This document shows, one piece after another, positions 1-64,000 of a stretch of 64,000 nucleotides of DNA. Source of the stretch: a virus. Every line of letters begins with the position of its first letter. Positions within the stretch are counted from its first letter, which is position 1. Both the position numbers and the translations under genes were made by a program. The notes beneath the pieces were generated by a model. That model made no database searches and was not told where the DNA came from. It saw only the letters and a program-made list of their open reading frames with translations. Location: positions 1 to 64,000 of the IMG/VR virus record IMGVR_UViG_3300008216_002531; one strand, given 5' to 3'.

Positions 1-72
1 CCCTTACACCACCCTTTCCCCCCACATTGCCGGGGGGTTCAAACAAAATAAGCCAACAATATTCAATATGTA

Positions 73-273
73 CTAGCTAATCTTCCCCCCTTTGCCCCCT
101 CTATATTTCTTAATACCCTGTCTCGCCCGGTACTTTTGAACCGCATCCCTACTCACGCGCCCTTCCTGCCCACATTCCCACCTAATCCTATTGATCTCAT
201 CCTTAATCCACTCGTCGGTATGCATATTAGCCAGCTTTTCGATGAAGCTTTTCTCTGCTTTGCTAAAACCCAT
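73..273 (-). CDS. Small basic protein, possible HTH DNA-binding
   Basis: 66 aa. N-terminal FSKAEKSFI resembles the N-terminus of the 1041 protein; basic C-terminus; divergent from the late arm. Confidence 0.5.
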   Translation of the reverse strand: MGFSKAEKSFIEKLANMHTDEWIKDEINRIRWECGQEGRVSRDAVQKYRARQGIKKYRGGKGGKIS

Positions 274-289
274 GCTTTTTCCCTCCGTT

Positions 290-302
290 CAGTGTATAAT
301 AC
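290..302 (+). promoter_or_regulatory. Putative phage late promoter (variant CAGTGTATAATAC)
   Basis: Shares the GTGTATAAT core with five other intergenic sites; lies upstream of the sigma-factor operon. Confidence 0.6.
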
Positions 303-348
303 TATGAGTGTATAGGAACCCCACACATTTTAGCGGTAAAACAAAACC

Positions 349-573
349 ATGAGTGAATTTAAACCATCGGACAATGCGATTCCATTGCAAATGTACATCA
401 AGGCGACTGCTGATCTAGAAGTTGATGTTCAAAACGATCTTAAGGTTGAAGACCCAGATGAAAACACGGCAAAAGCTATTCTATCAGGCGAAACCAATGA
501 AAGTACCGAAGGGAATGACGGAGGAACAGGTTCTTCAGACGATCCAGAAAGTGGTTCGCAGAATAGCGCATAA
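349..573 (+). CDS. Hypothetical acidic protein
   Basis: First ATG ORF after the promoter; overlaps the sigma gene by 77 nt. Confidence 0.4.
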   Translation: MSEFKPSDNAIPLQMYIKATADLEVDVQNDLKVEDPDENTAKAILSGETNESTEGNDGGTGSSDDPESGSQNSA

Positions 574-1054
574 ATTCAAGTTTGGTTACTACGACTATGA
601 TGACATCTGTCAAGAGGGCACGATAATTGCCATAGAGGGCTTGAATCGTTACGACGGACGCCATCCATTAGAGAATTTCTTAGCTGTTCATGTATCCAAT
701 CGACTGAAAAATTTCAAGCGTGACAACTTCTGTCGTCAAGAATCCATATCTCCCAGCGGCGACAATAAAGCCTCGTGGGAGTTGCGTAATAACACCAAGA
801 GGTTTTTAATGGAGCCTCTTGATATAGCTGATGTACGCGATGAAAGGGAGTCCAACATGAAAATTGGAAACGACTTCATCGATGGCGTGGAGCAACAGGA
901 ACTTATTGATATTATCGACAGGAAGCTGGAGGTTTCAATGAGATCCGATTACTTACGAATGCTACACGGGGTGTACGTTCCCAAGACTCGCAGAAAACAA
1001 ATTATTAATACCATTGTTACTATTGTTGTGGAGCACACCGATGAAAAAAGGTAG
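497..1054 (+). CDS. Phage RNA polymerase sigma-70-family factor (putative late sigma)
   Basis: Region-2-like motif DYDDICQEG..IAIEGLNRYD..PLENFL..VSNRLKN. Start refined to ATG 497 (MKVPKGMT). Confidence 0.8.
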   Translation: MKVPKGMTEEQVLQTIQKVVRRIAHKFKFGYYDYDDICQEGTIIAIEGLNRYDGRHPLENFLAVHVSNRLKNFKRDNFCRQESISPSGDNKASWELRNNTKRFLMEPLDIADVRDERESNMKIGNDFIDGVEQQELIDIIDRKLEVSMRSDYLRMLHGVYVPKTRRKQIINTIVTIVVEHTDEKR

Positions 1055-1844
1055 ATTCTCCAAAGAAGAGATCGTTTTCATAAAAAAGAGCTTCGAACAC
1101 CTTTCTTATGAAGAAATAGGCACGCGGCTCGATAGAGACCCTGAGAGCGTCGAGAAGTTCATCAAAGAAAAACTAGGCAAAAACGTCTCGTCTACAGAAG
1201 AACGTGCGGTACAGGCTGAATACAACCTTAAACAGCGTCTCTACTGGAAAGATCTCAAAGACCAGTTCAGTAAAGACGAATTGGAGATGATTTTATTCCA
1301 TTGGGGTCGCATGATTGGGCAGTTCAGAGATGATGTTCTGCCTACGGAAGAACTTCAAGTTCTTGACACGATCAAGTTGGAGATTCTCATGAACCGCGCA
1401 TTGAAAGAGCAACAAAAGAGCATGCGAGATATCGAAGACTTGGAAGACTGGGTGACGAAGGAAAAACAGGTTTCTATCGAAGACAGGGACATGGATCGAA
1501 TTTTTAATCTTGAAAGACAGATAGCCGTCCTACGCGCCTCTCAAGAGAGCCTGAACAAAGATTATAAGGATTTGCAACAAAAAAAGGGAGTGATGCTCCG
1601 CGATTTAAAAGCCACTCGGGAGCAACGCATTAAGAAACTGGAAGATTCAAAACAGACATTCACGGGGTGGATTAAAAAACTCGTAGAAGATCCAATATAT
1701 ACCAGAGAAATCGGCCTCGACATGGAAAAGATGCGAATGGCTTATCAGAAAGAAGAAGCTAGGCTTTCTGAGTACCACCAATACGAGGATGGCGGCTTAG
1801 ACCAGCCATTCTTAACCCCAGAAACGGCTAAAGATGATGATTAA
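1041..1844 (+). CDS. N-terminal HTH-like plus long coiled-coil protein (candidate terminase small subunit or regulator)
   Basis: GRFSKEEIVFI..LSYEEIGTRLDR is HTH-like; heptad-rich C-terminal half. Start refined to ATG 1041. Function is inferred. Confidence 0.5.
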   Translation: MKKGRFSKEEIVFIKKSFEHLSYEEIGTRLDRDPESVEKFIKEKLGKNVSSTEERAVQAEYNLKQRLYWKDLKDQFSKDELEMILFHWGRMIGQFRDDVLPTEELQVLDTIKLEILMNRALKEQQKSMRDIEDLEDWVTKEKQVSIEDRDMDRIFNLERQIAVLRASQESLNKDYKDLQQKKGVMLRDLKATREQRIKKLEDSKQTFTGWIKKLVEDPIYTREIGLDMEKMRMAYQKEEARLSEYHQYEDGGLDQPFLTPETAKDDD

Positions 1845-2364
1845 ACATACAATTTTTCTAAAATGGTGGCTCTTTATGAGCATCGTTCTTATCGCCTCTA
1901 TATTTGGCTACAGGAACGGCGTGTTTACTGAAGTATATGAAGCTGACTTCACCAAGCTAAGTGTCGTTCTCGCCGCCCTCTTTACTTACATGTCTATTTG
2001 GTGCGGAGTCAAAACGTGGCAACTTAGCCAGTTCCTAGACACATACGATCCAGACAAAGAAAACAACTCTGTAGTCGTAGAGAGAATCGAACACCTAACC
2101 GAAGTCGGTTGGTTCGTATCCGACCTGTGCCTAAGCATCGGTATGATCGGAACCGTGGTTGGCTTTATCATGATGCTCGGCGGCTTCTTTACCGTTGACT
2201 TCTCAGACACCGCCACTCTCCAAAATCTTATCAAAGATCTAGGCTCCGGTATGTCTGTCGCCCTCTACACAACCCTAGTTGGACTTGTTTGTTCTGCTTT
2301 GTTAAAGGTACAGTATTTCAATCTTAACCAAGGTATCTCTCGCATATTGGCTAAGATGTCATGA
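1834..2364 (+). CDS. MotA/TolQ/ExbB proton-channel family protein
   Basis: Four hydrophobic segments; GMIGTVVGFI and GMSVALYTTLVGL match the family TM motifs. Confidence 0.85.
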   Translation: MMIKHTIFLKWWLFMSIVLIASIFGYRNGVFTEVYEADFTKLSVVLAALFTYMSIWCGVKTWQLSQFLDTYDPDKENNSVVVERIEHLTEVGWFVSDLCLSIGMIGTVVGFIMMLGGFFTVDFSDTATLQNLIKDLGSGMSVALYTTLVGLVCSALLKVQYFNLNQGISRILAKMS

Positions 2365-2966
2365 GAAAACGCACATACGATACAAATGTAGCATTTCTAG
2401 ATCTGTTGTTTAACACCCTCCTGTGTTTCGCCGCCCTCTTTACTCTTTCTTTCGTAATGATTAACCCATCTAGAGAGAACGCTAACACGGAGTCAAAAGC
2501 GGAGTTCATTATTACCGTAACTTGGCCACACGAACAGGATAACGACGTTGACGTATACGTTGAAGACCCGGAAGGCCACCTTGTTTCTTTCTCCCGTCGA
2601 GAAGACGGCCTTATGCATCTAGACCGTGACGACTTGGGACATAGAAACGATACTATCCAGACGCCAGACGGCCCCATCACGTATAATGAAAACAGGGAGA
2701 TTGTTTCCATTCGCGGCATACTTCCCGGTGAATATATCGTAAACGTACATATGTATCATAAAAACTCCGTCGAGAATTGTCCCGTCACCATCCAACTTGA
2801 TAAAATTAACCCTTTCAAGACTGCCGCCCTCAAAGAAGTCACCTTAGTAATTAAAGAAGAAGAGAAAACAGCCTTTCGCTTCACTGTGAATCAAAATGGC
2901 GACGTGATTGACGTAAATGAATTACCCAAAGACTTAGCCCACGCAAATCGAGCACCTCCTCTATGA
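2361..2966 (+). CDS. ExbD/TolR/MotB-like single-TM partner with soluble beta-rich (YfaP/DUF2135-like) domain
   Basis: AFLDLLFN TM with the conserved Asp; W....DVDVYVEDPEG, LDRDD and PGEYIVNVHMY motifs; ATGA-coupled to the MotA-like gene. Confidence 0.65.
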   Translation: MRKRTYDTNVAFLDLLFNTLLCFAALFTLSFVMINPSRENANTESKAEFIITVTWPHEQDNDVDVYVEDPEGHLVSFSRREDGLMHLDRDDLGHRNDTIQTPDGPITYNENREIVSIRGILPGEYIVNVHMYHKNSVENCPVTIQLDKINPFKTAALKEVTLVIKEEEKTAFRFTVNQNGDVIDVNELPKDLAHANRAPPL

Positions 2967-3514
2967 ACATCATTCCCACCTTTATCCTGCTTGGGGGATT
3001 AATACTCTGGTTCGTAATAGGAACTAAAGGGTACTGGTCGCTTAAAATGATTCTCATCACCATGACGGTGTGTTTTAGCCTATTCCTGTCACAGACCATG
3101 GAAGACGTGCGGGGGTGGCCTACGGACGATGAGCTTCCAAATAAGTTCAGAGTGCATTGGATAGTTATCAAGGAGCCAAGCAAAACGGATCATAATAAAA
3201 AGGGCGGGATATATCTGTGGGTAACGGATCTGGCCGGTGACGGGAAACAGCCTCGTGCCTACAGGTCTGAATACAGTCGCGAGAAACACGAGGACGCCCA
3301 GAAAGCCATCGGAATGATTATGGAGGGAAAGCCTGTCGCGGGTAGTCGCGGGGGTTCTGAGGGTGAAGGAGAGGGCGAGGGAGAGGGCGAAGGAGAGGGA
3401 GACGGCAAAAAGGGGCAAGGACAAGGAAATGGAACTGGCGACGGTAGCCTCAGTGATAGTCCCGAGATTATCTTTCATGAGCTACCACCGTCTAAATTAC
3501 CGGAGAAAAATTAA
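2963..3514 (+). CDS. Membrane protein with Gly-Glu repeat linker (third gene of the MotA-like module)
   Basis: Two N-terminal TM segments, (GE)n tract, coupled overlap. Confidence 0.6.
   Translation: MNIIPTFILLGGLILWFVIGTKGYWSLKMILITMTVCFSLFLSQTMEDVRGWPTDDELPNKFRVHWIVIKEPSKTDHNKKGGIYLWVTDLAGDGKQPRAYRSEYSREKHEDAQKAIGMIMEGKPVAGSRGGSEGEGEGEGEGEGEGDGKKGQGQGNGTGDGSLSDSPEIIFHELPPSKLPEKN
3359..3403 (+). repeat. Degenerate hexamer tandem repeat encoding (Glu-Gly)7
   Basis: gagggt gaagga gagggc gaggga gagggc gaagga gaggga. Confidence 0.8.
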
Positions 3515-4539
3515 TGAATAAAAACGCCGTGGTATTTGGTATAACTGGTCAAGACGGTTCATACCTAGCGGAACTATTACTGAGCAAGGATTACAATGTA
3601 ATCGGAGTAACTCGAAGGGTTAGCACAGGCAACACGGGCCGGATTGCACACCTCATGGACTGTCCACACTTGCGTTTAGTAGAGGGCGACTTAACTGACT
3701 ATAGCAGCATACTGCGCACTATCGAAGAATACGAGCCAAAAGAGGTGTATAATCTTGCAGCGATGAGCCATGTTGGCACATCTTTTGACCAACCCCTGCT
3801 TTCATTTGATGTCACTGGAAAAGGATGCCTAAATATCCTAGAAGTGCTTAGGGAGCATAGTCCCTACACAAGGTTTTATCAAGCGTCTTCCAGTGAAATG
3901 TTCGGAGATGCTTTAACACAAAGAGGAGGCGACAAGTTTCAGGACGAGAACACTTTATTTAGACCTCAATCTCCGTATGCTATAGCTAAGCTCGCCGCTC
4001 ATCATGCCACTAGATTATATAGAAACTCTTATGGATTACACGCTAGTTGCGGCATTCTCTTTAATCACGAAAGCGAGAGAAGAGGTGGCCGGTTTGTTAC
4101 AAAAAAGATCACCAAGTATATAGCGAAGCTACATCACTACCTTGAAGGGGGCGGAAATCTAGAATCTGCACCAAAGCTGCATTTAGGAAACTTAGACGCA
4201 AAAAGGGACTGGGGGCACGCTGAAGATTATGTGCGCGCCATGTGGATGATATTACAGGAAGATAAACCAGACGATTATGTGATTGCTACCGGAACCACAC
4301 ATTCCGTTAGGGATTTTCTGGAAGCCGCGTTTAGTAAAATTGATATAGAAGATTACATGGATTTTGTAGTTCAAGATCCAAGATTTATGAGGCCATCCGA
4401 AGTCCCGTATTTAAAGGGGTGCTACTCCAAGGCAAAAGTAGTGCTGGGATGGGATCCGCAGGTGGGATTTGACGGATTAGTTTCTAGGATGGTATCATAC
4501 GATATCCAACAATTCAAGGAACAGGAGATGATAGGATGA
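3514..4539 (+). CDS. gmd: GDP-mannose 4,6-dehydratase
   Basis: GITGQDGSYLAE, YNLAAMSHV, YQASSSEMFG, SPYAIAK, LFNHES, LGNLDAKRDWGHA. Confidence 0.95.
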   Translation: MNKNAVVFGITGQDGSYLAELLLSKDYNVIGVTRRVSTGNTGRIAHLMDCPHLRLVEGDLTDYSSILRTIEEYEPKEVYNLAAMSHVGTSFDQPLLSFDVTGKGCLNILEVLREHSPYTRFYQASSSEMFGDALTQRGGDKFQDENTLFRPQSPYAIAKLAAHHATRLYRNSYGLHASCGILFNHESERRGGRFVTKKITKYIAKLHHYLEGGGNLESAPKLHLGNLDAKRDWGHAEDYVRAMWMILQEDKPDDYVIATGTTHSVRDFLEAAFSKIDIEDYMDFVVQDPRFMRPSEVPYLKGCYSKAKVVLGWDPQVGFDGLVSRMVSYDIQQFKEQEMIG

Positions 4540-4886
4540 GTAAAAAAACTACGTTTCTAGCCACAGTGGCTACTCTTACGTTAGCAGTGTTGGTTTATCA
4601 TACTTCTCTGCTTCGTAGTGAGGTTTTCTCTTTGAGAGAGGAAGCCAACGGACACGCCGAGGATATTTATTTTCTTATGAAGAGTGACAGCGCAAGGCTG
4701 TATACGATTATGGATACGGAGGTTAGGATCTTACATTACGCCAAACCTCACAAGCACGATATGTGGGCTTGCCCAGAGTGTGCTGAACAAAAAGATCGGG
4801 AAAAATTAAATGCCCAAAAAAAAATACAAGATAAAAGTAGACATAAGCAAAGCGCTGAAGGAGTTGGAGAAGCTGGGCCTAAGTGA
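4536..4886 (+). CDS. Membrane-anchored hypothetical protein with His/CxxC cluster
   Basis: N-terminal hydrophobic helix; HKHDMWACPEC. Confidence 0.6.
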   Translation: MSKKTTFLATVATLTLAVLVYHTSLLRSEVFSLREEANGHAEDIYFLMKSDSARLYTIMDTEVRILHYAKPHKHDMWACPECAEQKDREKLNAQKKIQDKSRHKQSAEGVGEAGPK

Positions 4887-5061
4887 AACAAAGGCCATCT
4901 TTTGGGTTACTACCAACTCTGAAGATCCAGACGACGCATGCGCAGAAGCTCATGAAAAAGTTTACAAGATGATATCTAAACAGCGTAAAAATCCCCGCTA
5001 TAAAGAGGCGGCGGAAATTGTCAAGAAGAAGATGAAAATTATTAAGATTCAGCGGGTGTAA
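4810..5061 (+). CDS. Hypothetical basic protein
   Basis: 83 aa ORF filling the operon. Confidence 0.55.
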   Translation: MPKKKYKIKVDISKALKELEKLGLSETKAIFWVTTNSEDPDDACAEAHEKVYKMISKQRKNPRYKEAAEIVKKKMKIIKIQRV

Positions 5062-5062
5062 T

Positions 5063-5350
5063 GTGCATAAAAGAGATTTTAGCGATCCCTTATATAAAGA
5101 ATGGAGACGCCGTATAAAAAAGAGGGACAAATATTCGTGCAAGATGCCGGGGTGTTCTAGGGGAGGAAGGTATACTCAGGTACACCACATCAAGAGGTGG
5201 TCGGATTATCCTTCTCTTAGATACGAGGACTCTAATGGTATAACGCTTTGTAACTTTTGTCACAAAATGGTTACAGACAAGGAGCTATACTATGAACCGC
5301 TTTTTAACAATATAATAAGTGCTATGAATGATAATAATTCAGGACACTAG
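5063..5350 (+). CDS. HNH endonuclease
   Basis: RDKYSCKMPGC..QVHHI..NGITLCNFCH. Confidence 0.9.
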   Translation: MHKRDFSDPLYKEWRRRIKKRDKYSCKMPGCSRGGRYTQVHHIKRWSDYPSLRYEDSNGITLCNFCHKMVTDKELYYEPLFNNIISAMNDNNSGH

Positions 5351-5783
5351 AGAACAAAACCCATTTAGTTTTGCTTTTTATGATTGCGAAACTACAATAG
5401 CTACGCTTAAGACTGGAGATTATACGCTTCAGGGATACGAAGAAGTTATAGCTATAGAAAGAAAGAAAAGCACTTCTGAACTAGCTACTAACCTTGGCAA
5501 GCACAAAGATAGATTTGAGAGAGAAATGGAGCGCTTGTCTAAGTTTGATCATAAGTATATCGTTTGCGAATTTACAGAAAGCGATTTATTGCAGTTCCCT
5601 TTGAACTCTTCCATCCCCAAGCGTATTATTAAATATATCAGGATGAACGGCAAGTTCATGAGAAAACAGCTTTATAAGTACGAAGAAGACTATGGGGTTT
5701 CTGTTATATTTTGCGATGGAAAAGAAGAGGCTGAAAGCAAAGTGATAGATATATTTCAAGAGATAGTCAGACAACATGAGTGA
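5328..5783 (+). CDS. ERCC4/XPF-domain nuclease
   Basis: IIQDTREQ, LKTGDY, AIERK motifs. Confidence 0.88.
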   Translation: MIIIQDTREQNPFSFAFYDCETTIATLKTGDYTLQGYEEVIAIERKKSTSELATNLGKHKDRFEREMERLSKFDHKYIVCEFTESDLLQFPLNSSIPKRIIKYIRMNGKFMRKQLYKYEEDYGVSVIFCDGKEEAESKVIDIFQEIVRQHE

Positions 5784-7740
5784 TCTAAAAACCATTGAAG
5801 ATGCTTGGTTAAATATAGACATAGATGAGAAGAGTCTTTTCAATCCGCTGTCAATTCTTTCGTCTGAAGATCCAGATAAATTTCAGATGCATCTAGCTTG
5901 GTTCATGAGCAATCCTGAGTATTTTAGCTTTATAGTTAAGAATATTTTTAACATTGACCTTTTGCCTGTTCAAGCATTAATGCTAAAGGAGATGTGGAAT
6001 CGCAAGTTCCCCATGCTTATAGCGTCCAGAGGTTTTGGCAAATCGTTCATTTTGTCTCTGTACGCTATGATGAGGGCCGTTCTTTTATCTCCGCGTAAAG
6101 TTGTTATTGTCGGCGCTGCTTTTCGCCAATCAAAAGTTCTGTTTGAATATATGGAGACAATCTATAAAAACGCCCCCATACTTCGAGACATGATAACTTG
6201 CACTCCAAGACGCGATGTAGACAGATGCCAAATGACCATTGGTGACAGCACTATTATATGCTTACCGCTGGGTGATGGATCAAAGATTAGAGGCCAGCGG
6301 GCTAATGATATTATCGCAGACGAATTTGCGTCTATTCCTCGCGAAATATTCGAAAATGTTGTTGCGGGATTTGCTGCTGTAAGTTCATCCCCTATAGAAA
6401 ACGTAAAGAGAGTAGCGGCCCAGAAGAAGGCTCTTGAGCTAGGAAATGAGATCGAGGATGAAGAAGAAGTTTTGACTAATATTTCAAACCAAATTATTCT
6501 CTCTGGTACTGCTTATTATGATTTTAATCATTTCTCAGAGTATTGGAAAAAGTGGAAGTCTATAATAAAAAGCAGGGGGAGGAAAAAGCATCTTCAAGAA
6601 ATCTTTGGTGATGATAAAATTCCCAACGGGTTTGATTGGCGCCAGTACAGTATCATCAGAATTCCCTTTGAGCTTGTTCCAGAGGGGTTTATGGATGATG
6701 CTCAGGTAGCCAGATCTAGAGCCACTGTTCATTCTGGCATTTATGAGATGGAATTTGGAGCTTGTTTTAGTACGGATAGTCAAGGCTTCTTTAAAAGATC
6801 TCTTATAGAGACTTGTGTCGCTTCTTATCAAAATAACATTTCGCTGCCTAGCGGAGAGGTTGCTTTTGAGGCGGTTTTAAAAGGAAATCCTAATTGTAGA
6901 TATATATATGGCGTGGACCCCGCTTCAGAAGTAGACAACTTCAGCATTGTTGTTATCGAGCTACATGAAGATCACCGTCGTGTTGTTCATTGTTGGACCA
7001 CCACCAGAGCAGACCACAAGATTAAAGTTAAGATGGGCATTGTTAAAGAAACCGATTTTTACTCATATTGCGCTCGTAAAATTCGCGACTTGATGAAGAC
7101 CTTTCCGTGCGAAAGAATTGCTATGGATGCTCAAGGGGGAGGCATCGCGGTTATGGAGGCTTTGCACGACGGAGATAAAATAGAGGAGGGCGAGCTTCCG
7201 ATATGGGAAATCATAGACGACAACAAGGAAAAAGACACTGATGGAAATCCGGGTTTGCATATTTTGGAAATGTGTCAATTTGCTAAGTCTGATTGGTTGG
7301 CAGAAGGAAATCATGGCATGAGAAAAGATTTTGAGGACAAGGTTTTACTGTTTCCGTTTTTCGACGCTGTCTCTTTGGGTATTGCCGCTTCCGAAGATAA
7401 GATTGAAAAGAGAAAGTATGACACTTTAGAAGACTGTGTTATGGAGATTGAAGAGCTTAAAGACGAGTTGTCTATGATTGTGATGAGTCAAACTGCATCC
7501 GGCAGAGATAAATGGGACACACCAGAAGTTAAACTTCCGGGCGGTAGAAAAAGTCGTCTAAGAAAAGACAGGTATAGTGCCCTATTGATGGCTAATATGG
7601 CCGGTAGAACCATGCAGAGAACCCCGATTCCTCCTACTCACGAATTTACGGGTGGCTTTGCTGCAAGGGGGGATTCTCTGGATGGGCCGGATTTTATAGG
7701 GCCTGCGTGGTTTACAGAGGGTATGAAGGATATTTATTAA
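5776..7740 (+). CDS. terL: Terminase large subunit
   Basis: Walker A ASRGFGKS, IRGQRA, Walker B IIADE, nuclease GVDPA, C-terminal KDRYSA; lies before the portal. Confidence 0.92.
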   Translation: MSDLKTIEDAWLNIDIDEKSLFNPLSILSSEDPDKFQMHLAWFMSNPEYFSFIVKNIFNIDLLPVQALMLKEMWNRKFPMLIASRGFGKSFILSLYAMMRAVLLSPRKVVIVGAAFRQSKVLFEYMETIYKNAPILRDMITCTPRRDVDRCQMTIGDSTIICLPLGDGSKIRGQRANDIIADEFASIPREIFENVVAGFAAVSSSPIENVKRVAAQKKALELGNEIEDEEEVLTNISNQIILSGTAYYDFNHFSEYWKKWKSIIKSRGRKKHLQEIFGDDKIPNGFDWRQYSIIRIPFELVPEGFMDDAQVARSRATVHSGIYEMEFGACFSTDSQGFFKRSLIETCVASYQNNISLPSGEVAFEAVLKGNPNCRYIYGVDPASEVDNFSIVVIELHEDHRRVVHCWTTTRADHKIKVKMGIVKETDFYSYCARKIRDLMKTFPCERIAMDAQGGGIAVMEALHDGDKIEEGELPIWEIIDDNKEKDTDGNPGLHILEMCQFAKSDWLAEGNHGMRKDFEDKVLLFPFFDAVSLGIAASEDKIEKRKYDTLEDCVMEIEELKDELSMIVMSQTASGRDKWDTPEVKLPGGRKSRLRKDRYSALLMANMAGRTMQRTPIPPTHEFTGGFAARGDSLDGPDFIGPAWFTEGMKDIY

Positions 7741-7747
7741 AGCCCAA

Positions 7748-7758
7748 TGGTGTATAAT
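7748..7758 (+). promoter_or_regulatory. Putative late promoter TGGTGTATAAT
   Basis: Intergenic before the portal; the 18-mer AATGGTGTATAATACTGT is identical to the site at 48007. Confidence 0.75.
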
Positions 7759-7807
7759 ACTGTGAATAGGTATTCAATACCATTACAATTCTATTACAGG
7801 TGTTAGC

Positions 7808-10057
7808 ATGGCGAATTCTGAAAAACAAGATAGCCCAATCAAAAATTATGTACCAGAACCGGCTTTTGTGACGTGGGACACCCATGAAGAAAAAGTAGAG
7901 GCCATATCGTCTTCTTCTTCTGCCGTAGAGGCTTATGATGGTATCGGCAGCGCTACTGCGTCACATAGATCTTTTCTAGATGTTGAGACTAATATTTCTG
8001 TTAGAACTGGTTATCAGAGAGATGACTATAATAGATTTAGATCTAGAGAAGCCGTTCCTAGACAACAAAAAAAGATTATTTCTAACTGTATGGATGCGTA
8101 TGATAGAGTTGGGATTATCAGAAACGTTATTGATTTAATGGGTGACTTTGCTACTCAGGGAATCACCATCGTTCATCCCAACAAGAGGATTGAAAAATTC
8201 TTCCAGAAATGGTTTGATAAAGTTTCTGGTAAAGAGCGCTCGGAAAGATTCCTTAACACTCTATATAGATGTGGCAATGTTGTTGTCAAGAGGCAGAACG
8301 CTAAACTATCTAAAAAGCTGGAAAGGGAGCTTACTAAAAGTTCAGCCGCAGACATAGAAATCGTTATTCCTAAAATATCAAAAAGAGAGATTCCTTGGAA
8401 GTATGACTTTCTAAACCCTCTTACGGTAGAGATTATCGGCGGTCAACTAGCTATCTTCGCGGGCAATCCCCAGCTAGGACTTAAAGTTTCTGCTACTATT
8501 AAGAGAATGATTATATCTGGAAATGATTATCCAGAGATAGTTGCCAAGCTTCCTAAAGATCTAGTTAAAGCCGTTAAAGATGGCAAGAGCGTAATTCCTC
8601 TAGATCCTGAAAAAACATCCATCTATTACTATAAAAAAGACGATTGGCAGTTGTGGGCCAACCCTATGATATTGTCTGTCTTGGACGATGTTATCATGCT
8701 TGAAAAAATGAAGCTAGCAGACATGTCTGCTCTGGACGGTGCTATTTCTAATATACGGTTATGGAGATTGGGGGATCTAGACAACAAGATTTTGCCAACT
8801 AAGACTGGTGTCAACAAACTAAGAAACATTTTGGCCAGTAATGTTGGCGGTGGTACTATGGATTTGGTATGGGGTCCAGAGCTTGACTTTAAAGAGTCTG
8901 CCACAGAAGTGCATAAGTTCTTGGGCGCCGAAAAATATCAGCCGGTTTTGACAAGCATCTACGCTGGTTTAGGTATTCCACCCACTCTCACCGGGGCTTC
9001 TAATTCTTCTGGCGGTGGATTCACCAATAATTTTGTTTCTCTTAAGACTCTGATCGAAAGATTGGAGTACGGTAGAGATTTGCTTGTAGAATTTTGGAAC
9101 GCTGAGATAGAGACTGTTCAAAAGGCTATGGGTTTTAGATTTCCTGCTAAGATTCATTTTGAACAAATGATTTTATCTGACGAAGCCGCCGAGAAGAATT
9201 TATTGATTCAGCTTGTTGATCGTGATCTTATTAGCGCAGAAACTGTACAAGCTAGATTTGGAGAATTACCAGAGATTGAAAGAATTAGAATCAGGAGAGA
9301 GACCAAAGACAGGGAAAACGAAAATATGCCTCAGAAAGCTAGCCCTTATCATAATCCACAGCATAGAAACGACCTAGAGAAAATTGCTCTTGGCAAGGAT
9401 TTGATGGAGGCAGAAGACTTGGGCTTGGTTCCGTCTGAAGAGACTGGAAGCCATCCTCTCACCAAGCCTAGCGACAGGCGTGACGCTACAGTCCTAGAGG
9501 AGAAGAAAGAGGAGAAGAAAGACAAGCAGGATGAGAGAGAGGTTAAAAAAATGAACCACAAGAATGGTTCTCAGCCCCAACAACAAAAAGATTTTAGTCC
9601 TACTGGCAGGCCTGAAGACGGTAGGCCAAAGAACGCTAAAGATGAGAAGAAGAGAAAACAAAAGCGCGTAGTTCCTAGAAGCACTGCTAACGATTTTACT
9701 AATCTGTTTTTGTGGGCTAATGACGCCCAAAAACAAATAGCAGAGATTGCTCACCCCGCACTGCTAGCCCACTACGAGAAGAAAAACGTTAGAAGTTTAA
9801 CTAAAAGCCAGATGGATGATCTTGAATATATTAAGTTCTGTCTACTCTGTGACATTAAACCCTATGTGGAGATAGACGTTGAGATGGTGCAAACACTACT
9901 TGAACAGTCCAGTTCTTTTAGTTGTGCAGAACTTATGGAAGCTAGAAAAACAATTGTTTCTGAATTTGTCGATAAAAACAGTAGGCAGCCTACAGTTGAT
10001 GAGATGCGCAATATTCAGTCTTCTGCGTATGCTATGCGCGCATTATCAGATCTATAA
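7808..10057 (+). CDS. Portal protein
   Basis: Lies between terL and the protease; IIRNVIDLMGDF, GNV and I..GLGIP..L portal-like motifs; long charged C-terminal extension. Confidence 0.8.
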   Translation: MANSEKQDSPIKNYVPEPAFVTWDTHEEKVEAISSSSSAVEAYDGIGSATASHRSFLDVETNISVRTGYQRDDYNRFRSREAVPRQQKKIISNCMDAYDRVGIIRNVIDLMGDFATQGITIVHPNKRIEKFFQKWFDKVSGKERSERFLNTLYRCGNVVVKRQNAKLSKKLERELTKSSAADIEIVIPKISKREIPWKYDFLNPLTVEIIGGQLAIFAGNPQLGLKVSATIKRMIISGNDYPEIVAKLPKDLVKAVKDGKSVIPLDPEKTSIYYYKKDDWQLWANPMILSVLDDVIMLEKMKLADMSALDGAISNIRLWRLGDLDNKILPTKTGVNKLRNILASNVGGGTMDLVWGPELDFKESATEVHKFLGAEKYQPVLTSIYAGLGIPPTLTGASNSSGGGFTNNFVSLKTLIERLEYGRDLLVEFWNAEIETVQKAMGFRFPAKIHFEQMILSDEAAEKNLLIQLVDRDLISAETVQARFGELPEIERIRIRRETKDRENENMPQKASPYHNPQHRNDLEKIALGKDLMEAEDLGLVPSEETGSHPLTKPSDRRDATVLEEKKEEKKDKQDEREVKKMNHKNGSQPQQQKDFSPTGRPEDGRPKNAKDEKKRKQKRVVPRSTANDFTNLFLWANDAQKQIAEIAHPALLAHYEKKNVRSLTKSQMDDLEYIKFCLLCDIKPYVEIDVEMVQTLLEQSSSFSCAELMEARKTIVSEFVDKNSRQPTVDEMRNIQSSAYAMRALSDL

Positions 10058-10085
10058 ATTGGATTTTTGATTTGCATGGTGGTTT

Positions 10086-10096
10086 TGGTGTATAAT
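10086..10096 (+). promoter_or_regulatory. Putative late promoter TGGTGTATAAT
   Basis: Intergenic, about 20 nt upstream of the protease ATG. Confidence 0.75.
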
Positions 10097-10115
10097 TCTT
10101 ATGAGGTAAGACAAT

Positions 10116-11642
10116 ATGAATATACCGATCTTTCAATCCGAAATAGATGCTGGCCTTTCAGACCTTATTAGGTCTAACGCTAGCATTGCATATTCCGCTT
10201 TGGCCGCGCCGCACAAGCCTAGCGAGGTTGAAGAGGAAAAAGAAAAGCTTTTTGTTTTTAACACTAAAGCTTTAAGCAACCCCGAGCAGATTGATTTATA
10301 TTATCTAAATTCTGTTCTTGTTTCTGTCGGGTGGAATAAAAACGACGACGTGTTCGATCCGAAAGAAGTTTGGGCTGCTAAAGACACTCCTGAAGATAAG
10401 CAGTTTAATTTTATGCATGATGAAAATGATATCATCGGGCATATTACAGGCAACTGTGTTTTATCTAATGGAAAAGTCATTGCTGATGATCAGGATATGC
10501 CGGATCTCTTTGATATTGTGACTAGCGCTGTAATTTATAAAAGTTGGTCAGATCCAGAAAAGAGATCTAGGATTGATCAGGTAATTGCAGAAATAGAAGA
10601 TGGTAAATGGTTTGTTTCTATGGAATGTTTGTTCAAAGGGTTTGATTACGCTGTAGTCTCTCCTGACGGAACGCACAACATTGTAACTAGAAATGAAACG
10701 TCTGCCTTTCTAACTAAACACTTAAGATCATATGGAGGAGAAGGAGAGTACGAGGGACATAAAGTAGGAAGACTTCTAAGAAATATTTCATTTTCTGGTA
10801 AGGGCTTGGTTAATAACCCAGCCAATCCCAATAGCGTAATTCTTAAAGAGAACGATCCCTTTAAGTCTACTCAAGCATGCGTAATAGAAGAAACCACTCT
10901 AAGGGAGACAAATAAAATGTCTAATGATACTGCCATGCAACAGCAGTTAGATACTCTTAAGGCTGACTTGGCTGAAGCCAAGAAGCGTGAAGAGAGTCTA
11001 GAGGCTCGATTAAAGGAACTGGATGAGAAGGCTTTCACGGAGAAGGTCGAAGCTCTAGAAGCTGAAATCCAGACCAAAGACGAAACTATTGCTTCTATGT
11101 CAGAAGCCGCCGCATCTTTTGATGCTGAAAAGACTGAATTGACAGAAACTTTGGCCAAGGCTCAAGAAGCACTTGACGCCCTTAAGTCAGAAGTTGACAC
11201 CATTAAGGCAGAAGCCCACAAAGCTGCTAGATTAGCCGCTCTCGTTCAGGCTGGTCTTGATGAAGAAGCTGCCGCAGAGAAGCTAGAGAAGTTCGCTGAT
11301 GCGAGCGACGAGATCTTTGCTGAGATCGTTGAGTTGCTTTCAGCCGCTGACAAGGCTGGGTATCCACCCAACTGTAAAGACGGCTTTGTGGCTGAAGACG
11401 GGAAGTGTGTTCCCGAAGAGGCTGATGCAGAAGTTGAAGAATCTGCTGATGCTGATGAAGATATTGCGTCAGACGAAGCTGAAGACGAAGCTGATGCCGA
11501 TGTCTTAGACGAAGTGGAAGATACAGTAGAGGCCAGTTTGGCCGACGCTGGTGAAACTGACTCTATCAAGAGTGCGCGAACTGTTGCTAGTGAATGGCTT
11601 AAGTCCAGCATTCTAAAGACCACAGCAGATTCACATAAGTAA
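10116..11642 (+). CDS. Prohead protease-scaffold fusion
   Basis: NKNDDVF, NFMH..IIGHI, VSMEC, FSGKGLVNNPA (HK97-like protease motifs); coiled-coil, acidic C-terminal half. Confidence 0.78.
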   Translation: MNIPIFQSEIDAGLSDLIRSNASIAYSALAAPHKPSEVEEEKEKLFVFNTKALSNPEQIDLYYLNSVLVSVGWNKNDDVFDPKEVWAAKDTPEDKQFNFMHDENDIIGHITGNCVLSNGKVIADDQDMPDLFDIVTSAVIYKSWSDPEKRSRIDQVIAEIEDGKWFVSMECLFKGFDYAVVSPDGTHNIVTRNETSAFLTKHLRSYGGEGEYEGHKVGRLLRNISFSGKGLVNNPANPNSVILKENDPFKSTQACVIEETTLRETNKMSNDTAMQQQLDTLKADLAEAKKREESLEARLKELDEKAFTEKVEALEAEIQTKDETIASMSEAAASFDAEKTELTETLAKAQEALDALKSEVDTIKAEAHKAARLAALVQAGLDEEAAAEKLEKFADASDEIFAEIVELLSAADKAGYPPNCKDGFVAEDGKCVPEEADAEVEESADADEDIASDEAEDEADADVLDEVEDTVEASLADAGETDSIKSARTVASEWLKSSILKTTADSHK

Positions 11643-11674
11643 ATTAATTTAAGTCTCAATTAGGAGAACATACA

Positions 11675-12178
11675 ATGGCACTTAAAGCTGATCGTCACGA
11701 ACTGCAAACCGACATCTCTTTCTTCATGAATGAAGTAGCGTCTAGAGGCGGTGTTGCCGTTTTTTCAACCGCTGGCTCAGGCGCAGCGATGGATAGTAAC
11801 AAGGCTCTTGTAACCTATAAGGCAATGCCTTCAGGTTCAGTCCCCGCTGGCCTACTTCTTAATGATATGGTCAACATTGACCAGACTCGCCAGCATATTA
11901 ACTGGCATAAGGATGAGGTTCAGAAGGGTGGCAAGGTTACTCTGCTTACGCAGGGTTGGGTTGTCACTGATAGAATTTACCCCGGCGACACGCCTGCTGT
12001 AGGCAACGTAGCTTATGTACACCACAGTGGTTACATTTCAAGCGTTATTACTGCCGCCAAGGGTCAATTTGACAGAAGCATGCCAACCAACCTCGCCGTT
12101 GGTCGTTTCATCTCCAAGAAGGATGAAGATGGCTATGCTAAGGTCTCGATTAACCTTCCTAACCAAACGCACCAGTAG
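11675..12178 (+). CDS. Capsid decoration/cement-like protein
   Basis: Small beta-rich ORF immediately before the MCP; strong AGGAG RBS. Confidence 0.6.
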   Translation: MALKADRHELQTDISFFMNEVASRGGVAVFSTAGSGAAMDSNKALVTYKAMPSGSVPAGLLLNDMVNIDQTRQHINWHKDEVQKGGKVTLLTQGWVVTDRIYPGDTPAVGNVAYVHHSGYISSVITAAKGQFDRSMPTNLAVGRFISKKDEDGYAKVSINLPNQTHQ

Positions 12179-12202
12179 CCTTTAAATAGGAGATATATAA
12201 AA

Positions 12203-13207
12203 ATGGCTAATACTTTTCAAAGACCAGACGAGCAGTTTCTTTCACTGCTAAAACAGTCTGGCAGTCCCGATAAGGCTGTTGCTCTAGAAGCGCAGCATGA
12301 GATTGCCAAGGCTCTACAAGAGCCGCTTCGTCAGGGCGTCCTCGTTGGCGATATTCTTGGCAATATTTTCGAAAGCGTAGTGATGGAGCCGGGTACGACT
12401 TCTGAGTTCCCGCTTGATCTACTTGCTCCGGGCGAAGAAGACGAATTCGTCGCCTATACCAACCCCGGCCATGGCCGAATTCCTGAGCGTCAGGTCGAAG
12501 GCGATTATGTAATGGTCCCGACCTATAGCATTACAGCCTCCATCGATTGGTTGTTGCGCTATGCTCGTGAAGCTCGCTGGGATATTGTTGGTCGTGCCAT
12601 GCAGGTGCTAGAAGCTTCATTCGTTAAGAAGATTAACGATGATGGCTGGCACACTGTCCTCGCCGCTGGCGTTGACCGTAACATCATGGTTTATGATGCT
12701 GATGCAACTGCTGGCCAGTTCACCAAGCGTCTTGTTTCCTTGATGAAGACTGTCATGCGTCGTAACGGCGGTGGCAACTCAGGTTCTTTGGTTCGCAGTA
12801 GACTGAGCGATCTTTATCTCAGTCCAGAAGCCCTAGAAGATATTCGCAACTGGCAGGTGGATCAAATTGATGAGATCACCCGCCGCGAGATCTTTACGGC
12901 TGCTGATGGTGGTATTACTCGTCTATTCCAAGTAAACCTCCATGATATCGACGAACTTGGAGAAAGCCAAGAGTACCAAAACTTCTTCACTAACCAGCTT
13001 AGCGGTAGTCTTCAGGGCAGTGACCTTGAGTTGGTTGTTGGTCTTGACCTAAGTAATAGAGATTCCTTTATTATGCCAGTCAAGCAGGAAGTTCAGATCT
13101 TCGAAGACGATAACCTTCATCGTCATCAGAAGGCTGGCCTTTATGGCTGGGCAGAGCTTGGTTTTGCGGTTCTAGATAACCGCCGAGTCCTCCTAGGCTC
13201 CTTCTAG
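12203..13207 (+). CDS. Major capsid protein (HK97-like fold)
   Basis: 334 aa; position after scaffold and decoration; strong RBS; followed by a terminator; C-terminal GLYGWAELGFAVLD strand. Confidence 0.82.
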   Translation: MANTFQRPDEQFLSLLKQSGSPDKAVALEAQHEIAKALQEPLRQGVLVGDILGNIFESVVMEPGTTSEFPLDLLAPGEEDEFVAYTNPGHGRIPERQVEGDYVMVPTYSITASIDWLLRYAREARWDIVGRAMQVLEASFVKKINDDGWHTVLAAGVDRNIMVYDADATAGQFTKRLVSLMKTVMRRNGGGNSGSLVRSRLSDLYLSPEALEDIRNWQVDQIDEITRREIFTAADGGITRLFQVNLHDIDELGESQEYQNFFTNQLSGSLQGSDLELVVGLDLSNRDSFIMPVKQEVQIFEDDNLHRHQKAGLYGWAELGFAVLDNRRVLLGSF

Positions 13208-13271
13208 TCGCTTGCGACTAAAGAGAAAAGAGAACCGCTTCGCGCTCTCAGTAGCGCGGGGCGGTTTTTTT
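13205..13271 (+). terminator. G(CUUG)C hairpin followed by a Rho-independent terminator after the MCP
   Basis: TAGTCG-CTTG-CGACTA (13205-13220), then AACCGCTTCGCGCT..AGCGCGGGGCGGTT and a T-run. Confidence 0.85.
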
Positions 13272-13280
13272 ATTAGAATA

Positions 13281-13291
13281 TGGTGTATAAT
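13281..13291 (+). promoter_or_regulatory. Putative late promoter TGGTGTATAAT
   Basis: Immediately after the MCP terminator and before a GGAGG RBS. Confidence 0.75.
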
Positions 13292-13322
13292 ATAGTGGGT
13301 ATGTGCTATTCAGGAGGTAGAT

Positions 13323-13781
13323 ATGACCGGAATATCCGACTATTTAGAATCGGGCATCATAAATTTTATATTCAGAAGTAACACTAATAGTTTTGCCGCT
13401 CCCGGCAATCTATCTCTAGCGCTATGCTCCGGTGTACCACAAGACCATCAAACTGGAGCAACCATACCAGAAATAGCCAGTGGCGTTGCTGGGGTATCTA
13501 ATGGATATAAAAGATACAATCTAAACTCTCCTCGCGGCTCGGGCGATATTACATGGAGACAAGTTAACAGTAGTGGGTTTACTAATAACTTGAGCAAGTT
13601 GAGTTTTCCGACGTGTAGCAACACCTCTTGGGGTCTTATATCCGGCGTGGCCATCTGTAATAAATCTGGAATAGGCACAGGCCAGATGTTGATGCACGGG
13701 AAGTTAGCCAGAGCTACTACGATTGATGTAGGCGAAACATTTTCGTTTAATATTGGTGATTTAGAAATAGATATTTTTTAG
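13323..13781 (+). CDS. Small virion structural protein (SDYLE-type)
   Basis: N-terminal SDYLE; FP....WG.I and G.TFSF..GDL pattern common in small phage tail/head proteins. Confidence 0.6.
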   Translation: MTGISDYLESGIINFIFRSNTNSFAAPGNLSLALCSGVPQDHQTGATIPEIASGVAGVSNGYKRYNLNSPRGSGDITWRQVNSSGFTNNLSKLSFPTCSNTSWGLISGVAICNKSGIGTGQMLMHGKLARATTIDVGETFSFNIGDLEIDIF

Positions 13782-13793
13782 AAAGGCTATCAA

Positions 13794-14306
13794 ATGGCTT
13801 GGACCGATGACATGCCTACTATAGTTAGGTACTTAATAAACGATCTTGATTCTACAAACTATGCATATTCTAACGGACGAGTAAAACAGACAATTGTTGT
13901 TGCGGCTCAGTTAGTTTTAAACGAGATAGATTTTGATAAAACTTACACCGTAACAATTAGCACGTCTGGTATCAGCCCAGACCCAACAGCCGCCACCAAA
14001 GATGACGCATTTATTAATTTGGTTTCTTTGAAGTCGGCGTGCTTAATCGCTTCGAGTGAGCTTAGAACTAAAGGGTTGGACGCTATCAGGGTCTCTGATG
14101 GATCATCTTCTATAGACGCCGGTGGAATTCTCAGAGGTTTTGAGATTCTTAGTAAAGATCTATGTCAGCGCTATGAAAATGCTAAAATACAATACAAGGC
14201 TGGTAATAGTGTGGCTGGTAAAGCAATTCTTTCACCTTATGAATCTCCAAACTTCCCGATTGTTCACGGGGAGGGGCACAATACAAGAACTGGATATTTC
14301 GAATAG
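13794..14306 (+). CDS. Putative head-tail adaptor
   Basis: IVRYLINDL..YS helical adaptor-like N-terminus; position after the MCP. Confidence 0.55.
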   Translation: MAWTDDMPTIVRYLINDLDSTNYAYSNGRVKQTIVVAAQLVLNEIDFDKTYTVTISTSGISPDPTAATKDDAFINLVSLKSACLIASSELRTKGLDAIRVSDGSSSIDAGGILRGFEILSKDLCQRYENAKIQYKAGNSVAGKAILSPYESPNFPIVHGEGHNTRTGYFE

Positions 14307-14316
14307 GAATGGATAA

Positions 14317-16053
14317 ATGACACAAAAAAATCTAACCGATCTTAAGTTGGAATACACAACCAATGTAGCCGACAACGATGTCGGGTCTATATCCGCCAAG
14401 GACGTAAGGGATGCTTTTACCAATACGGCAGACTCTGTTGTTACAATTATGGCTAGCGGCACCGATATTTATTTTCAAAATCACTATCGAGATGCCGGTA
14501 CTAGCGTAGATTTTAGAGCTAGTGGGGATATACTTCCTAACAGAATGATCGCTAGTCTTAATGGACAGTGGGACGGCAACAATGTCGCTGCAATTAAGTT
14601 TAGGTCTGGGTCTACTTCTTCCAGCACAGGAGCAATTGCTTTTTACACAGCCGCTTCTGGCAATCCTAATCCATCAGGAGCGGAATGGCCTCGCCAAATG
14701 CATAAGAGGATGCAGATTAAAGAAGATGGCCGTTTGGAGATTATTGGAAGTGGGCTAGGACATGTTGGCCTTCATTATAACAGGGTTCAACATAGCGGCG
14801 TTGGAGTATTAATAGACCATATACACGGCAATCACTTAGCCGCTCCATGGAGTCAAAACATGGGGATTGGCCACTACAACTCTACAAACACTGTATTTTC
14901 TCCCAGCCTTTCTATAAAGGGTTCTGGAGAAGTGGTTATCACCAGAGAAGGAGGGGATAGTGTTCATAGCTCTGGGTGGGCCGAATTACACTTGGAGAAT
15001 AGAAACAACAGAAACTCAGCAAATAATAACAATATGGGACTTGGATCCCGCATCATTTTTAAGGGCTATAAAGATGCTGCTAAGTCTAATCCCCAGTCAA
15101 TATATACTCTTGGAACAGACATAAAGTCTGATAGCAATAGTTCAATAGCCAAAAACAATTTCTTTGTTCAGGATTTGTATGCTCCAAGCCAACCTTATAG
15201 ACTATATATCGATCCGTCAGGAAATATTGGCGTTGGTAATACGGCCCCTAGTGGAAAACTTCACATTACTGCCGGGGGAATGTATAGCGGAGCTAGCGGG
15301 GTGGCACTGTCATTAGGCACTGTGGAGTCTACCACATATTTTGATTGGAAGCTTTCAAAACCAGCAACCGAATCAAACAACACCTATCTAACTCTAGACA
15401 CTAGATATCCAGCAAAGAGAAACATTATTGCGGTGCAGTCAAATAGTAGTAGCAATTCGACACACGTTGGATTTGGCACTAGAACACCCCATGGGATAGT
15501 GGAAATTTCGCATGGTGGAGTTGGTCATTCTGGTTTGAACCTGACCAACACTGGGGCGGGTGGCAGAAGATGGACCCTGTTAAGTACCCACGGCGCGTCT
15601 ACCGCATTAGAAACCCCAGCCAACAAAGCCAGTGGTTGTTTTGTAGTTCAAGACTCAACAGCCAGTAAGACAAGATTTGCTATAGATGCTTCAGGAAACG
15701 TCGGAATTGGTGAAATACCACAAACCATTAAAGGAACGGCGACGAAGGCTTTGGTGCTTGGAGATAACGGACAAAACGTATTGGCTACAAACCTCAACAC
15801 CGCCGGTCTTTTTGCTAAAGATACCGGTGGGGTCGTTAAGCTGTACGCTTTTGACGAAGGCGGAAACCAAAACGCAATTAGTCCTCACGTTTTTAAGATG
15901 TTCCAACAGCCAGACCCGATGGCTTGGTCTTACTATGGTATTAATCATATCGTTGGAAAAGAAATCAATGTAGATGTTTACGGGGCTATTAGAGAGATTG
16001 AAGATTTGACTGGTAAACAATTTATATTTACACAAGATATAGACGGAGAATAA
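14317..16053 (+). CDS. Fibre-like virion protein
   Basis: Repeats of R..ID.SGN[VI]G[IV]G..P...LHI typical of phage fibres. Confidence 0.65.
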   Translation: MTQKNLTDLKLEYTTNVADNDVGSISAKDVRDAFTNTADSVVTIMASGTDIYFQNHYRDAGTSVDFRASGDILPNRMIASLNGQWDGNNVAAIKFRSGSTSSSTGAIAFYTAASGNPNPSGAEWPRQMHKRMQIKEDGRLEIIGSGLGHVGLHYNRVQHSGVGVLIDHIHGNHLAAPWSQNMGIGHYNSTNTVFSPSLSIKGSGEVVITREGGDSVHSSGWAELHLENRNNRNSANNNNMGLGSRIIFKGYKDAAKSNPQSIYTLGTDIKSDSNSSIAKNNFFVQDLYAPSQPYRLYIDPSGNIGVGNTAPSGKLHITAGGMYSGASGVALSLGTVESTTYFDWKLSKPATESNNTYLTLDTRYPAKRNIIAVQSNSSSNSTHVGFGTRTPHGIVEISHGGVGHSGLNLTNTGAGGRRWTLLSTHGASTALETPANKASGCFVVQDSTASKTRFAIDASGNVGIGEIPQTIKGTATKALVLGDNGQNVLATNLNTAGLFAKDTGGVVKLYAFDEGGNQNAISPHVFKMFQQPDPMAWSYYGINHIVGKEINVDVYGAIREIEDLTGKQFIFTQDIDGE

Positions 16054-16054
16054 A

Positions 16055-16327
16055 ATGGCTATTGTTAAGAAAGTAATATTAGCTAATGCTATAAAAAATG
16101 GAACAGTGGTGACCGGAGTTGATCCTCTTGGAAATTCCAACACAATTGATCCATTTAGTGGCAAGGTTACGGCAACCTATACTAGCATGTCTAAAGGGTA
16201 TGGGCTTGGTACTGATGGGCAGACTCATTTTCAATGGTTAAATGTCCATAGTTCTGGAGCTTTGCAGGCATTATATAATGATAGGTTTGACAATCCCAGA
16301 TACTATACCGGCGACGCTGTTACGTAG
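16055..16327 (+). CDS. Small virion-region protein (paralogue A)
   Basis: Shares TGVD..GN and DR.D..R.Y.GDA with the next ORF. Confidence 0.65.
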   Translation: MAIVKKVILANAIKNGTVVTGVDPLGNSNTIDPFSGKVTATYTSMSKGYGLGTDGQTHFQWLNVHSSGALQALYNDRFDNPRYYTGDAVT

Positions 16328-16351
16328 GACTTATAAAAGGATGATTCAATC

Positions 16352-16549
16352 ATGGCTGACGATGTAATTTTTATACCGAAGTCTGGAGAAAGAGGACAGA
16401 TTGGCGCCACCACTGGCGTAGATGTTCACGGTAATAAAAAGACACTACGAGATTATTACGTTGCTTCGGGAGTAGATGCTACGTATTTTGGTAAGCTTGG
16501 AGATAGAAACGATGACATTAGACACTATAAAGGTGACGCAGCCGGTTAG
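16352..16549 (+). CDS. Small virion-region protein (paralogue B)
   Basis: RBS AAGGA; similar to the preceding ORF. Confidence 0.65.
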   Translation: MADDVIFIPKSGERGQIGATTGVDVHGNKKTLRDYYVASGVDATYFGKLGDRNDDIRHYKGDAAG

Positions 16550-16566
16550 TGTAAATTGGAGAAATA

Positions 16567-17070
16567 ATGGCTATTAATATTCCAGAGAGTATTTATACCA
16601 AGTTTAACGAAGTCGTTGATACGATGATTACTGAATTTGGTATTGTTTGTACTTTGGTCTATCCAGAAAAACAGGTTGCTTGCAGTAACTGCATTACAGA
16701 CACTATAGGTAGAAAGTCTGGAAATAGGTATAGAACCGGCGGCCCCATTCCTTTTGCTAGGGGGATGATCTGTCCTCTTTGTCACGGGTCAGGCTTTAAG
16801 TCTACTGAGAACACCGACGAAATAACAATGAGGGTCTACTGGAAGAAACAAAATTGGATTAAGACGGGCATTCAGATGGATGCCCCCAATGATGTCGTCC
16901 AAACGATTACTTATTTAAAACACCTCCCAAAAATCAATAAAGCCAAAGAGGTGTTGATTAATAAAAATATAGAGGGTCATGAAACTTTGAGATATGTTAA
17001 GATGGGGGAGTCTGTTACAAACGGACTGCAACACAATAGATATATCATCACCCATTGGAGACGGTCTTAA
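16567..17070 (+). CDS. Putative head-closure/neck protein with Zn-ribbon insertion
   Basis: CSNC...CPLCHGSG; located in the head-tail joining region. Confidence 0.5.
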   Translation: MAINIPESIYTKFNEVVDTMITEFGIVCTLVYPEKQVACSNCITDTIGRKSGNRYRTGGPIPFARGMICPLCHGSGFKSTENTDEITMRVYWKKQNWIKTGIQMDAPNDVVQTITYLKHLPKINKAKEVLINKNIEGHETLRYVKMGESVTNGLQHNRYIITHWRRS

Positions 17071-17717
17071 TGTCTATAATTAACACAAGACTAATTGTGG
17101 CTATTCAAGAATCAGACGCGGTGATTAGTAAGAGAATTAAGCAGGCCATGTATGCAGATGTGACGAAAAAGTTTCGAAAAGCCCAGCCGGTGATACAAAA
17201 TGCTCTGAAAATAGAAGTGGCGAAGTGGTTATCAAATTCTCCAGAGCTACAGTCTATACTAACCGGGTCATTAAGGGGCGATTTTGGCATTGTTAGTCCT
17301 TCCGGGCCAGTCAGCGCAATAATTCAGTCTGTTTCAGAATCGGTAGACATTGAATATCGCGCCTTGACCCCGAGTTTGGCTGGCACAGTTTTGTCTATAC
17401 GGATACAGCCTAAAAACCTCTCAAATATTCTAGGTATCATTCCCCCGGTGGTAACAGAGAAAGGCGAATCGCTACCTTGGATAGAATGGCTATTAAAGAG
17501 GGGTGACGATATTATTATTTCGGATTATCATGTTGTAGAGGGCGATCATGGTAGAACCGGAATGGCAACCATGAAACCCGGCGGTAACTATAAGGTTAGT
17601 AGAGTTAATCCGTCCTTTAGTGGAACAGAGGATGACAATTTCGTAACTAGAGCTTTAGACGGCAAGGAAATGGAAATAGCAAACATTTTAGCTAGCAGCT
17701 TGAGAAGGGTTAGATAA
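17070..17717 (+). CDS. Putative neck/tail-completion protein
   Basis: LPWIEWLL and GTEDDNFVTRAL; TAATG coupling gives start 17070. Confidence 0.5.
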   Translation: MSIINTRLIVAIQESDAVISKRIKQAMYADVTKKFRKAQPVIQNALKIEVAKWLSNSPELQSILTGSLRGDFGIVSPSGPVSAIIQSVSESVDIEYRALTPSLAGTVLSIRIQPKNLSNILGIIPPVVTEKGESLPWIEWLLKRGDDIIISDYHVVEGDHGRTGMATMKPGGNYKVSRVNPSFSGTEDDNFVTRALDGKEMEIANILASSLRRVR

Positions 17718-18730
17718 TGCCTGACTATACAGAGCTAAAAGGCTTTACTCAAATAGGTGACAACACTCTCACTTCCACAATTCAAGACAATGTCATTGAG
17801 TTTTTTGACTGGGGGCTTTTGAACAAGGGTAATTATTTTAACATAACTATACCCACTTCTGGGCAGTACGGTGGGGATAAACACAGGTTGCGTCTAGTAG
17901 ACGACCCAAACTATACCAAGGGACAGGTGTGGGAGTCTTATAGATCTAATTGGGTTTGGCAGAGCGGGATTGATCAAGTCAACGCCCCCGTTAATATATC
18001 TGGGGTTCATGTTAACGGAACGTTTCACTCCAAGACTAGCGCTGGTACTTACTCCCATCATGTAAACTATCCTTGGGGCAGGGTGGTATTTGATAGTGCT
18101 ATTTCTACCAGCAGTACTGTTACTATGGAGTATAGCCATAAGTGGGTAAATGTTACTTATGCCAACAGTGTTCCGTGGTTTAGAGAATTGCAGTCAAGAT
18201 CGATGCGTGTAGATAGCTCGCATTTTCTACAAGATGCATCTGGTGATTGGTCGCAACTGGCCGGTTCTAGATTTCAGCTACCGGCCATAGCGGTTGAAAT
18301 GGTTCCCCGTAGAACATTTAAGCCGTATCAATTGGGGGGTGGTCAATATGTAACTACAGATGTTTTATTTCATATTTATGCGGAAGATGAATACACAAGA
18401 GATAAGCTGGTTGATATAGTTTCGCTACAGGACGACAAAACAATATACATGTTTGACACCAACAGGATGACAACAGACAGCAGATTTCCTCTTGACTATC
18501 GGGGGGCTAAGGCTTCAGGAGCTTTAACATACCCGGATCTAGTGAGGCCCAGCGGATCTTCTTATGGGGACGGGACTTTTAATGCTGGATTTAGACCCGG
18601 TAGAAACACAAATAAACCGGACAGACTTAGATTTACCAATACAAGAAGTCAAGAGATGAGTATGCTTAATCCATCGTTGTATAGTGGATTAGTTCGCTGT
18701 GGAGCAGAAGTAATTATGCCGGGAATCTAG
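17717..18730 (+). CDS. Putative tail terminator
   Basis: QLPAIAVE..YQLGG..DVLFHIYAE..RDKLVD pattern; directly before the tail tube. Confidence 0.55.
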   Translation: MPDYTELKGFTQIGDNTLTSTIQDNVIEFFDWGLLNKGNYFNITIPTSGQYGGDKHRLRLVDDPNYTKGQVWESYRSNWVWQSGIDQVNAPVNISGVHVNGTFHSKTSAGTYSHHVNYPWGRVVFDSAISTSSTVTMEYSHKWVNVTYANSVPWFRELQSRSMRVDSSHFLQDASGDWSQLAGSRFQLPAIAVEMVPRRTFKPYQLGGGQYVTTDVLFHIYAEDEYTRDKLVDIVSLQDDKTIYMFDTNRMTTDSRFPLDYRGAKASGALTYPDLVRPSGSSYGDGTFNAGFRPGRNTNKPDRLRFTNTRSQEMSMLNPSLYSGLVRCGAEVIMPGI

Positions 18731-18736
18731 CTTTTT

Positions 18737-18747
18737 TGGTGTATAAT
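18737..18747 (+). promoter_or_regulatory. Putative late promoter TGGTGTATAAT
   Basis: Intergenic before the major tail gene. Confidence 0.75.
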
Positions 18748-18800
18748 AGTATAGCTAGCATTTCTGGATATTCAGAAAGACACTAAGGAGAAATTTTCAA

Positions 18801-19877
18801 ATGCCAAATAATAGAAGAGTATTTTGGGCCGTACAAGGTGTAGTAATTGGTGAGATGGGTGAAAACACCATTAATACTACATGGCCTTATAATGACAAAA
18901 CCAAGTTGAATCCCGTCAAGGGGTTACAGAGTGTTGGTATTACCACCACCTTTAACCTTGAACAAGTCTTTGAAATGGGCCAGTTGTCCTTATACGAAAA
19001 CCTTGAAGAGGTTCCCGACGTTGAAGTCACCCTTGAAAAGGTTCTTGACGGCTACCCCTTGCTTTACCACTTGGCCACCAGTAACCCCAGTGTTGCCACT
19101 GGTACTGATACATTAGTTGGTAGATCAACAGAGCGATGCGACTTGCGCATGGGTGTTTATTCAGACACCGCCAGCAAAGCGGGCGCTGTCAACCCCCAGT
19201 CAGAAGTTTATTGTTCTGGCATGTATGTGTCTTCAATCAGCTACACTGTTCCAGTAGACGGAAACGCTACTGAATCGTGTACTTTGGTTGGAAACCACAA
19301 GCAGTGGTATTCTGCTGCTGCCGGTGCTATTGATAACGCTGATTTAGGCTTTGGTTCAGAGTCTGCACCGTCTGGCACTACAAGGCGCCAGCACATCAAT
19401 TTGACCGCGAGTAAGCTACCAACGGACATTCCCGGTGTAGGTTCTGATGGTCAGATGGATAGCTATGATGGGGATATTCAAAATAAACCCTTTGCTCACA
19501 TTCAGAACCTTACGGTAAGTGCCGACCTTGGTAGAGAAGCCATTAGCGAGCTAGGCCACAAAGATCCGTATCATAGATTTGTGAGTTGGCCTGTAGAAGT
19601 TACCTGTGAATTTGAAATCGTAACTGGTTCTGGCGACTTTGTTAATGCTCAGCCGCATGCAACTAATCTAGCAGATCAAACAATCAGAATTAATCTTTCT
19701 GGTGTTGCAAGCGCCGGTGGTGGCGCTGGTGTGGTTTTGGATCTTGGTTCCAAGAACAAGTTAACGAGTGTTTCATACAGTGGTGCGGATACCGGTGGTG
19801 GAAATGCCACTACCTCATTCTCTTACTCCACATTTAACGATTTGACAGTATTCCAAGTTCGTAATCCAACGAACTAG
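18801..19877 (+). CDS. Major tail (tube) protein
   Basis: GLQSVGITTTFNLEQVFEMGQ; internal second repeat IQNLTVSADLGREAISELG; own promoter, strong RBS, downstream hairpin. Confidence 0.72.
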   Translation: MPNNRRVFWAVQGVVIGEMGENTINTTWPYNDKTKLNPVKGLQSVGITTTFNLEQVFEMGQLSLYENLEEVPDVEVTLEKVLDGYPLLYHLATSNPSVATGTDTLVGRSTERCDLRMGVYSDTASKAGAVNPQSEVYCSGMYVSSISYTVPVDGNATESCTLVGNHKQWYSAAAGAIDNADLGFGSESAPSGTTRRQHINLTASKLPTDIPGVGSDGQMDSYDGDIQNKPFAHIQNLTVSADLGREAISELGHKDPYHRFVSWPVEVTCEFEIVTGSGDFVNAQPHATNLADQTIRINLSGVASAGGGAGVVLDLGSKNKLTSVSYSGADTGGGNATTSFSYSTFNDLTVFQVRNPTN

Positions 19878-19886
19878 TTATTAGCA

Positions 19887-19997
19887 GACATCGGGGGGCG
19901 CTTTGGCGCCCCCTTGTGTCAGCGTTATTTTGCGATAGCCACTGCGTTGCAGTCACATAGGATAATTAAAAAGGCAAGTAAACGACGCTGACTTTTT
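19887..19997 (+). terminator. Tandem stem-loops after the tail tube gene (terminator or processing element)
   Basis: GGGGGCGC-TTTG-GCGCCCCC (19894-19913); GTCAGCGT (19918-25) pairs with ACGCTGAC (19985-92), followed by T5. Confidence 0.6.
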
Positions 19998-20072
19998 GGG
20001 AACTTATATTAGGAGACGGTATGTATACGGACAGAATATTCCCGCTTGAATTTCATAGGGCATTGTAATGCA

Positions 20073-21092
20073 ATGGAATTACGAGACCGGGAATTTTTTG
20101 TATACCAGATAAGCGCAGGATATATTAAATATCGCACTGAAAATCTAGTTTTGTATATACATGAACCAAATTTGGACGAATGTTACAGCGCTCAAGAAGT
20201 TTATAATCAAGCGTATGAAGAGGCCGAGTTTGAGCGAGTCTATACCACTGAAGAGATGTTGGACGTTCTAAGAAAAAATGAATTGTGGAGCGACAAAGAC
20301 GAGACTATTCTTAAAGGACTGCCGAAAGAGATTGAAGACTTTAAAGTCAAAATGTTTGAAAATTTGATGAAAACAAAAACACGAGAAAGTCTTAGAGGAC
20401 ATCTAACAAAAGCTAAAAAACAATTTGAAGAGACTATTAATAAAAAACATGCCTATGATCTTTACACCTGTTCAGGATACGCTTCATACGCAAGAGCATG
20501 CTGGATAGTAGAACATTGCACGAGATTGGAAGGTGGAGTTGTCTATAATTGGAAAGATGTTGGTCTGGCCGAAGTTATGAGTTTTGCACAACAATCACGC
20601 CCATCGGAAGAACAAATCAGGGAGATAGCCAAAACGGACCCCTTTAGAACTTGCTGGGGAGCCTCTAAGGAGAAAACATTTAGCCAAAGAGGGGTCGAAC
20701 TTACAGATGTCCAAAAAGGCTTAATACTGTGGTCAAAATTATACGATGGAATACATGAAAATCCAGATTGCCCTTCGGACGATGTTGTACAAGACGACGA
20801 CCTTTTTGACGGATGGTTAATCCACGAGCGTCGAAAAAGAGAAACTGAAAAAAATAAAAATAGCGCGGAAGCATACGACATGGATGCAGACGAAGTGTTT
20901 ATTCCAGTAGAAACAAGCGAAGATCAAAACCGAGTTGATGGCTTGAATGATCCAACATCCCAGATGGTGATAAAACAAAGACACAATCAAATTCAAGAAG
21001 GTGAGTCCCTTAAGCATGGTGATCTGACTGATGTAAGAAGAGATTTGCAAGTACAGGCTAACGAGCAATACAAAAATAACGTAAGGGGATAG
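20073..21092 (+). CDS. Hypothetical protein (candidate tail assembly chaperone)
   Basis: Between tube and tape measure; helical; start refined to ATG 20073. Confidence 0.55.
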   Translation: MELRDREFFVYQISAGYIKYRTENLVLYIHEPNLDECYSAQEVYNQAYEEAEFERVYTTEEMLDVLRKNELWSDKDETILKGLPKEIEDFKVKMFENLMKTKTRESLRGHLTKAKKQFEETINKKHAYDLYTCSGYASYARACWIVEHCTRLEGGVVYNWKDVGLAEVMSFAQQSRPSEEQIREIAKTDPFRTCWGASKEKTFSQRGVELTDVQKGLILWSKLYDGIHENPDCPSDDVVQDDDLFDGWLIHERRKRETEKNKNSAEAYDMDADEVFIPVETSEDQNRVDGLNDPTSQMVIKQRHNQIQEGESLKHGDLTDVRRDLQVQANEQYKNNVRG

Positions 21093-21094
21093 GA

Positions 21095-21493
21095 ATGACA
21101 CAGTCGGAATACAACTATGACGATTTAATAAGATCGTCTCGGACATATAAAACAAATAAAGAAGATAAATACAAAGAAAGCTCGAAAGAGAAGCTTTATA
21201 AAATCGCTAAGAAAAAAATAGAAACTACTATGATAGGGGCTTTAAGCACCGTCGAAAAACACTTAGGATTTTTATGGGGTCACGATTCTCAAGAAGATCT
21301 TAGTCCTGAAGAACAGCATATTAAATCTATCTATGATATGATAAGATCTGAAATATTGGATAAAGGAAACAGCCAAATAAGAAACTTGGAATCTGAGATG
21401 TCTCATTACGAAATCAAATGGTTAAGATACCATATGAATTTACCATTAATGTCGATGGATCTAAAGGAGGAAGCCACCAATGGCGAAGATTAA
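21095..21493 (+). CDS. Hypothetical protein
   Basis: 132 aa coupled ORF in the tail region. Confidence 0.6.
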   Translation: MTQSEYNYDDLIRSSRTYKTNKEDKYKESSKEKLYKIAKKKIETTMIGALSTVEKHLGFLWGHDSQEDLSPEEQHIKSIYDMIRSEILDKGNSQIRNLESEMSHYEIKWLRYHMNLPLMSMDLKEEATNGED

Positions 21494-22361
21494 TAAACAG
21501 TTGGTTACAGGCAAGGATAACGACGGTAAGAAGCAAACCGTTGCTGTTATAAAGCCAAGACCCACACACACCAGAGAAAGTCAAAAGGTCTATAACAGAG
21601 TGTTTAGAGACGCCCTAGAGTCTGGAGCACTGTTGAGACAAAAGCTAGGCTCTTATATGGAAGAGCAGGGTCTGTGGAATGACGACAAGCAAAAAGAGTA
21701 CGATAAAACGCTTACGGCCATTCTAGATAAAGAAAAGACCCTAAAGAAGGGCGGGATCAAGCTGTCTGAGGCCAAGGATATGGCTATTCAAATGGCCGAA
21801 GATAGAGTGGCTCTGAGAGATCTAATCTCTGAAAAAACAATGATGGACGCCAATACGGCTGAAGGCCAAGCCGACAATACTAGGTTTAATTATTTGATGG
21901 CGTGTTGTATTGTTGATCCAGACACTGGGAAGCCTATTTTTGCTGACGAAGATGGCAACCCCAGTCTTGAAGCTTATGAAGAATCTGCTGATAATGAGTA
22001 CATTGCCGATGCTGCTAGCAAGCTGGCAGAAATGATGTACGGTCTGGACGATGATTATGAAGCCAACCTTCCAGAAAATAAGTTTCTCAAGAAGTTTAAT
22101 TTTGTGAACGATGATCTAAAATTGGTTAATGAAGAAGGCCAGCTAGTAGACACAGAAGGAAGACTGGTTAACAAGGATGGTAGGTTTATTAACAAAGATG
22201 GTGACTTTATAGATATAGAAGGAAATCCCGTCAGCGAAGACGGTGAGTATATAGTTGACGAACAGCCGTTTTTGGATGACGACGGCAACGTGTTGGTTGT
22301 GGAGGAAAAAACAAAGAAAAAAAGGACTTCAAAAAAAACACAAGAAACTAGTGCTTCGTAA
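21480..22361 (+). CDS. Candidate tail assembly chaperone with 7-aa repeats
   Basis: AGGAGG RBS; repeats LVNEEGQ/LVDTEGR/LVNKDGR/FINKDGD/FIDIEGN/PVSEDGE; directly before the tape measure. Confidence 0.55.
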   Translation: MAKINKQLVTGKDNDGKKQTVAVIKPRPTHTRESQKVYNRVFRDALESGALLRQKLGSYMEEQGLWNDDKQKEYDKTLTAILDKEKTLKKGGIKLSEAKDMAIQMAEDRVALRDLISEKTMMDANTAEGQADNTRFNYLMACCIVDPDTGKPIFADEDGNPSLEAYEESADNEYIADAASKLAEMMYGLDDDYEANLPENKFLKKFNFVNDDLKLVNEEGQLVDTEGRLVNKDGRFINKDGDFIDIEGNPVSEDGEYIVDEQPFLDDDGNVLVVEEKTKKKRTSKKTQETSAS

Positions 22362-22372
22362 GTAACGGATAA

Positions 22373-22423
22373 GTGGGTTGCTGGATAGTGTTATCTTTTG
22401 CACTACCGGTACACCCATTTTTT
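22373..22423 (+). terminator. Imperfect hairpin plus T6 (attenuator-like) before the tape measure
   Basis: GTGGGT/ACCCAT, GCTGG/CCGGT and TAGTG/CACTA pairings, then TTTTTT. Confidence 0.55.
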
Positions 22424-22436
22424 AATAGAGGTAGCA

Positions 22437-25400
22437 ATGGCCACTCCCTTCGTTTTAACGGCTAGAATTCAGACCGCCCTTGATACCGGTTCTCTCACGA
22501 GGGTCGTCAATCGGATAAGAAGAGAGATGGCGGCTAGACCGATTGAGTTAAAAGTCGTGGTGGATGATGCCCGCTTGAGGAGGCTGGCGACCGAACTGGG
22601 GACAGTTGATGCGTCCGCAAGAAAAGCTCAGGCTGGCATGGCTGGGTTTGCCAATTCGGTTAAACTCGCCGCTACGCGCTTCATGGCCTTCACTCTTGCT
22701 GCTTCGGTCATGATTAAGTTGTCCATGGCCTTTAGAGAGGGGTTTAAACAAGCCGCTGAGTTTGATAGAGAAATAGTCAGATTAACTCAGGTAACCGGTA
22801 AAAGCGCCCAAGGATTAAAACCGCTTGTCAGGGAGATTACAAATCTAAGTGAAAGTCTAGGAGTCTCTTCCTTAAAAATGGTCGAGATGAGTAGAATATT
22901 AGCCCAAACAGGAATGAGCGCTAAAGACACCGCCATTGCCTTGAAAGCTATAGCAAAAACAGAGCTAGCCCCCACGTTTTCTGATATAAAAAAGACTGCT
23001 GAAGGCGCTATCGCCGCCATGCGCCAGTTTAATATAGAAGCCAAAGATCTTGAGGCTACTCTTGGCGCTATTAACGCTGTTTCAAAGCGGTTTGCTGTTG
23101 AATCTGATGATATTATTACAGCTATTAGACGGACGGGTGGTGTATTTCAGGCTGCCGGTGGGCAGATAAACGAGCTTATAGCTATCTTTACCTCTGTTCG
23201 CGCCACCACTCGTGAAACCGCAGAGACCATCGCTACTGGTCTGCGTACTATCTTTACCAGAATTCAACGCCCCAAAACCATTAAATTCTTGAGGCAGTTT
23301 GGTATTGAACTTACTGACTTGCAAGGTAAATTTGTTGGCCCCATGGAGGCAATACGTAGACTGAGTGTTTCTCTAAGAGGCATGGAAACTACAGATCTAC
23401 AGTTTGGAAGAATCATTGAACAGCTTGGTGGCTTTCGTCAGGTTGGCAAAGTAATTCCAATGATTACAAAGCACGAAACAGCGGTTAAAGCTTTGGCTGT
23501 TGCTCAGGGTGGGGCGAATTCGCTAACCATAGATGCGGCAAAAGCACAAAAAGCCTTGCTTGTTCAGGTGGAAAAAGTTAAGGAAGAGTTCCACGATATG
23601 ATGCGCAAGATGTTGGCCAGCGAAGGTTTCAAGGCGATGATTTCGATGACCTTGAAGCTTGCATCCGCCATGATCAAGCTGGTTGAAAGTCTTGAGCCTG
23701 TACTCCCCATGCTCATGGCCTTATCCGCTATAAAACTTGGCGGCATGGCCATGGGTGGAATAGGGCGAATGAGGGTTGGGGGAATGGCTAAGGGTGGTGT
23801 TGTTCCCGGTGTGGGAAATAGAGACACTGTTCCAGCAGTTTTAACTCCCGGTGAATTTGTTATCAAGAAGAGTTCTGCTAAAAAGCTCGGGTATGATAAT
23901 CTTTCAGGTATGAACAAGTATGCCAAGGGCGGCGTAATTCATGCGACTGGTAAATTTGGTGGGATGTTTATTGATCCACACCTCATGGAAGATACGCCTG
24001 CAAAGGGGGCCTCGTATGCGGGGCCGCTAAGAGGGGCGCCTGCTCTAGCTAATAAAATTAATGCTGGCGCGATTCGTAAACAAGGAAAAGGTCGCGCTAC
24101 TCAAGTCGGGGCCGCGCTGGGAGCAAAACAGCGACTGGAGTTTCCGGGTGGTGGTCAGGAGCAGATGCTTAGGAGCTTGTCGCGACACAATCCCGAGGCT
24201 TATGCTGCTCTGTTGACCAATAGGGGAATAAAGGCTGGTTCGAGCTTGGCAGCGGTTGCAAAAGCGGCCCCCTTAACCGGCATGAGTGGAGGCGCGCTTG
24301 GAAAGTTTGGCTTCGGAAAGAAACAGATAGCATTATCTATGCAGCGAGCCGGTCTTTTTACCGGGGGTGCTCATTCAGGGACGTTAGCGGAGAGATCAAA
24401 AGTCAAAAACAAACAGGGGCAGGTTACGCCAGCCGATTTAACAAGTGGCGTAGTGAAGATGATGGGTGATCCGTTCCTGTTTGGGGTTAGTTCTGTTACA
24501 AGGAAGGACTTTGCGGATAAGTATAAGCTACATACGGACCAAATGCTTCAAGACTTTGCTAAAAATACCCTCCCACCCGCGTTGGTAGAAAATATTAAAC
24601 AGAGGGCTGGTGGCAAGTCGGTCGAAGGACACATGTTTGAGGCGTATTTATTGGCTAAATCAGGGCAGGGGGCGATCTCTACCGATTCTTCTGAAGATTT
24701 TGATTTTTTGAAAGGTATGATTACTCAGGATTTGGCATCACTGTTTGGCGATCCTATGGGAACGCAACTGAAGGGGTTTTCTGCTTTAGACGCAAAAAGA
24801 ACAAAGGGCGGGACCGCTGTTTCGTCTCTTGTTAAAAAGGCTATGAATACTTTTGCTTCTATGGGGAAAGTATCAGGTTTGAACTTGCAGTTTACACCCG
24901 GTCCCGGCGATTTTGGGAAGAATACTGCTCCATTCATGCTGGCGGCTACTGGTGGTTCTGTTGGAAGTGGAAGTGACACAGTCCCCGCCCTTCTCACACC
25001 CGGCGAGTTTGTGATTAATAAAAAGTCTGCTAGTAGAATTGGATTAGGCACTTTGAGCAGTATGAATCGCTATGCTGCTGGTGGTGTCGTTACAAGCGGT
25101 AGGCATAATTACGGCGTGATGCCCGGCGGCCCAGCGCCGCCTCTCCCCCCCACATCACCAGCCGGACCCGGAACCGGCAGTGGCGGTGGCGGTGGCGGTA
25201 TGGGCGGCATGGGTATGATGATGATGCTGACGATGATACCAGCGTTGATACCACAACTAACAGAGCTAGGGGGAGCCACCGAGGAAACCACTCAGCAGGT
25301 TCAAGACTTTAGTGGCATTATGATGGGTGCCACCATGGGCTTGATGTTGTTTGGGGATAAACTAATGACGGCTGGCGGTGGAATAGCAGCGGGTGGTCTT

Positions 25401-28400
25401 CTGATTACTGCTGCCGCTGTCGCATGGGCGCACTCGCAAGAAAAGGCTGCCGCAAGAGCCAAGGAGGCGGCTATTAAAAGTGGTAATCGCTCAGTGGCTA
25501 TGGCAAAAGCAGAGGAAGAAGCTAGGGCTGCGGAGGGCAAAAAAATGGGGGCGGTGGTTGGGGTGGTATTCACGGCATTGGCACTCTTGGGCAAGGGGCT
25601 TATCGTAGCGGCGGCGGCTATAGTTGGTTGGCCCGTTGTGATTATTGGTCTGATAGCTGCCGGACTTGCTGCTGCTTTTGGTGGAGTAGAATTAGGCAAA
25701 ACCTTGGCTGACGCAGAGGCAGAAGCGGCTAAGAAAATGGTGATCGCAAGAATGGACGCTATTGATGCCACAAAGAAGTTTGCCGAGGGCATGAGGAATA
25801 TTGAGAAACAGATTAAATCTGGTAATTTAGCTGCGGCGTCAGCAGGATTTGTTACCGAAGTTACGGAGCTATCGAAAGCGATAGAGAAAGCTAAGCGTTC
25901 TGGAATGAGTCTTGATAGCGAAGAGTTATCCACGATGACCGACAGAATGTCTGATGCGGGAGCCGCAACGGCAACACATTTGTCTAGACTTGCAGTGGAA
26001 GCAGCTAAAGCGGGCGGAGATATTGGGCTTGTTATTGGGTCGAACAAAGAACTGATACAAGCTCACGGAACGGCGAAGTCCGCAGTCATGGCTCTTGCAG
26101 CAGCGCAACTTAGAGCATCGGCCATAGCTATGCCATCGGGAACCGCAAAGGAGAGGAAAGCGCAAAATGCGGCCCTTAAGAGGGCTTCAGATATGGACGT
26201 AAAGGCGGCTATGATTAGGTTTGACGCCGAGAAGGACATAAAGGCCCAGATGAAAGCAGATTTCGAGCAGCAGAAAAGACATACGGAGGCCCTAAAGGCC
26301 AATACAGCGCTGTTCCTTCATCAGGCAAGAATTGTAAATGATTTGGGAACTGTTATGACGGCGCTGAGTGTTGCAACAATGGAAGCTGCCGACACCATGA
26401 GGGGGATTTCTGCGGCGGCTTCATTGGGAATGGGCAAAGTGGGAGCGACCAAACTCAAAGGAACGCGAGGAAAAATGCTTAGTGGGAATCTTGCTGATGC
26501 CGATACAGCGGAATATGCAAATTTGCTGAATCAGTTGTTTGCGCCATTAGGTCAACTGGGGGCTACTATTGGCAAAGAACTGACCCAAGCACAGGATGCT
26601 TTTTCTGGAGCGTCAGAATTTGTGGTGCAACACACTGACGCAAAGACGGGACAAATGATGAAGGGCTGGGAGGGGAAGTTGAAAAAACACCTTGGGAATG
26701 TCCCAGCAGCGCTTAAGGAAAAGATCCTAACATCTATCAAAGATATCGAAGGGCCGAAAACGCCACAAAAGATTAAAGAAGCGCTAAAGGAAGCTGAAGG
26801 TTATCTTGACCCTGTGAAGAAACAGGCGATGGAACTATACAAGTTGCAACTTGATCATGTGAATAGATTAAATTCTGCTTACGACAAACAGAGAAAATTA
26901 TTGGGAGCTATGGCAAAAAGCCAGAAGGACTGGGTCAGTCACGGATTCAAAGCCATGGCTGTTATGAGAAAACACATGGGGATGGAAAGTAGTCTGGCGC
27001 TTGCGCAGGGACAACATGCAGCCGAGCAGCAGGCTATCTTGGGTCAGGCGGGGCTTGGGGGTTTGGGTGGCAATATTGCGGTAATGGGAAATCATTTACG
27101 AAATACCAACAAAAAGATAGTTGCGGCTGAAAAAAGCTTGGAGGGCATGGTAGGAGATCCGACTAAAGCGGGATTAGCTGCTGATAACTTAGCCAGACTT
27201 AAAAATGAGTCTGAGACTTTGACCAAAGCTCTTAAGCACGCTGGCAATATGGCTGGTCAAAGGGCGGTGATTGAAGAGAAAATAGCCAAGGCTAAGGCAG
27301 AAAGGGAGACCAGAAAAGGCTTGCTTGAAGAATTTACGTTTGGTTCTGGAAAAGAAAGAGGAAAACTGGCGAAAGACCTCAAGGTAACCCAGTTTGCTGC
27401 TGCTGTTGGTGACATGGATAAGATTCCGGGTAAACTGCGCGGCACTGTTCTAAAAACTCTAGACAGGTTTAAAGACACTCTTATTCCCGGCTCTGGGGGT
27501 AGGACTGGAGAGGAAGTTAAAAACCAGTTGATGGCCAGACAAGCCCAGAAGATGGGGGCCAGTCCGCAACAAATCCAGCGAATCTTGATGCGCGGTCGAG
27601 AAGAAGAGATGCTTATTGCCATGCTTGGTCAATTATTTATGGCAGAATCAGCAGCTAGAATGGAACTTATGAAGACTCAGAAGGATATGCACATAGTGCT
27701 GACTAATGATATTCAGAAATTGCATATGGATTTTGTTAACAAGCTTACGCAAGTTTTACAGCAGATTCAGGGCGGTGGTGCTGCTGGTGCTCGTGGTAAT
27801 GTTAACGCTGGCCGTCAGTTTCCCGGCGGCGCTCCCGTCGGCGCGGGTGGAGCATGGGTTCCTGTGGTTGGTGGGCAGGGTGTGGCCGGAGGGGGAACGG
27901 CCGGGCAGCGAGCGGGACGAATTCAGGCAAACCAAGCCCGTGCTAATGCTAGAGCGGCACAAGAAGAGGCTGATAAAGCCGCAGCCGAAAAGAAGGCGGC
28001 GGATGAGCGTAAAGATGCGGCGGATAAAGCAAAAGAGAAAGCCGACCGCGATCTGGCTGTTTCGGTGGAGGCAGCGAGACAGAGAGCGGCGGCAAATACG
28101 TATGATGCAGTTCGGGCCAGACAGCGACAACGGAGACCGGGTGAGAGTCCGGTTGATGCTCACTTTCGAAACCTTAGAGAAGGGAATCCCGGTCCCGGTG
28201 GCTACAGGGCTGCCGGTGGCGTAATATACGCCCAAGGAGGATTCCAAGCGCGGGGTACTGACACTGTTCCCGCAATGTTAACTCCCGGTGAGTTTGTTAT
28301 CAGGAAATCTTCTGCTCAAAAGATAGGTTATGGCAATCTACATTCTATAAATCGCTATGATCAGGGTGGGAAAGTTCACAAACACCCACACTCCGGGCGC

Positions 28401-30161
28401 TTGATAAGAAATAGAAATGTGAGATCGGATTCTGTGAGTAACGAGGCCAACACGTTCAACCAAAGGTCGAATTCGTTTTTAGGAGACGTGGCTGATGTTG
28501 CTTTCGGAACAGGGAGTGGAATAGGCGGGAGCCGAGACGCATACAAGGACACCGCCCTCGGCGTAACGTGGAGAGGCGGCATTAACGCTCTAGACTCAAG
28601 TATGCAGCAGGGGGCTAGGAGCCTCGGATCTTCATCCACGATCTCGCAACTAGGCTTAATAGACGAGGCTAAGAGAGAGGGGATAACGGTCCCGCAACTT
28701 AAACGCAGGAAGATGATTGAGAAGCGGCAACTCGGAATGACCCGAAAGGAAGTTGCTGCGGACAATGACAAATTGCTTGAGGAAGAGCACGGTCGCGCCG
28801 CTATCTATAACTTAAACGAAAGGAGAAGGCAGGAGAAGGAGGACGCAGCGGCAAAGACAGCGCGACTCGATAAGGAGAGAGCGGATAGAGTAGCAGCAGA
28901 GAGAAAGAGATCGGGTATGGATAGACCGGGTTACGGAGACGGAGACCGCCACTCCGTCACCGAAACCGCCGAGCAAAGGGACAAGAGATACGCCCAAGAA
29001 GCGATGGAAAACAAAGCCTATTTGGCACAGCAAGGTATTACCGCACAGACCTCAAAGGATACGGTGGCGGCTTATAACAAACGAGTTGCAGGGCAGAGTA
29101 GTACCTCACCAAAGTTTTTTAAAGATCAGCCTCGGCCCTACGAGAATCTCCCTGAGGAGGAGGCTCAGGCAAAACATACAGCCGGACTTAGAAAACGTCT
29201 TAACGAAGAACACCCCTCAATGGCTCCGCTAGGGGAAGATGTTGGTCGAACATGGCAGCAAAGACAAAGAGATTTTGATGCCAAGATGGGGATAGATAGT
29301 TTCCGTGATTCCAGCGTACCTTTGCCTGACATCCCCGCACCGGTGTTAGGCAAGAAGGGCAGACTTCAGAGGAAGTCTGAAAGATTTAGAGGCAGTGCTG
29401 ACAGGCGTAGGGCTGCGGCGAAGGCGAAGCAAGAGGCGTGGCTAGCTAAGAGAGAAGAGGTCACGGGCCGCAAGCGCGGTACTCCTACCGGGCACACCGC
29501 GCTGAAGCCGGGGTCGGTTACACCTGTTAATTTGAAGGCAAAATGGAAAAAGGACAGTAAGACTTTCCATGAACGAGCAAGGAAGAAAGCACAACATGAA
29601 GGTTATAGAAGTGCAGAGGCGAGATCGTTCCACCTCAGAGAGAAACGAAGAGCTTACGTGCATCAACAGGGGCGCGGAGATCCGGGCCTCGGGGCGAGAG
29701 GCCGTGGGGGTGTGAGAAGGCGCATGCCGAGATACGGCGGACGCCGTCAACGGCGCATCGACGATAAGTACGAAAAGGAAGCTGGATACCCCGATAGAGG
29801 GGTGATTGATCCGCGCTTGGGTGCTGGCGGTGGCTCGCGAGGGCAAGGTCTTGGTGGCGGTGGCGCGCAGTTCAGTGTTCCAGCACCGCAGCAGGGTTTC
29901 GGCAGGGAAGTGAATGTTTCTGGAATTGCGACTCAGGTTCAAGATGCCTTGGGACCAGTTATGGCTCAGTTCCAAGGTGTAAATGTTGAGCACAATATAA
30001 ACCATCAAGGTTTGAATGTTACTGGTGGTGATGGAATTGGAAGCGCTATAATTCAGCAAATTCTACCACAAATTGTAGGTTTGATAAAAAATATTACTAC
30101 GCAATTAATAAATAACTCATCACAAGACGCTACTGGAAAAATAACTACAAGGCCGGGTTAA
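22437..30161 (+). CDS. Tape measure protein (TP901-type core) with internal repeats and extra domains
   Basis: AAEFDREIVRL..VTG, LAQTG, A..FAVES.D, IATGLRTIFTRI core; Ala/Gly-rich helical and TM segments; start refined to ATG 22437 (GAGG RBS). Confidence 0.9.
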   Translation: MATPFVLTARIQTALDTGSLTRVVNRIRREMAARPIELKVVVDDARLRRLATELGTVDASARKAQAGMAGFANSVKLAATRFMAFTLAASVMIKLSMAFREGFKQAAEFDREIVRLTQVTGKSAQGLKPLVREITNLSESLGVSSLKMVEMSRILAQTGMSAKDTAIALKAIAKTELAPTFSDIKKTAEGAIAAMRQFNIEAKDLEATLGAINAVSKRFAVESDDIITAIRRTGGVFQAAGGQINELIAIFTSVRATTRETAETIATGLRTIFTRIQRPKTIKFLRQFGIELTDLQGKFVGPMEAIRRLSVSLRGMETTDLQFGRIIEQLGGFRQVGKVIPMITKHETAVKALAVAQGGANSLTIDAAKAQKALLVQVEKVKEEFHDMMRKMLASEGFKAMISMTLKLASAMIKLVESLEPVLPMLMALSAIKLGGMAMGGIGRMRVGGMAKGGVVPGVGNRDTVPAVLTPGEFVIKKSSAKKLGYDNLSGMNKYAKGGVIHATGKFGGMFIDPHLMEDTPAKGASYAGPLRGAPALANKINAGAIRKQGKGRATQVGAALGAKQRLEFPGGGQEQMLRSLSRHNPEAYAALLTNRGIKAGSSLAAVAKAAPLTGMSGGALGKFGFGKKQIALSMQRAGLFTGGAHSGTLAERSKVKNKQGQVTPADLTSGVVKMMGDPFLFGVSSVTRKDFADKYKLHTDQMLQDFAKNTLPPALVENIKQRAGGKSVEGHMFEAYLLAKSGQGAISTDSSEDFDFLKGMITQDLASLFGDPMGTQLKGFSALDAKRTKGGTAVSSLVKKAMNTFASMGKVSGLNLQFTPGPGDFGKNTAPFMLAATGGSVGSGSDTVPALLTPGEFVINKKSASRIGLGTLSSMNRYAAGGVVTSGRHNYGVMPGGPAPPLPPTSPAGPGTGSGGGGGGMGGMGMMMMLTMIPALIPQLTELGGATEETTQQVQDFSGIMMGATMGLMLFGDKLMTAGGGIAAGGLLITAAAVAWAHSQEKAAARAKEAAIKSGNRSVAMAKAEEEARAAEGKKMGAVVGVVFTALALLGKGLIVAAAAIVGWPVVIIGLIAAGLAAAFGGVELGKTLADAEAEAAKKMVIARMDAIDATKKFAEGMRNIEKQIKSGNLAAASAGFVTEVTELSKAIEKAKRSGMSLDSEELSTMTDRMSDAGAATATHLSRLAVEAAKAGGDIGLVIGSNKELIQAHGTAKSAVMALAAAQLRASAIAMPSGTAKERKAQNAALKRASDMDVKAAMIRFDAEKDIKAQMKADFEQQKRHTEALKANTALFLHQARIVNDLGTVMTALSVATMEAADTMRGISAAASLGMGKVGATKLKGTRGKMLSGNLADADTAEYANLLNQLFAPLGQLGATIGKELTQAQDAFSGASEFVVQHTDAKTGQMMKGWEGKLKKHLGNVPAALKEKILTSIKDIEGPKTPQKIKEALKEAEGYLDPVKKQAMELYKLQLDHVNRLNSAYDKQRKLLGAMAKSQKDWVSHGFKAMAVMRKHMGMESSLALAQGQHAAEQQAILGQAGLGGLGGNIAVMGNHLRNTNKKIVAAEKSLEGMVGDPTKAGLAADNLARLKNESETLTKALKHAGNMAGQRAVIEEKIAKAKAERETRKGLLEEFTFGSGKERGKLAKDLKVTQFAAAVGDMDKIPGKLRGTVLKTLDRFKDTLIPGSGGRTGEEVKNQLMARQAQKMGASPQQIQRILMRGREEEMLIAMLGQLFMAESAARMELMKTQKDMHIVLTNDIQKLHMDFVNKLTQVLQQIQGGGAAGARGNVNAGRQFPGGAPVGAGGAWVPVVGGQGVAGGGTAGQRAGRIQANQARANARAAQEEADKAAAEKKAADERKDAADKAKEKADRDLAVSVEAARQRAAANTYDAVRARQRQRRPGESPVDAHFRNLREGNPGPGGYRAAGGVIYAQGGFQARGTDTVPAMLTPGEFVIRKSSAQKIGYGNLHSINRYDQGGKVHKHPHSGRLIRNRNVRSDSVSNEANTFNQRSNSFLGDVADVAFGTGSGIGGSRDAYKDTALGVTWRGGINALDSSMQQGARSLGSSSTISQLGLIDEAKREGITVPQLKRRKMIEKRQLGMTRKEVAADNDKLLEEEHGRAAIYNLNERRRQEKEDAAAKTARLDKERADRVAAERKRSGMDRPGYGDGDRHSVTETAEQRDKRYAQEAMENKAYLAQQGITAQTSKDTVAAYNKRVAGQSSTSPKFFKDQPRPYENLPEEEAQAKHTAGLRKRLNEEHPSMAPLGEDVGRTWQQRQRDFDAKMGIDSFRDSSVPLPDIPAPVLGKKGRLQRKSERFRGSADRRRAAAKAKQEAWLAKREEVTGRKRGTPTGHTALKPGSVTPVNLKAKWKKDSKTFHERARKKAQHEGYRSAEARSFHLREKRRAYVHQQGRGDPGLGARGRGGVRRRMPRYGGRRQRRIDDKYEKEAGYPDRGVIDPRLGAGGGSRGQGLGGGGAQFSVPAPQQGFGREVNVSGIATQVQDALGPVMAQFQGVNVEHNINHQGLNVTGGDGIGSAIIQQILPQIVGLIKNITTQLINNSSQDATGKITTRPG
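23784..23933 (+). repeat. TMP repeat 1 (AxGG..DTVPAxLTPGEFVIxKxSAxxxGxxxLxxxNxYAxGG)
   Basis: Three copies seen in the translation. Confidence 0.9.
24942..25085 (+). repeat. TMP repeat 2
   Basis: AATGG..SDTVPALLTPGEFVINKKSASRIG..LSSMNRYAAGG. Confidence 0.9.
28203..28370 (+). repeat. TMP repeat 3
   Basis: YAQGG..GTDTVPAMLTPGEFVIRKSSAQKIG..LHSINRYDQGG. Confidence 0.9.
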
Positions 30162-30167
30162 TAACTC

Positions 30168-32540
30168 ATGGTAGTCGCAGTATCTGGAATTAATATAGGA
30201 TTAACGATCTTTGGGGCCGTTGATCCAAAGCTGGGGAACAAGCTATTCCCATCGGGAGACAATATCGACTTTGGGTATTGGCGAAGCTGGAAAGACGATT
30301 CTCTCACATCCAAGTCTGGTATATTTAACCAGATATACCTACCGTTTGATGGAACAGGGGTAAAGAGGAGTAATAAGCCAGAGGTTTTTGATAGGGTTAA
30401 TAACACAAATATCATAGCTTCTGGCGGCCATTGGGCAAAAGGGGGGGAAGACGGTATCCCACAAGGGGCCATGGGCACGAAGGATCTCAATTTTGTCCCT
30501 AGGTCTATTTATCTAAATGAAGGCGATTATATTAATGTTGGAAGTGGTAATACTTTAGGATATGCAAATAAATTTACCGTCTATGCTAAATTAATGCCCA
30601 GTGGCGAGCAACTTCACACTAGGATTATATCTAAACATAGTATAAACCCCGCACAAATGGTGCTCGGAACTGATCCCCAAGGCCTGTACTATATCAGGGC
30701 TGACGGAGAAGACGATGATGGAGGCAATGTAGCCTATTATGCCAAGAGCGACAAAGAATATTCGCTATACGAGTTTCCCACTCAGGTAGTTGGTGTCTTT
30801 GGTTACACAAGCGAAGGCACAGGGGCCGATATAAAAAACTCTCTCGCGCTTTATGTAAACGGAAAATTACAACAGGATGTATCTGCAAGATTTAGCAGAA
30901 GCTCTCCAGAAGACAGGCGGGCCGATGATATTAGGGTCGGTGAAGGAGAGGCTGGCGACGGCGATGGTTATAGGGGTTGGATTGACGAAGTTGGTGTTGC
31001 TAATTATGTGATATCTCCGTCTTCTGTTCAAAGGCTGTATGATAACACCTTTGCTTTGCCCGACTTTATTAATGAAAACTTGGGAGCTAGCGGGGCATAT
31101 AACTTTAGCTTCAGTCAAGCTTTTGACGCAATGGACACAAACTATATTGAGTTCATGGTTGATTCTGGAAATTCTCAAGGTCAGGTGGGGGGAGCGTTTG
31201 ATAAGTCTCTATGGGGAAACAATCTTTATTCTGTTTCTTCTAATATTTATTTTGGGATGGACGATCTCAGGAGTGATGCCTATCAGGTAACTGATAATAT
31301 TTATGTTGATATGTGGATTAAACATGATACTAACCATTTTAGCGGTGGATATCTTCAGCCAACTATTCAAATACAAAAACCGCACGATACACACTATCAG
31401 AATATTGACTGGAAGGGAACAACAGTCTTTTTGCCGTCGAGCGTTAAGAGATTTCAAAATATTAGATTTAGTGGCGCCCTAGATCAAACCCATCCTTACT
31501 CTGGTGGAAACAATGTATTTCACCAAGACGGAAAAAGGGAGTCCAGAACAGATTTTAATTTGCACGAATTAAACATTTCCTTGTCTTATCCCAGTGGAAC
31601 TTCAGAAGCTACAGAAACACAGTTTCGTCGCAATAAACCATTCCAAAGTAGCTTTAAGGTATACTCAGCCAAAGTAAATGTTGACGCTTTTGTGATACCG
31701 TCTACTGGCACAGAAGAATTAGATCTATATACCTCTGGAGATACGGCGTCTTCTAAAACTGCTAATATTGACCTATATTTAGATGCTAAAAATATTGTCG
31801 GTAATATAGACTTATATTTGCAACATGAAATTACTAAGCTTCAAGGTAGCGGCCTGCTTTCTTCTGCTCCTTTGGTTTCTACAAACAAGACCGCAACTTT
31901 ATATACCAAAGCAGGTTTATCCGATGATTTGAAGCTAAATAGCTTGAACCTCTTTACTAAGAGTGTTCCGGGTCCGGGCGCTTCAGGTATTGACACTGCT
32001 TCAATAGATTTGTTTTTGTGGCCTTCACAGTATGGAACAAGCGGTGTTAGGAAGTGGGTCGATCTTTTCTTAGATGTTGCCGATCCAGTTCCACCAGCTT
32101 CTGGATTTTTCTCTCCTTCTGGAACGATGAACTTGTTCCAGAAAGGGCCGAGTAAAGCACCTCTTACTAAAACGTTAGAATTATACGTACCCTCTCCAAC
32201 AAGCAGCCGTGGCGCCGACTCAACGTTCTCCAGTAATGAAATCAGCCTCTATGCCAAAAATGAGGCGGTTGCTCTGACCAATGATATTCCTTTGTATGCA
32301 AAGACAGACCAAGCGGGAACCAAAAGCGGAACTTTGAATTTGTATCTGTTAAGGAAGTCGGGAGAATTTAATCAGATCGAGTTATTCTTGAAGGGGCCAT
32401 ATCCATCAGGGACAATCTCCTTATTTAATGTAGGGCATACTATTAAGTCCTCCAGTATATCTTTATATGCTAGCGGGCTAGGAAAACTAACACACAGTAC
32501 AACCCCCCTTGTCACTAAAGGTTATACAAGTTCAAGCTAG
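30168..32540 (+). CDS. Tail protein with LamG/ConA-like domain and C-terminal xxL[FY] repeats
   Basis: FTVYAK..IISK..LALYVNG..IRVG..YRGWIDEV (LamG-like); about 15 [LIMV]xL[FY]-type units at the C-terminus. Confidence 0.65.
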   Translation: MVVAVSGINIGLTIFGAVDPKLGNKLFPSGDNIDFGYWRSWKDDSLTSKSGIFNQIYLPFDGTGVKRSNKPEVFDRVNNTNIIASGGHWAKGGEDGIPQGAMGTKDLNFVPRSIYLNEGDYINVGSGNTLGYANKFTVYAKLMPSGEQLHTRIISKHSINPAQMVLGTDPQGLYYIRADGEDDDGGNVAYYAKSDKEYSLYEFPTQVVGVFGYTSEGTGADIKNSLALYVNGKLQQDVSARFSRSSPEDRRADDIRVGEGEAGDGDGYRGWIDEVGVANYVISPSSVQRLYDNTFALPDFINENLGASGAYNFSFSQAFDAMDTNYIEFMVDSGNSQGQVGGAFDKSLWGNNLYSVSSNIYFGMDDLRSDAYQVTDNIYVDMWIKHDTNHFSGGYLQPTIQIQKPHDTHYQNIDWKGTTVFLPSSVKRFQNIRFSGALDQTHPYSGGNNVFHQDGKRESRTDFNLHELNISLSYPSGTSEATETQFRRNKPFQSSFKVYSAKVNVDAFVIPSTGTEELDLYTSGDTASSKTANIDLYLDAKNIVGNIDLYLQHEITKLQGSGLLSSAPLVSTNKTATLYTKAGLSDDLKLNSLNLFTKSVPGPGASGIDTASIDLFLWPSQYGTSGVRKWVDLFLDVADPVPPASGFFSPSGTMNLFQKGPSKAPLTKTLELYVPSPTSSRGADSTFSSNEISLYAKNEAVALTNDIPLYAKTDQAGTKSGTLNLYLLRKSGEFNQIELFLKGPYPSGTISLFNVGHTIKSSSISLYASGLGKLTHSTTPLVTKGYTSSS

Positions 32541-32547
32541 GTGAAAT

Positions 32548-34206
32548 ATGCCAGTTCAATATACAAATACAGCGGGAACCACACAGATTGTTCCCGCCCC
32601 AATGGCTTCCGTTAATAAGCAATACGATAGGCTTGGTGATGGCACGATAGTTGGAGTTAGACACGAGATAACCCTAACGGGAAAAATCTTGGCTTTTAAA
32701 GGATCCCCCGGAGGAAAAGCTAGTGCTGGAGACACTAATGGATACCAAGCGGCAATTCAGAGTTCGCAAAAAGCACTTCGAGATCTTTTTGCCGATGAAG
32801 GTGGCCAGCTTGAAGTCACTCCTTGGGACGGTTCTTCTAGCCAAATAACATGTAAACCTAGGCTTGTGTCTATTGACTTTCCAGATAGAGATCCTGTTTC
32901 ATGGTTTAATGTATGTGATTATACAATTACTTTAGAAGCAGATTATGTCGACGGCTCTTGGTCTACCAATGAAGACGATTTCGATTGGGCGATTTCTGGC
33001 GCTCAAGAAACATTTGATTTTGGAGAACAGGATGGCTCATATCAATACAGTTGGAATGCCGGTAGAACAGACTTACAGACCGTTGGTAAAATTTTTAGGT
33101 TTTCTAGAAATATAACCGCCACGGGAAAGAAACGATATGATGACAGCGGTGCGGGTCCGGGCACTCCAAGCCCTCTATTAGACGGTGGTGAAGCTTGGCA
33201 GCAAGCTAGTGGGTATGTCTTGACTAAGTATGGGTTGGGATATACTAGAGCTAATTTGGCCGATGGTCAGGATATTAAAAATTATCCTACAGACGATCTC
33301 CCAATACCGTTGGCTTTTTTGGGTCTTCCAGACTATTATAAAGTATACAACCATAAACGTAATGTTCAAATAGATAGATCCGCTGGTAGTTTTGCCATAG
33401 TAGAGGAGTGGATTTTCGCAAGTGGAACAGGAACAAACGCCGTATCTGAAGACACTAATGTTTCTGTCTCTACGTCAAACGACAGCGGATTAACAACAAT
33501 TAGTATTAATGGTAGTTTGCAAGCCTATAATGGAGAAAAATATCCGACTCCGTTTACTATAGATGATCACGCAGTCAATAACTGGGATGTGGTTAAAGAA
33601 GAGTGGGAAAATAATGTAGAGCCTAACATATATAACATGGCTCTGGCTTTAGCAAAAAATTCGTCGAACAAAGGTTTTAGCGGTAATTTACATCCTCTAC
33701 CATTAACAACAAGCGTTGCTAGAAATCCTAGTCAGGGAAGTATTGCTTTTGACTATTCATTCAATACTAGGCCAGAGAATTGTGTCCCCGGAACTCTTTC
33801 TGAGACTATTACCGTAAACGATGTTGCCCCCGGTCAAACAATAGCAACAACGCCTGTCATAGGTAGAATTCTTGGTCCGGTTATGCAAAATGTAGGCACC
33901 CAAGGGCCAGCTTGGGCTAGATCACTAACCATAGATCTTACTGTTTCTGGGATAGCTCCTGCCAATTGTGGTGCAGGCTCTATTGGCGTGTGGTTAACAG
34001 ATATGAAGCCCTCAAACCGAACCTCTCCTTATAATCAAAAATCTGCTATCGAGGCTATTGTTGAAGGCGCTGCTCCTCATGGCAAACCCGGAGTCACGAA
34101 GGCTTATACTACTCCTTCACCAACTGAAAATTGGGATCCTAAAAATGGAAAATACACGTATAATATTACATGGAACTATGAACTTAATCAGTCTAAATAT
34201 TACTAG
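32548..34206 (+). CDS. Minor tail / distal-tail-like protein
   Basis: Beta-rich; follows the TMP; ITLTG and YTITLEA strands. Confidence 0.55.
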   Translation: MPVQYTNTAGTTQIVPAPMASVNKQYDRLGDGTIVGVRHEITLTGKILAFKGSPGGKASAGDTNGYQAAIQSSQKALRDLFADEGGQLEVTPWDGSSSQITCKPRLVSIDFPDRDPVSWFNVCDYTITLEADYVDGSWSTNEDDFDWAISGAQETFDFGEQDGSYQYSWNAGRTDLQTVGKIFRFSRNITATGKKRYDDSGAGPGTPSPLLDGGEAWQQASGYVLTKYGLGYTRANLADGQDIKNYPTDDLPIPLAFLGLPDYYKVYNHKRNVQIDRSAGSFAIVEEWIFASGTGTNAVSEDTNVSVSTSNDSGLTTISINGSLQAYNGEKYPTPFTIDDHAVNNWDVVKEEWENNVEPNIYNMALALAKNSSNKGFSGNLHPLPLTTSVARNPSQGSIAFDYSFNTRPENCVPGTLSETITVNDVAPGQTIATTPVIGRILGPVMQNVGTQGPAWARSLTIDLTVSGIAPANCGAGSIGVWLTDMKPSNRTSPYNQKSAIEAIVEGAAPHGKPGVTKAYTTPSPTENWDPKNGKYTYNITWNYELNQSKYY

Positions 34207-34214
34207 GTTTACTA

Positions 34215-34730
34215 ATGGTTTGGTCATTTCTTAGCAACGGTTCAGCTTCTGGAACTAGTGATACGCCTTTTCCCGGTGGGCCTTTTCGCCAAGGGACAGG
34301 GGCGCATTTGGGTCTTGGCGCGGAAGGTGTGTCAAATGGCGCTACAGAAATTGTTCCAAAAATTAGCTTACCAGAATTGAATCTGACAGCAGCCGAGCGA
34401 GAGGCTCGTGGAGGAACATTTGGTAAATGGGAATTAGGTATGCCTTTGGTGTCTCACGGCGAATTATATGAAGATCATACTGGGGTTGCTGATAAGGATA
34501 CAGGAGAAGTAGTTCCTTTTGGAATTCCAATATCTAAATTTCATCCATTATCCGAATCCGACAAAAAAAATAATGATATACATAAGACTCTCAGACGTAT
34601 GAAAGCAAAATATAGTAGCACAGCGGTCAATTTTGGAACAACCCAAACTGGCGGTTTGCAGGCGTTTGTTTCTCCTAGCGGAGGCACACAGATTGTATTC
34701 CCCGGACACAGTAGTAGCGGAGTAGTTTAA
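34215..34730 (+). CDS. Hypothetical tail-region protein
   Basis: 171 aa ORF within the tail operon. Confidence 0.55.
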   Translation: MVWSFLSNGSASGTSDTPFPGGPFRQGTGAHLGLGAEGVSNGATEIVPKISLPELNLTAAEREARGGTFGKWELGMPLVSHGELYEDHTGVADKDTGEVVPFGIPISKFHPLSESDKKNNDIHKTLRRMKAKYSSTAVNFGTTQTGGLQAFVSPSGGTQIVFPGHSSSGVV

Positions 34731-34731
34731 T

Positions 34732-37700
34732 ATGGCGCAAAGACCCGGCCCCTTTAGTCCAGAATCTGTTGGGCTTGATTCTCCACCACAACAAACACCG
34801 TTTTGTGGGGCTTCCGTGGTAGACTTTAATGCCTCTGTTGGGTGGGGCAGCGCTGCGTCCACATTGCAGGTTAATTTAATAGAAGACGATCAATTTGTTA
34901 GACCTTTTGACGCTAGGGTAGAGGGATATGCTCCTATTGTTGGTGGCAACGTAGATGCTCCCTTGGCCCTGCAAGCAGGGAGATACATTGCTGAAGGCCC
35001 ATCCACTACTGGAGATGGGAGCAATCCAGATCCTGATGGATACGGCGTAAGAATGGTAGACGTGGCGAGACGATTAGAGGGCAAGCCTACTAGGGCTGGA
35101 AGAAGTTTATATACGCAAGGAGACTTTTTCTGGGGTCCGTCTTTAGGTGCTCCTTGTTATTTTACCTTTGGAGATCGGCAGCAGCTTGACGGCACTATTG
35201 GCTGGAAATTTAATGGGCTGTGTATTAATTATCAGAGAGAGATGTCTGGAGGAGGGGAAAGATTTCAAGTCCAGTTAGAATCTCCAGTTAAGATTCTTGA
35301 GGGCACTCAAGTAATACTTGGTGACTATTATGGAACTACCGCTCCCCAAAGCCCTTATGAAAATGGAATAGCATGCGGTATTGGTTCTTATAATGTCATT
35401 AATGCTTTTGGATACTATGAACATTGGAATTATGGTGGGGGCTTTGGAAATTCTGGTAGAAATGAAGCCGGTATGATTTGGCATGACCCAACCAGAAATG
35501 GCGGGGTCTTGGTCGCTATTGATGATATATTAAATAATTGGCATACAAGAATACCAAACAATGTGTTCGGTGGTCCGTTAGTTTATCAACAACACCCAGA
35601 AAAATCTCAAGCGAGCAGCGCGTCTGTAAACGGCGTTAGTTATAAGTATGAAATAGACCTAAGCGATTTAAGGGTGGATAAAGGCATAGGCATTCCTAGA
35701 CATTATAGAGTTGGGGCCGCCAGCATGTCTCTGATGGCTTTAATTTCTGACGTGTGCTCTGCTTCTAGTTGCGACTTTTTTGTTAGTCTAGAGCAACCGG
35801 ATCAAGCTCAATATAGTCGTGGTGTTTACGGGACTATAAAAATAAATGTTATTAAACGCCACCAAAACCCCCAAAGCTTTGTCATCAAAGACGCTGTTTT
35901 AACCGAAGAAAAATCAGCAGGCCCCAATACGATTGTTAGTAACAGGCTTGGGGCATCCTTGGTTAATAACCCAACCGCGAAAATGGTTTTGGGTGGCCCA
36001 ACCACAAGAATGGTAGGAATACATTCTACTTTTTACAATCAGTGTGGTTCTCCGGGTATCTACACATATCAAAACCATCCCAGCCTTCTTTCTTTTCAAA
36101 CTCTTCCATATTCCGACATGGATGAAGCCCGGATTGGACCACCCGGAAACCAGCAAATATATCCCGTGTTTGGGGTCTGGGAGAGGATGGTGCCAACAAT
36201 AAATGGGCCTGATGGCAGTGTTTATGGCGGCTATAGCACCACAGAAGGCATTGGTTCCCCTATTCTATCAGGACACCAAGTAGTTTCTGGGGCGTCTGCG
36301 GACCCCTTGGCTAATATTAATACTCTTGATCCCCTTAGAGACTTCACCGTTACGGTAACGCAGATAATAGATGGTGAGCCTGTAACTTCTTATAGGCCTA
36401 TATTTGATATTCCTATAGATTGTGGAAAAGAGGGATATCCAGACCAAATGCTGGGCTATCCATATGGCCCCTCAGACCCAAACAATCCCGATCACCCCCT
36501 CTCTGGCCCACGGGCTTACTTTACTAATGGTATGCATCTCGCCAGTATTACCGAGCTAAGAATAGCGGCTACCGGTGACCAAGCAGCTTGGGAAAATTAT
36601 ATTTCTAATTACAACATCCCCGTTTCAAAAAACTTGGGCGGGTCTGGGGATGATGGTGGTGTTGAGGGGGACATGTCCGTTGTTGCTGATTTTATTTTTG
36701 GAAAGACCAAGGGGGGCTTTGACGCCGCAAGTCCTTTCGACGCACACAACACTTCTTATTTTGCCCAGCTAAAAGCTGACCGTCTATATGATGGTGATCT
36801 AGAAATGTTAATTGGTAAGGTTTTTGACAAGATTAAGTCGGTCGCAACGGAATACATGGGTAGAGTGTTTTTGACTGGGCTGCCCTTTACCCCGCCAACA
36901 TTATCCGAGCACATTAAAGTGGAGTGTGTGGACGAACCTGCGGCGTGGACGGGAGCCTGCACTCCGTCTATGCAGTTCACAGAGGCTTGGGAAGTTGCCG
37001 AGTCTGCTTGGGTGGAGATGGGAACTTTAGGGGTTCCAAACGATCCAAAATTTTATGACGACAGCGGAAAGCTTAAATGCTTTGTTTCATATGCAATGAG
37101 TGCCGGTGGAGCGGGGGGGATACCACACGACTTTACTTCTGCTAGCTCAGAAAAATATCAAGCTGTACCGGCCCTAAATACTGTTTTTATGACTGCGTCA
37201 CCAGAAGCAAAGCCAGCCAAGGTTGCTTCCGGGCTTCCAGATTCTCCTACCATTACTTGGATGAATGGCTATCCGTTTGTAGTGGTTAGGTGTGATCCAG
37301 TGAAATATGTTGACCCTATGCTTATTGCGGCTAATAAGGTAATTAGAGGCCCACAAGGAGATCGTGACGCATCTGCTACTGTTGCCGCATGGATATTTGG
37401 AGAAGGTCAGGTTGACGGAGATGTTAATAGGGACCAAAGATGGAATACTGGCTGGGGAAGTTCTTTGGCTAGAGCAACCATCGATGGAGCATTAATGAAG
37501 CCCGTCATTATTGCCGTGCCACAAAGAAGCAATCGTCTTTTATATGGGCCTTGGGCTGAAGGTTATAAATTTGGAGCTACGGAACTAGAATTTGATAGCA
37601 ATCTCACGCCAGAAAACTTTGGTGGAATTGCTAACATGAATGTTATGGGCCAATCGTTAGCTTGGCACACCGCCACTTTTGGGATGGGGCATGAAGAATC

Positions 37701-39294
37701 TGGAGATGTTAAATTTACAGGCATTCCAAAGGCACAGCTTGGAAAAGTCCTAGTGGCTGGTGGCCCTTATGTTACAGATGTTAATGTTACTATTAGTGAT
37801 AGCGATATATCCACAGCTTATACTATGAAAACATGGACTGTCAATTTTGGAAAGCTTTTAAAATACAACGAAGAAAGAATACAATCTGTAGTTAGGGGAA
37901 TCCAAAAGGTAAAGTCAGATCTTAGGGCGCGAATGCCACACTCACAAATACTTGACCCCTCTAAGATTGGATGGAAAGGCGGGCTGTTCCCAACTATTAG
38001 ACCAAATAGATTTGGAGGACCAAACGCTGGAACACCTCACCATTGGATTGTAGGAGAAGGCTTTCAGGATGTCAACGATAAGGGAGACGCCCAAATTAGC
38101 GAGTTCTTTTCCAACGTAGCTATTATGTCTTCAAAAGAAGTTGTAGCTGGCGCTTATCGAACAAACTCTTTAAAGGCCGGTGTGACATTGGACGGTTTAT
38201 TTAGACCGTTTTGTACTTCTTATGATCATATGACTCAGCAAGAGTTAAATACTGCCACTGGGAATGCAACAAAAGATAAATTTAATACTAAGCATTACGA
38301 TATACCCGGTTTTGAAGATGGTAGTACTGGACCCGTGCCAAACGTATCAGATCTTAACCCGTTTACTGATGATGGGCTGGGGAAAGGGCATGATATACAA
38401 GGGATTATCGGCGGGCACGTAGAATATAAGACCCACAAGAGAGATCTCAATAGAAGAAAAAACAAGAAGACTGTTACTGGACCAAATCAGAAGCATGAGA
38501 ATCTTACCGATAAAGAATACAGCAATGAATACAGGAGTATGGGTTTAAGAGGTCCGCTAGTTGTGGTTGGTTGGGGGTATGATGTCGATGGTCTTCCGGT
38601 TCCTTCTGATCCCAACGATGAAACTAAGTTTTTAACCAACCATAAAAAAAGACAGGACTTATGGAAAGCCGGTCCAGTGGATTTAAGATGGGATGATGAT
38701 AAAAAGGTCTGGGTTGCAGGCGCTGGCGGGGGTGGGGCTGGGGATATTTGGCTATCCACAACGGTTAATCCTACTGGTCCTTTAGCTCTGTCGGGGAGTG
38801 TGGGTGGAACAAGGGGCGCAGCTTATTCTGGCTTAGCGGCAGGTTCTATGTATAGCTATTGCAGTGGTGGATGCACTCACGACGCAATTGCCATGTTTAG
38901 GGCTGGCGAAGACCCCATGACCACTACCGCTGGCGGAACCACTGTTCGAAAAAATAGGGCTGTTGAAATTAGACTAGAAGAAATTACAGGGTTTGATGTT
39001 GAAGGCGACGCCCAATATACATCGGGGGGTTGGTTAAATCAACCAATGCCCGCTGGTAGGTCAATATTTACTATCGACACCGGTCGTATATTTACAGACC
39101 CAGTAACGCACAAAAAATTCCCTATACATTGGGTTTTGCAGGCTCAATTTACACAAGTTTCTCTTGTTACATCCGTTTATTGCAAGGTTGATGCAGACGG
39201 TGAATCAAGTTTGATGATATGTACTACTGATTTATGGACAGAGGGTCCAGTAACAACCGAGGCTTGCCCGTTCTCTGGCGTGCAGTGTCCATAG
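34732..39294 (+). CDS. Large tail-tip / baseplate-hub-like protein
   Basis: 1520 aa; F.ASVGWG..STLQVNL and F.GL...Y hub-like N-terminus; position. Confidence 0.6.
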   Translation: MAQRPGPFSPESVGLDSPPQQTPFCGASVVDFNASVGWGSAASTLQVNLIEDDQFVRPFDARVEGYAPIVGGNVDAPLALQAGRYIAEGPSTTGDGSNPDPDGYGVRMVDVARRLEGKPTRAGRSLYTQGDFFWGPSLGAPCYFTFGDRQQLDGTIGWKFNGLCINYQREMSGGGERFQVQLESPVKILEGTQVILGDYYGTTAPQSPYENGIACGIGSYNVINAFGYYEHWNYGGGFGNSGRNEAGMIWHDPTRNGGVLVAIDDILNNWHTRIPNNVFGGPLVYQQHPEKSQASSASVNGVSYKYEIDLSDLRVDKGIGIPRHYRVGAASMSLMALISDVCSASSCDFFVSLEQPDQAQYSRGVYGTIKINVIKRHQNPQSFVIKDAVLTEEKSAGPNTIVSNRLGASLVNNPTAKMVLGGPTTRMVGIHSTFYNQCGSPGIYTYQNHPSLLSFQTLPYSDMDEARIGPPGNQQIYPVFGVWERMVPTINGPDGSVYGGYSTTEGIGSPILSGHQVVSGASADPLANINTLDPLRDFTVTVTQIIDGEPVTSYRPIFDIPIDCGKEGYPDQMLGYPYGPSDPNNPDHPLSGPRAYFTNGMHLASITELRIAATGDQAAWENYISNYNIPVSKNLGGSGDDGGVEGDMSVVADFIFGKTKGGFDAASPFDAHNTSYFAQLKADRLYDGDLEMLIGKVFDKIKSVATEYMGRVFLTGLPFTPPTLSEHIKVECVDEPAAWTGACTPSMQFTEAWEVAESAWVEMGTLGVPNDPKFYDDSGKLKCFVSYAMSAGGAGGIPHDFTSASSEKYQAVPALNTVFMTASPEAKPAKVASGLPDSPTITWMNGYPFVVVRCDPVKYVDPMLIAANKVIRGPQGDRDASATVAAWIFGEGQVDGDVNRDQRWNTGWGSSLARATIDGALMKPVIIAVPQRSNRLLYGPWAEGYKFGATELEFDSNLTPENFGGIANMNVMGQSLAWHTATFGMGHEESGDVKFTGIPKAQLGKVLVAGGPYVTDVNVTISDSDISTAYTMKTWTVNFGKLLKYNEERIQSVVRGIQKVKSDLRARMPHSQILDPSKIGWKGGLFPTIRPNRFGGPNAGTPHHWIVGEGFQDVNDKGDAQISEFFSNVAIMSSKEVVAGAYRTNSLKAGVTLDGLFRPFCTSYDHMTQQELNTATGNATKDKFNTKHYDIPGFEDGSTGPVPNVSDLNPFTDDGLGKGHDIQGIIGGHVEYKTHKRDLNRRKNKKTVTGPNQKHENLTDKEYSNEYRSMGLRGPLVVVGWGYDVDGLPVPSDPNDETKFLTNHKKRQDLWKAGPVDLRWDDDKKVWVAGAGGGGAGDIWLSTTVNPTGPLALSGSVGGTRGAAYSGLAAGSMYSYCSGGCTHDAIAMFRAGEDPMTTTAGGTTVRKNRAVEIRLEEITGFDVEGDAQYTSGGWLNQPMPAGRSIFTIDTGRIFTDPVTHKKFPIHWVLQAQFTQVSLVTSVYCKVDADGESSLMICTTDLWTEGPVTTEACPFSGVQCP

Positions 39295-39306
39295 GAAAGG
39301 ATAGTA

Positions 39307-42300
39307 ATGGCTTGTAAAGGCTTTTCTACATGTTATGGCTATGGCTGTGGTGGTGGCGCCGTAGAGCAAACAGCGGTTGGCTATTCCGACTACCCCATGA
39401 CCACTACCGGTGATTCCGGGCGTGGGCCGCATCCAAAGTGTCAGATTCCGCCCGAAACATTTAGTTTTGAGATTGGCGGATGGCATGGTAGCCTTGAGAT
39501 GGTCGGGGCCATGGGCGAGCTAGATCGTATAAACGTAGGGTGTCAGCACAGTAATTGCTCATGTCCAGACCCAAAGTGCAAGTGCATGAGAACAGATATG
39601 GCGGGTAACACAAATTTTCAAGGGCATATGCAGACAAAGGATTGCCTTGATCAAGGACATTGCATAAACCCGGATATGACAGTTACGGGGTGCTGCGAAG
39701 ATCCTGTCACAGGAGTAAAACCCAATATCAAGACCGGCTTTGGCACGGGGTTGAACCAAGATGAATGCGCGTGTAGAGGGGGTACTTGGAGTTCATGGTG
39801 TGACGCATGGACGCAGGACGAATTAGACACTTGCAATAAATGTGTATCATCTTGCCCTCCTTATAAAATAGGAAACTCAATTGGGTTAGGCTTTGAATAC
39901 AGTCAAGGCTGTTTACAAGCTCCTGTCCCGATAGATGCAGACGGGAATAGATGCTGTTGTTCCGGTGATAGTCCTATATGCGATAGTTGCCCCAACCACT
40001 GTGTGGTATGGCAAGGGCACACAGAGAACACTTGTGGTCCCCCCGTTTTATATTGCGACGAGGATAGTTGCGGGCCGGAAAGAAAGCCGAACAATCTTGG
40101 TTATGGCGTCACTATTCCTTGGGAACTAACTTTAGTTTGTATCGCTCCAGCCAAGACTGCTCATGGCCATCTTCAATATCCTCCAGATTACGGTTCTTGG
40201 CTTTTGCATGTTGTGGCTTGGAGGCCCGTTGAAGACAATGTGCTGGGAACTGAGCCTTGTAGACAGTGGACATTTGGCAATAAACACGGCGTGGCAAGCG
40301 ACGATGGCTTTTTGGATCTGGGATCTGCGTGTAAGGATGGCTCATGGACAATAAGCGTGGATATTCCTGTGCAGCCCGACGAAATAAAAACTAGTTGTGG
40401 TTGTGAATGCCCATGCCGAGAACAAATTACCAATGTATTTGATGGTGAGGAATGCGATTGTTTCAAACCAGATTGCGTTACTGATGGTTTTGAATGTCTT
40501 CATGGTACTAAAGAGCCTCCAGATTGTGATGCTAGTTGTCTGGAGCCTATACCCGCTTGCCCAGCGGCGAATGCTTTATGGGCGGGTTTACAAGCCCCAC
40601 ATCAGTATTGTAATGATGGAAAAGGGAATAAACCCGAACTCATGGGGATGATCGAGAATCTATGTCAGGCGTGTTGCAAACCCTGCAATGAGTTTTGCGA
40701 AGACCAGTGTGTATGTGAAGAAGCACAAGCCAAGGTTGGTCCTTCGTCTATCTGCGGAACAAAAACCCTTAGTAATAGAAATATTGCTGGTCATGGGTGT
40801 TCTAAAGACCCTAAGCCATCTTTCCCCGGCTCGACTAGCACTCCAAAAGAGGGTGACTGTTGTAATCACCACTACGGTACTCCCACAGGCGAGACATCAC
40901 TCCATACGGATTGTATATGGGAAAGTTATTATGAGTGTGGATGTCTTTCGGAAGATGAGGCTAATGGAGGAACAATACAACTTACAATTCAGGCTAATGC
41001 GCAACGTGGCTCGACCATTACCACGCTTTCTCACTATGAAGATCAGAATGGAAACTCAGGCACGGGATTAGGTTTTACCCCAGTAGGCAGTGATACACCC
41101 GGAAAAACAATAAATGAGTGTGGAGCGGTGGATGCCATTTGTGATCTTTCACTTAAACATCCTGATACGGATGGATGTCGGTATACAAAATGGCCAGATC
41201 CATCATGTGAAACTCCGCTTCCTCCCCCCGACATAAGAGAAGGGGTTAGATGTCCTAACTCATTAGTGTGGGAACAACCTACTTATGGATATCAATGCAC
41301 TTTGCCGGGTGGATCTAACAATGGAGCAATGGGTGCAGATTTTCCTGTTAAGCCGGGCCTTTGTCTTAATGCTCGCCCCGAACGTTGGCACTTAAGACCA
41401 CAATTTACTCATCCACATCTTTGGGCTATCTGCCACAAACCCGGCCCCGGAGAACCCGCCCCGCCATGTGATCAACCAGCGGACAGAGATGCTGAGTGTG
41501 TTGAGCATCCAGAAGTTACCAGATTTGTAGCCGACATAGGTAATATTCATGGGACTATAGGAGAGTGTAATATCTATTGCGAGGGATGGTGGGAAGTTGT
41601 AGTAGATTGCTTCAGAGCGTGGACATTAGATTTGTGCGAAGCCTGCTTGGGGGATTGTTGGACTGACGCCAAGATAGTAGGGGCCAAACCTTGGTGTTGT
41701 GGGCATTGTGATGAAGGAGATCATTCTAGCGACTGGGGCTGTGACGGAAAGTGGCCCGGAATTTTCCCATTTTTGTATTATCATCCACCTGAAGATATAT
41801 TTTGTCCGTATGGAGAATATTTTCCAGCTATAAGCTGTCCTACTGTGCCCAATTCTCCAGCAGCTACTATGCTTGGTCAATCAGGACAGTTATATTATCC
41901 CGGTAATATTACTAAAAAGTGGACCTCTTGTTGTGGTAATCAGCCAGCGGGCTGTGAATGCTGTTATCCGTGTGGACACCCAGCCTACGATCCTACCTGT
42001 CGGATAAGAAACTTAATTAGTGGAAATATTTGTGATATTTGTTGGGAGTGCATGTGTAATAATAGTAAGTCCGAGGGAATTAATGCTAATCAAGTTTATA
42101 TGTCCAACGACTGTCCAAACGGTTGCCAGCAACCAGATTGGCCAGCGCCACCTGCTTCTTTGACAACAGGGACTATTCAGTGTAGTAGTGGTATGGATGT
42201 GGTATTTGCTATTGATATCACCGGCAGCATGGTGAGCCAAGTTGAAGCCATTAGAGCAGATGTTGACAGATATGTAAATATTATTGACGAGGCTTCCGAT

Positions 42301-45300
42301 GGTAATTACAGGCTTGGCTTGGTAACTTTCAAAGAAGACTCAGCCGATACGATCACGCACACCTCTTTGGGTTATGAAAACGCTATATCTTTTGAGCAAG
42401 CCCTAGATTCTCTTGAGCCTGCCGGTGGTAGCGGCTCTCTAGCAGAGGCTCATGTCGATGGTGTTCGGTCGATTCTTGATGGAGATGTTGGAAGTTGGAT
42501 CGAGAAGGAAGATCATCGTAAGATTATTATTGTTATGACAGATGTTGAGCCGAATGAGGGTTATGAAGCAGCAGATGTGCAAGCTCAACGCGCTAAAGAG
42601 CAGGGCGTTATAATAAGCTCTATTCTTTTCATTCCTATCTCCGGCGAGGATGAAGACGAGGCTGCACGATCTCTTGAAAATTATGCAACAGTTACCGGTG
42701 GTGTATTTGGAAAATCTACCGCGAGGGGCACTGGGGACGCAATTCAACATTCTCTTTCTATGTGTCAGGGTGTAACCTTAGCCGCCACCTCTTCAGCCGG
42801 TGGGGGCGAACCCACCGGACAGTGCATTCAGGTTGTCCAAGACGGCGGTGGAGAGGTTGCGGGTTGTGGACAATTTATGCAAGAGATGGGAGACATACCA
42901 GAAACGTGTCCTGCCCCCATCTACTGTCCAGAGGGTCTTATTCCGTACAACAAATATGGAGGCGGATATTGCCATGAAGGCGATTTTTGTTGTCAATGCT
43001 TGAGAGAAAAGAGCCATTGGCTCGCCGTACCGGCCACGAGGCGAATTGGCCCCACAACGAACCAGCTTGGTTGGAAGTTAGGAGCACCCGTCCTGTATGA
43101 TATGGCTTGGTATCCTCTTAAAGAAGCCGTGTGTATACTAGAGCCGTGCGGGATGGGAGAATCTGGAGAGGGTGAACAACCCGGTGGTGGCCCCGGAGAG
43201 CCGCCTGTTTTGTATGATAAAGGATCTATAAAAGTTTCTGTGACCCTAATGAGAGAGGGGACTTCTACAGAAGTAGGCGAAGCCTTAAAAATACACGATC
43301 ATCAATCTACAGGAGAAATTATTGGCGTTACTGGAAAGGGACAACCTGTTAAAATTACTTCCAGAATACAGGTTGGTCAACTAGAGATTAACCTAGCTCC
43401 GGGGGATCCTGTTTTTATAGGGATTATGAATGACACCCAAGGCAAGCCGTTTGGCTCTAAGGTGGGGGGCAATAATGCAGCTAATGGGCAATTTGTAGTT
43501 CTTGCTGTTTCTGGAAATGAGTTTACTATAGCGTTACCCGGTGGTGGACCGGTAATAGGCGATGGCGATTGGACGGATGGTGGCACTTGGCATTATTACG
43601 ACCCCAATGATGCTGGTGCTAGTTGCACTGGCCCACATCAACAATGTGCGTATAGTTTTGAGTTTGATCGGGGTGGTGTAAACGTTGGGACTTCTCCAAA
43701 AGTACTTCCCGAAGCTTTGTTTATTGAGTGTGTAGAGGAAGCGTTTGTTGAATGGTCTAATATCTTAGAAAGCCTATGGTCTCCTCGCGCAGATTACACC
43801 GCTACAGGTAGAAGACATGGTAGTTGGGCCAGTGGCGGTTCGTCACCTTCGGATCCTCAACATCCATTCCCCGGTAGTCACAATATAAATCCCGGCCTGA
43901 CCCCCCAAGGATCGCCGGGACCACAAGCCAACAGCCACCAGTTGAGAGCTAGATTTATAAATCTAGGCCATGAACCAGCCATTAGTAATGAGGTTCCTAG
44001 TAATAAAGTAGATCGATATAACGTTGCAGAATGGAGCAGGGCGACCAACTACCCACTGGTTGGTAGGTGTGTTACAAGGCTTCCCGGTGGAGATACAGCG
44101 GGTGGCGTAGTCCCAGAAAGAAGATGGGAAAACATGGCTTCTTGTATAACAAACGGGCATTGTTATGCTAAAGGCTGTTCTGCCAATGATATGAGAGCTA
44201 CCTCTGTGCAGCTATCTAGTAGTAATAAGTGCGAGGAAATGGCTCATGCCGCCAGTGGAACGTCCTACGACAACCCCAAAGACTGCTTATCGACAAAATA
44301 CTATGCATGTCTTACTCACCCAAAAATAGAAGTCCTGCGATGGATTTCAGGGGAAGCGTTTGGGGATCCAGTAGATTCCGACGCCGATGGCGCTGCGGAT
44401 TTGTTTCCAGACGTACCTTTGAGGTGGTATCTAGATCCAAAATATGTGCGAGAAGATATCGGAGACGAAGATTGTTGTAATCACGTAGATGGTTATTGGG
44501 AGGAGATTGAAGGGGACTGGTCTTCTGACTTTGGAAATGGACAGGGGATATTTAATCCCGGTTTTTCAGAATTATTTCCGTGCATACCGAAAAGTGCAGA
44601 GTGTTGTCAAGGCACGGTTTCTTGCGTGTCTCCAGCGGGAGATCATTTTCTCACCCCGACCAACACTTATGTTCCCTCCTCATGTTGTAAAGAGTATGAG
44701 CAGAAATACGGCCAATGTCTTGGTGACTATAATTTAGATGGCATTATGGATGAGATGGCGGGGTGTGACTACGACTGTTGTGGGTTTGGACTCGCTGGCT
44801 GGTGTGTCGACAAAAACGACCCCAATAACATATATTGGTCTACTGCAAGTTGTCCCGGTTGCGGAGGTAAAGACGCTTGCGATAAAGGAAGCGGATTAGC
44901 CCGTCGAGGATGCACAGAAACATTGTCAGTATGCGGCGATGGCAAACCGACAACCGTTGGAACAGATGCTCAAACTTGCGCACCATTGCGATGGCAACAG
45001 ACCCAGAGAGTCCTTAAAAATGATATCGGCACAGCGGGAAGTTTCGAAATAGCATTAAGATTCCCCGGTTCAAATATTGGAGACCCCCTTGAGAGAACTG
45101 ACTGTGATCTTACTGATTCACTCCTGTTTGCAGTAGGGGACTTTATAAAAATTGGCAATGAGTATATGGAGGTTACTTCTTCTAATCTTACCACCAACAA
45201 ACTGTCTGTGACTAGGGGTGTTGGTGGGTTTGGCGCGGATCCGTCGTCATCCTTTCGAACAGGACACTCGGCAGGAGACAGCATTTATCTCTGGCTAAAT

Positions 45301-47361
45301 GATACCCCCGGCACAGAAAACTGCGATGATGTTGCCCACTGTGTAGACAATGACGGCTATCTAATTGGCGACGCTAACGAAGGAATTGGTTATTTCCCGA
45401 TAGATAATAGAAGCTTATATCATCTTTGTCGAGACGGAGATCGACGGTCAGTATATTCTGATACATGTGGTACTGGGGGATCGTGTTGGATAGCGGGAGA
45501 AGCTGGAACAGGATCTTCTAGAGGAGTCCCCATTGGAATATCTAGCCTATATAATAGCGTCTCTTCTAGTGATACGATAATAACCATAACAGAAATTGAC
45601 AACACTGGAAATCTTTTTGTTGACGACGGGAATGATGTTCATAATCCTAGTATTATAGCTACGCCGGAAAAATTTAAGCTGAAGATTGGCGACATTATTA
45701 GAATTGAAGCTGAAAACATGGAAGTTGTTGCGGTTAGAAAAACTTCTGAATTTCACGCTAGTGTTAAAGGTGATTGTACCGCTGACGTTAAACTCAACGG
45801 TTTATTTGGAGCGCCAACCAACGGTGTTCCTGAATGCGAATTTATCGATTGTGATGGGGGTGATCGACAGACCGATTGTAGACATTGGTACAGAAAAGAT
45901 CATGATCAGGCGATTGGTTGGTCAAACTGCATCGGAGCGCCTCTTGGCGACATAGAATGGCCAGACAAGATTGTGTCTCTCTATGAGATAACAGTTAGAA
46001 GAGGAGAAGATGGTACTTCGGCAGTCGATCATGATGCCAATAAATGGGTAAGAAAAAAATACGGCAACGTTATTAATGATTGCAGACAATGTGAAGATAA
46101 TTTGATGGGTACTGCTTATCGACACGAATGGGTCGGAACCGGAACCGCTGGGCCGACTAACCCAGCCGGTTCTATATGGCGTCGTGCCCGATGGTATCCT
46201 AAATTTGATTGGACGGCCAACATTTGGGAGGCTAAGATATCGCTCGACACACCTTTCTATGGGAAGACCGGAGGCGAGTGTTTAGAATGGCCAGAAAAAG
46301 ACGATTGTTGTCCGAGAATTGGTCAGGTAAGAGTAGGGATGGTAAATTGGTACGACGCCCTGAGAGAAAGATGGGCCAATGAAGGCAAGGGGCAGTGTTA
46401 TGATTGTAATACGGGGGTTATTATTGGAAACCAAACTAAATTTGGGCCAAACAGTGTGGAGCTACATGGAGAATGTCTACGGTATAATGAAGACAGGTAT
46501 GATAAACTCTTAATAGGTTCTACGTCTGATTCTCAGGACGATTGCCTTGATTTGAATTGCAACCAGCCATTAAATAGTTGTGGTGGCGTGTGCATAAATA
46601 GCCAAAATCAAGAGATTACGACTTATACCACTGAAGAAGATTGTATATCCAACAATCTAATATGGGCGACTTGGACGTGGAGCGCTTATGTTAATAAAGA
46701 CGTTTGTAATAATGCTGGACACTGTTGGGATTATAGAGATCCCCCGCTAGTTCCCGCAAGTGGAAATCCATTTGCTTGTGGGTATATGGGTGGGATGAAA
46801 TGTATGAGGCAACTCCCAGATGGGGTTTGGGTAAGTTGCTTACCGAGGGCTGGTGCGCCATATGGAAAAGCTAATAATATGATTGGTGTTGATCGTGATC
46901 TTGAGTTAATGTATCCCGAATTGGGCAAAAACTGCGTAGGTTTTCGCCCGCAGGTTGGCGGCAATGTTATTCCGGCGCAACCCGGAGGAGGAGATCCTCC
47001 AGACGCTCCTTCTACTGGTGGGGAGCCGTGCAAATGTATAACAGAAGGTAAAGAAGGCATAGCGGGAGATCTGTATATTGACAGTTCTGTAAAATGGCGC
47101 CCAGACTGGGTTCCAGAATACGATAAGCCGGGAGCTTACAGTATTAAAAGGGTTCTCATGAAACAAATTGGGCATATGTTGGGATTGCCAGCAGGACAGG
47201 ATGTGATGGGTCCAATAACAGGCCCAGCAGACGATGCTGTGCCAATAGGGCGTTCTACTTACAATAAGTTAGTTGAAATGTATGAGCCTAGGTGGTGGAA
47301 TAGGGGTGGAAGAAATGATTACTGGTGGGTTTCTGGAGTATACGCTGGGGATTTTAAGTAG
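39307..47361 (+). CDS. Giant Cys-rich multidomain virion protein (vWA domain, fibre repeats, degenerate metzincin)
   Basis: 2684 aa; vWA DVVFAIDITGSM..IIIVMTD at about 42193-42760; KQIGHMLGL..VMGP near the C-terminus. Confidence 0.75.
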   Translation: MACKGFSTCYGYGCGGGAVEQTAVGYSDYPMTTTGDSGRGPHPKCQIPPETFSFEIGGWHGSLEMVGAMGELDRINVGCQHSNCSCPDPKCKCMRTDMAGNTNFQGHMQTKDCLDQGHCINPDMTVTGCCEDPVTGVKPNIKTGFGTGLNQDECACRGGTWSSWCDAWTQDELDTCNKCVSSCPPYKIGNSIGLGFEYSQGCLQAPVPIDADGNRCCCSGDSPICDSCPNHCVVWQGHTENTCGPPVLYCDEDSCGPERKPNNLGYGVTIPWELTLVCIAPAKTAHGHLQYPPDYGSWLLHVVAWRPVEDNVLGTEPCRQWTFGNKHGVASDDGFLDLGSACKDGSWTISVDIPVQPDEIKTSCGCECPCREQITNVFDGEECDCFKPDCVTDGFECLHGTKEPPDCDASCLEPIPACPAANALWAGLQAPHQYCNDGKGNKPELMGMIENLCQACCKPCNEFCEDQCVCEEAQAKVGPSSICGTKTLSNRNIAGHGCSKDPKPSFPGSTSTPKEGDCCNHHYGTPTGETSLHTDCIWESYYECGCLSEDEANGGTIQLTIQANAQRGSTITTLSHYEDQNGNSGTGLGFTPVGSDTPGKTINECGAVDAICDLSLKHPDTDGCRYTKWPDPSCETPLPPPDIREGVRCPNSLVWEQPTYGYQCTLPGGSNNGAMGADFPVKPGLCLNARPERWHLRPQFTHPHLWAICHKPGPGEPAPPCDQPADRDAECVEHPEVTRFVADIGNIHGTIGECNIYCEGWWEVVVDCFRAWTLDLCEACLGDCWTDAKIVGAKPWCCGHCDEGDHSSDWGCDGKWPGIFPFLYYHPPEDIFCPYGEYFPAISCPTVPNSPAATMLGQSGQLYYPGNITKKWTSCCGNQPAGCECCYPCGHPAYDPTCRIRNLISGNICDICWECMCNNSKSEGINANQVYMSNDCPNGCQQPDWPAPPASLTTGTIQCSSGMDVVFAIDITGSMVSQVEAIRADVDRYVNIIDEASDGNYRLGLVTFKEDSADTITHTSLGYENAISFEQALDSLEPAGGSGSLAEAHVDGVRSILDGDVGSWIEKEDHRKIIIVMTDVEPNEGYEAADVQAQRAKEQGVIISSILFIPISGEDEDEAARSLENYATVTGGVFGKSTARGTGDAIQHSLSMCQGVTLAATSSAGGGEPTGQCIQVVQDGGGEVAGCGQFMQEMGDIPETCPAPIYCPEGLIPYNKYGGGYCHEGDFCCQCLREKSHWLAVPATRRIGPTTNQLGWKLGAPVLYDMAWYPLKEAVCILEPCGMGESGEGEQPGGGPGEPPVLYDKGSIKVSVTLMREGTSTEVGEALKIHDHQSTGEIIGVTGKGQPVKITSRIQVGQLEINLAPGDPVFIGIMNDTQGKPFGSKVGGNNAANGQFVVLAVSGNEFTIALPGGGPVIGDGDWTDGGTWHYYDPNDAGASCTGPHQQCAYSFEFDRGGVNVGTSPKVLPEALFIECVEEAFVEWSNILESLWSPRADYTATGRRHGSWASGGSSPSDPQHPFPGSHNINPGLTPQGSPGPQANSHQLRARFINLGHEPAISNEVPSNKVDRYNVAEWSRATNYPLVGRCVTRLPGGDTAGGVVPERRWENMASCITNGHCYAKGCSANDMRATSVQLSSSNKCEEMAHAASGTSYDNPKDCLSTKYYACLTHPKIEVLRWISGEAFGDPVDSDADGAADLFPDVPLRWYLDPKYVREDIGDEDCCNHVDGYWEEIEGDWSSDFGNGQGIFNPGFSELFPCIPKSAECCQGTVSCVSPAGDHFLTPTNTYVPSSCCKEYEQKYGQCLGDYNLDGIMDEMAGCDYDCCGFGLAGWCVDKNDPNNIYWSTASCPGCGGKDACDKGSGLARRGCTETLSVCGDGKPTTVGTDAQTCAPLRWQQTQRVLKNDIGTAGSFEIALRFPGSNIGDPLERTDCDLTDSLLFAVGDFIKIGNEYMEVTSSNLTTNKLSVTRGVGGFGADPSSSFRTGHSAGDSIYLWLNDTPGTENCDDVAHCVDNDGYLIGDANEGIGYFPIDNRSLYHLCRDGDRRSVYSDTCGTGGSCWIAGEAGTGSSRGVPIGISSLYNSVSSSDTIITITEIDNTGNLFVDDGNDVHNPSIIATPEKFKLKIGDIIRIEAENMEVVAVRKTSEFHASVKGDCTADVKLNGLFGAPTNGVPECEFIDCDGGDRQTDCRHWYRKDHDQAIGWSNCIGAPLGDIEWPDKIVSLYEITVRRGEDGTSAVDHDANKWVRKKYGNVINDCRQCEDNLMGTAYRHEWVGTGTAGPTNPAGSIWRRARWYPKFDWTANIWEAKISLDTPFYGKTGGECLEWPEKDDCCPRIGQVRVGMVNWYDALRERWANEGKGQCYDCNTGVIIGNQTKFGPNSVELHGECLRYNEDRYDKLLIGSTSDSQDDCLDLNCNQPLNSCGGVCINSQNQEITTYTTEEDCISNNLIWATWTWSAYVNKDVCNNAGHCWDYRDPPLVPASGNPFACGYMGGMKCMRQLPDGVWVSCLPRAGAPYGKANNMIGVDRDLELMYPELGKNCVGFRPQVGGNVIPAQPGGGDPPDAPSTGGEPCKCITEGKEGIAGDLYIDSSVKWRPDWVPEYDKPGAYSIKRVLMKQIGHMLGLPAGQDVMGPITGPADDAVPIGRSTYNKLVEMYEPRWWNRGGRNDYWWVSGVYAGDFK

Positions 47362-47396
47362 ATGGACGGTATGATAGTACGGGAGGATGTGCAAAT

Positions 47397-48008
47397 ATGA
47401 TGCAAAAAAGAACCAAATGTCAGTGTGACATTAATGGGTCTCCTAAACAGTGGTGTCAAAGACATCAATGCTATAAGAACCCTATAGAAATTAGACAGTG
47501 TCAGATATCAATTCCCAACTTTGTGGCGTGGGAGAATTGTCAAGGAGCAGGGCAGAATGAAGACTGTTCTCCTGTTCCTATTGATAAAGACGAAGAGCTA
47601 CCTAATTTGCTAGATTCTTCTTTAGGCAACGCACGTTCATATGTTAATAGAGATCAGGTTGCAGAAGAAGCTAAAAAGGGGTGTTCAAGTTGTGGGAAAA
47701 ACAAGTCCGTAGAGCCTCCCTCTAAAACAACAGACGGGGTATCTTCTATTGAAACGCCGGAACAGAATCTTAACGCTCCCAATTTGATGACTCAGGGTTG
47801 GAGTTTTGCAAAGGCCGTTGGGGCCTATGTTAAAAGCGGAATGAAGAATATAGGTGAAGAAGACTATGCCGAAAGAATGCGCATATGCGATACTTGTGAG
47901 TGGAGATCTGGCGGAAGATGTATGAAATGTGGCTGTTTTATCGACAGAAAGGCCGGTTGGGCTTCAGCAGACTGCCCAATAGGAAAATGGCCGAAAGCGG
48001 GTCGTTAA
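47397..48008 (+). CDS. Cys-rich protein with DUF6171-like C-terminus
   Basis: RMRICDTC..RCMKCGCFIDRK..CPIGKW; GGAGG RBS. Confidence 0.65.
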   Translation: MMQKRTKCQCDINGSPKQWCQRHQCYKNPIEIRQCQISIPNFVAWENCQGAGQNEDCSPVPIDKDEELPNLLDSSLGNARSYVNRDQVAEEAKKGCSSCGKNKSVEPPSKTTDGVSSIETPEQNLNAPNLMTQGWSFAKAVGAYVKSGMKNIGEEDYAERMRICDTCEWRSGGRCMKCGCFIDRKAGWASADCPIGKWPKAGR

Positions 48009-48019
48009 TGGTGTATAAT
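48009..48019 (+). promoter_or_regulatory. Putative late promoter TGGTGTATAAT
   Basis: Intergenic before the last + strand gene. Confidence 0.75.
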
Positions 48020-48053
48020 ACTGTAGAAGATATCCTATGAGGGAGATTTTAAT

Positions 48054-48767
48054 ATGGCGACTATTACCTTCTATGCTGGCAATGGCACAGCCCTCCAAAA
48101 CTTGTCCGGGTCTGGACTAGGGTTTTTCGGAGGAGCTTTTGGTCAGTCAGTAGAATTAAATAAATATCAAGACACAACTTTTATTACTAACAGTAACGGA
48201 ACTTCTGAGGGCACATCTTCTGATAACGTAAAGTATGTTAATGATGGTAGTGGATATGTTACTAGTATCACCCCAGCTACTGGTTTAAAATTCATCCCAA
48301 ATAACAGGGCTTCTTTAAATATTCGTTTTAGTCATGGAAGTGCTGTTAAAACTCAAAATACTAAATTGCGTATTTTTGATAGAGTAGCTGCAAACAATCC
48401 CGCTAGTGGAGTTTGGACCAAGGTAGCCCAACTTATTCATCCTTGGAACACGTTTGGTAGTGCTGCCACTCCCGCAGGGCTAGGGTCTGGAGATGAGTTC
48501 TGGTGGGGTTCTGCTCTACACACAAGCACTCCTACTCTTGGCAATCAAGATGTAAGACTTCCAAACAACTCATTTACTGTTGGTGGAAGTGGTATTATAG
48601 TCGACCTAGCCAAAGCTCCCGGTCCTAGCGGTGAATATGCTAAGGACGGGACTGGAAGTACATTCCAGAGCGTGCAACACGACTGGTATCTAGCCTTAAG
48701 CGCGTCTCCAAAGAGCATTGGATCAAAGACTCAGTACGGACTGTACGTTAGTCTAGAATATCTCTAG
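48054..48767 (+). CDS. Putative virion protein with its own late promoter
   Basis: Ser/Gly/Thr-rich, beta-rich; C-terminal HDWYLALSASP..IGSK..LYVSLEYL. Confidence 0.6.
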   Translation: MATITFYAGNGTALQNLSGSGLGFFGGAFGQSVELNKYQDTTFITNSNGTSEGTSSDNVKYVNDGSGYVTSITPATGLKFIPNNRASLNIRFSHGSAVKTQNTKLRIFDRVAANNPASGVWTKVAQLIHPWNTFGSAATPAGLGSGDEFWWGSALHTSTPTLGNQDVRLPNNSFTVGGSGIIVDLAKAPGPSGEYAKDGTGSTFQSVQHDWYLALSASPKSIGSKTQYGLYVSLEYL

Positions 48768-48811
48768 GGAAACCCACGGCAAATTTAATTGCCATCGCCT
48801 TGGGAGGTGAC

Positions 48812-48850
48812 AAAAAAAAGCCCCGGCGGCGTAATGCTACCGGGGCTTTT
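48812..48850. terminator. Bidirectional Rho-independent terminator
   Basis: A8-GCCCCGGCGGC-GTAAT-GCTACCGGGGC-T4 between the convergent arms. Confidence 0.88.
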
Positions 48851-48873
48851 ATCTTAAAGAAGTGAGCCTTAGA

Positions 48874-49209
48874 TTAAACTAAAGCGCCCTTCTCTTTGTC
48901 CCACTTGACCCATCCGTTATCGGGGAGCCAGTTACCTTCCTTGTCCTTCCTGCGCGGGAACAGCTTCCCGCCCTGTTTCATAGAGCCAAACTCCAGTCTG
49001 GCCCCACAATCCAAACACCTGATTTCGTAGTATTGATTTTCATCAACAGTCCTCACTACAAATCTCAGGTTCTCCGACGCGCACTTTCCACAAGATAGCT
49101 CGTCAAAGATTTCTTGAAAATCAGACAATTGCTGAAAAGCATCTCTCTGAGTTTCAGCATCAAGCTCTACCGAAATTCTGCCACTACGTGATGTGTAGTT
49201 AATCTTCAT
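48874..49209 (-). CDS. Zn-ribbon protein
   Basis: CGKC...CLDC; start refined to MKINY (49209). Confidence 0.65.
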   Translation of the reverse strand: MKINYTSRSGRISVELDAETQRDAFQQLSDFQEIFDELSCGKCASENLRFVVRTVDENQYYEIRCLDCGARLEFGSMKQGGKLFPRRKDKEGNWLPDNGWVKWDKEKGALV

Positions 49210-49213
49210 TACT

Positions 49214-50107
49214 CTACTCTCTCCAATCAGATTCGTAACCTTGGATTTGCTCTGGAATACTACCATTCTGTTGGTAATCATTCAACTGTCGTAGCATCTT
49301 CTGTGCTGTGTCTCTTGTTACATCGCTCACACTTTCATATTTCTTAGACCCCATATTAACAAACTTACGGACATCAATATCTAGCTGTTTACACTTATTA
49401 TTAACAAAAGTCACTTGTTGATTACTAATAGTATCTTCAGGGTTCCAGTCAGCATTTGTGGTTGTGGATTGAACAATACTAACAATATCCTTTTTGGCTA
49501 ATTCTTCCGCCGCCAAAGCTCGAATCTTCAGGGCTTTTCTTAGCGCGCGCCCCTCTGCTCTAGTACTAGCGGTAGCAACTGGGTGGGCACAAAATAGATC
49601 ATCTGTATTTCCATGCCAAACATCAGCTACTTCTCGAAAGACTTTGTAGGCTCCGGTGTTCATCCAATCAATAATGATCTTGTAAACGACGGTTGCTCTT
49701 CCCGGCTTTCCACTTTCAGTAGCGGGGAATACTTGCTCTGGCCCTGTTTCCACAATAGTTCCAAGCAATAGTTCTGCTACTCGACGCAGTCCTGCGCAAA
49801 CAGGATTACCGTCTATTAGTTCGTTGGGCTGAAAGTGAGACATAACGTAGTCTGCCCATTCAGCAGATACGTAAGATGGGGCCTCTGGATTTAACTGTGC
49901 TTGAAGGGGGCTTTCGTTTTCATAGATTTCATTTTTAACCTCTTCAAACTCTTCGTCCATGTTTACGCGATCTAACATGCTAGTATTTTGTTTATGCAAA
50001 TCTATTAGTTCCTTTTTACTGAGACTATCAATTGCTTCTTTCGATAAACCAATGTCTACCAGATCCTGTTTTAGTTCTAATACTTTGATTTTAGAATAAT
50101 TTACCAT
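49214..50107 (-). CDS. Putative ssDNA-annealing/recombination protein (Rad52/Sak-like)
   Basis: ATASTRAEGRALRKAL helix; C-terminal ISNQQ..A..L domain typical of phage annealing proteins. Confidence 0.5.
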   Translation of the reverse strand: MVNYSKIKVLELKQDLVDIGLSKEAIDSLSKKELIDLHKQNTSMLDRVNMDEEFEEVKNEIYENESPLQAQLNPEAPSYVSAEWADYVMSHFQPNELIDGNPVCAGLRRVAELLLGTIVETGPEQVFPATESGKPGRATVVYKIIIDWMNTGAYKVFREVADVWHGNTDDLFCAHPVATASTRAEGRALRKALKIRALAAEELAKKDIVSIVQSTTTNADWNPEDTISNQQVTFVNNKCKQLDIDVRKFVNMGSKKYESVSDVTRDTAQKMLRQLNDYQQNGSIPEQIQGYESDWRE

Positions 50108-50889
50108 TAGGCTTCAATCTCCAAAAACCGTTTTGATTTGTCTGGAAATTGCTTTTCCACGTCTTCCAAAATTTCTACAACTCTTGCTAATAGATCTCTT
50201 TGCTTTTTCCCTGAAAAGTTCTTTGTTATATTCTTAATTCTTAAAACTACATATCCAGATTGTAACAGTAGTCCAGATTTATGAGCGTCAGATTTAATTG
50301 TCTTCTGAAGGTTTTCTTCTCCCCATATTGGAAAGAAGTGCGACGGGCCGTCGACCTCGATGGCAACTTTCGAATCTGGGAGGAACAAATCAATTTCTAG
50401 CTTCTGGTTTGCGACGAGACCCATTTTATGAAATATAACACTTCGTCCGGTTTTTGTCAATCCCTTTCTGAGAAATTTTTCCATTTTCGACCCCTCTTTA
50501 GCAGCCCTTCTGACGGCCTCTGCTGCCGCTCTACGGAGATTGGATCGTTCTTCTTCCGACATACCCTCCCATTGTTTTTTAGCCATTTCAGAGCGGTTTA
50601 GCCGCTCCTCATCGCTCATATGGCTCCAATGAGAAAACATCCCCTCGCTAATTTTGATTTTGTCGGCTTCCGATCTCTCGGTTCCTTTTGTTGGATGTTT
50701 ATGTCGTCCACTTTGGATAGCTGTTGCCTGAGCCTTACTTTTGTCTCGTAGTTTTATTCCGAGCCTAACGAGAGTTCTTCTTACTTTGTTTGGGTATGTT
50801 CCCAGAGATTCAGATATTTCATAAGTACTCTTATTCTTTTTTACATACTCGTCCACAATAAACTTTTCTTGATTTTTAGTCAGAGACAT
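50107..50889 (-). CDS. Homing-type endonuclease (HTH + NUMOD3-like + DUF559/Vsr-like)
   Basis: STYEISESLG HTH; RSEADKIKISE; EIDLF..VAIEVDGPSH..D..K..L..GY.VLRI. Confidence 0.75.
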   Translation of the reverse strand: MSLTKNQEKFIVDEYVKKNKSTYEISESLGTYPNKVRRTLVRLGIKLRDKSKAQATAIQSGRHKHPTKGTERSEADKIKISEGMFSHWSHMSDEERLNRSEMAKKQWEGMSEEERSNLRRAAAEAVRRAAKEGSKMEKFLRKGLTKTGRSVIFHKMGLVANQKLEIDLFLPDSKVAIEVDGPSHFFPIWGEENLQKTIKSDAHKSGLLLQSGYVVLRIKNITKNFSGKKQRDLLARVVEILEDVEKQFPDKSKRFLEIEA

Positions 50890-51349
50890 TATTAATCACC
50901 TCGTATAGTTGTTTCATATTAAAATCCTCTACCACCCCGTAAACATCCCTGTTACAGTAATTTTTAATAGCCAGAGCGTGCTCCGAGCTTCTAGCTATTA
51001 GTTTAACTTGGGGGTTGTTGAACGCTTTCACCATATATTGGAAATCTTTTCCGTGTGGTCTCATCCATTCAAGATCCCAAACATAAAAGAACTTCTTGGC
51101 GGGGTTTGCTGCTTTTGATAAGTGTAGCGCGGTAGAGGCAGACGTAGCCACCAGAGTTCCATCGAAACTCCAAATTTCATTTATTCCCATTATGGCAAAG
51201 CTTGGCGGAATAATATGATTGGTAATATTTTCTACAAAGGCTACGAAATCGTTATTGCTTTTTTCGCATTCTTCATTAAGCTTAGTAACCACATTAAATG
51301 ATAATTGGGAAGCTCCCAAATCACTAAGCATGACTCCTATTTTTTGCAT
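50876..51349 (-). CDS. Hypothetical protein, possibly a GT-B N-terminal-like domain
   Basis: LVATS, KKFFYVWDLEW and LIARS pattern recalls the first domain of GT-B enzymes. Confidence 0.4.
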   Translation of the reverse strand: MQKIGVMLSDLGASQLSFNVVTKLNEECEKSNNDFVAFVENITNHIIPPSFAIMGINEIWSFDGTLVATSASTALHLSKAANPAKKFFYVWDLEWMRPHGKDFQYMVKAFNNPQVKLIARSSEHALAIKNYCNRDVYGVVEDFNMKQLYEVINNVSD

Positions 51350-51741
51350 ACCATCCTCTCGAATTCGTTTATATCTTCTATATAATCTGATTTATCATAT
51401 TCTGTAGAACACAGGGACAACATTATGTCTGTTCCGGTTTCGTATGTCTGTGAATCCCAAATCATTCTATCAACAAAAACGCTTTCGTGCTGCCTCATTA
51501 CAAGCGTTTCTGTTTTGTAACCATCGTATAAATGAACCGATATTTTCCCTTGCACACAAATCAAAAGTTGTTGTGTTTTATAATGCGCGTGGTGTCCACG
51601 TTGATCTCCCGCTGGAACTCCAGCCACATAGAATACTCTTTTCGGAGCAAAGGTGAGTTCCGAAAAGTCTATGGGCACTAGCGTTCCGTTATCTTCAACG
51701 CACTGCCTTAAGCACCCGTCTAGCTTTACGGACTTGCTCAA
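51337..51741 (-). CDS. FdtA/QdtA-family sugar 3,4-ketoisomerase (cupin)
   Basis: KRVFY, RGHHAH, Q.LICVQG, YD..DYI. Confidence 0.88.
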   Translation of the reverse strand: MSKSVKLDGCLRQCVEDNGTLVPIDFSELTFAPKRVFYVAGVPAGDQRGHHAHYKTQQLLICVQGKISVHLYDGYKTETLVMRQHESVFVDRMIWDSQTYETGTDIMLSLCSTEYDKSDYIEDINEFERMVCKK

Positions 51742-52648
51742 TTACATACTCCACATTTTCGTTGGTGAGGTTTTCATGAAAAGGAATACTCGCTGTTGTC
51801 TTGGCGTCTTTCTTGGATTTCTTAAAATACTTATACGCGGTTTGTTCTTTATGGGCGTTATAGACAGGGCGTAAGTGACATGCTTGGTAATGTACTCCGC
51901 AGAATATGAGCTTCTCTCGCATCTCATCTATAAAGCTGTCCCTATCCTTAACGTTTATTCTATATAAATGACTGCTCTTATTAGCCTTGTTAAATCCCTT
52001 ATTGTAAGCCTTTCTTATTTCCGCCAATCTTTCGTTCTTTTCTTCTAGCCTGTGCAGGTTTTTTCGAGCGATGTGAGCTTGGATAGAATTCATGTTCATC
52101 TTCCATCCGGGGAATATCAACTCGCGATCCCAAGAGTCGTTCGAGGCTGTTGAACCATTCATAACCGCCTTGCGAAACCAGTCTATCTTCTCCCTATCGT
52201 CAGACACGACCATCCCACCATCACAACTTCCAACCGGCTTTGTAGGGTAGAAGCTAAAAACCATTAAGTCTTCCGGGCTTGCCTCTTTTTTGAATAGATC
52301 TTTTTCAACCTGCTGGGCTGAATCATAAATGGAATAATCTTTAAACATATGCAGCCTGTATACATTTCCGACCCAGCGTGTGTCATCGCGAAAGTTTAGG
52401 TAGTTCCCTGACCTAATGATAGCGTTTGGAACCACTATAGGTATCACGCTAGGTATTGTAACCGTCTCTCCTTTGTTCCACAAGGCAAGAGTGATTAGGC
52501 TGGTGGCACTGTTGGCCGAACAGGCGTAGCCAGCGCCCACATACTTTGCAAACTCCTCTTCAAATTCTGCGACTACTCTATCGTGTAAGAGATGTGAAAA
52601 ATCTCTTGTGTCTATTTTGTAGTCTTCAATGTTGAACAGGCGAATCAT
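51695..52648 (-). CDS. DegT/DnrJ/EryC1/StrS sugar aminotransferase
   Basis: FEEEFA.YVG, DSAQ, FSFYPTKPVGSCDGG (PLP lysine), SIPFH. Confidence 0.88.
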   Translation of the reverse strand: MIRLFNIEDYKIDTRDFSHLLHDRVVAEFEEEFAKYVGAGYACSANSATSLITLALWNKGETVTIPSVIPIVVPNAIIRSGNYLNFRDDTRWVGNVYRLHMFKDYSIYDSAQQVEKDLFKKEASPEDLMVFSFYPTKPVGSCDGGMVVSDDREKIDWFRKAVMNGSTASNDSWDRELIFPGWKMNMNSIQAHIARKNLHRLEEKNERLAEIRKAYNKGFNKANKSSHLYRINVKDRDSFIDEMREKLIFCGVHYQACHLRPVYNAHKEQTAYKYFKKSKKDAKTTASIPFHENLTNENVEYVIEQVRKARRVLKAVR

Positions 52649-53079
52649 TTGTTTTCTGTTTCCCAGTCCTCCCCAAACGCACCAACCTCTGCTCTTAGCT
52701 CGTCGTTTGGGTCGTACTGTTCTGATAAGTAGTACAACATAATAGATCCGGGTTCCAAGGCTTTGTACCCATGATAGACTCCCGGCGGAATTACCAAGAC
52801 TCTGGGGTTCTTGTCAGATAGATACTCAAACTTTGTGTCGAAGTATTGTCCACCCTCTCCCGGTACTCCCGGTATTTCTTCTGCCAGACCAACCTTGAAT
52901 GACCCTTTAATGCAGAACCAATAGTCTGTCTGGATGTTGTGTTTATGCCACGCTACAACGTGTTGGGTTGAGTTGACATAGGATATGTTGATTTGCCCAC
53001 CATTGAGATATTTAAAGACATTCATCGCCCGTTGAGCGCGGTCATCTTCATGAAACTGAATGTCGTCGAAACTAATCAT
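52645..53079 (-). CDS. RmlC-like dTDP-4-dehydrorhamnose 3,5-epimerase (cupin)
   Basis: HEDDR, VAWHKH..QTD, IPPGVYHGY..L, YDPNDE; start refined to 53079. Confidence 0.82.
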   Translation of the reverse strand: MISFDDIQFHEDDRAQRAMNVFKYLNGGQINISYVNSTQHVVAWHKHNIQTDYWFCIKGSFKVGLAEEIPGVPGEGGQYFDTKFEYLSDKNPRVLVIPPGVYHGYKALEPGSIMLYYLSEQYDPNDELRAEVGAFGEDWETENK

Positions 53080-53083
53080 CCAA

Positions 53084-53704
53084 CTATTCCCTGTCAAGAA
53101 CTGAAAGAGAGTCGGTAATAATATTGTCAAATTCAAAGAGGGTGATAAATCTTACTTCTTCTCTCACTGGATTTAACTCAGCTATGTCGTGATTATCAAG
53201 CCAATACCCAGAATTCGCCCGTCCAACAAAAGCGTCTCTATACACACCCCCACCCTCAAAGCAAACTACGGCTCCGTTGTCTATGTGGGATTGACATTTT
53301 TGCCTCAACAGCTTTATTGTTTGTTGTGTGTTTCCCACATCCACATAGAGGAAATCAAACTCATCTCCTTTAAGGGGCTGTTCCATCCACTGGTAATAAT
53401 CTGCTATCTCAAAGTTGATATATTTTTCAACATCCATCCTATCTATCTCTGAATACAGTCCTATGTGTTCGCTTTTTTTTGTCAAAGGAGCGCTTATAAT
53501 TTGGTTTCCAATATCATAACTAGTTACTGTCCCCTCTCCTCCAGAATCTCTTAGTGCCATTGCCATGCAAACAGCCGTCCACCCGCCAAAACTTCCAAAC
53601 TCTATAATCTTTTTAGATTTGTTTTTTAAAATTAACTCATATAAGGTTTTTCCAATTGTTTCGTCCTCGTAAGAGGAAGGAATTTGGGGGTGTTCCCATG
53701 TCAT
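53084..53704 (-). CDS. Class I SAM-dependent methyltransferase (Methyltransf_24-like)
   Basis: IIEFGSFGGWTA, SYD, DFLYVD. Confidence 0.75.
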   Translation of the reverse strand: MTWEHPQIPSSYEDETIGKTLYELILKNKSKKIIEFGSFGGWTAVCMAMALRDSGGEGTVTSYDIGNQIISAPLTKKSEHIGLYSEIDRMDVEKYINFEIADYYQWMEQPLKGDEFDFLYVDVGNTQQTIKLLRQKCQSHIDNGAVVCFEGGGVYRDAFVGRANSGYWLDNHDIAELNPVREEVRFITLFEFDNIITDSLSVLDRE

Positions 53705-54402
53705 ATTATGCTTTCTAACTTACTAATATCCATAGAAGAATCCACGCCCATAGCAACATCCTCGACATCTTTGAGGAATGCTTTTCCAACATTTGGGTTC
53801 TCCCGTTGCGCGAATTCGTATACTGTCTCAGCCCTTCCTCCTACGTTTATTATACCCGTCTCGTCCAAAAGTTGCAACGTAATTTTCGCCGCTTCGTCGT
53901 CGTAGATAAAACTCTTGGTTACATCTGCTAGAGCGTTCTTGTGGGGGAACGGCTTGTTTGCCATGCACATTCTCAATATTAGGCTGTTGTCGTAGATGTG
54001 TACAGCGCACTCTCCTCCCAGTTTAGACCATCCGTATTTTGTGAAAGGAAGTAGAGCATCTTCCTCAGAGTAATCACCATCGTCTCCGGGGTAGACGTAA
54101 TCAGTGGAAATGTAAATAAGCTTTATCTTATGCTTCATACAAGACAAGACAACATTACTAGTTCCAACAATATTTGTGGTAATACTGGTATGCGGATTTT
54201 CTTCGTGAAGGGACATGGGTCTGGTTAAGGCCGCAGCATGAATGAAATAGTCTGGCTTGACCATTTCAATAAGATAGTCTACCTGTTCAAGGTTCTGTAC
54301 GTCCATTACGTTCTTGGGGGGCGCGAGAACATCAAAGTCTTTTGACTCTTTCAGCTTGCTGGCAAACTTACCGTCACCGCCTGATACTAATACTGTCTTC
54401 AT
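53701..54402 (-). CDS. RmlD-like NDP-sugar reductase (SDR)
   Basis: SGGDGKFA, HAAA, YISTDYVY, YGWSK. Confidence 0.85.
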   Translation of the reverse strand: MKTVLVSGGDGKFASKLKESKDFDVLAPPKNVMDVQNLEQVDYLIEMVKPDYFIHAAALTRPMSLHEENPHTSITTNIVGTSNVVLSCMKHKIKLIYISTDYVYPGDDGDYSEEDALLPFTKYGWSKLGGECAVHIYDNSLILRMCMANKPFPHKNALADVTKSFIYDDEAAKITLQLLDETGIINVGGRAETVYEFAQRENPNVGKAFLKDVEDVAMGVDSSMDISKLESII

Positions 54403-54530
54403 TAGAACTTCCTAGATATTGTCCTTCTTCCCTTGCGGGCTGTGGCCCAGTTTTGTTTTTTTCTCTTCCTACCCCCTCTAGCCACACGCATCCATGCTGG
54501 TTTTCTTTTTCTTGATTTCTTTTTTGTCAT
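54402..54530 (-). CDS. 42 aa highly basic micro-protein (not in the ORF track)
   Basis: MTKKKSRKRKPAWMRVARGGRKRKKQNWATARKGRRTISRKF; ATGA overlap upstream and TAATG overlap downstream exactly fill the gap. Confidence 0.65.
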   Translation of the reverse strand: MTKKKSRKRKPAWMRVARGGRKRKKQNWATARKGRRTISRKF

Positions 54531-55447
54531 TTGTTTATCCACCCTAGAAGCTTCAGGGTTTTAAAGATTTCGTCAAGCATGTTGTCTTTCGGATAGAAAC
54601 CCCCCGCCTTAAGTCTTTGGTTGCTCACAATATACGAACATTGATTAAGCAGGGGGGTGTCTACCATCTCAATTTCCACGCCCACCATCTTGTCAAGAAA
54701 GTCTACTATGTCCCTAGTTTTTACATTCTCTGTTAGGACGTTATATATTTTATTCCTGTGTCGATCTTCATGAACACCCCTCTTTTTTAGGAAATGGTCA
54801 ATAGCACAACAGGCATCGTTAATTCCTAGATACGGTCTAGCTTTGTCGTAGTTATCTTTCCATACAGTTAGTGGCCGACCTAAAGCCGCCTGATAGCAGA
54901 ATTTATTAACTGCCGTATGGAACCTCATACCGGGACTAGGACCAAAGATAGTGCCAAGTCTGAGTATTAGGTATTTGCAAGATTCGCCCAATCTTTGTTG
55001 AATGGTTTCTTCAATCTCTAGTTTTGATTCTGCATAGGGACTTTGGGGGTTCAGATACTGATCGTCGTCCTCGAACACCACGTCTGCTGACACGCCATAC
55101 ACACTCGTAGAAGATGGGAACACGAATAGCCCTACGCCAGAGTCCTTGCACCTCTTGATGAAGCTCTGAGTGTCCCTGACGTTGACCTTCTCGATCTCCT
55201 TCCTGTTCCCGAAGCTGCTGGCGGCGTCTGTGATTGCTGCCAAATGGATGACGGTGTCTATTCCATCTAGACTAACATCCTTAAATGAACCCTCTATAAA
55301 CTTAACCGGTTGATTAAAGCTAAACAGAGAACAATATCTCTGCGTGAGTAGATTGTCTACTACGGTGACAGAGTAGTCCGGGGCCAGCTTTTTTACCAGC
55401 GCAGATCCTATGTGACCTAACCCGCCAGTGACAAGCACGTTTTTCAT
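54527..55447 (-). CDS. NAD-dependent epimerase/dehydratase (extended SDR)
   Basis: TGGLGHIG, HLAA, SSTSVYG, YAESK. Confidence 0.88.
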   Translation of the reverse strand: MKNVLVTGGLGHIGSALVKKLAPDYSVTVVDNLLTQRYCSLFSFNQPVKFIEGSFKDVSLDGIDTVIHLAAITDAASSFGNRKEIEKVNVRDTQSFIKRCKDSGVGLFVFPSSTSVYGVSADVVFEDDDQYLNPQSPYAESKLEIEETIQQRLGESCKYLILRLGTIFGPSPGMRFHTAVNKFCYQAALGRPLTVWKDNYDKARPYLGINDACCAIDHFLKKRGVHEDRHRNKIYNVLTENVKTRDIVDFLDKMVGVEIEMVDTPLLNQCSYIVSNQRLKAGGFYPKDNMLDEIFKTLKLLGWINK

Positions 55448-56640
55448 ACGTTGGCCGGTTCCCCTCTACAAACACGCACTTCTGGGACGTGTGTGATAAA
55501 TTGCCCACCACGTCTCAGGAACTTGCTTTCCTTCTTTGTGATCTCTTCCAGATAATTCCACGCTCCTAAGAAAGCATAATCCACGGAGTCGTCAAACCCT
55601 TCCTCTGGAGATACCACTGGGATGTGTACGCCGGGAGACAGCTTACCCTGTTTGTCCGGGGTTGTATCTGTAATGTAGTCAATCAAGTCCGGGCCAACTC
55701 CACAGTAATTAAATACAGACGTGGACTTGGAGGTAGCGCCATAACTTATAATTTTATTTCCACCATCCTTAATGTCGTGTAGAAGCTCTAGCAGCTTTGT
55801 TTTGGAGTTTTTTACTCTCTTGGCAAAGGCGGTGTAAGTTTTCACCTCGTTTAGACCGGCCAAGTTTTCCTGTTCTAGCTCTAACTCTAAGGCTCCATCG
55901 TGTGGGTGTGGGCCTCCCTCCTTTTGTGCGTAGATTCTATTAGACCCACCGTGGACCTGCGTTTTGTCTATACTAAAAATTTCCATTCCCGCTTCTTTTA
56001 ACAGATTGTTTAAAGCCGTTACAGAAAATATGTGGGCGTGTTCATCATAAATTTGATCGTATGAATTTCTCTCAATCATTTCTAATAGAGAAGGGTCTTC
56101 AAAGATAAAGACGCCATTGTCGTCTAGGGCAAAATATATAGCTTCAAGAGTTTCTTTGATATTTGGGATATGGCAGATGCAGTTTGCAGAATATATTGTA
56201 TAGAACCTTCCGTGCCTACCCACTATTTCTACAGAAAGCTTATTGTTCCAGAAATCACTATAGGTCATAAATCCCATTTGTCTAGTAAATTCAGCAAAGT
56301 TTTCACAAGGCTCAATACCCATTCCGTGGGCTATACCAAAGTGTCTTAGAAATGTACCGTCATTGCTTCCAATCTCTAAAACTCTATCAGGGCCAAATCT
56401 TTCCTGTATCATTTTTGCCGTTTCTTTAAAATGTTTAATCATAGTTTTAGAGCTAGACGTATTATATACATAGCTATCATTAAACATCAATATCGGATCA
56501 ACAAAATCCATGTGAGAAACAAGCTTAGTTTCTTTATCGAAACCAACATTTAGATCGTAGAAGAATTCATCTTGGTCTTCGCCGGGGGTGATAAATGCAT
56601 TTGCTATCGGCTGTTTGCCAAGGCTTAAGAATTTTTTCAT
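55444..56640 (-). CDS. NDP-hexose C-methyltransferase (TylCIII/NovU-like)
   Basis: LG.QP.AN, EIGSNDG, YDQIYDEH, HGGS, YGATSK, KQGK.SPG.HIP, AWNY. Confidence 0.88.
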   Translation of the reverse strand: MKKFLSLGKQPIANAFITPGEDQDEFFYDLNVGFDKETKLVSHMDFVDPILMFNDSYVYNTSSSKTMIKHFKETAKMIQERFGPDRVLEIGSNDGTFLRHFGIAHGMGIEPCENFAEFTRQMGFMTYSDFWNNKLSVEIVGRHGRFYTIYSANCICHIPNIKETLEAIYFALDDNGVFIFEDPSLLEMIERNSYDQIYDEHAHIFSVTALNNLLKEAGMEIFSIDKTQVHGGSNRIYAQKEGGPHPHDGALELELEQENLAGLNEVKTYTAFAKRVKNSKTKLLELLHDIKDGGNKIISYGATSKSTSVFNYCGVGPDLIDYITDTTPDKQGKLSPGVHIPVVSPEEGFDDSVDYAFLGAWNYLEEITKKESKFLRRGGQFITHVPEVRVCRGEPANV

Positions 56641-57662
56641 ACTTTATCCGCCATAGTCCAGTTAACAAAGGTTTCTTTTGGTGCTTCAATAGCGCACATT
56701 CCACAAACGCTATTCCTTACATCGTAGCTCAGATAAACCGATTGCACCGGCAAGTCATAATCCAAAGAATAAACATGGACAGAAGCCGGTGACGTTCCTA
56801 CAATCACATGATCCTTAGTTAGTACCATGCCTCTGGTATACCCGACTCTAGCATGATCGTCATAAGAGAAGTTTGTGATCGGCTTCGGATATGCTGGAGT
56901 CCTCCAGTGTTTTACTAATTCGTTATCTACCTGATAGGAGGTGTCACTTTCAACAGACCTATTAAACACAACACCATCTTTCCAAGGTTGCGCATTATGG
57001 GTCATGGGAAAATGCAACTTTTGAGCTAGATGTTGAAGGCTTTTTATATTTAAAGCGTATAAATGATCCACTTTAGATCCAGAATAGTACAGCCAGTCAT
57101 CATGTATGGATAAGCTATCTAAGTGCATCGTGTCATCTTTAGGGAGCATCTCCCACTTGGGTATAGTAGGATCGTTTTCGTCTGCAATTACATCTCCACT
57201 CTCGTCAAACACAGGAACCATTGGTGACTCTGTGTCGAAAACTCCCACCGGCTTATTCAGAGTAGTTTTGAGACCAAACAGCCACTCTCTGGTCTTCAGG
57301 TCAAAAATCATAATTACGTCATATTCATTTGATATACTAAAGAGCATATCTTTGTATATGCATATTTCATGTGTTCCCGCAAGCAAGTTGTGTCTATATT
57401 GTCTGACAAGCTCGTAATCTTTATTGAAGACAAATATAGCCCTTGCTCCAGCGGCGTAAAGCTCACCCCCATAAAAGGCCAGTCCTCTCAGCCCCCTGTC
57501 TCCCCCGCCGCTATCCCAATTGATGTGGTCGTACTTCCAATCAAGGACTTGTTCGTATGATCCTTGTTCTAGGTCTACGACATACAAACCCCCGTGGCTA
57601 TCCCCCCTGTTGGTAGACCTTATCACTGAAGATACTAAAATTTTGGGTAATTCACTCATCAC
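56637..57662 (-). CDS. Putative beta-propeller protein (TIGR03032/DUF4915-like?)
   Basis: Repeated GLRGLA / YTRGM..VIVGTS blade-like units. Confidence 0.4.
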   Translation of the reverse strand: MMSELPKILVSSVIRSTNRGDSHGGLYVVDLEQGSYEQVLDWKYDHINWDSGGGDRGLRGLAFYGGELYAAGARAIFVFNKDYELVRQYRHNLLAGTHEICIYKDMLFSISNEYDVIMIFDLKTREWLFGLKTTLNKPVGVFDTESPMVPVFDESGDVIADENDPTIPKWEMLPKDDTMHLDSLSIHDDWLYYSGSKVDHLYALNIKSLQHLAQKLHFPMTHNAQPWKDGVVFNRSVESDTSYQVDNELVKHWRTPAYPKPITNFSYDDHARVGYTRGMVLTKDHVIVGTSPASVHVYSLDYDLPVQSVYLSYDVRNSVCGMCAIEAPKETFVNWTMADKV

Positions 57663-58188
57663 TAAAGACTATCCCTCTGGTTCTTAGAGCTTTTATATTG
57701 TTGTTATCGCAGTGTTCCAATAGAGGGTCTACATAGTCTGAATACAATTTAGAAGGAGACACTCCGTTATTTATCAGCGATGTGTGCAAATCGTCGTGAT
57801 CTATCATAATGATTTTTTCTGTCTTTATACCAGACATTATTTCGTCAATGTTTTCTACTCCAGCAATACTTTCAATTTTGGGAACAAGAATTGGCCGGGC
57901 GCCAAACATCTGGTAGTTATCTAGCTGGGAAGATTTTTCCACGTTCGAAATAGCAAGATATCTTACATTTACCCTTTCGGTAAAGAGGGGATATAGCTTT
58001 TCTAAGCTGTACTTGTTGCTTGGGGGTTTTGTTCTTCCAGACGGGATATCAATAAAAAAGTCGTTGGGGTAACTGTCAAGATTTTCTATTAGATCATCAA
58101 GGGAAAATGTCCATGCTAGATTTACCCGTATCACGTAGTGATCAGGTATCTTCATGTAGTTTCTAAGATTATTAGATATTAGTATCAT
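57652..58188 (-). CDS. Pyruvate-kinase/HpcH-like barrel protein (minimal)
   Basis: IRVN, IDIP, AISNVE, PKIES..GVENIDEI, IMIDHDDL. Confidence 0.6.
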   Translation of the reverse strand: MILISNNLRNYMKIPDHYVIRVNLAWTFSLDDLIENLDSYPNDFFIDIPSGRTKPPSNKYSLEKLYPLFTERVNVRYLAISNVEKSSQLDNYQMFGARPILVPKIESIAGVENIDEIMSGIKTEKIIMIDHDDLHTSLINNGVSPSKLYSDYVDPLLEHCDNNNIKALRTRGIVFSDE

Positions 58189-58910
58189 GCCTTAACCATA
58201 ACAACTACAGAATCATAAAAATGCATTGACTCTAAGCTAGCGTTAATTCCATCGATAGGTTCAATTACTTTAGCATGAATATAAGGATTGTCGGAATTCT
58301 TAAGTTCCATGTATTCCGCATAGTCAGCGTCCCACATTGTATCCCTGCCCGTGTGTATTGCGTGTAGGTTATCAATAAACGACTTTAATAGATCCACGGT
58401 GGTGATCTGGATCTGACCGGGCGATTGAACCTTCATGTTGGGACCATGGATGCTTCCACCAAAGTGTGCCCAATAAGAAGTATGAGTGTCTTCAATAATG
58501 TACTGGCCCTCTGGGTTGACAGAGTTCCACAGCAAGAGAACTGAGTTGATTTGTTGATACATCTGGTGGCCACCGCTATCGATAATAATATCGAATCCAC
58601 CTCCGGTTTCTTCTAGAAAAGAGGCGATAAAATCTGGATCACCTTGATCCCCAATGTGAACCTCAACCCTCTCTTCTTCGAACTCCTTGCACTCTGGTCT
58701 AATATCCATGGCAAAGATCTCAGCATTGGGAAAGTACTCTTTCCACATCTTGACACAGCCGCCCTTGCCGATCCCGATCAACAAGAATCTGATCTTCTCT
58801 TGTCTAACTTCCGCAAAGAATTTATCGTAAACCTCCGTATAATGCAGTACGGGGGCTTCAAGCATCGTGTGATCGGGGGTGTCCAGAGCTATCTCCTTCA
58901 GGCTCTTCAT
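58185..58910 (-). CDS. Sugar O-methyltransferase (MycE-like)
   Basis: HYTEVY, IGI..GG...MWKEYFP, GDQ.D, FDIIIDSGGH, YIIEDTHTSYW. Confidence 0.8.
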   Translation of the reverse strand: MKSLKEIALDTPDHTMLEAPVLHYTEVYDKFFAEVRQEKIRFLLIGIGKGGCVKMWKEYFPNAEIFAMDIRPECKEFEEERVEVHIGDQGDPDFIASFLEETGGGFDIIIDSGGHQMYQQINSVLLLWNSVNPEGQYIIEDTHTSYWAHFGGSIHGPNMKVQSPGQIQITTVDLLKSFIDNLHAIHTGRDTMWDADYAEYMELKNSDNPYIHAKVIEPIDGINASLESMHFYDSVVVMVKA

Positions 58911-59022
58911 CTGTTTCTTCCTTTGGCTTTGGAATAATAATTTTAGGATCGTGTTTGTGGTATTCTATATGTGGTAGTGGATGGATTTTATCCATATACT
59001 TTTTTACGTCTTCTGGATTCAT
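58858..59022 (-). CDS. 54 aa micro-protein (not in the ORF track)
   Basis: MNPEDVKKYMDKIHPLPHIEYHKHDPKIIIPKPKEETDEEPEGDSSGHPRSHDA; ATGA-coupled to the upstream gene. Confidence 0.5.
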   Translation of the reverse strand: MNPEDVKKYMDKIHPLPHIEYHKHDPKIIIPKPKEETDEEPEGDSSGHPRSHDA

Positions 59023-59972
59023 TGTACTGAGCTTTTAATAGATCGATAAATTTCGTTCTCTAACTCCAGCCTGTCTTCATGCCCAGTTGAAACATATCCG
59101 TATAAGGTGTGTAGGGCTAAGCCTTTTCTAATAAACCCAAAACGAAGATCGTTTTCTTGCGCATAAATATTCATGGGGACTTCATCGTATGGCTCAAACG
59201 GACGAACATCTTCAATGTGTCTATACATATCAGTTCTCATCATACAAGTGTCATTGCACAAATATGGCCTCCAAGTCTTATCTATACTATAGTCATTCTT
59301 TTCAAGAAAGGATGGCACATTATTTGTTACAACGTCGGCCAACATTTTCTGCGCCTCAAAATCAACTCTAACCGGATGTACGCCTTTTAGCTCAGACTCT
59401 ATTTCGCCTACTGTTTTCCAGTATGCGTCTGGATTCCAAACGTCTGCTTCTAGAGTGTGTTTATTTAAAACGTCATAGCCTTTTTTACCCCACCTTTCTC
59501 CAGCCGTCTTTTCCATATCCTGAGATAGAAACATTTTATGAAGAGTGCTCTTGTCCTCTTCGGAGCAAAAATCATCTATAAACATATCGCAGGTGGGAAC
59601 ACCAATATTTACTACTGGGGTAAGTAACAATACGTTGGGGTCTTCATATAGCAATTCTCTGTTTTCAATCATATAATCCCACACATGATTGCTCATGATA
59701 ATGTCTTCATCAAACTTGACCGTGTACTTACAATTTTCTTCAAGCATTCCCCACATTTTGGCCTTGTAGTTATTTGTAGGTTTCCTGCCACTAAAATACA
59801 TTAGCTTGTATGGAACATCTGTTTCTAGATAGCTAAGATCTAGATTGTCTGTCATCATAAAGTTTATACTGAGAAGTTTTCTGTTCTCTGGCTTAATCTT
59901 ATTGATGAAGTGTATGAACAGATCTATGTAATCACGCCTGTGTTGTAAAAAGGTTATGCTAATCTCAGACAT
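59019..59972 (-). CDS. Putative GT-A glycosyltransferase
   Basis: YTVKFDEDI (DxD), LLLTP, YDE..MN..H pattern. Confidence 0.55.
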   Translation of the reverse strand: MSEISITFLQHRRDYIDLFIHFINKIKPENRKLLSINFMMTDNLDLSYLETDVPYKLMYFSGRKPTNNYKAKMWGMLEENCKYTVKFDEDIIMSNHVWDYMIENRELLYEDPNVLLLTPVVNIGVPTCDMFIDDFCSEEDKSTLHKMFLSQDMEKTAGERWGKKGYDVLNKHTLEADVWNPDAYWKTVGEIESELKGVHPVRVDFEAQKMLADVVTNNVPSFLEKNDYSIDKTWRPYLCNDTCMMRTDMYRHIEDVRPFEPYDEVPMNIYAQENDLRFGFIRKGLALHTLYGYVSTGHEDRLELENEIYRSIKSSVQ

Positions 59973-60405
59973 GTGATCCCCACTTTTGAATATAGTCGGA
60001 GCATATACCGTAGCAATTTTGTAGGGAGTCTGGAGAAGCTAGCTCAGGCTTCATACAAATGGTTCTAGAGGTTATGTCATAGCCGGGATAACTAACTATG
60101 TATCCGTTGCTGGTTACACTGTAGTGATCTTCTTGATGCCAAAAACAGTGTATGTTTGTGTGGATAAGCATCTTGTCTAGGGCGGCTAAATTTTTTGCGT
60201 GACAGAGAAGCTTGTTGTTCATAAGAAAGTCAATATCGACTTCGAACTGTGGGTCGTCGTGACCTAGTATCCAAGCTCCATTCAGGTTCCAAACATCAAT
60301 CTCAACATGGTATCCCAATTTAAGGGCGTTCTTGATGTAGGATGGTCTATTTTCTTTTCCGGGGTCTGCGCCAATCAGATTTCCGCGATGTGATATAAGC
60401 TTCAT
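59965..60405 (-). CDS. GDPD/PI-PLC-like phosphodiesterase (short)
   Basis: ISHRGN, EN, VEIDVW, LGHD, HAKN, GICSDY. Confidence 0.8.
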   Translation of the reverse strand: MKLISHRGNLIGADPGKENRPSYIKNALKLGYHVEIDVWNLNGAWILGHDDPQFEVDIDFLMNNKLLCHAKNLAALDKMLIHTNIHCFWHQEDHYSVTSNGYIVSYPGYDITSRTICMKPELASPDSLQNCYGICSDYIQKWGSHV

Positions 60406-60406
60406 T

Positions 60407-61786
60407 CTACTTCTTTAGAAAAATTTCCAGATCTTCCGGGGTTCCCAAACCCCACATATTTTCTATTGGGAATATTCTAACCTTTTTATCGTCCTTTATA
60501 GCCTCATTGAAAACAGGGCAAACGTAGAATTCGTTATTCACACGCCTGTCTGCTGCTATCATCTGCTCTGCATATTTAACGTAGTCGCTACCCTTGGCCC
60601 AGTAGTATATTCCAACCGTTGCGTTATTGCTGATAGGCTTCTTCTCTGCCACCTCTGTTACGAATCCGCTGTCGTCAACTTTGGCAAAGCTCCATTTGGG
60701 ATGCACGGAGTCGAACGTAAGTATTCCGCCGTCCACGCCGTCTGCTTGCATAGCATACAAAAACTCATTACTGTCCCAGTCTACGAATTGGTCTGAATTG
60801 GCTGTCAAGAGAGGCTCATCATTGTCAATAAACTCTTTGGCGAGCAACGTAGTGCACGCTGCCCCCTCTGTTATACCATCCACCTGTACAATTTGGCAAC
60901 TTGGAGAAATTAGGTGTAACAAATATTGCAAATTATATTTTTCGTAGTGTTCTTTTTGCACAATAAATATGTGCTCGGCGTCTACGTTGATGTTTTCTAC
61001 CACAAGCTGGATCATTGGTTTTCCGCCCACCTCTATGAGTGGTTTTGGAAAGGTGTATCCTGCCTGTTCAAATCTCGAACCAGCCCCCGCCATTGGGATT
61101 AGAACCTTCATATTGCCCCCCTGCCATTTAGGTTTTAGGAATCTAGATTTATTTGTTTTGTTAGCCTTCGCTATGCTGTTGTTAATATTTTCCTGCGTTA
61201 CATCTTCTAAACCCTTCACACCCATAACATGGGCACCAGATTCGCTAGCCGCTTTTCTGCCGACATGAGAATCTTCTATAATCAGGCATTCTTTTGGGTT
61301 GACTCCCGCTTTTACCATACAGAGCAAGTAAATCTCTGAGTGGGGCTTAGGAGACTGCACATCTTCGTTTGAGAAGTATTCATCGATATGCTCCATGTAT
61401 CCGGCGCATAGAAGCATAAGCTTTACACTATGTCTGATAGAATTAGAGGCGCAGTATATCTGATAGCCTTTTCTTTTTAATACCTCTAATACTTTAGTAA
61501 TACGCTTGTGGTCGCTTATTTCAACTTTTTCCTTTATAACATCGGCGGTACATTCTTGTTTTCTTTGCCATATTTCTTTATAAGTTTCTTTTGGCAAACC
61601 TTTCTCTTTAGTCAATATCTCTAGTTTTTTTCTTGTGGGTAGACCATCATAGGTGGAGAGGTGTTCTTCTCTACTAATGATATATTGGTCATCGATGGAA
61701 GCTAGCGCTCTATTGAAAGCGTGATAGTGTATATCTCTAGCTTCTACTAGAACACCATCCAAATCGAAAATAACCAGTTTAATCAT
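60407..61786 (-). CDS. HAD phosphatase fused to sugar nucleotidyltransferase
   Basis: FDLDGVL, SNS, KP, IEDS; then IPMAGAGSRF..PKPLI, EKK, EFY, GLGTPEDL. Confidence 0.88.
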   Translation of the reverse strand: MIKLVIFDLDGVLVEARDIHYHAFNRALASIDDQYIISREEHLSTYDGLPTRKKLEILTKEKGLPKETYKEIWQRKQECTADVIKEKVEISDHKRITKVLEVLKRKGYQIYCASNSIRHSVKLMLLCAGYMEHIDEYFSNEDVQSPKPHSEIYLLCMVKAGVNPKECLIIEDSHVGRKAASESGAHVMGVKGLEDVTQENINNSIAKANKTNKSRFLKPKWQGGNMKVLIPMAGAGSRFEQAGYTFPKPLIEVGGKPMIQLVVENINVDAEHIFIVQKEHYEKYNLQYLLHLISPSCQIVQVDGITEGAACTTLLAKEFIDNDEPLLTANSDQFVDWDSNEFLYAMQADGVDGGILTFDSVHPKWSFAKVDDSGFVTEVAEKKPISNNATVGIYYWAKGSDYVKYAEQMIAADRRVNNEFYVCPVFNEAIKDDKKVRIFPIENMWGLGTPEDLEIFLKK

Positions 61787-62526
61787 GTAGATAGATCTCT
61801 TCTAATATAAGTATTGCTCATCAAATAATGAGCAATCGCAGGAAGAATCGGATCTTTATAATGTGTTAGTTCTACGGCGGAATGAGTATTCATTACGTAC
61901 TTGTACTTTTCTCTTATTCTGTCAGACCACTCGACATCCTCTGCCTGACCCCACACCACGTCCTCGTTTAGAGGTTCTTCTTGCATTACATGTTTCTTAG
62001 CAACCCAATATCCGCCAGAAATATACATGTATTTAGTATCTTTATAATCATACGGCGGAAAAAATGATCGCCCTTCTCTTATTTTTCCTCCCGGTGGACA
62101 CCACGGCTCCTTTTGAACCCATCCGGGCTTAACTCTTGGATCGTCTAGCACCACCCAGTCTCTGTATCTAGCCCCATTGTAATTTTTGACGACGTTCATA
62201 GCGATGTCCCAGTCGTCACCAAATTTTAGCCACCCTTTGTAGAATCCTCGCACCGGCCTGATATAGTCATGTGTGTATACAATAATATCATGCTTGGCTT
62301 CTTCTGTGATTATATTTTTTTTGCGAGTGATCCAACCCTTCTTAACAGTTTCATCAAATTTTATTACGCGGGTATTTTTTCTCTCCCATGCAAAATCGCC
62401 AACAATAATAATCTCATATTCGGGTATATTTTCTTCTTCGATAGCGTCAATGATTTGGTTTACTTTCGGGACATTGTCTGTTCCATCGTGACCGCTGTAT
62501 GTAACAATCCCGAATGTTAGTTTCAT
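61783..62526 (-). CDS. GT2/GT-A glycosyltransferase
   Basis: YEIIIV, WITRKKN, YTHDY, GQAEDVEWS. Confidence 0.75.
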   Translation of the reverse strand: MKLTFGIVTYSGHDGTDNVPKVNQIIDAIEEENIPEYEIIIVGDFAWERKNTRVIKFDETVKKGWITRKKNIITEEAKHDIIVYTHDYIRPVRGFYKGWLKFGDDWDIAMNVVKNYNGARYRDWVVLDDPRVKPGWVQKEPWCPPGGKIREGRSFFPPYDYKDTKYMYISGGYWVAKKHVMQEEPLNEDVVWGQAEDVEWSDRIREKYKYVMNTHSAVELTHYKDPILPAIAHYLMSNTYIRRDLST

Positions 62527-63584
62527 ACTTCAATCCCCATCATCTTTTTTACCTGTTCGTATACCGCCAGACATCTCTCTGATTCATCTTCTAGGCCAAA
62601 CTCGCGAAGCATCTTGGACACCCTGTGAAAATATGTGTGATCATTCATAACGGTTTTATATCCTCTTCTGATATAAGGAAGTCTTTCATCGGGATATCTC
62701 ACAAAATGGTCAACAAGCTCGTGAAATTCTTCGGCGGTGTCTGCAAAAACAATTTCGTCGTTGGTGAAAATATCATCCTTCATTGATTGAACATGGTCAG
62801 AAATACAAAAAGACCTATTAGACAAAATCTTGAAAGTTCTTTCGTTTATATCAAAGCCGAAGTCTGTGGCATGTGGCTCACTGACGTTTGGACAGATTTT
62901 AGAAGAAGACAAAAGATGTTTGACCTGATCATCATTAATCCAACCCATATAGTGGGCACCGGGCCATCCTTGGTTTCCAAAAAACTTTACATTGTACTTG
63001 CCGACCGGGTGGGTTAAAGGCATCAGATACCTGTCTATGTTCTGCGCTTTGTAGGGCCAATACCCACCAACAAACGACACGTCGCATTCATATTCTGGCT
63101 TGAATACGCCTCTGGTATACATAAATATATCAGCGCCATTCATTATGGATACTGTCCTACAGCCAGCTTCCTCCCACCCATTGTGTGTTTTTCCCACCCA
63201 GTTGTCGTGATAATAGATGTGTAAGAAGTCGGGCTTTCCCGTTTCCGTTTTCAGTTTTTCTACAAGCTTTTTCTCTTCTTCATTAGCAAACAAAACGCCA
63301 TATTGGTCAGGATTTATTTCGTTTTGCATATCACCCCAGTCAGAGCCTTTCATCATGACTTTTAGGTGCGGCCTTTCTTTTATGCATTTATATAAGGCGT
63401 CATCTAAATTGTATGTCTGCCCAAAGAACATGTCTGGTTCGAATTCGTCAAAAGCATCAAAAGCATTTTTTTTATGTATGTCCCATAAAGTTGCCTCATA
63501 CCCCATGGAGTCAAAAACCTTGCCCCACCCCATTCTAATATGGTAGTGTGCGTGAGGGCCATCGCTTGAAATCATTACTTTCAT
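62523..63584 (-). CDS. GT-B glycosyltransferase (CgeB/Glyco_trans_1_2-like)
   Basis: DVSFVG, KICPN, NERTF, HTYFHRV. Confidence 0.82.
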   Translation of the reverse strand: MKVMISSDGPHAHYHIRMGWGKVFDSMGYEATLWDIHKKNAFDAFDEFEPDMFFGQTYNLDDALYKCIKERPHLKVMMKGSDWGDMQNEINPDQYGVLFANEEEKKLVEKLKTETGKPDFLHIYYHDNWVGKTHNGWEEAGCRTVSIMNGADIFMYTRGVFKPEYECDVSFVGGYWPYKAQNIDRYLMPLTHPVGKYNVKFFGNQGWPGAHYMGWINDDQVKHLLSSSKICPNVSEPHATDFGFDINERTFKILSNRSFCISDHVQSMKDDIFTNDEIVFADTAEEFHELVDHFVRYPDERLPYIRRGYKTVMNDHTYFHRVSKMLREFGLEDESERCLAVYEQVKKMMGIEV

Positions 63585-63585
63585 T

Positions 63586-63999
63586 TTATTTATCCCAGCG
63601 CGGAATATCTTTTATAGAATCCACTTCTGTTATTTGCATTCCCTTTGGTTCATCCGCCAGTATGCGTCCACCATTTTCAATTACCATGTTTAATATTTCG
63701 AATGTATACCTTTTATTATTTTCCCTATCGTTGCAAAATGTCGTAAAAAGATCCAGTTCTTTACCCGTTAGGTAGACTATTTGCGCCCATTTGGCAGGCA
63801 GCCCGTATGAAAAATGCACGACGCTGTCTTCGACAATCGTGACTCCTATCTCGTTTTTTTGAAATCTGCTTTGTGTGTCTATTAAAGCGCAAGACCCACA
63901 TTGTGTAAGATTTTGCAAAGTAAAAACATTGAATATCAAATCCCCATTGATAATTATAATATCGTTATTCACGGCATTATTTAATGATAGCCTTATGCT
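63586..63999 (-). CDS. Sugar/choline nucleotidyltransferase (LicC-like), 5'-truncated by the window edge
   Basis: Frame stays open to the window end (SIRLSLNNAVNNDIIIINGDLIF); C-terminal EVDS..DI. Confidence 0.65.
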   Translation of the reverse strand, partial: SIRLSLNNAVNNDIIIINGDLIFNVFTLQNLTQCGSCALIDTQSRFQKNEIGVTIVEDSVVHFSYGLPAKWAQIVYLTGKELDLFTTFCNDRENNKRYTFEILNMVIENGGRILADEPKGMQITEVDSIKDIPRWDK

Positions 64000-64000
64000 T

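Follow-up and report, generated by a model that had tools for sequence, protein, structure and literature searches.

Why should a phage tape measure protein (TMP) be divided by copies of one short repeat, and what might those copies do? TMPs go into the host ahead of the DNA and, to our knowledge, the parts of a TMP that act as ruler, as channel and as payload are largely not known. The window analysed here, the whole 64,000-nucleotide stretch of virus record IMGVR_UViG_3300008216_002531, encodes a TMP that a sequence-only reading had described as partitioned by three repeats bracketing cargo-like segments. The repeats were proposed to be processing or recombination junctions that make the TMP a modular effector-delivery polyprotein. 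We think it somewhat more probable than otherwise that the repeats are ancient, unnamed joint modules of TMPs, about 55 aa long, with the first two copies (R1 and R2) fencing an exchangeable slot (S1) and the third (R3) placed like the copy in phage lambda.

The TMP gene lies 3′ of the terminase gene, within one plus-strand block of large genes. It is the longest gene of the tail module, and its product has a hydrophobic membrane-type segment. The open reading frame spans 22398..30161 (plus strand) and would encode 2587 aa if begun at an in-frame TTG at 22398; the identical database protein, P0002, has 2574 aa and starts at the ATG at 22437. The Pfam profile PF10145, for TP901-type tape measures, scored 95.6 bits (cut-off 33.2) and the NCBIfam profile TIGR01760 scored 89.1 bits (cut-off 28.8). 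Searches for enzyme domains in Pfam, PHROGs and NCBIfam returned nothing beyond this core. A programmed frameshift between the upstream reading frames 21095-21493 and 21480-22361 was rejected, because no slippery site is present and the second frame starts at an ATG with a Shine-Dalgarno sequence of its own. The layout is as follows.

22437..30161, plus strand: TMP gene, 2574 aa from the ATG, with PF10145 and TIGR01760
22836..23432, plus strand: TP901-type TMP core domain, PF10145 (aa 147-345), within the conserved N-terminal ~450 aa (S0)
23778..23945, plus strand: module R1, closing the conserved core (family profile E 8e-25)
23946..24935, plus strand: S1, hypervariable insertion slot of about 330-335 aa, replaced or missing in close relatives
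24480..24851, plus strand: S1c, unclassified conserved domain within S1 (aa 695-818), from an iterated HMM
24936..25097, plus strand: module R2, a conserved island between S1 and a Gly/Pro/Met-rich linker (E 8e-23)
25098..28202, plus strand: S2, by composition a Gly/Met-rich and hydrophobic stretch, then a long Ala/Lys/Glu-rich region
25545..25697, plus strand: strong membrane-type hydrophobic segment (aa 1050-1100; Kyte-Doolittle 19-residue mean <=2.67)
28203..28382, plus strand: module R3, the only copy retained in the closest relatives (E 2e-24)
28383..30158, plus strand: S3, charged C-terminal 594 aa (K+R 18%, D+E 12%)

The PF10145 match, the hydrophobic stretch and the composition of the tail bear out the partition first read from the letters, into a TMP core, an insert of ~335 aa, a transmembrane and coiled-coil region and a charged tail. 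S0 is the sole segment common to all TMP homologues (120 of 120). The last ~140 aa of S3 (29733-30155) are common to the homologues P0003-P0005.

The three repeats of ~50 aa with AxGG-like edges are real. The units align with 26 invariant positions over about 60 columns, each is hit by the family profile, and the edges are as first described. The motif DTVPAxLTPGEFV occurs exactly three times in the TMP, at aa 476, 860 and 1955 (nt 23823, 24975 and 28260), and a six-frame search of the window with the family profile gave no module copy beyond R1-R3. Each copy is a module of ~55 aa bounded by [FY]AxGG-type edges (MAKGG and YAKGG in R1, AATGG and YAAGG in R2, YAQGG and YDQGG in R3), with A-x-G-G-x-V conserved at both. 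From the first [FY]AxGGxV, the pattern runs through a hairpin-like core, G.G.D.VPAxLTPGEFV, and two short helices to L..MN, and then to the second [FY]AxGGxV. The module has no model in Pfam or NCBIfam. Its beta-alpha-alpha-beta pattern looked like that of LysM, but hhalign against E. coli MltD gave a probability of 0.2%, and we rejected a LysM-like reading. Structure prediction by AF2 on S1c plus R2 (36 sequences, pLDDT 61) gave the two module helices at ~80 and left the rest of the repeat at low confidence. A prediction of a three-copy module complex scored 0.02 and returned no answer, which is evidence neither way.

Between copies, DNA identity in the core is just 60-73% and identity at third codon positions 27-59%, which marks them as old copies whose protein sequence has been conserved. 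R1 sequences are 68% identical across proteins, while R1 and R2 inside one protein are 57% identical. This difference and the diverged synonymous sites led us to reject both a recent duplication of the modules and their concerted evolution. Each copy would be held by its own purifying selection.

As the sequence-only reading stated, this motif occurs in other phage TMPs, and 157 phage records carry the module. At least 7,520 protein clusters have it (7,520 of the 8,000 scored candidates, at E<=1e-5), and IMG/VR holds 545 related loci. Lambda carries it, and so do marine phages and phages of actinobacteria and cyanobacteria. The 120 giant TMP homologues have 1-6 copies each at orthologous positions, with R1 at aa ~450-520 in nearly all of them. 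The last module lies a median of 112 aa from the C-terminus, and 50-150 aa from it in 92 of the 120; R3 of this TMP ends 594 aa from the C-terminus, outside the lambda-type spacing of about 70-150 aa. Not all carriers are TMPs, since pelagiphage HTVC103P gp79 has the module at its C-terminus and a cyanomyophage protein of the baseplate region (gene 12) also has it; to tie the role of the module to ruler inserts alone is therefore too narrow.

Non-TMP carriers of this kind, if they are ejected or hub proteins, would be explained by a module that acts as a post-ejection anchor. By binding a component of the host envelope, peptidoglycan or membrane, it would set the position of the TMP channel and of lytic or effector domains beside it. 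SLT and lysin-like domains occur together with the module, as does the LysM-bearing protein P0211, and in virion maps the module is disordered, not being visible by cryo-EM in lambda or in mycobacteriophage Douge. Yet the similarity to LysM profiles is absent, as noted above, and no binding family was matched in Pfam or NCBIfam. We regard an anchor as quite unlikely.

Across the family of 120 homologues, S1 is flanked by R1 and R2 and is hypervariable. Among 57 close TMP pairs, identity drops from 0.9 to 0.4 no more than about 10 residues from where R1 ends and is back at 0.9 where R2 starts, and the pairwise alignments of P0039 with P0053 and of P0069 with P0070 have the same high-low-high pattern. 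In the relatives L053 and L082, 8.8 kb of DNA ending at aa 522 match at 99.1% identity (R1 spans 470-523). The two have no similarity across S1, which differs in length between them, and from aa 724, where R2 (724-777) has its first codon, identity is back at 98.2%. Not every mosaic boundary lies at a module, because these two also differ at aa ~2051-2391, a further patch that lies apart from all modules.

Sequence comparison also indicates that S1 alleles are incongruent with the core in relatives. P0053 and P0039 have cores that are 95% identical and unrelated S1 segments, whereas P0039 and P0137 share 86% identity in S1, with cores at 72%. S1 was more similar than the core in 11 of the tested pairs; the first 120 proteins gave no such pair, and the cases emerged after more proteins were added. 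The block can also be missing: in the closest relatives of this TMP, P0003, P0004 and P0005 (core 65-76% identical), the core is joined straight to S2, with R1-S1-R2 absent as a unit, and the S2 of this TMP is 41-53% identical to theirs. P0006 matches this TMP at 89% in S0 and 31% in S1, and the S1 found here has only 7 relatives among 1.84e9 representatives. Judged from such alignments, S1 cassettes have been swapped at module edges in relatives. The recombination junctions of the sequence-only reading are supported in relatives, by DNA breakpoints, incongruent S1 alleles and the missing block; for this TMP itself the evidence is divergence and the presence or absence of the block.

A conserved island adjoining a fast-evolving segment will put homology breakpoints at the island's edge, whatever the island's function. 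The modules could accordingly be ordinary TMP structure with no special role in exchange or processing, next to an S1 that evolves quickly under diversifying selection or relaxed constraint. Passive islands of this sort would fit the persistence of the same S1c domain inside S1 in 86 of 121 TMPs (iterated HMM), the many close pairs in which S1 has diverged by a graded 30-80% and has not been replaced, and the rarity of the 11 pairs with S1 more similar than core. However, point divergence cannot account for L053 and L082, because their flanks are about 99% identical in DNA and their S1 segments are unrelated and of unequal length. The incongruence of S1 alleles also stands against it, as does the fact that R1-S1-R2 is either cleanly there or cleanly missing, and we consider modules of this passive kind very unlikely.

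S1c lies in slot 1 in 89 of its 91 occurrences. Its signature is G..FE, FDF, DAK and KK..N, and in this TMP it ends 31 aa before R2. In alignment A4 (36 sequences) the invariant residues are G55, E59 and D80, with K111 near-invariant; in alignment A6 (44 sequences) G42, E46 and K112 never vary, while D67 and K98 are near-invariant. S1c thus has E, D and (D/E)xK conserved in order, the residue pattern of PD-(D/E)xK nucleases. The core of that nuclease fold is alpha-beta-beta-beta-alpha-beta, and the AF2 model compared with it is mostly helical, at pLDDT 61. Foldseek with this model of S1c and R2 gave no match in the PDB at E<=0.001, and VIA-align wide gave Z<=5.1, with generic helices only. The ESM Atlas gave no usable match, and neither Pfam searched per member nor a PDB profile search gave any. 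AF2 on R1-S1-R2 with 7 sequences reached pLDDT 39 and was unusable; the earlier label of S1 as non-helical was not confirmed, both models being of low confidence (pLDDT 39 and 61).

Recognisable catalytic domains do occur in inter-repeat segments of the relatives P0077, P0162, P0171 and Bunnybear. In P0077, an ADP-ribosyltransferase (PF03496) occupies aa 966-1177 of the S1 slot, before R2 at 1183. In the Gordonia phage Bunnybear, an SLT domain at 1543-1633 overlaps the start of a module at 1628. Globular domains therefore abut modules in several TMPs: PF03496 in P0077, SLT in Bunnybear and S1c here. The description of the segments as cargo-like holds for other phages, P0077 and Bunnybear, but no inter-repeat segment of this TMP matches any enzyme family. 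The effector-delivery polyprotein is a candidate reading at most, since support for cargo comes just from other phages.

The lambda TMP carries the module too. Residues 732-785 of gpH match it by hhalign (probability 95%, E 4e-8), within the stretch covered by TIGR01541, and an hmmsearch of PDB sequences with alignment A1 matched 8iyk_H, the TMP of lambda, at E 8.6e-6, and with A5 at E 4.4e-4. The same search with A5 found two module copies in the Douge TMP 8zdo_S (E 4e-9). Maturation of gpH to gpH* and gpHC is credited to Tsui and Hendrix (1983), as cited in PMC12617516. According to PMC12617516, gpH is cut in a glycine-rich region near its C-terminus and gpHC remains on gpI, with no mapped position for the cleavage site. 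A C-terminal fragment of 14 kDa implies a cut near residues 712-720, 12-20 aa upstream of the module.

These observations raise the possibility that the modules are processing sites. Their Gly-Gly edges would be cut at tail maturation or after ejection, and the polyprotein would yield S1 (about 40 kDa), a membrane and coiled-coil body and a C-terminal piece bound to the tip. Piuri and Hatfull report that TMP processing is common and can excise an internal segment (PMC1796659), while the TP901-1 paper (PMC5099701) does not mention processing. The conservation of both module edges and the enzyme domains that directly adjoin modules would suit such cuts. Against them, a mapped cleavage site is known in none of the module carriers, and T5 pb2, the one further TMP for which cleavage is known, gave no match to the module. 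A cleavage site would also need far fewer than fifty-five conserved residues. Neither ten neighbouring proteins, tail genes included, nor the TMP matched a protease family, and most of these neighbours match no family at all. Processing as the main role of the modules is doubtful in our estimate, though it keeps some weight.

A broader proposal would join exchange to processing. S1 would be a diversification cassette, the modules would be both recombination arms and Gly-Gly maturation sites, and a lineage-specific S1 protein would be freed into the envelope or cytoplasm at injection. We hold this to be unlikely. If it were true, lambda would follow the same mechanism with one module in its gpH-to-gpH* cut. 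The freed protein would be an ADP-ribosyltransferase or lytic enzyme elsewhere and, here, an unclassified domain in which Glu, Asp and Lys residues are conserved.

Taking the repeats as ancient joint modules, R1 and R2 would fence the S1 slot inside a Gly/Met-rich stretch that leads from the conserved core to the membrane-active region. R3 would precede the C-terminal, tip-proximal part as lambda's single copy does, and may be its positional counterpart. S1 cassettes would be traded, gained or lost at module edges, as in relatives, so that the slot diversifies and the ruler backbone stays intact. We infer that the module is a Gly-hinged adaptor needed at each place where a TMP takes in a globular segment that is not part of the ruler. 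By analogy with lambda, it may additionally mark maturation cuts.

We know of no mapped position for the gpH cleavage in the last forty years, and the module could serve as a landmark in seeking TMP maturation cuts. It may likewise mark natural sites of cassette exchange and places where TMPs tolerate foreign domains, which would be of use in annotation and in laboratory phage engineering. S1c would be an unclassified conserved domain that is putatively delivered by many uncultured marine phages.

Lambda gpH and this TMP share the module, which in lambda follows a glycine-rich stretch and precedes the C-terminal piece that binds gpI. Lambda's copy is single and fences no insert, whereas this TMP has three copies; the N-terminal core is PF06791 in lambda and PF10145 here. 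From the last module to the C-terminus there are 68 aa in lambda and 594 aa in this TMP, a distance in which most of its homologues resemble lambda instead. The actinophage TMPs (TM4 gp17, PMC1796659; Gordonia phage Bunnybear gp16; Douge gp16, PMC13033339) are like this TMP in being long and in having 2-3 module copies; the module itself is not described in PMC1796659 or PMC13033339. Their inserts are recognised enzymes, with peptidoglycan hydrolase motifs, whereas the S1 of this TMP has no enzyme-family match. The modular theory of phage evolution holds that phage genes undergo mosaic exchange at conserved boundary sequences. L053 and L082 resemble that classic mosaicism in that DNA about 99% identical gives way sharply to unrelated sequence at short conserved stretches. 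Unlike in classic mosaicism, the boundaries here lie within one gene, where they are copies of one selected protein module and fence a dedicated slot.

The repeats in the tape measure protein (TMP) are real. TMP residues are numbered here from the TTG start of the window reading frame:

22398..30161, + strand, TMP open reading frame from TTG

The identical database protein (P0002) has 2574 aa and starts at the ATG at 22437. The protein is of the TP901 type (PF10145, 95.6 bits, aa 147-345; TIGR01760, 89.1 bits). DTVPAxLTPGEFV begins at aa 476, 860 and 1955, and the full units (R1, R2 and R3, from N- to C-terminus) are about 55 aa long, with 26 invariant positions common to all three in the alignment. 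Each has the A-x-G-G motif at both ends, as the sequence-only reading had described. A family profile finds these three copies (E 8e-25 to 2e-24) and no other in all six frames of the window. Core DNA identity among the three is 60-73%, with third-position identity of 27-59%, and they are old copies maintained through selection on the peptide.

G+C is 49-53% in the TMP gene (24001-30000) and 39-46% in flanking genes, probably reflecting Gly/Ala-rich coding rather than foreign origin. Directly after the TMP, 30168-32540 encodes a 790-aa protein that is likely to be part of the distal tail or to bind the receptor; it has a domain of the concanavalin A-like lectin/glucanase type (PF13385, aa 118-288). 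The gene at 39307-47361, downstream of the tail genes, encodes a 2684-aa protein in which a von Willebrand A domain (PF00092, aa 964-1122, E 2.5e-11) is the only recognisable feature. Upstream of the terminase gene (5776-7740), the phage encodes a nucleotide-sugar epimerase (3514-4539; phrog_540, E 2e-73).

All three repeats are copies of one TMP joint module of the lambda type, which is widespread but uncurated: no Pfam or NCBIfam model covers it. The module corresponds to residues 732-785 of gpH, the lambda TMP (hhalign probability 95%, E 4e-8), outside PF09718 (gpH 627-701). A PDB sequence search with the module profile matched lambda TMP 8iyk_H, and a deeper profile found two copies in the mycobacteriophage Douge TMP (8zdo_S, E 4e-9). 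The module-bearing part of the TMP is not resolved in the cryo-EM structure of either lambda (PMC12617516) or Douge (PMC13033339). The module occurs in 157 phage records; most of these are actinophage TMPs, and two places in one record are frequent. Many PHROG TMP families have it too. In the protein collection, 7,520 of 8,000 scored candidates match it at E<=1e-5. One C-terminal copy (aa 362-424) is found in the 431-aa gp79 of Pelagibacter phage HTVC103P (L003:3885-5177), whose gene lies between those for the portal and the capsid, so the module is not confined to TMPs. Gene 12 of cyanomyophage Bellamy has a lysin-like region followed by the module, and baseplate hub genes adjoin it.

Whole-protein search returned 629 relatives of 1.4-4.3 kaa, which have in common only the N-terminal ~450 aa (S0; about 50% identity); IMG/VR holds 545 related loci. 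Among the best 120 of the 629, there are 1-6 copies per TMP. R1 lies at about aa 450-520, right behind the core, in nearly all, R2 follows after 100-1000 aa, and another copy lies about 1,100 aa further on. R1 is 68% identical to R1 of other proteins, while R1 and R2 of one protein are 57% identical, no more than between proteins. The copies are positionally orthologous.

In relatives, two copies fence a hypervariable slot, the segment S1 between R1 and R2, and exchange of its contents takes place at the module edges; we infer the same for the window phage. In 57 TMP pairs with cores 85-99% identical, mean identity is about 0.9 across core and R1, falls to about 0.4 within 10 residues past the R1 end and stays there throughout S1, returns above 0.9 at the first R2 residues, then drops to about 0.5 beyond R2. 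Individual pairs show that S1 was replaced and did not merely drift. P0039 and P0053 are 95% identical in S0, 69% in S2 (R2 to R3) and 98% in S3 (after R3), with no BLAST similarity in S1; P0069 and P0070 follow the same pattern. The clearest swap is at the DNA level. The loci L053 and L082 match at 99.1% for 8.8 kb, to aa 522 (R1 is 470-523); their S1 segments, 200 and 173 aa long, are unrelated; and from aa 724 (R2 is 724-777) the loci match again, at 98.2% for 4 kb. S1 alleles are also incongruent with the backbone, as P0039 and P0137 share 86% in S1 and just 72% in the core. The nearest relative with R1-S1-R2, P0006, is 89% identical to the window TMP in S0 and 31% in S1. In P0003 to P0005, with cores 65-76% identical to the window TMP, the core is joined straight to S2; R1, S1, R2 and a Gly/Pro linker (aa ~455-930) are missing as one unit, the gap sitting within a Gly/Met-rich stretch. 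Inter-repeat segments, S1 at least, are therefore replaced, incongruent or absent rather than invariant and collinear, and the earlier proposal that the repeats are junctions holds for the S1 slot. A caveat is that any conserved island is bound to show where homology stops. L053 and L082 also differ by a second replaced patch (L053:13363-14382, aa ~2051-2391), between modules 3 and 4 and off the module edges; not every mosaic boundary in TMPs uses the module.

The sequence-only reading also saw cargo-like segments between the repeats. Cargo is present in relatives: P0077 has an ADP-ribosyltransferase (PF03496, above cut-off, 966-1177) ending six residues ahead of R2, and in Gordonia phage Bunnybear an SLT domain (1543-1633) overlaps a module starting at 1628. 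Other module-bearing proteins have SLT, ART or LysM domains. None is recognised in the window, whose inter-repeat segments match no enzyme family in Pfam or NCBIfam. Just seven relatives of the window S1 turned up among 1.84 billion representatives, each a TMP or a TMP fragment. Still, S1 is more than random filler, as its last part is a conserved domain, S1c:

aa 695-818, window 24480-24851, S1c, unclassified domain of ~125 aa

Of 121 giant TMPs, 86 have S1c, nearly always in the slot that modules 1 and 2 enclose (slot 1). Across a 44-sequence alignment its Gly, Glu and distal Lys are invariant, and its Asp and DAK Lys near-invariant (signature G..FE / FDF / DAK / KK..N). This residue order recalls PD-(D/E)xK nucleases, a fold supported by none of the tests run. 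Pfam, a PDB profile search and Atlas gave no matches; the AF2 model is mostly helical (pLDDT 61), and fold searches with it (Foldseek, VIA-align) found nothing meaningful.

TMP processing is common and may take out internal segments (Piuri and Hatfull, PMC1796659). In lambda, a ~14-kDa C-terminal piece, gpHC, is removed by a cut within a glycine-rich region of gpH (PMC12617516). By calculated mass, which places the cut without mapping it, 14 kDa corresponds to a site near residues 712-720; cleavage at the first GG of the module (residue 737) would yield 12.2 kDa. The module is thus part of gpHC and adjoins the cleavage region or sits on the border of it. It might be hypothesised that the module is a simple protease site, but 55 conserved residues far exceed what such a site needs, and no protease was recognised near the window TMP gene. 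T5 pb2 is a cleaved TMP, yet it has no match to the module. We favour the joint module, with processing and effector delivery by the window TMP as hypotheses.

Finally, the C-terminal piece that begins at the third copy is unusually long. The last module ends 50-150 aa before the C-terminus in 92 of the 120 relatives (median 112). The 594 aa after R3 (28383-30158) are highly charged, and just the last ~140 are common to the closest relatives, so the tip-proximal end has expanded in this sub-clade. Lambda, with 68 aa from module to C-terminus, resembles most relatives, in contrast to the 594 aa of the window TMP.
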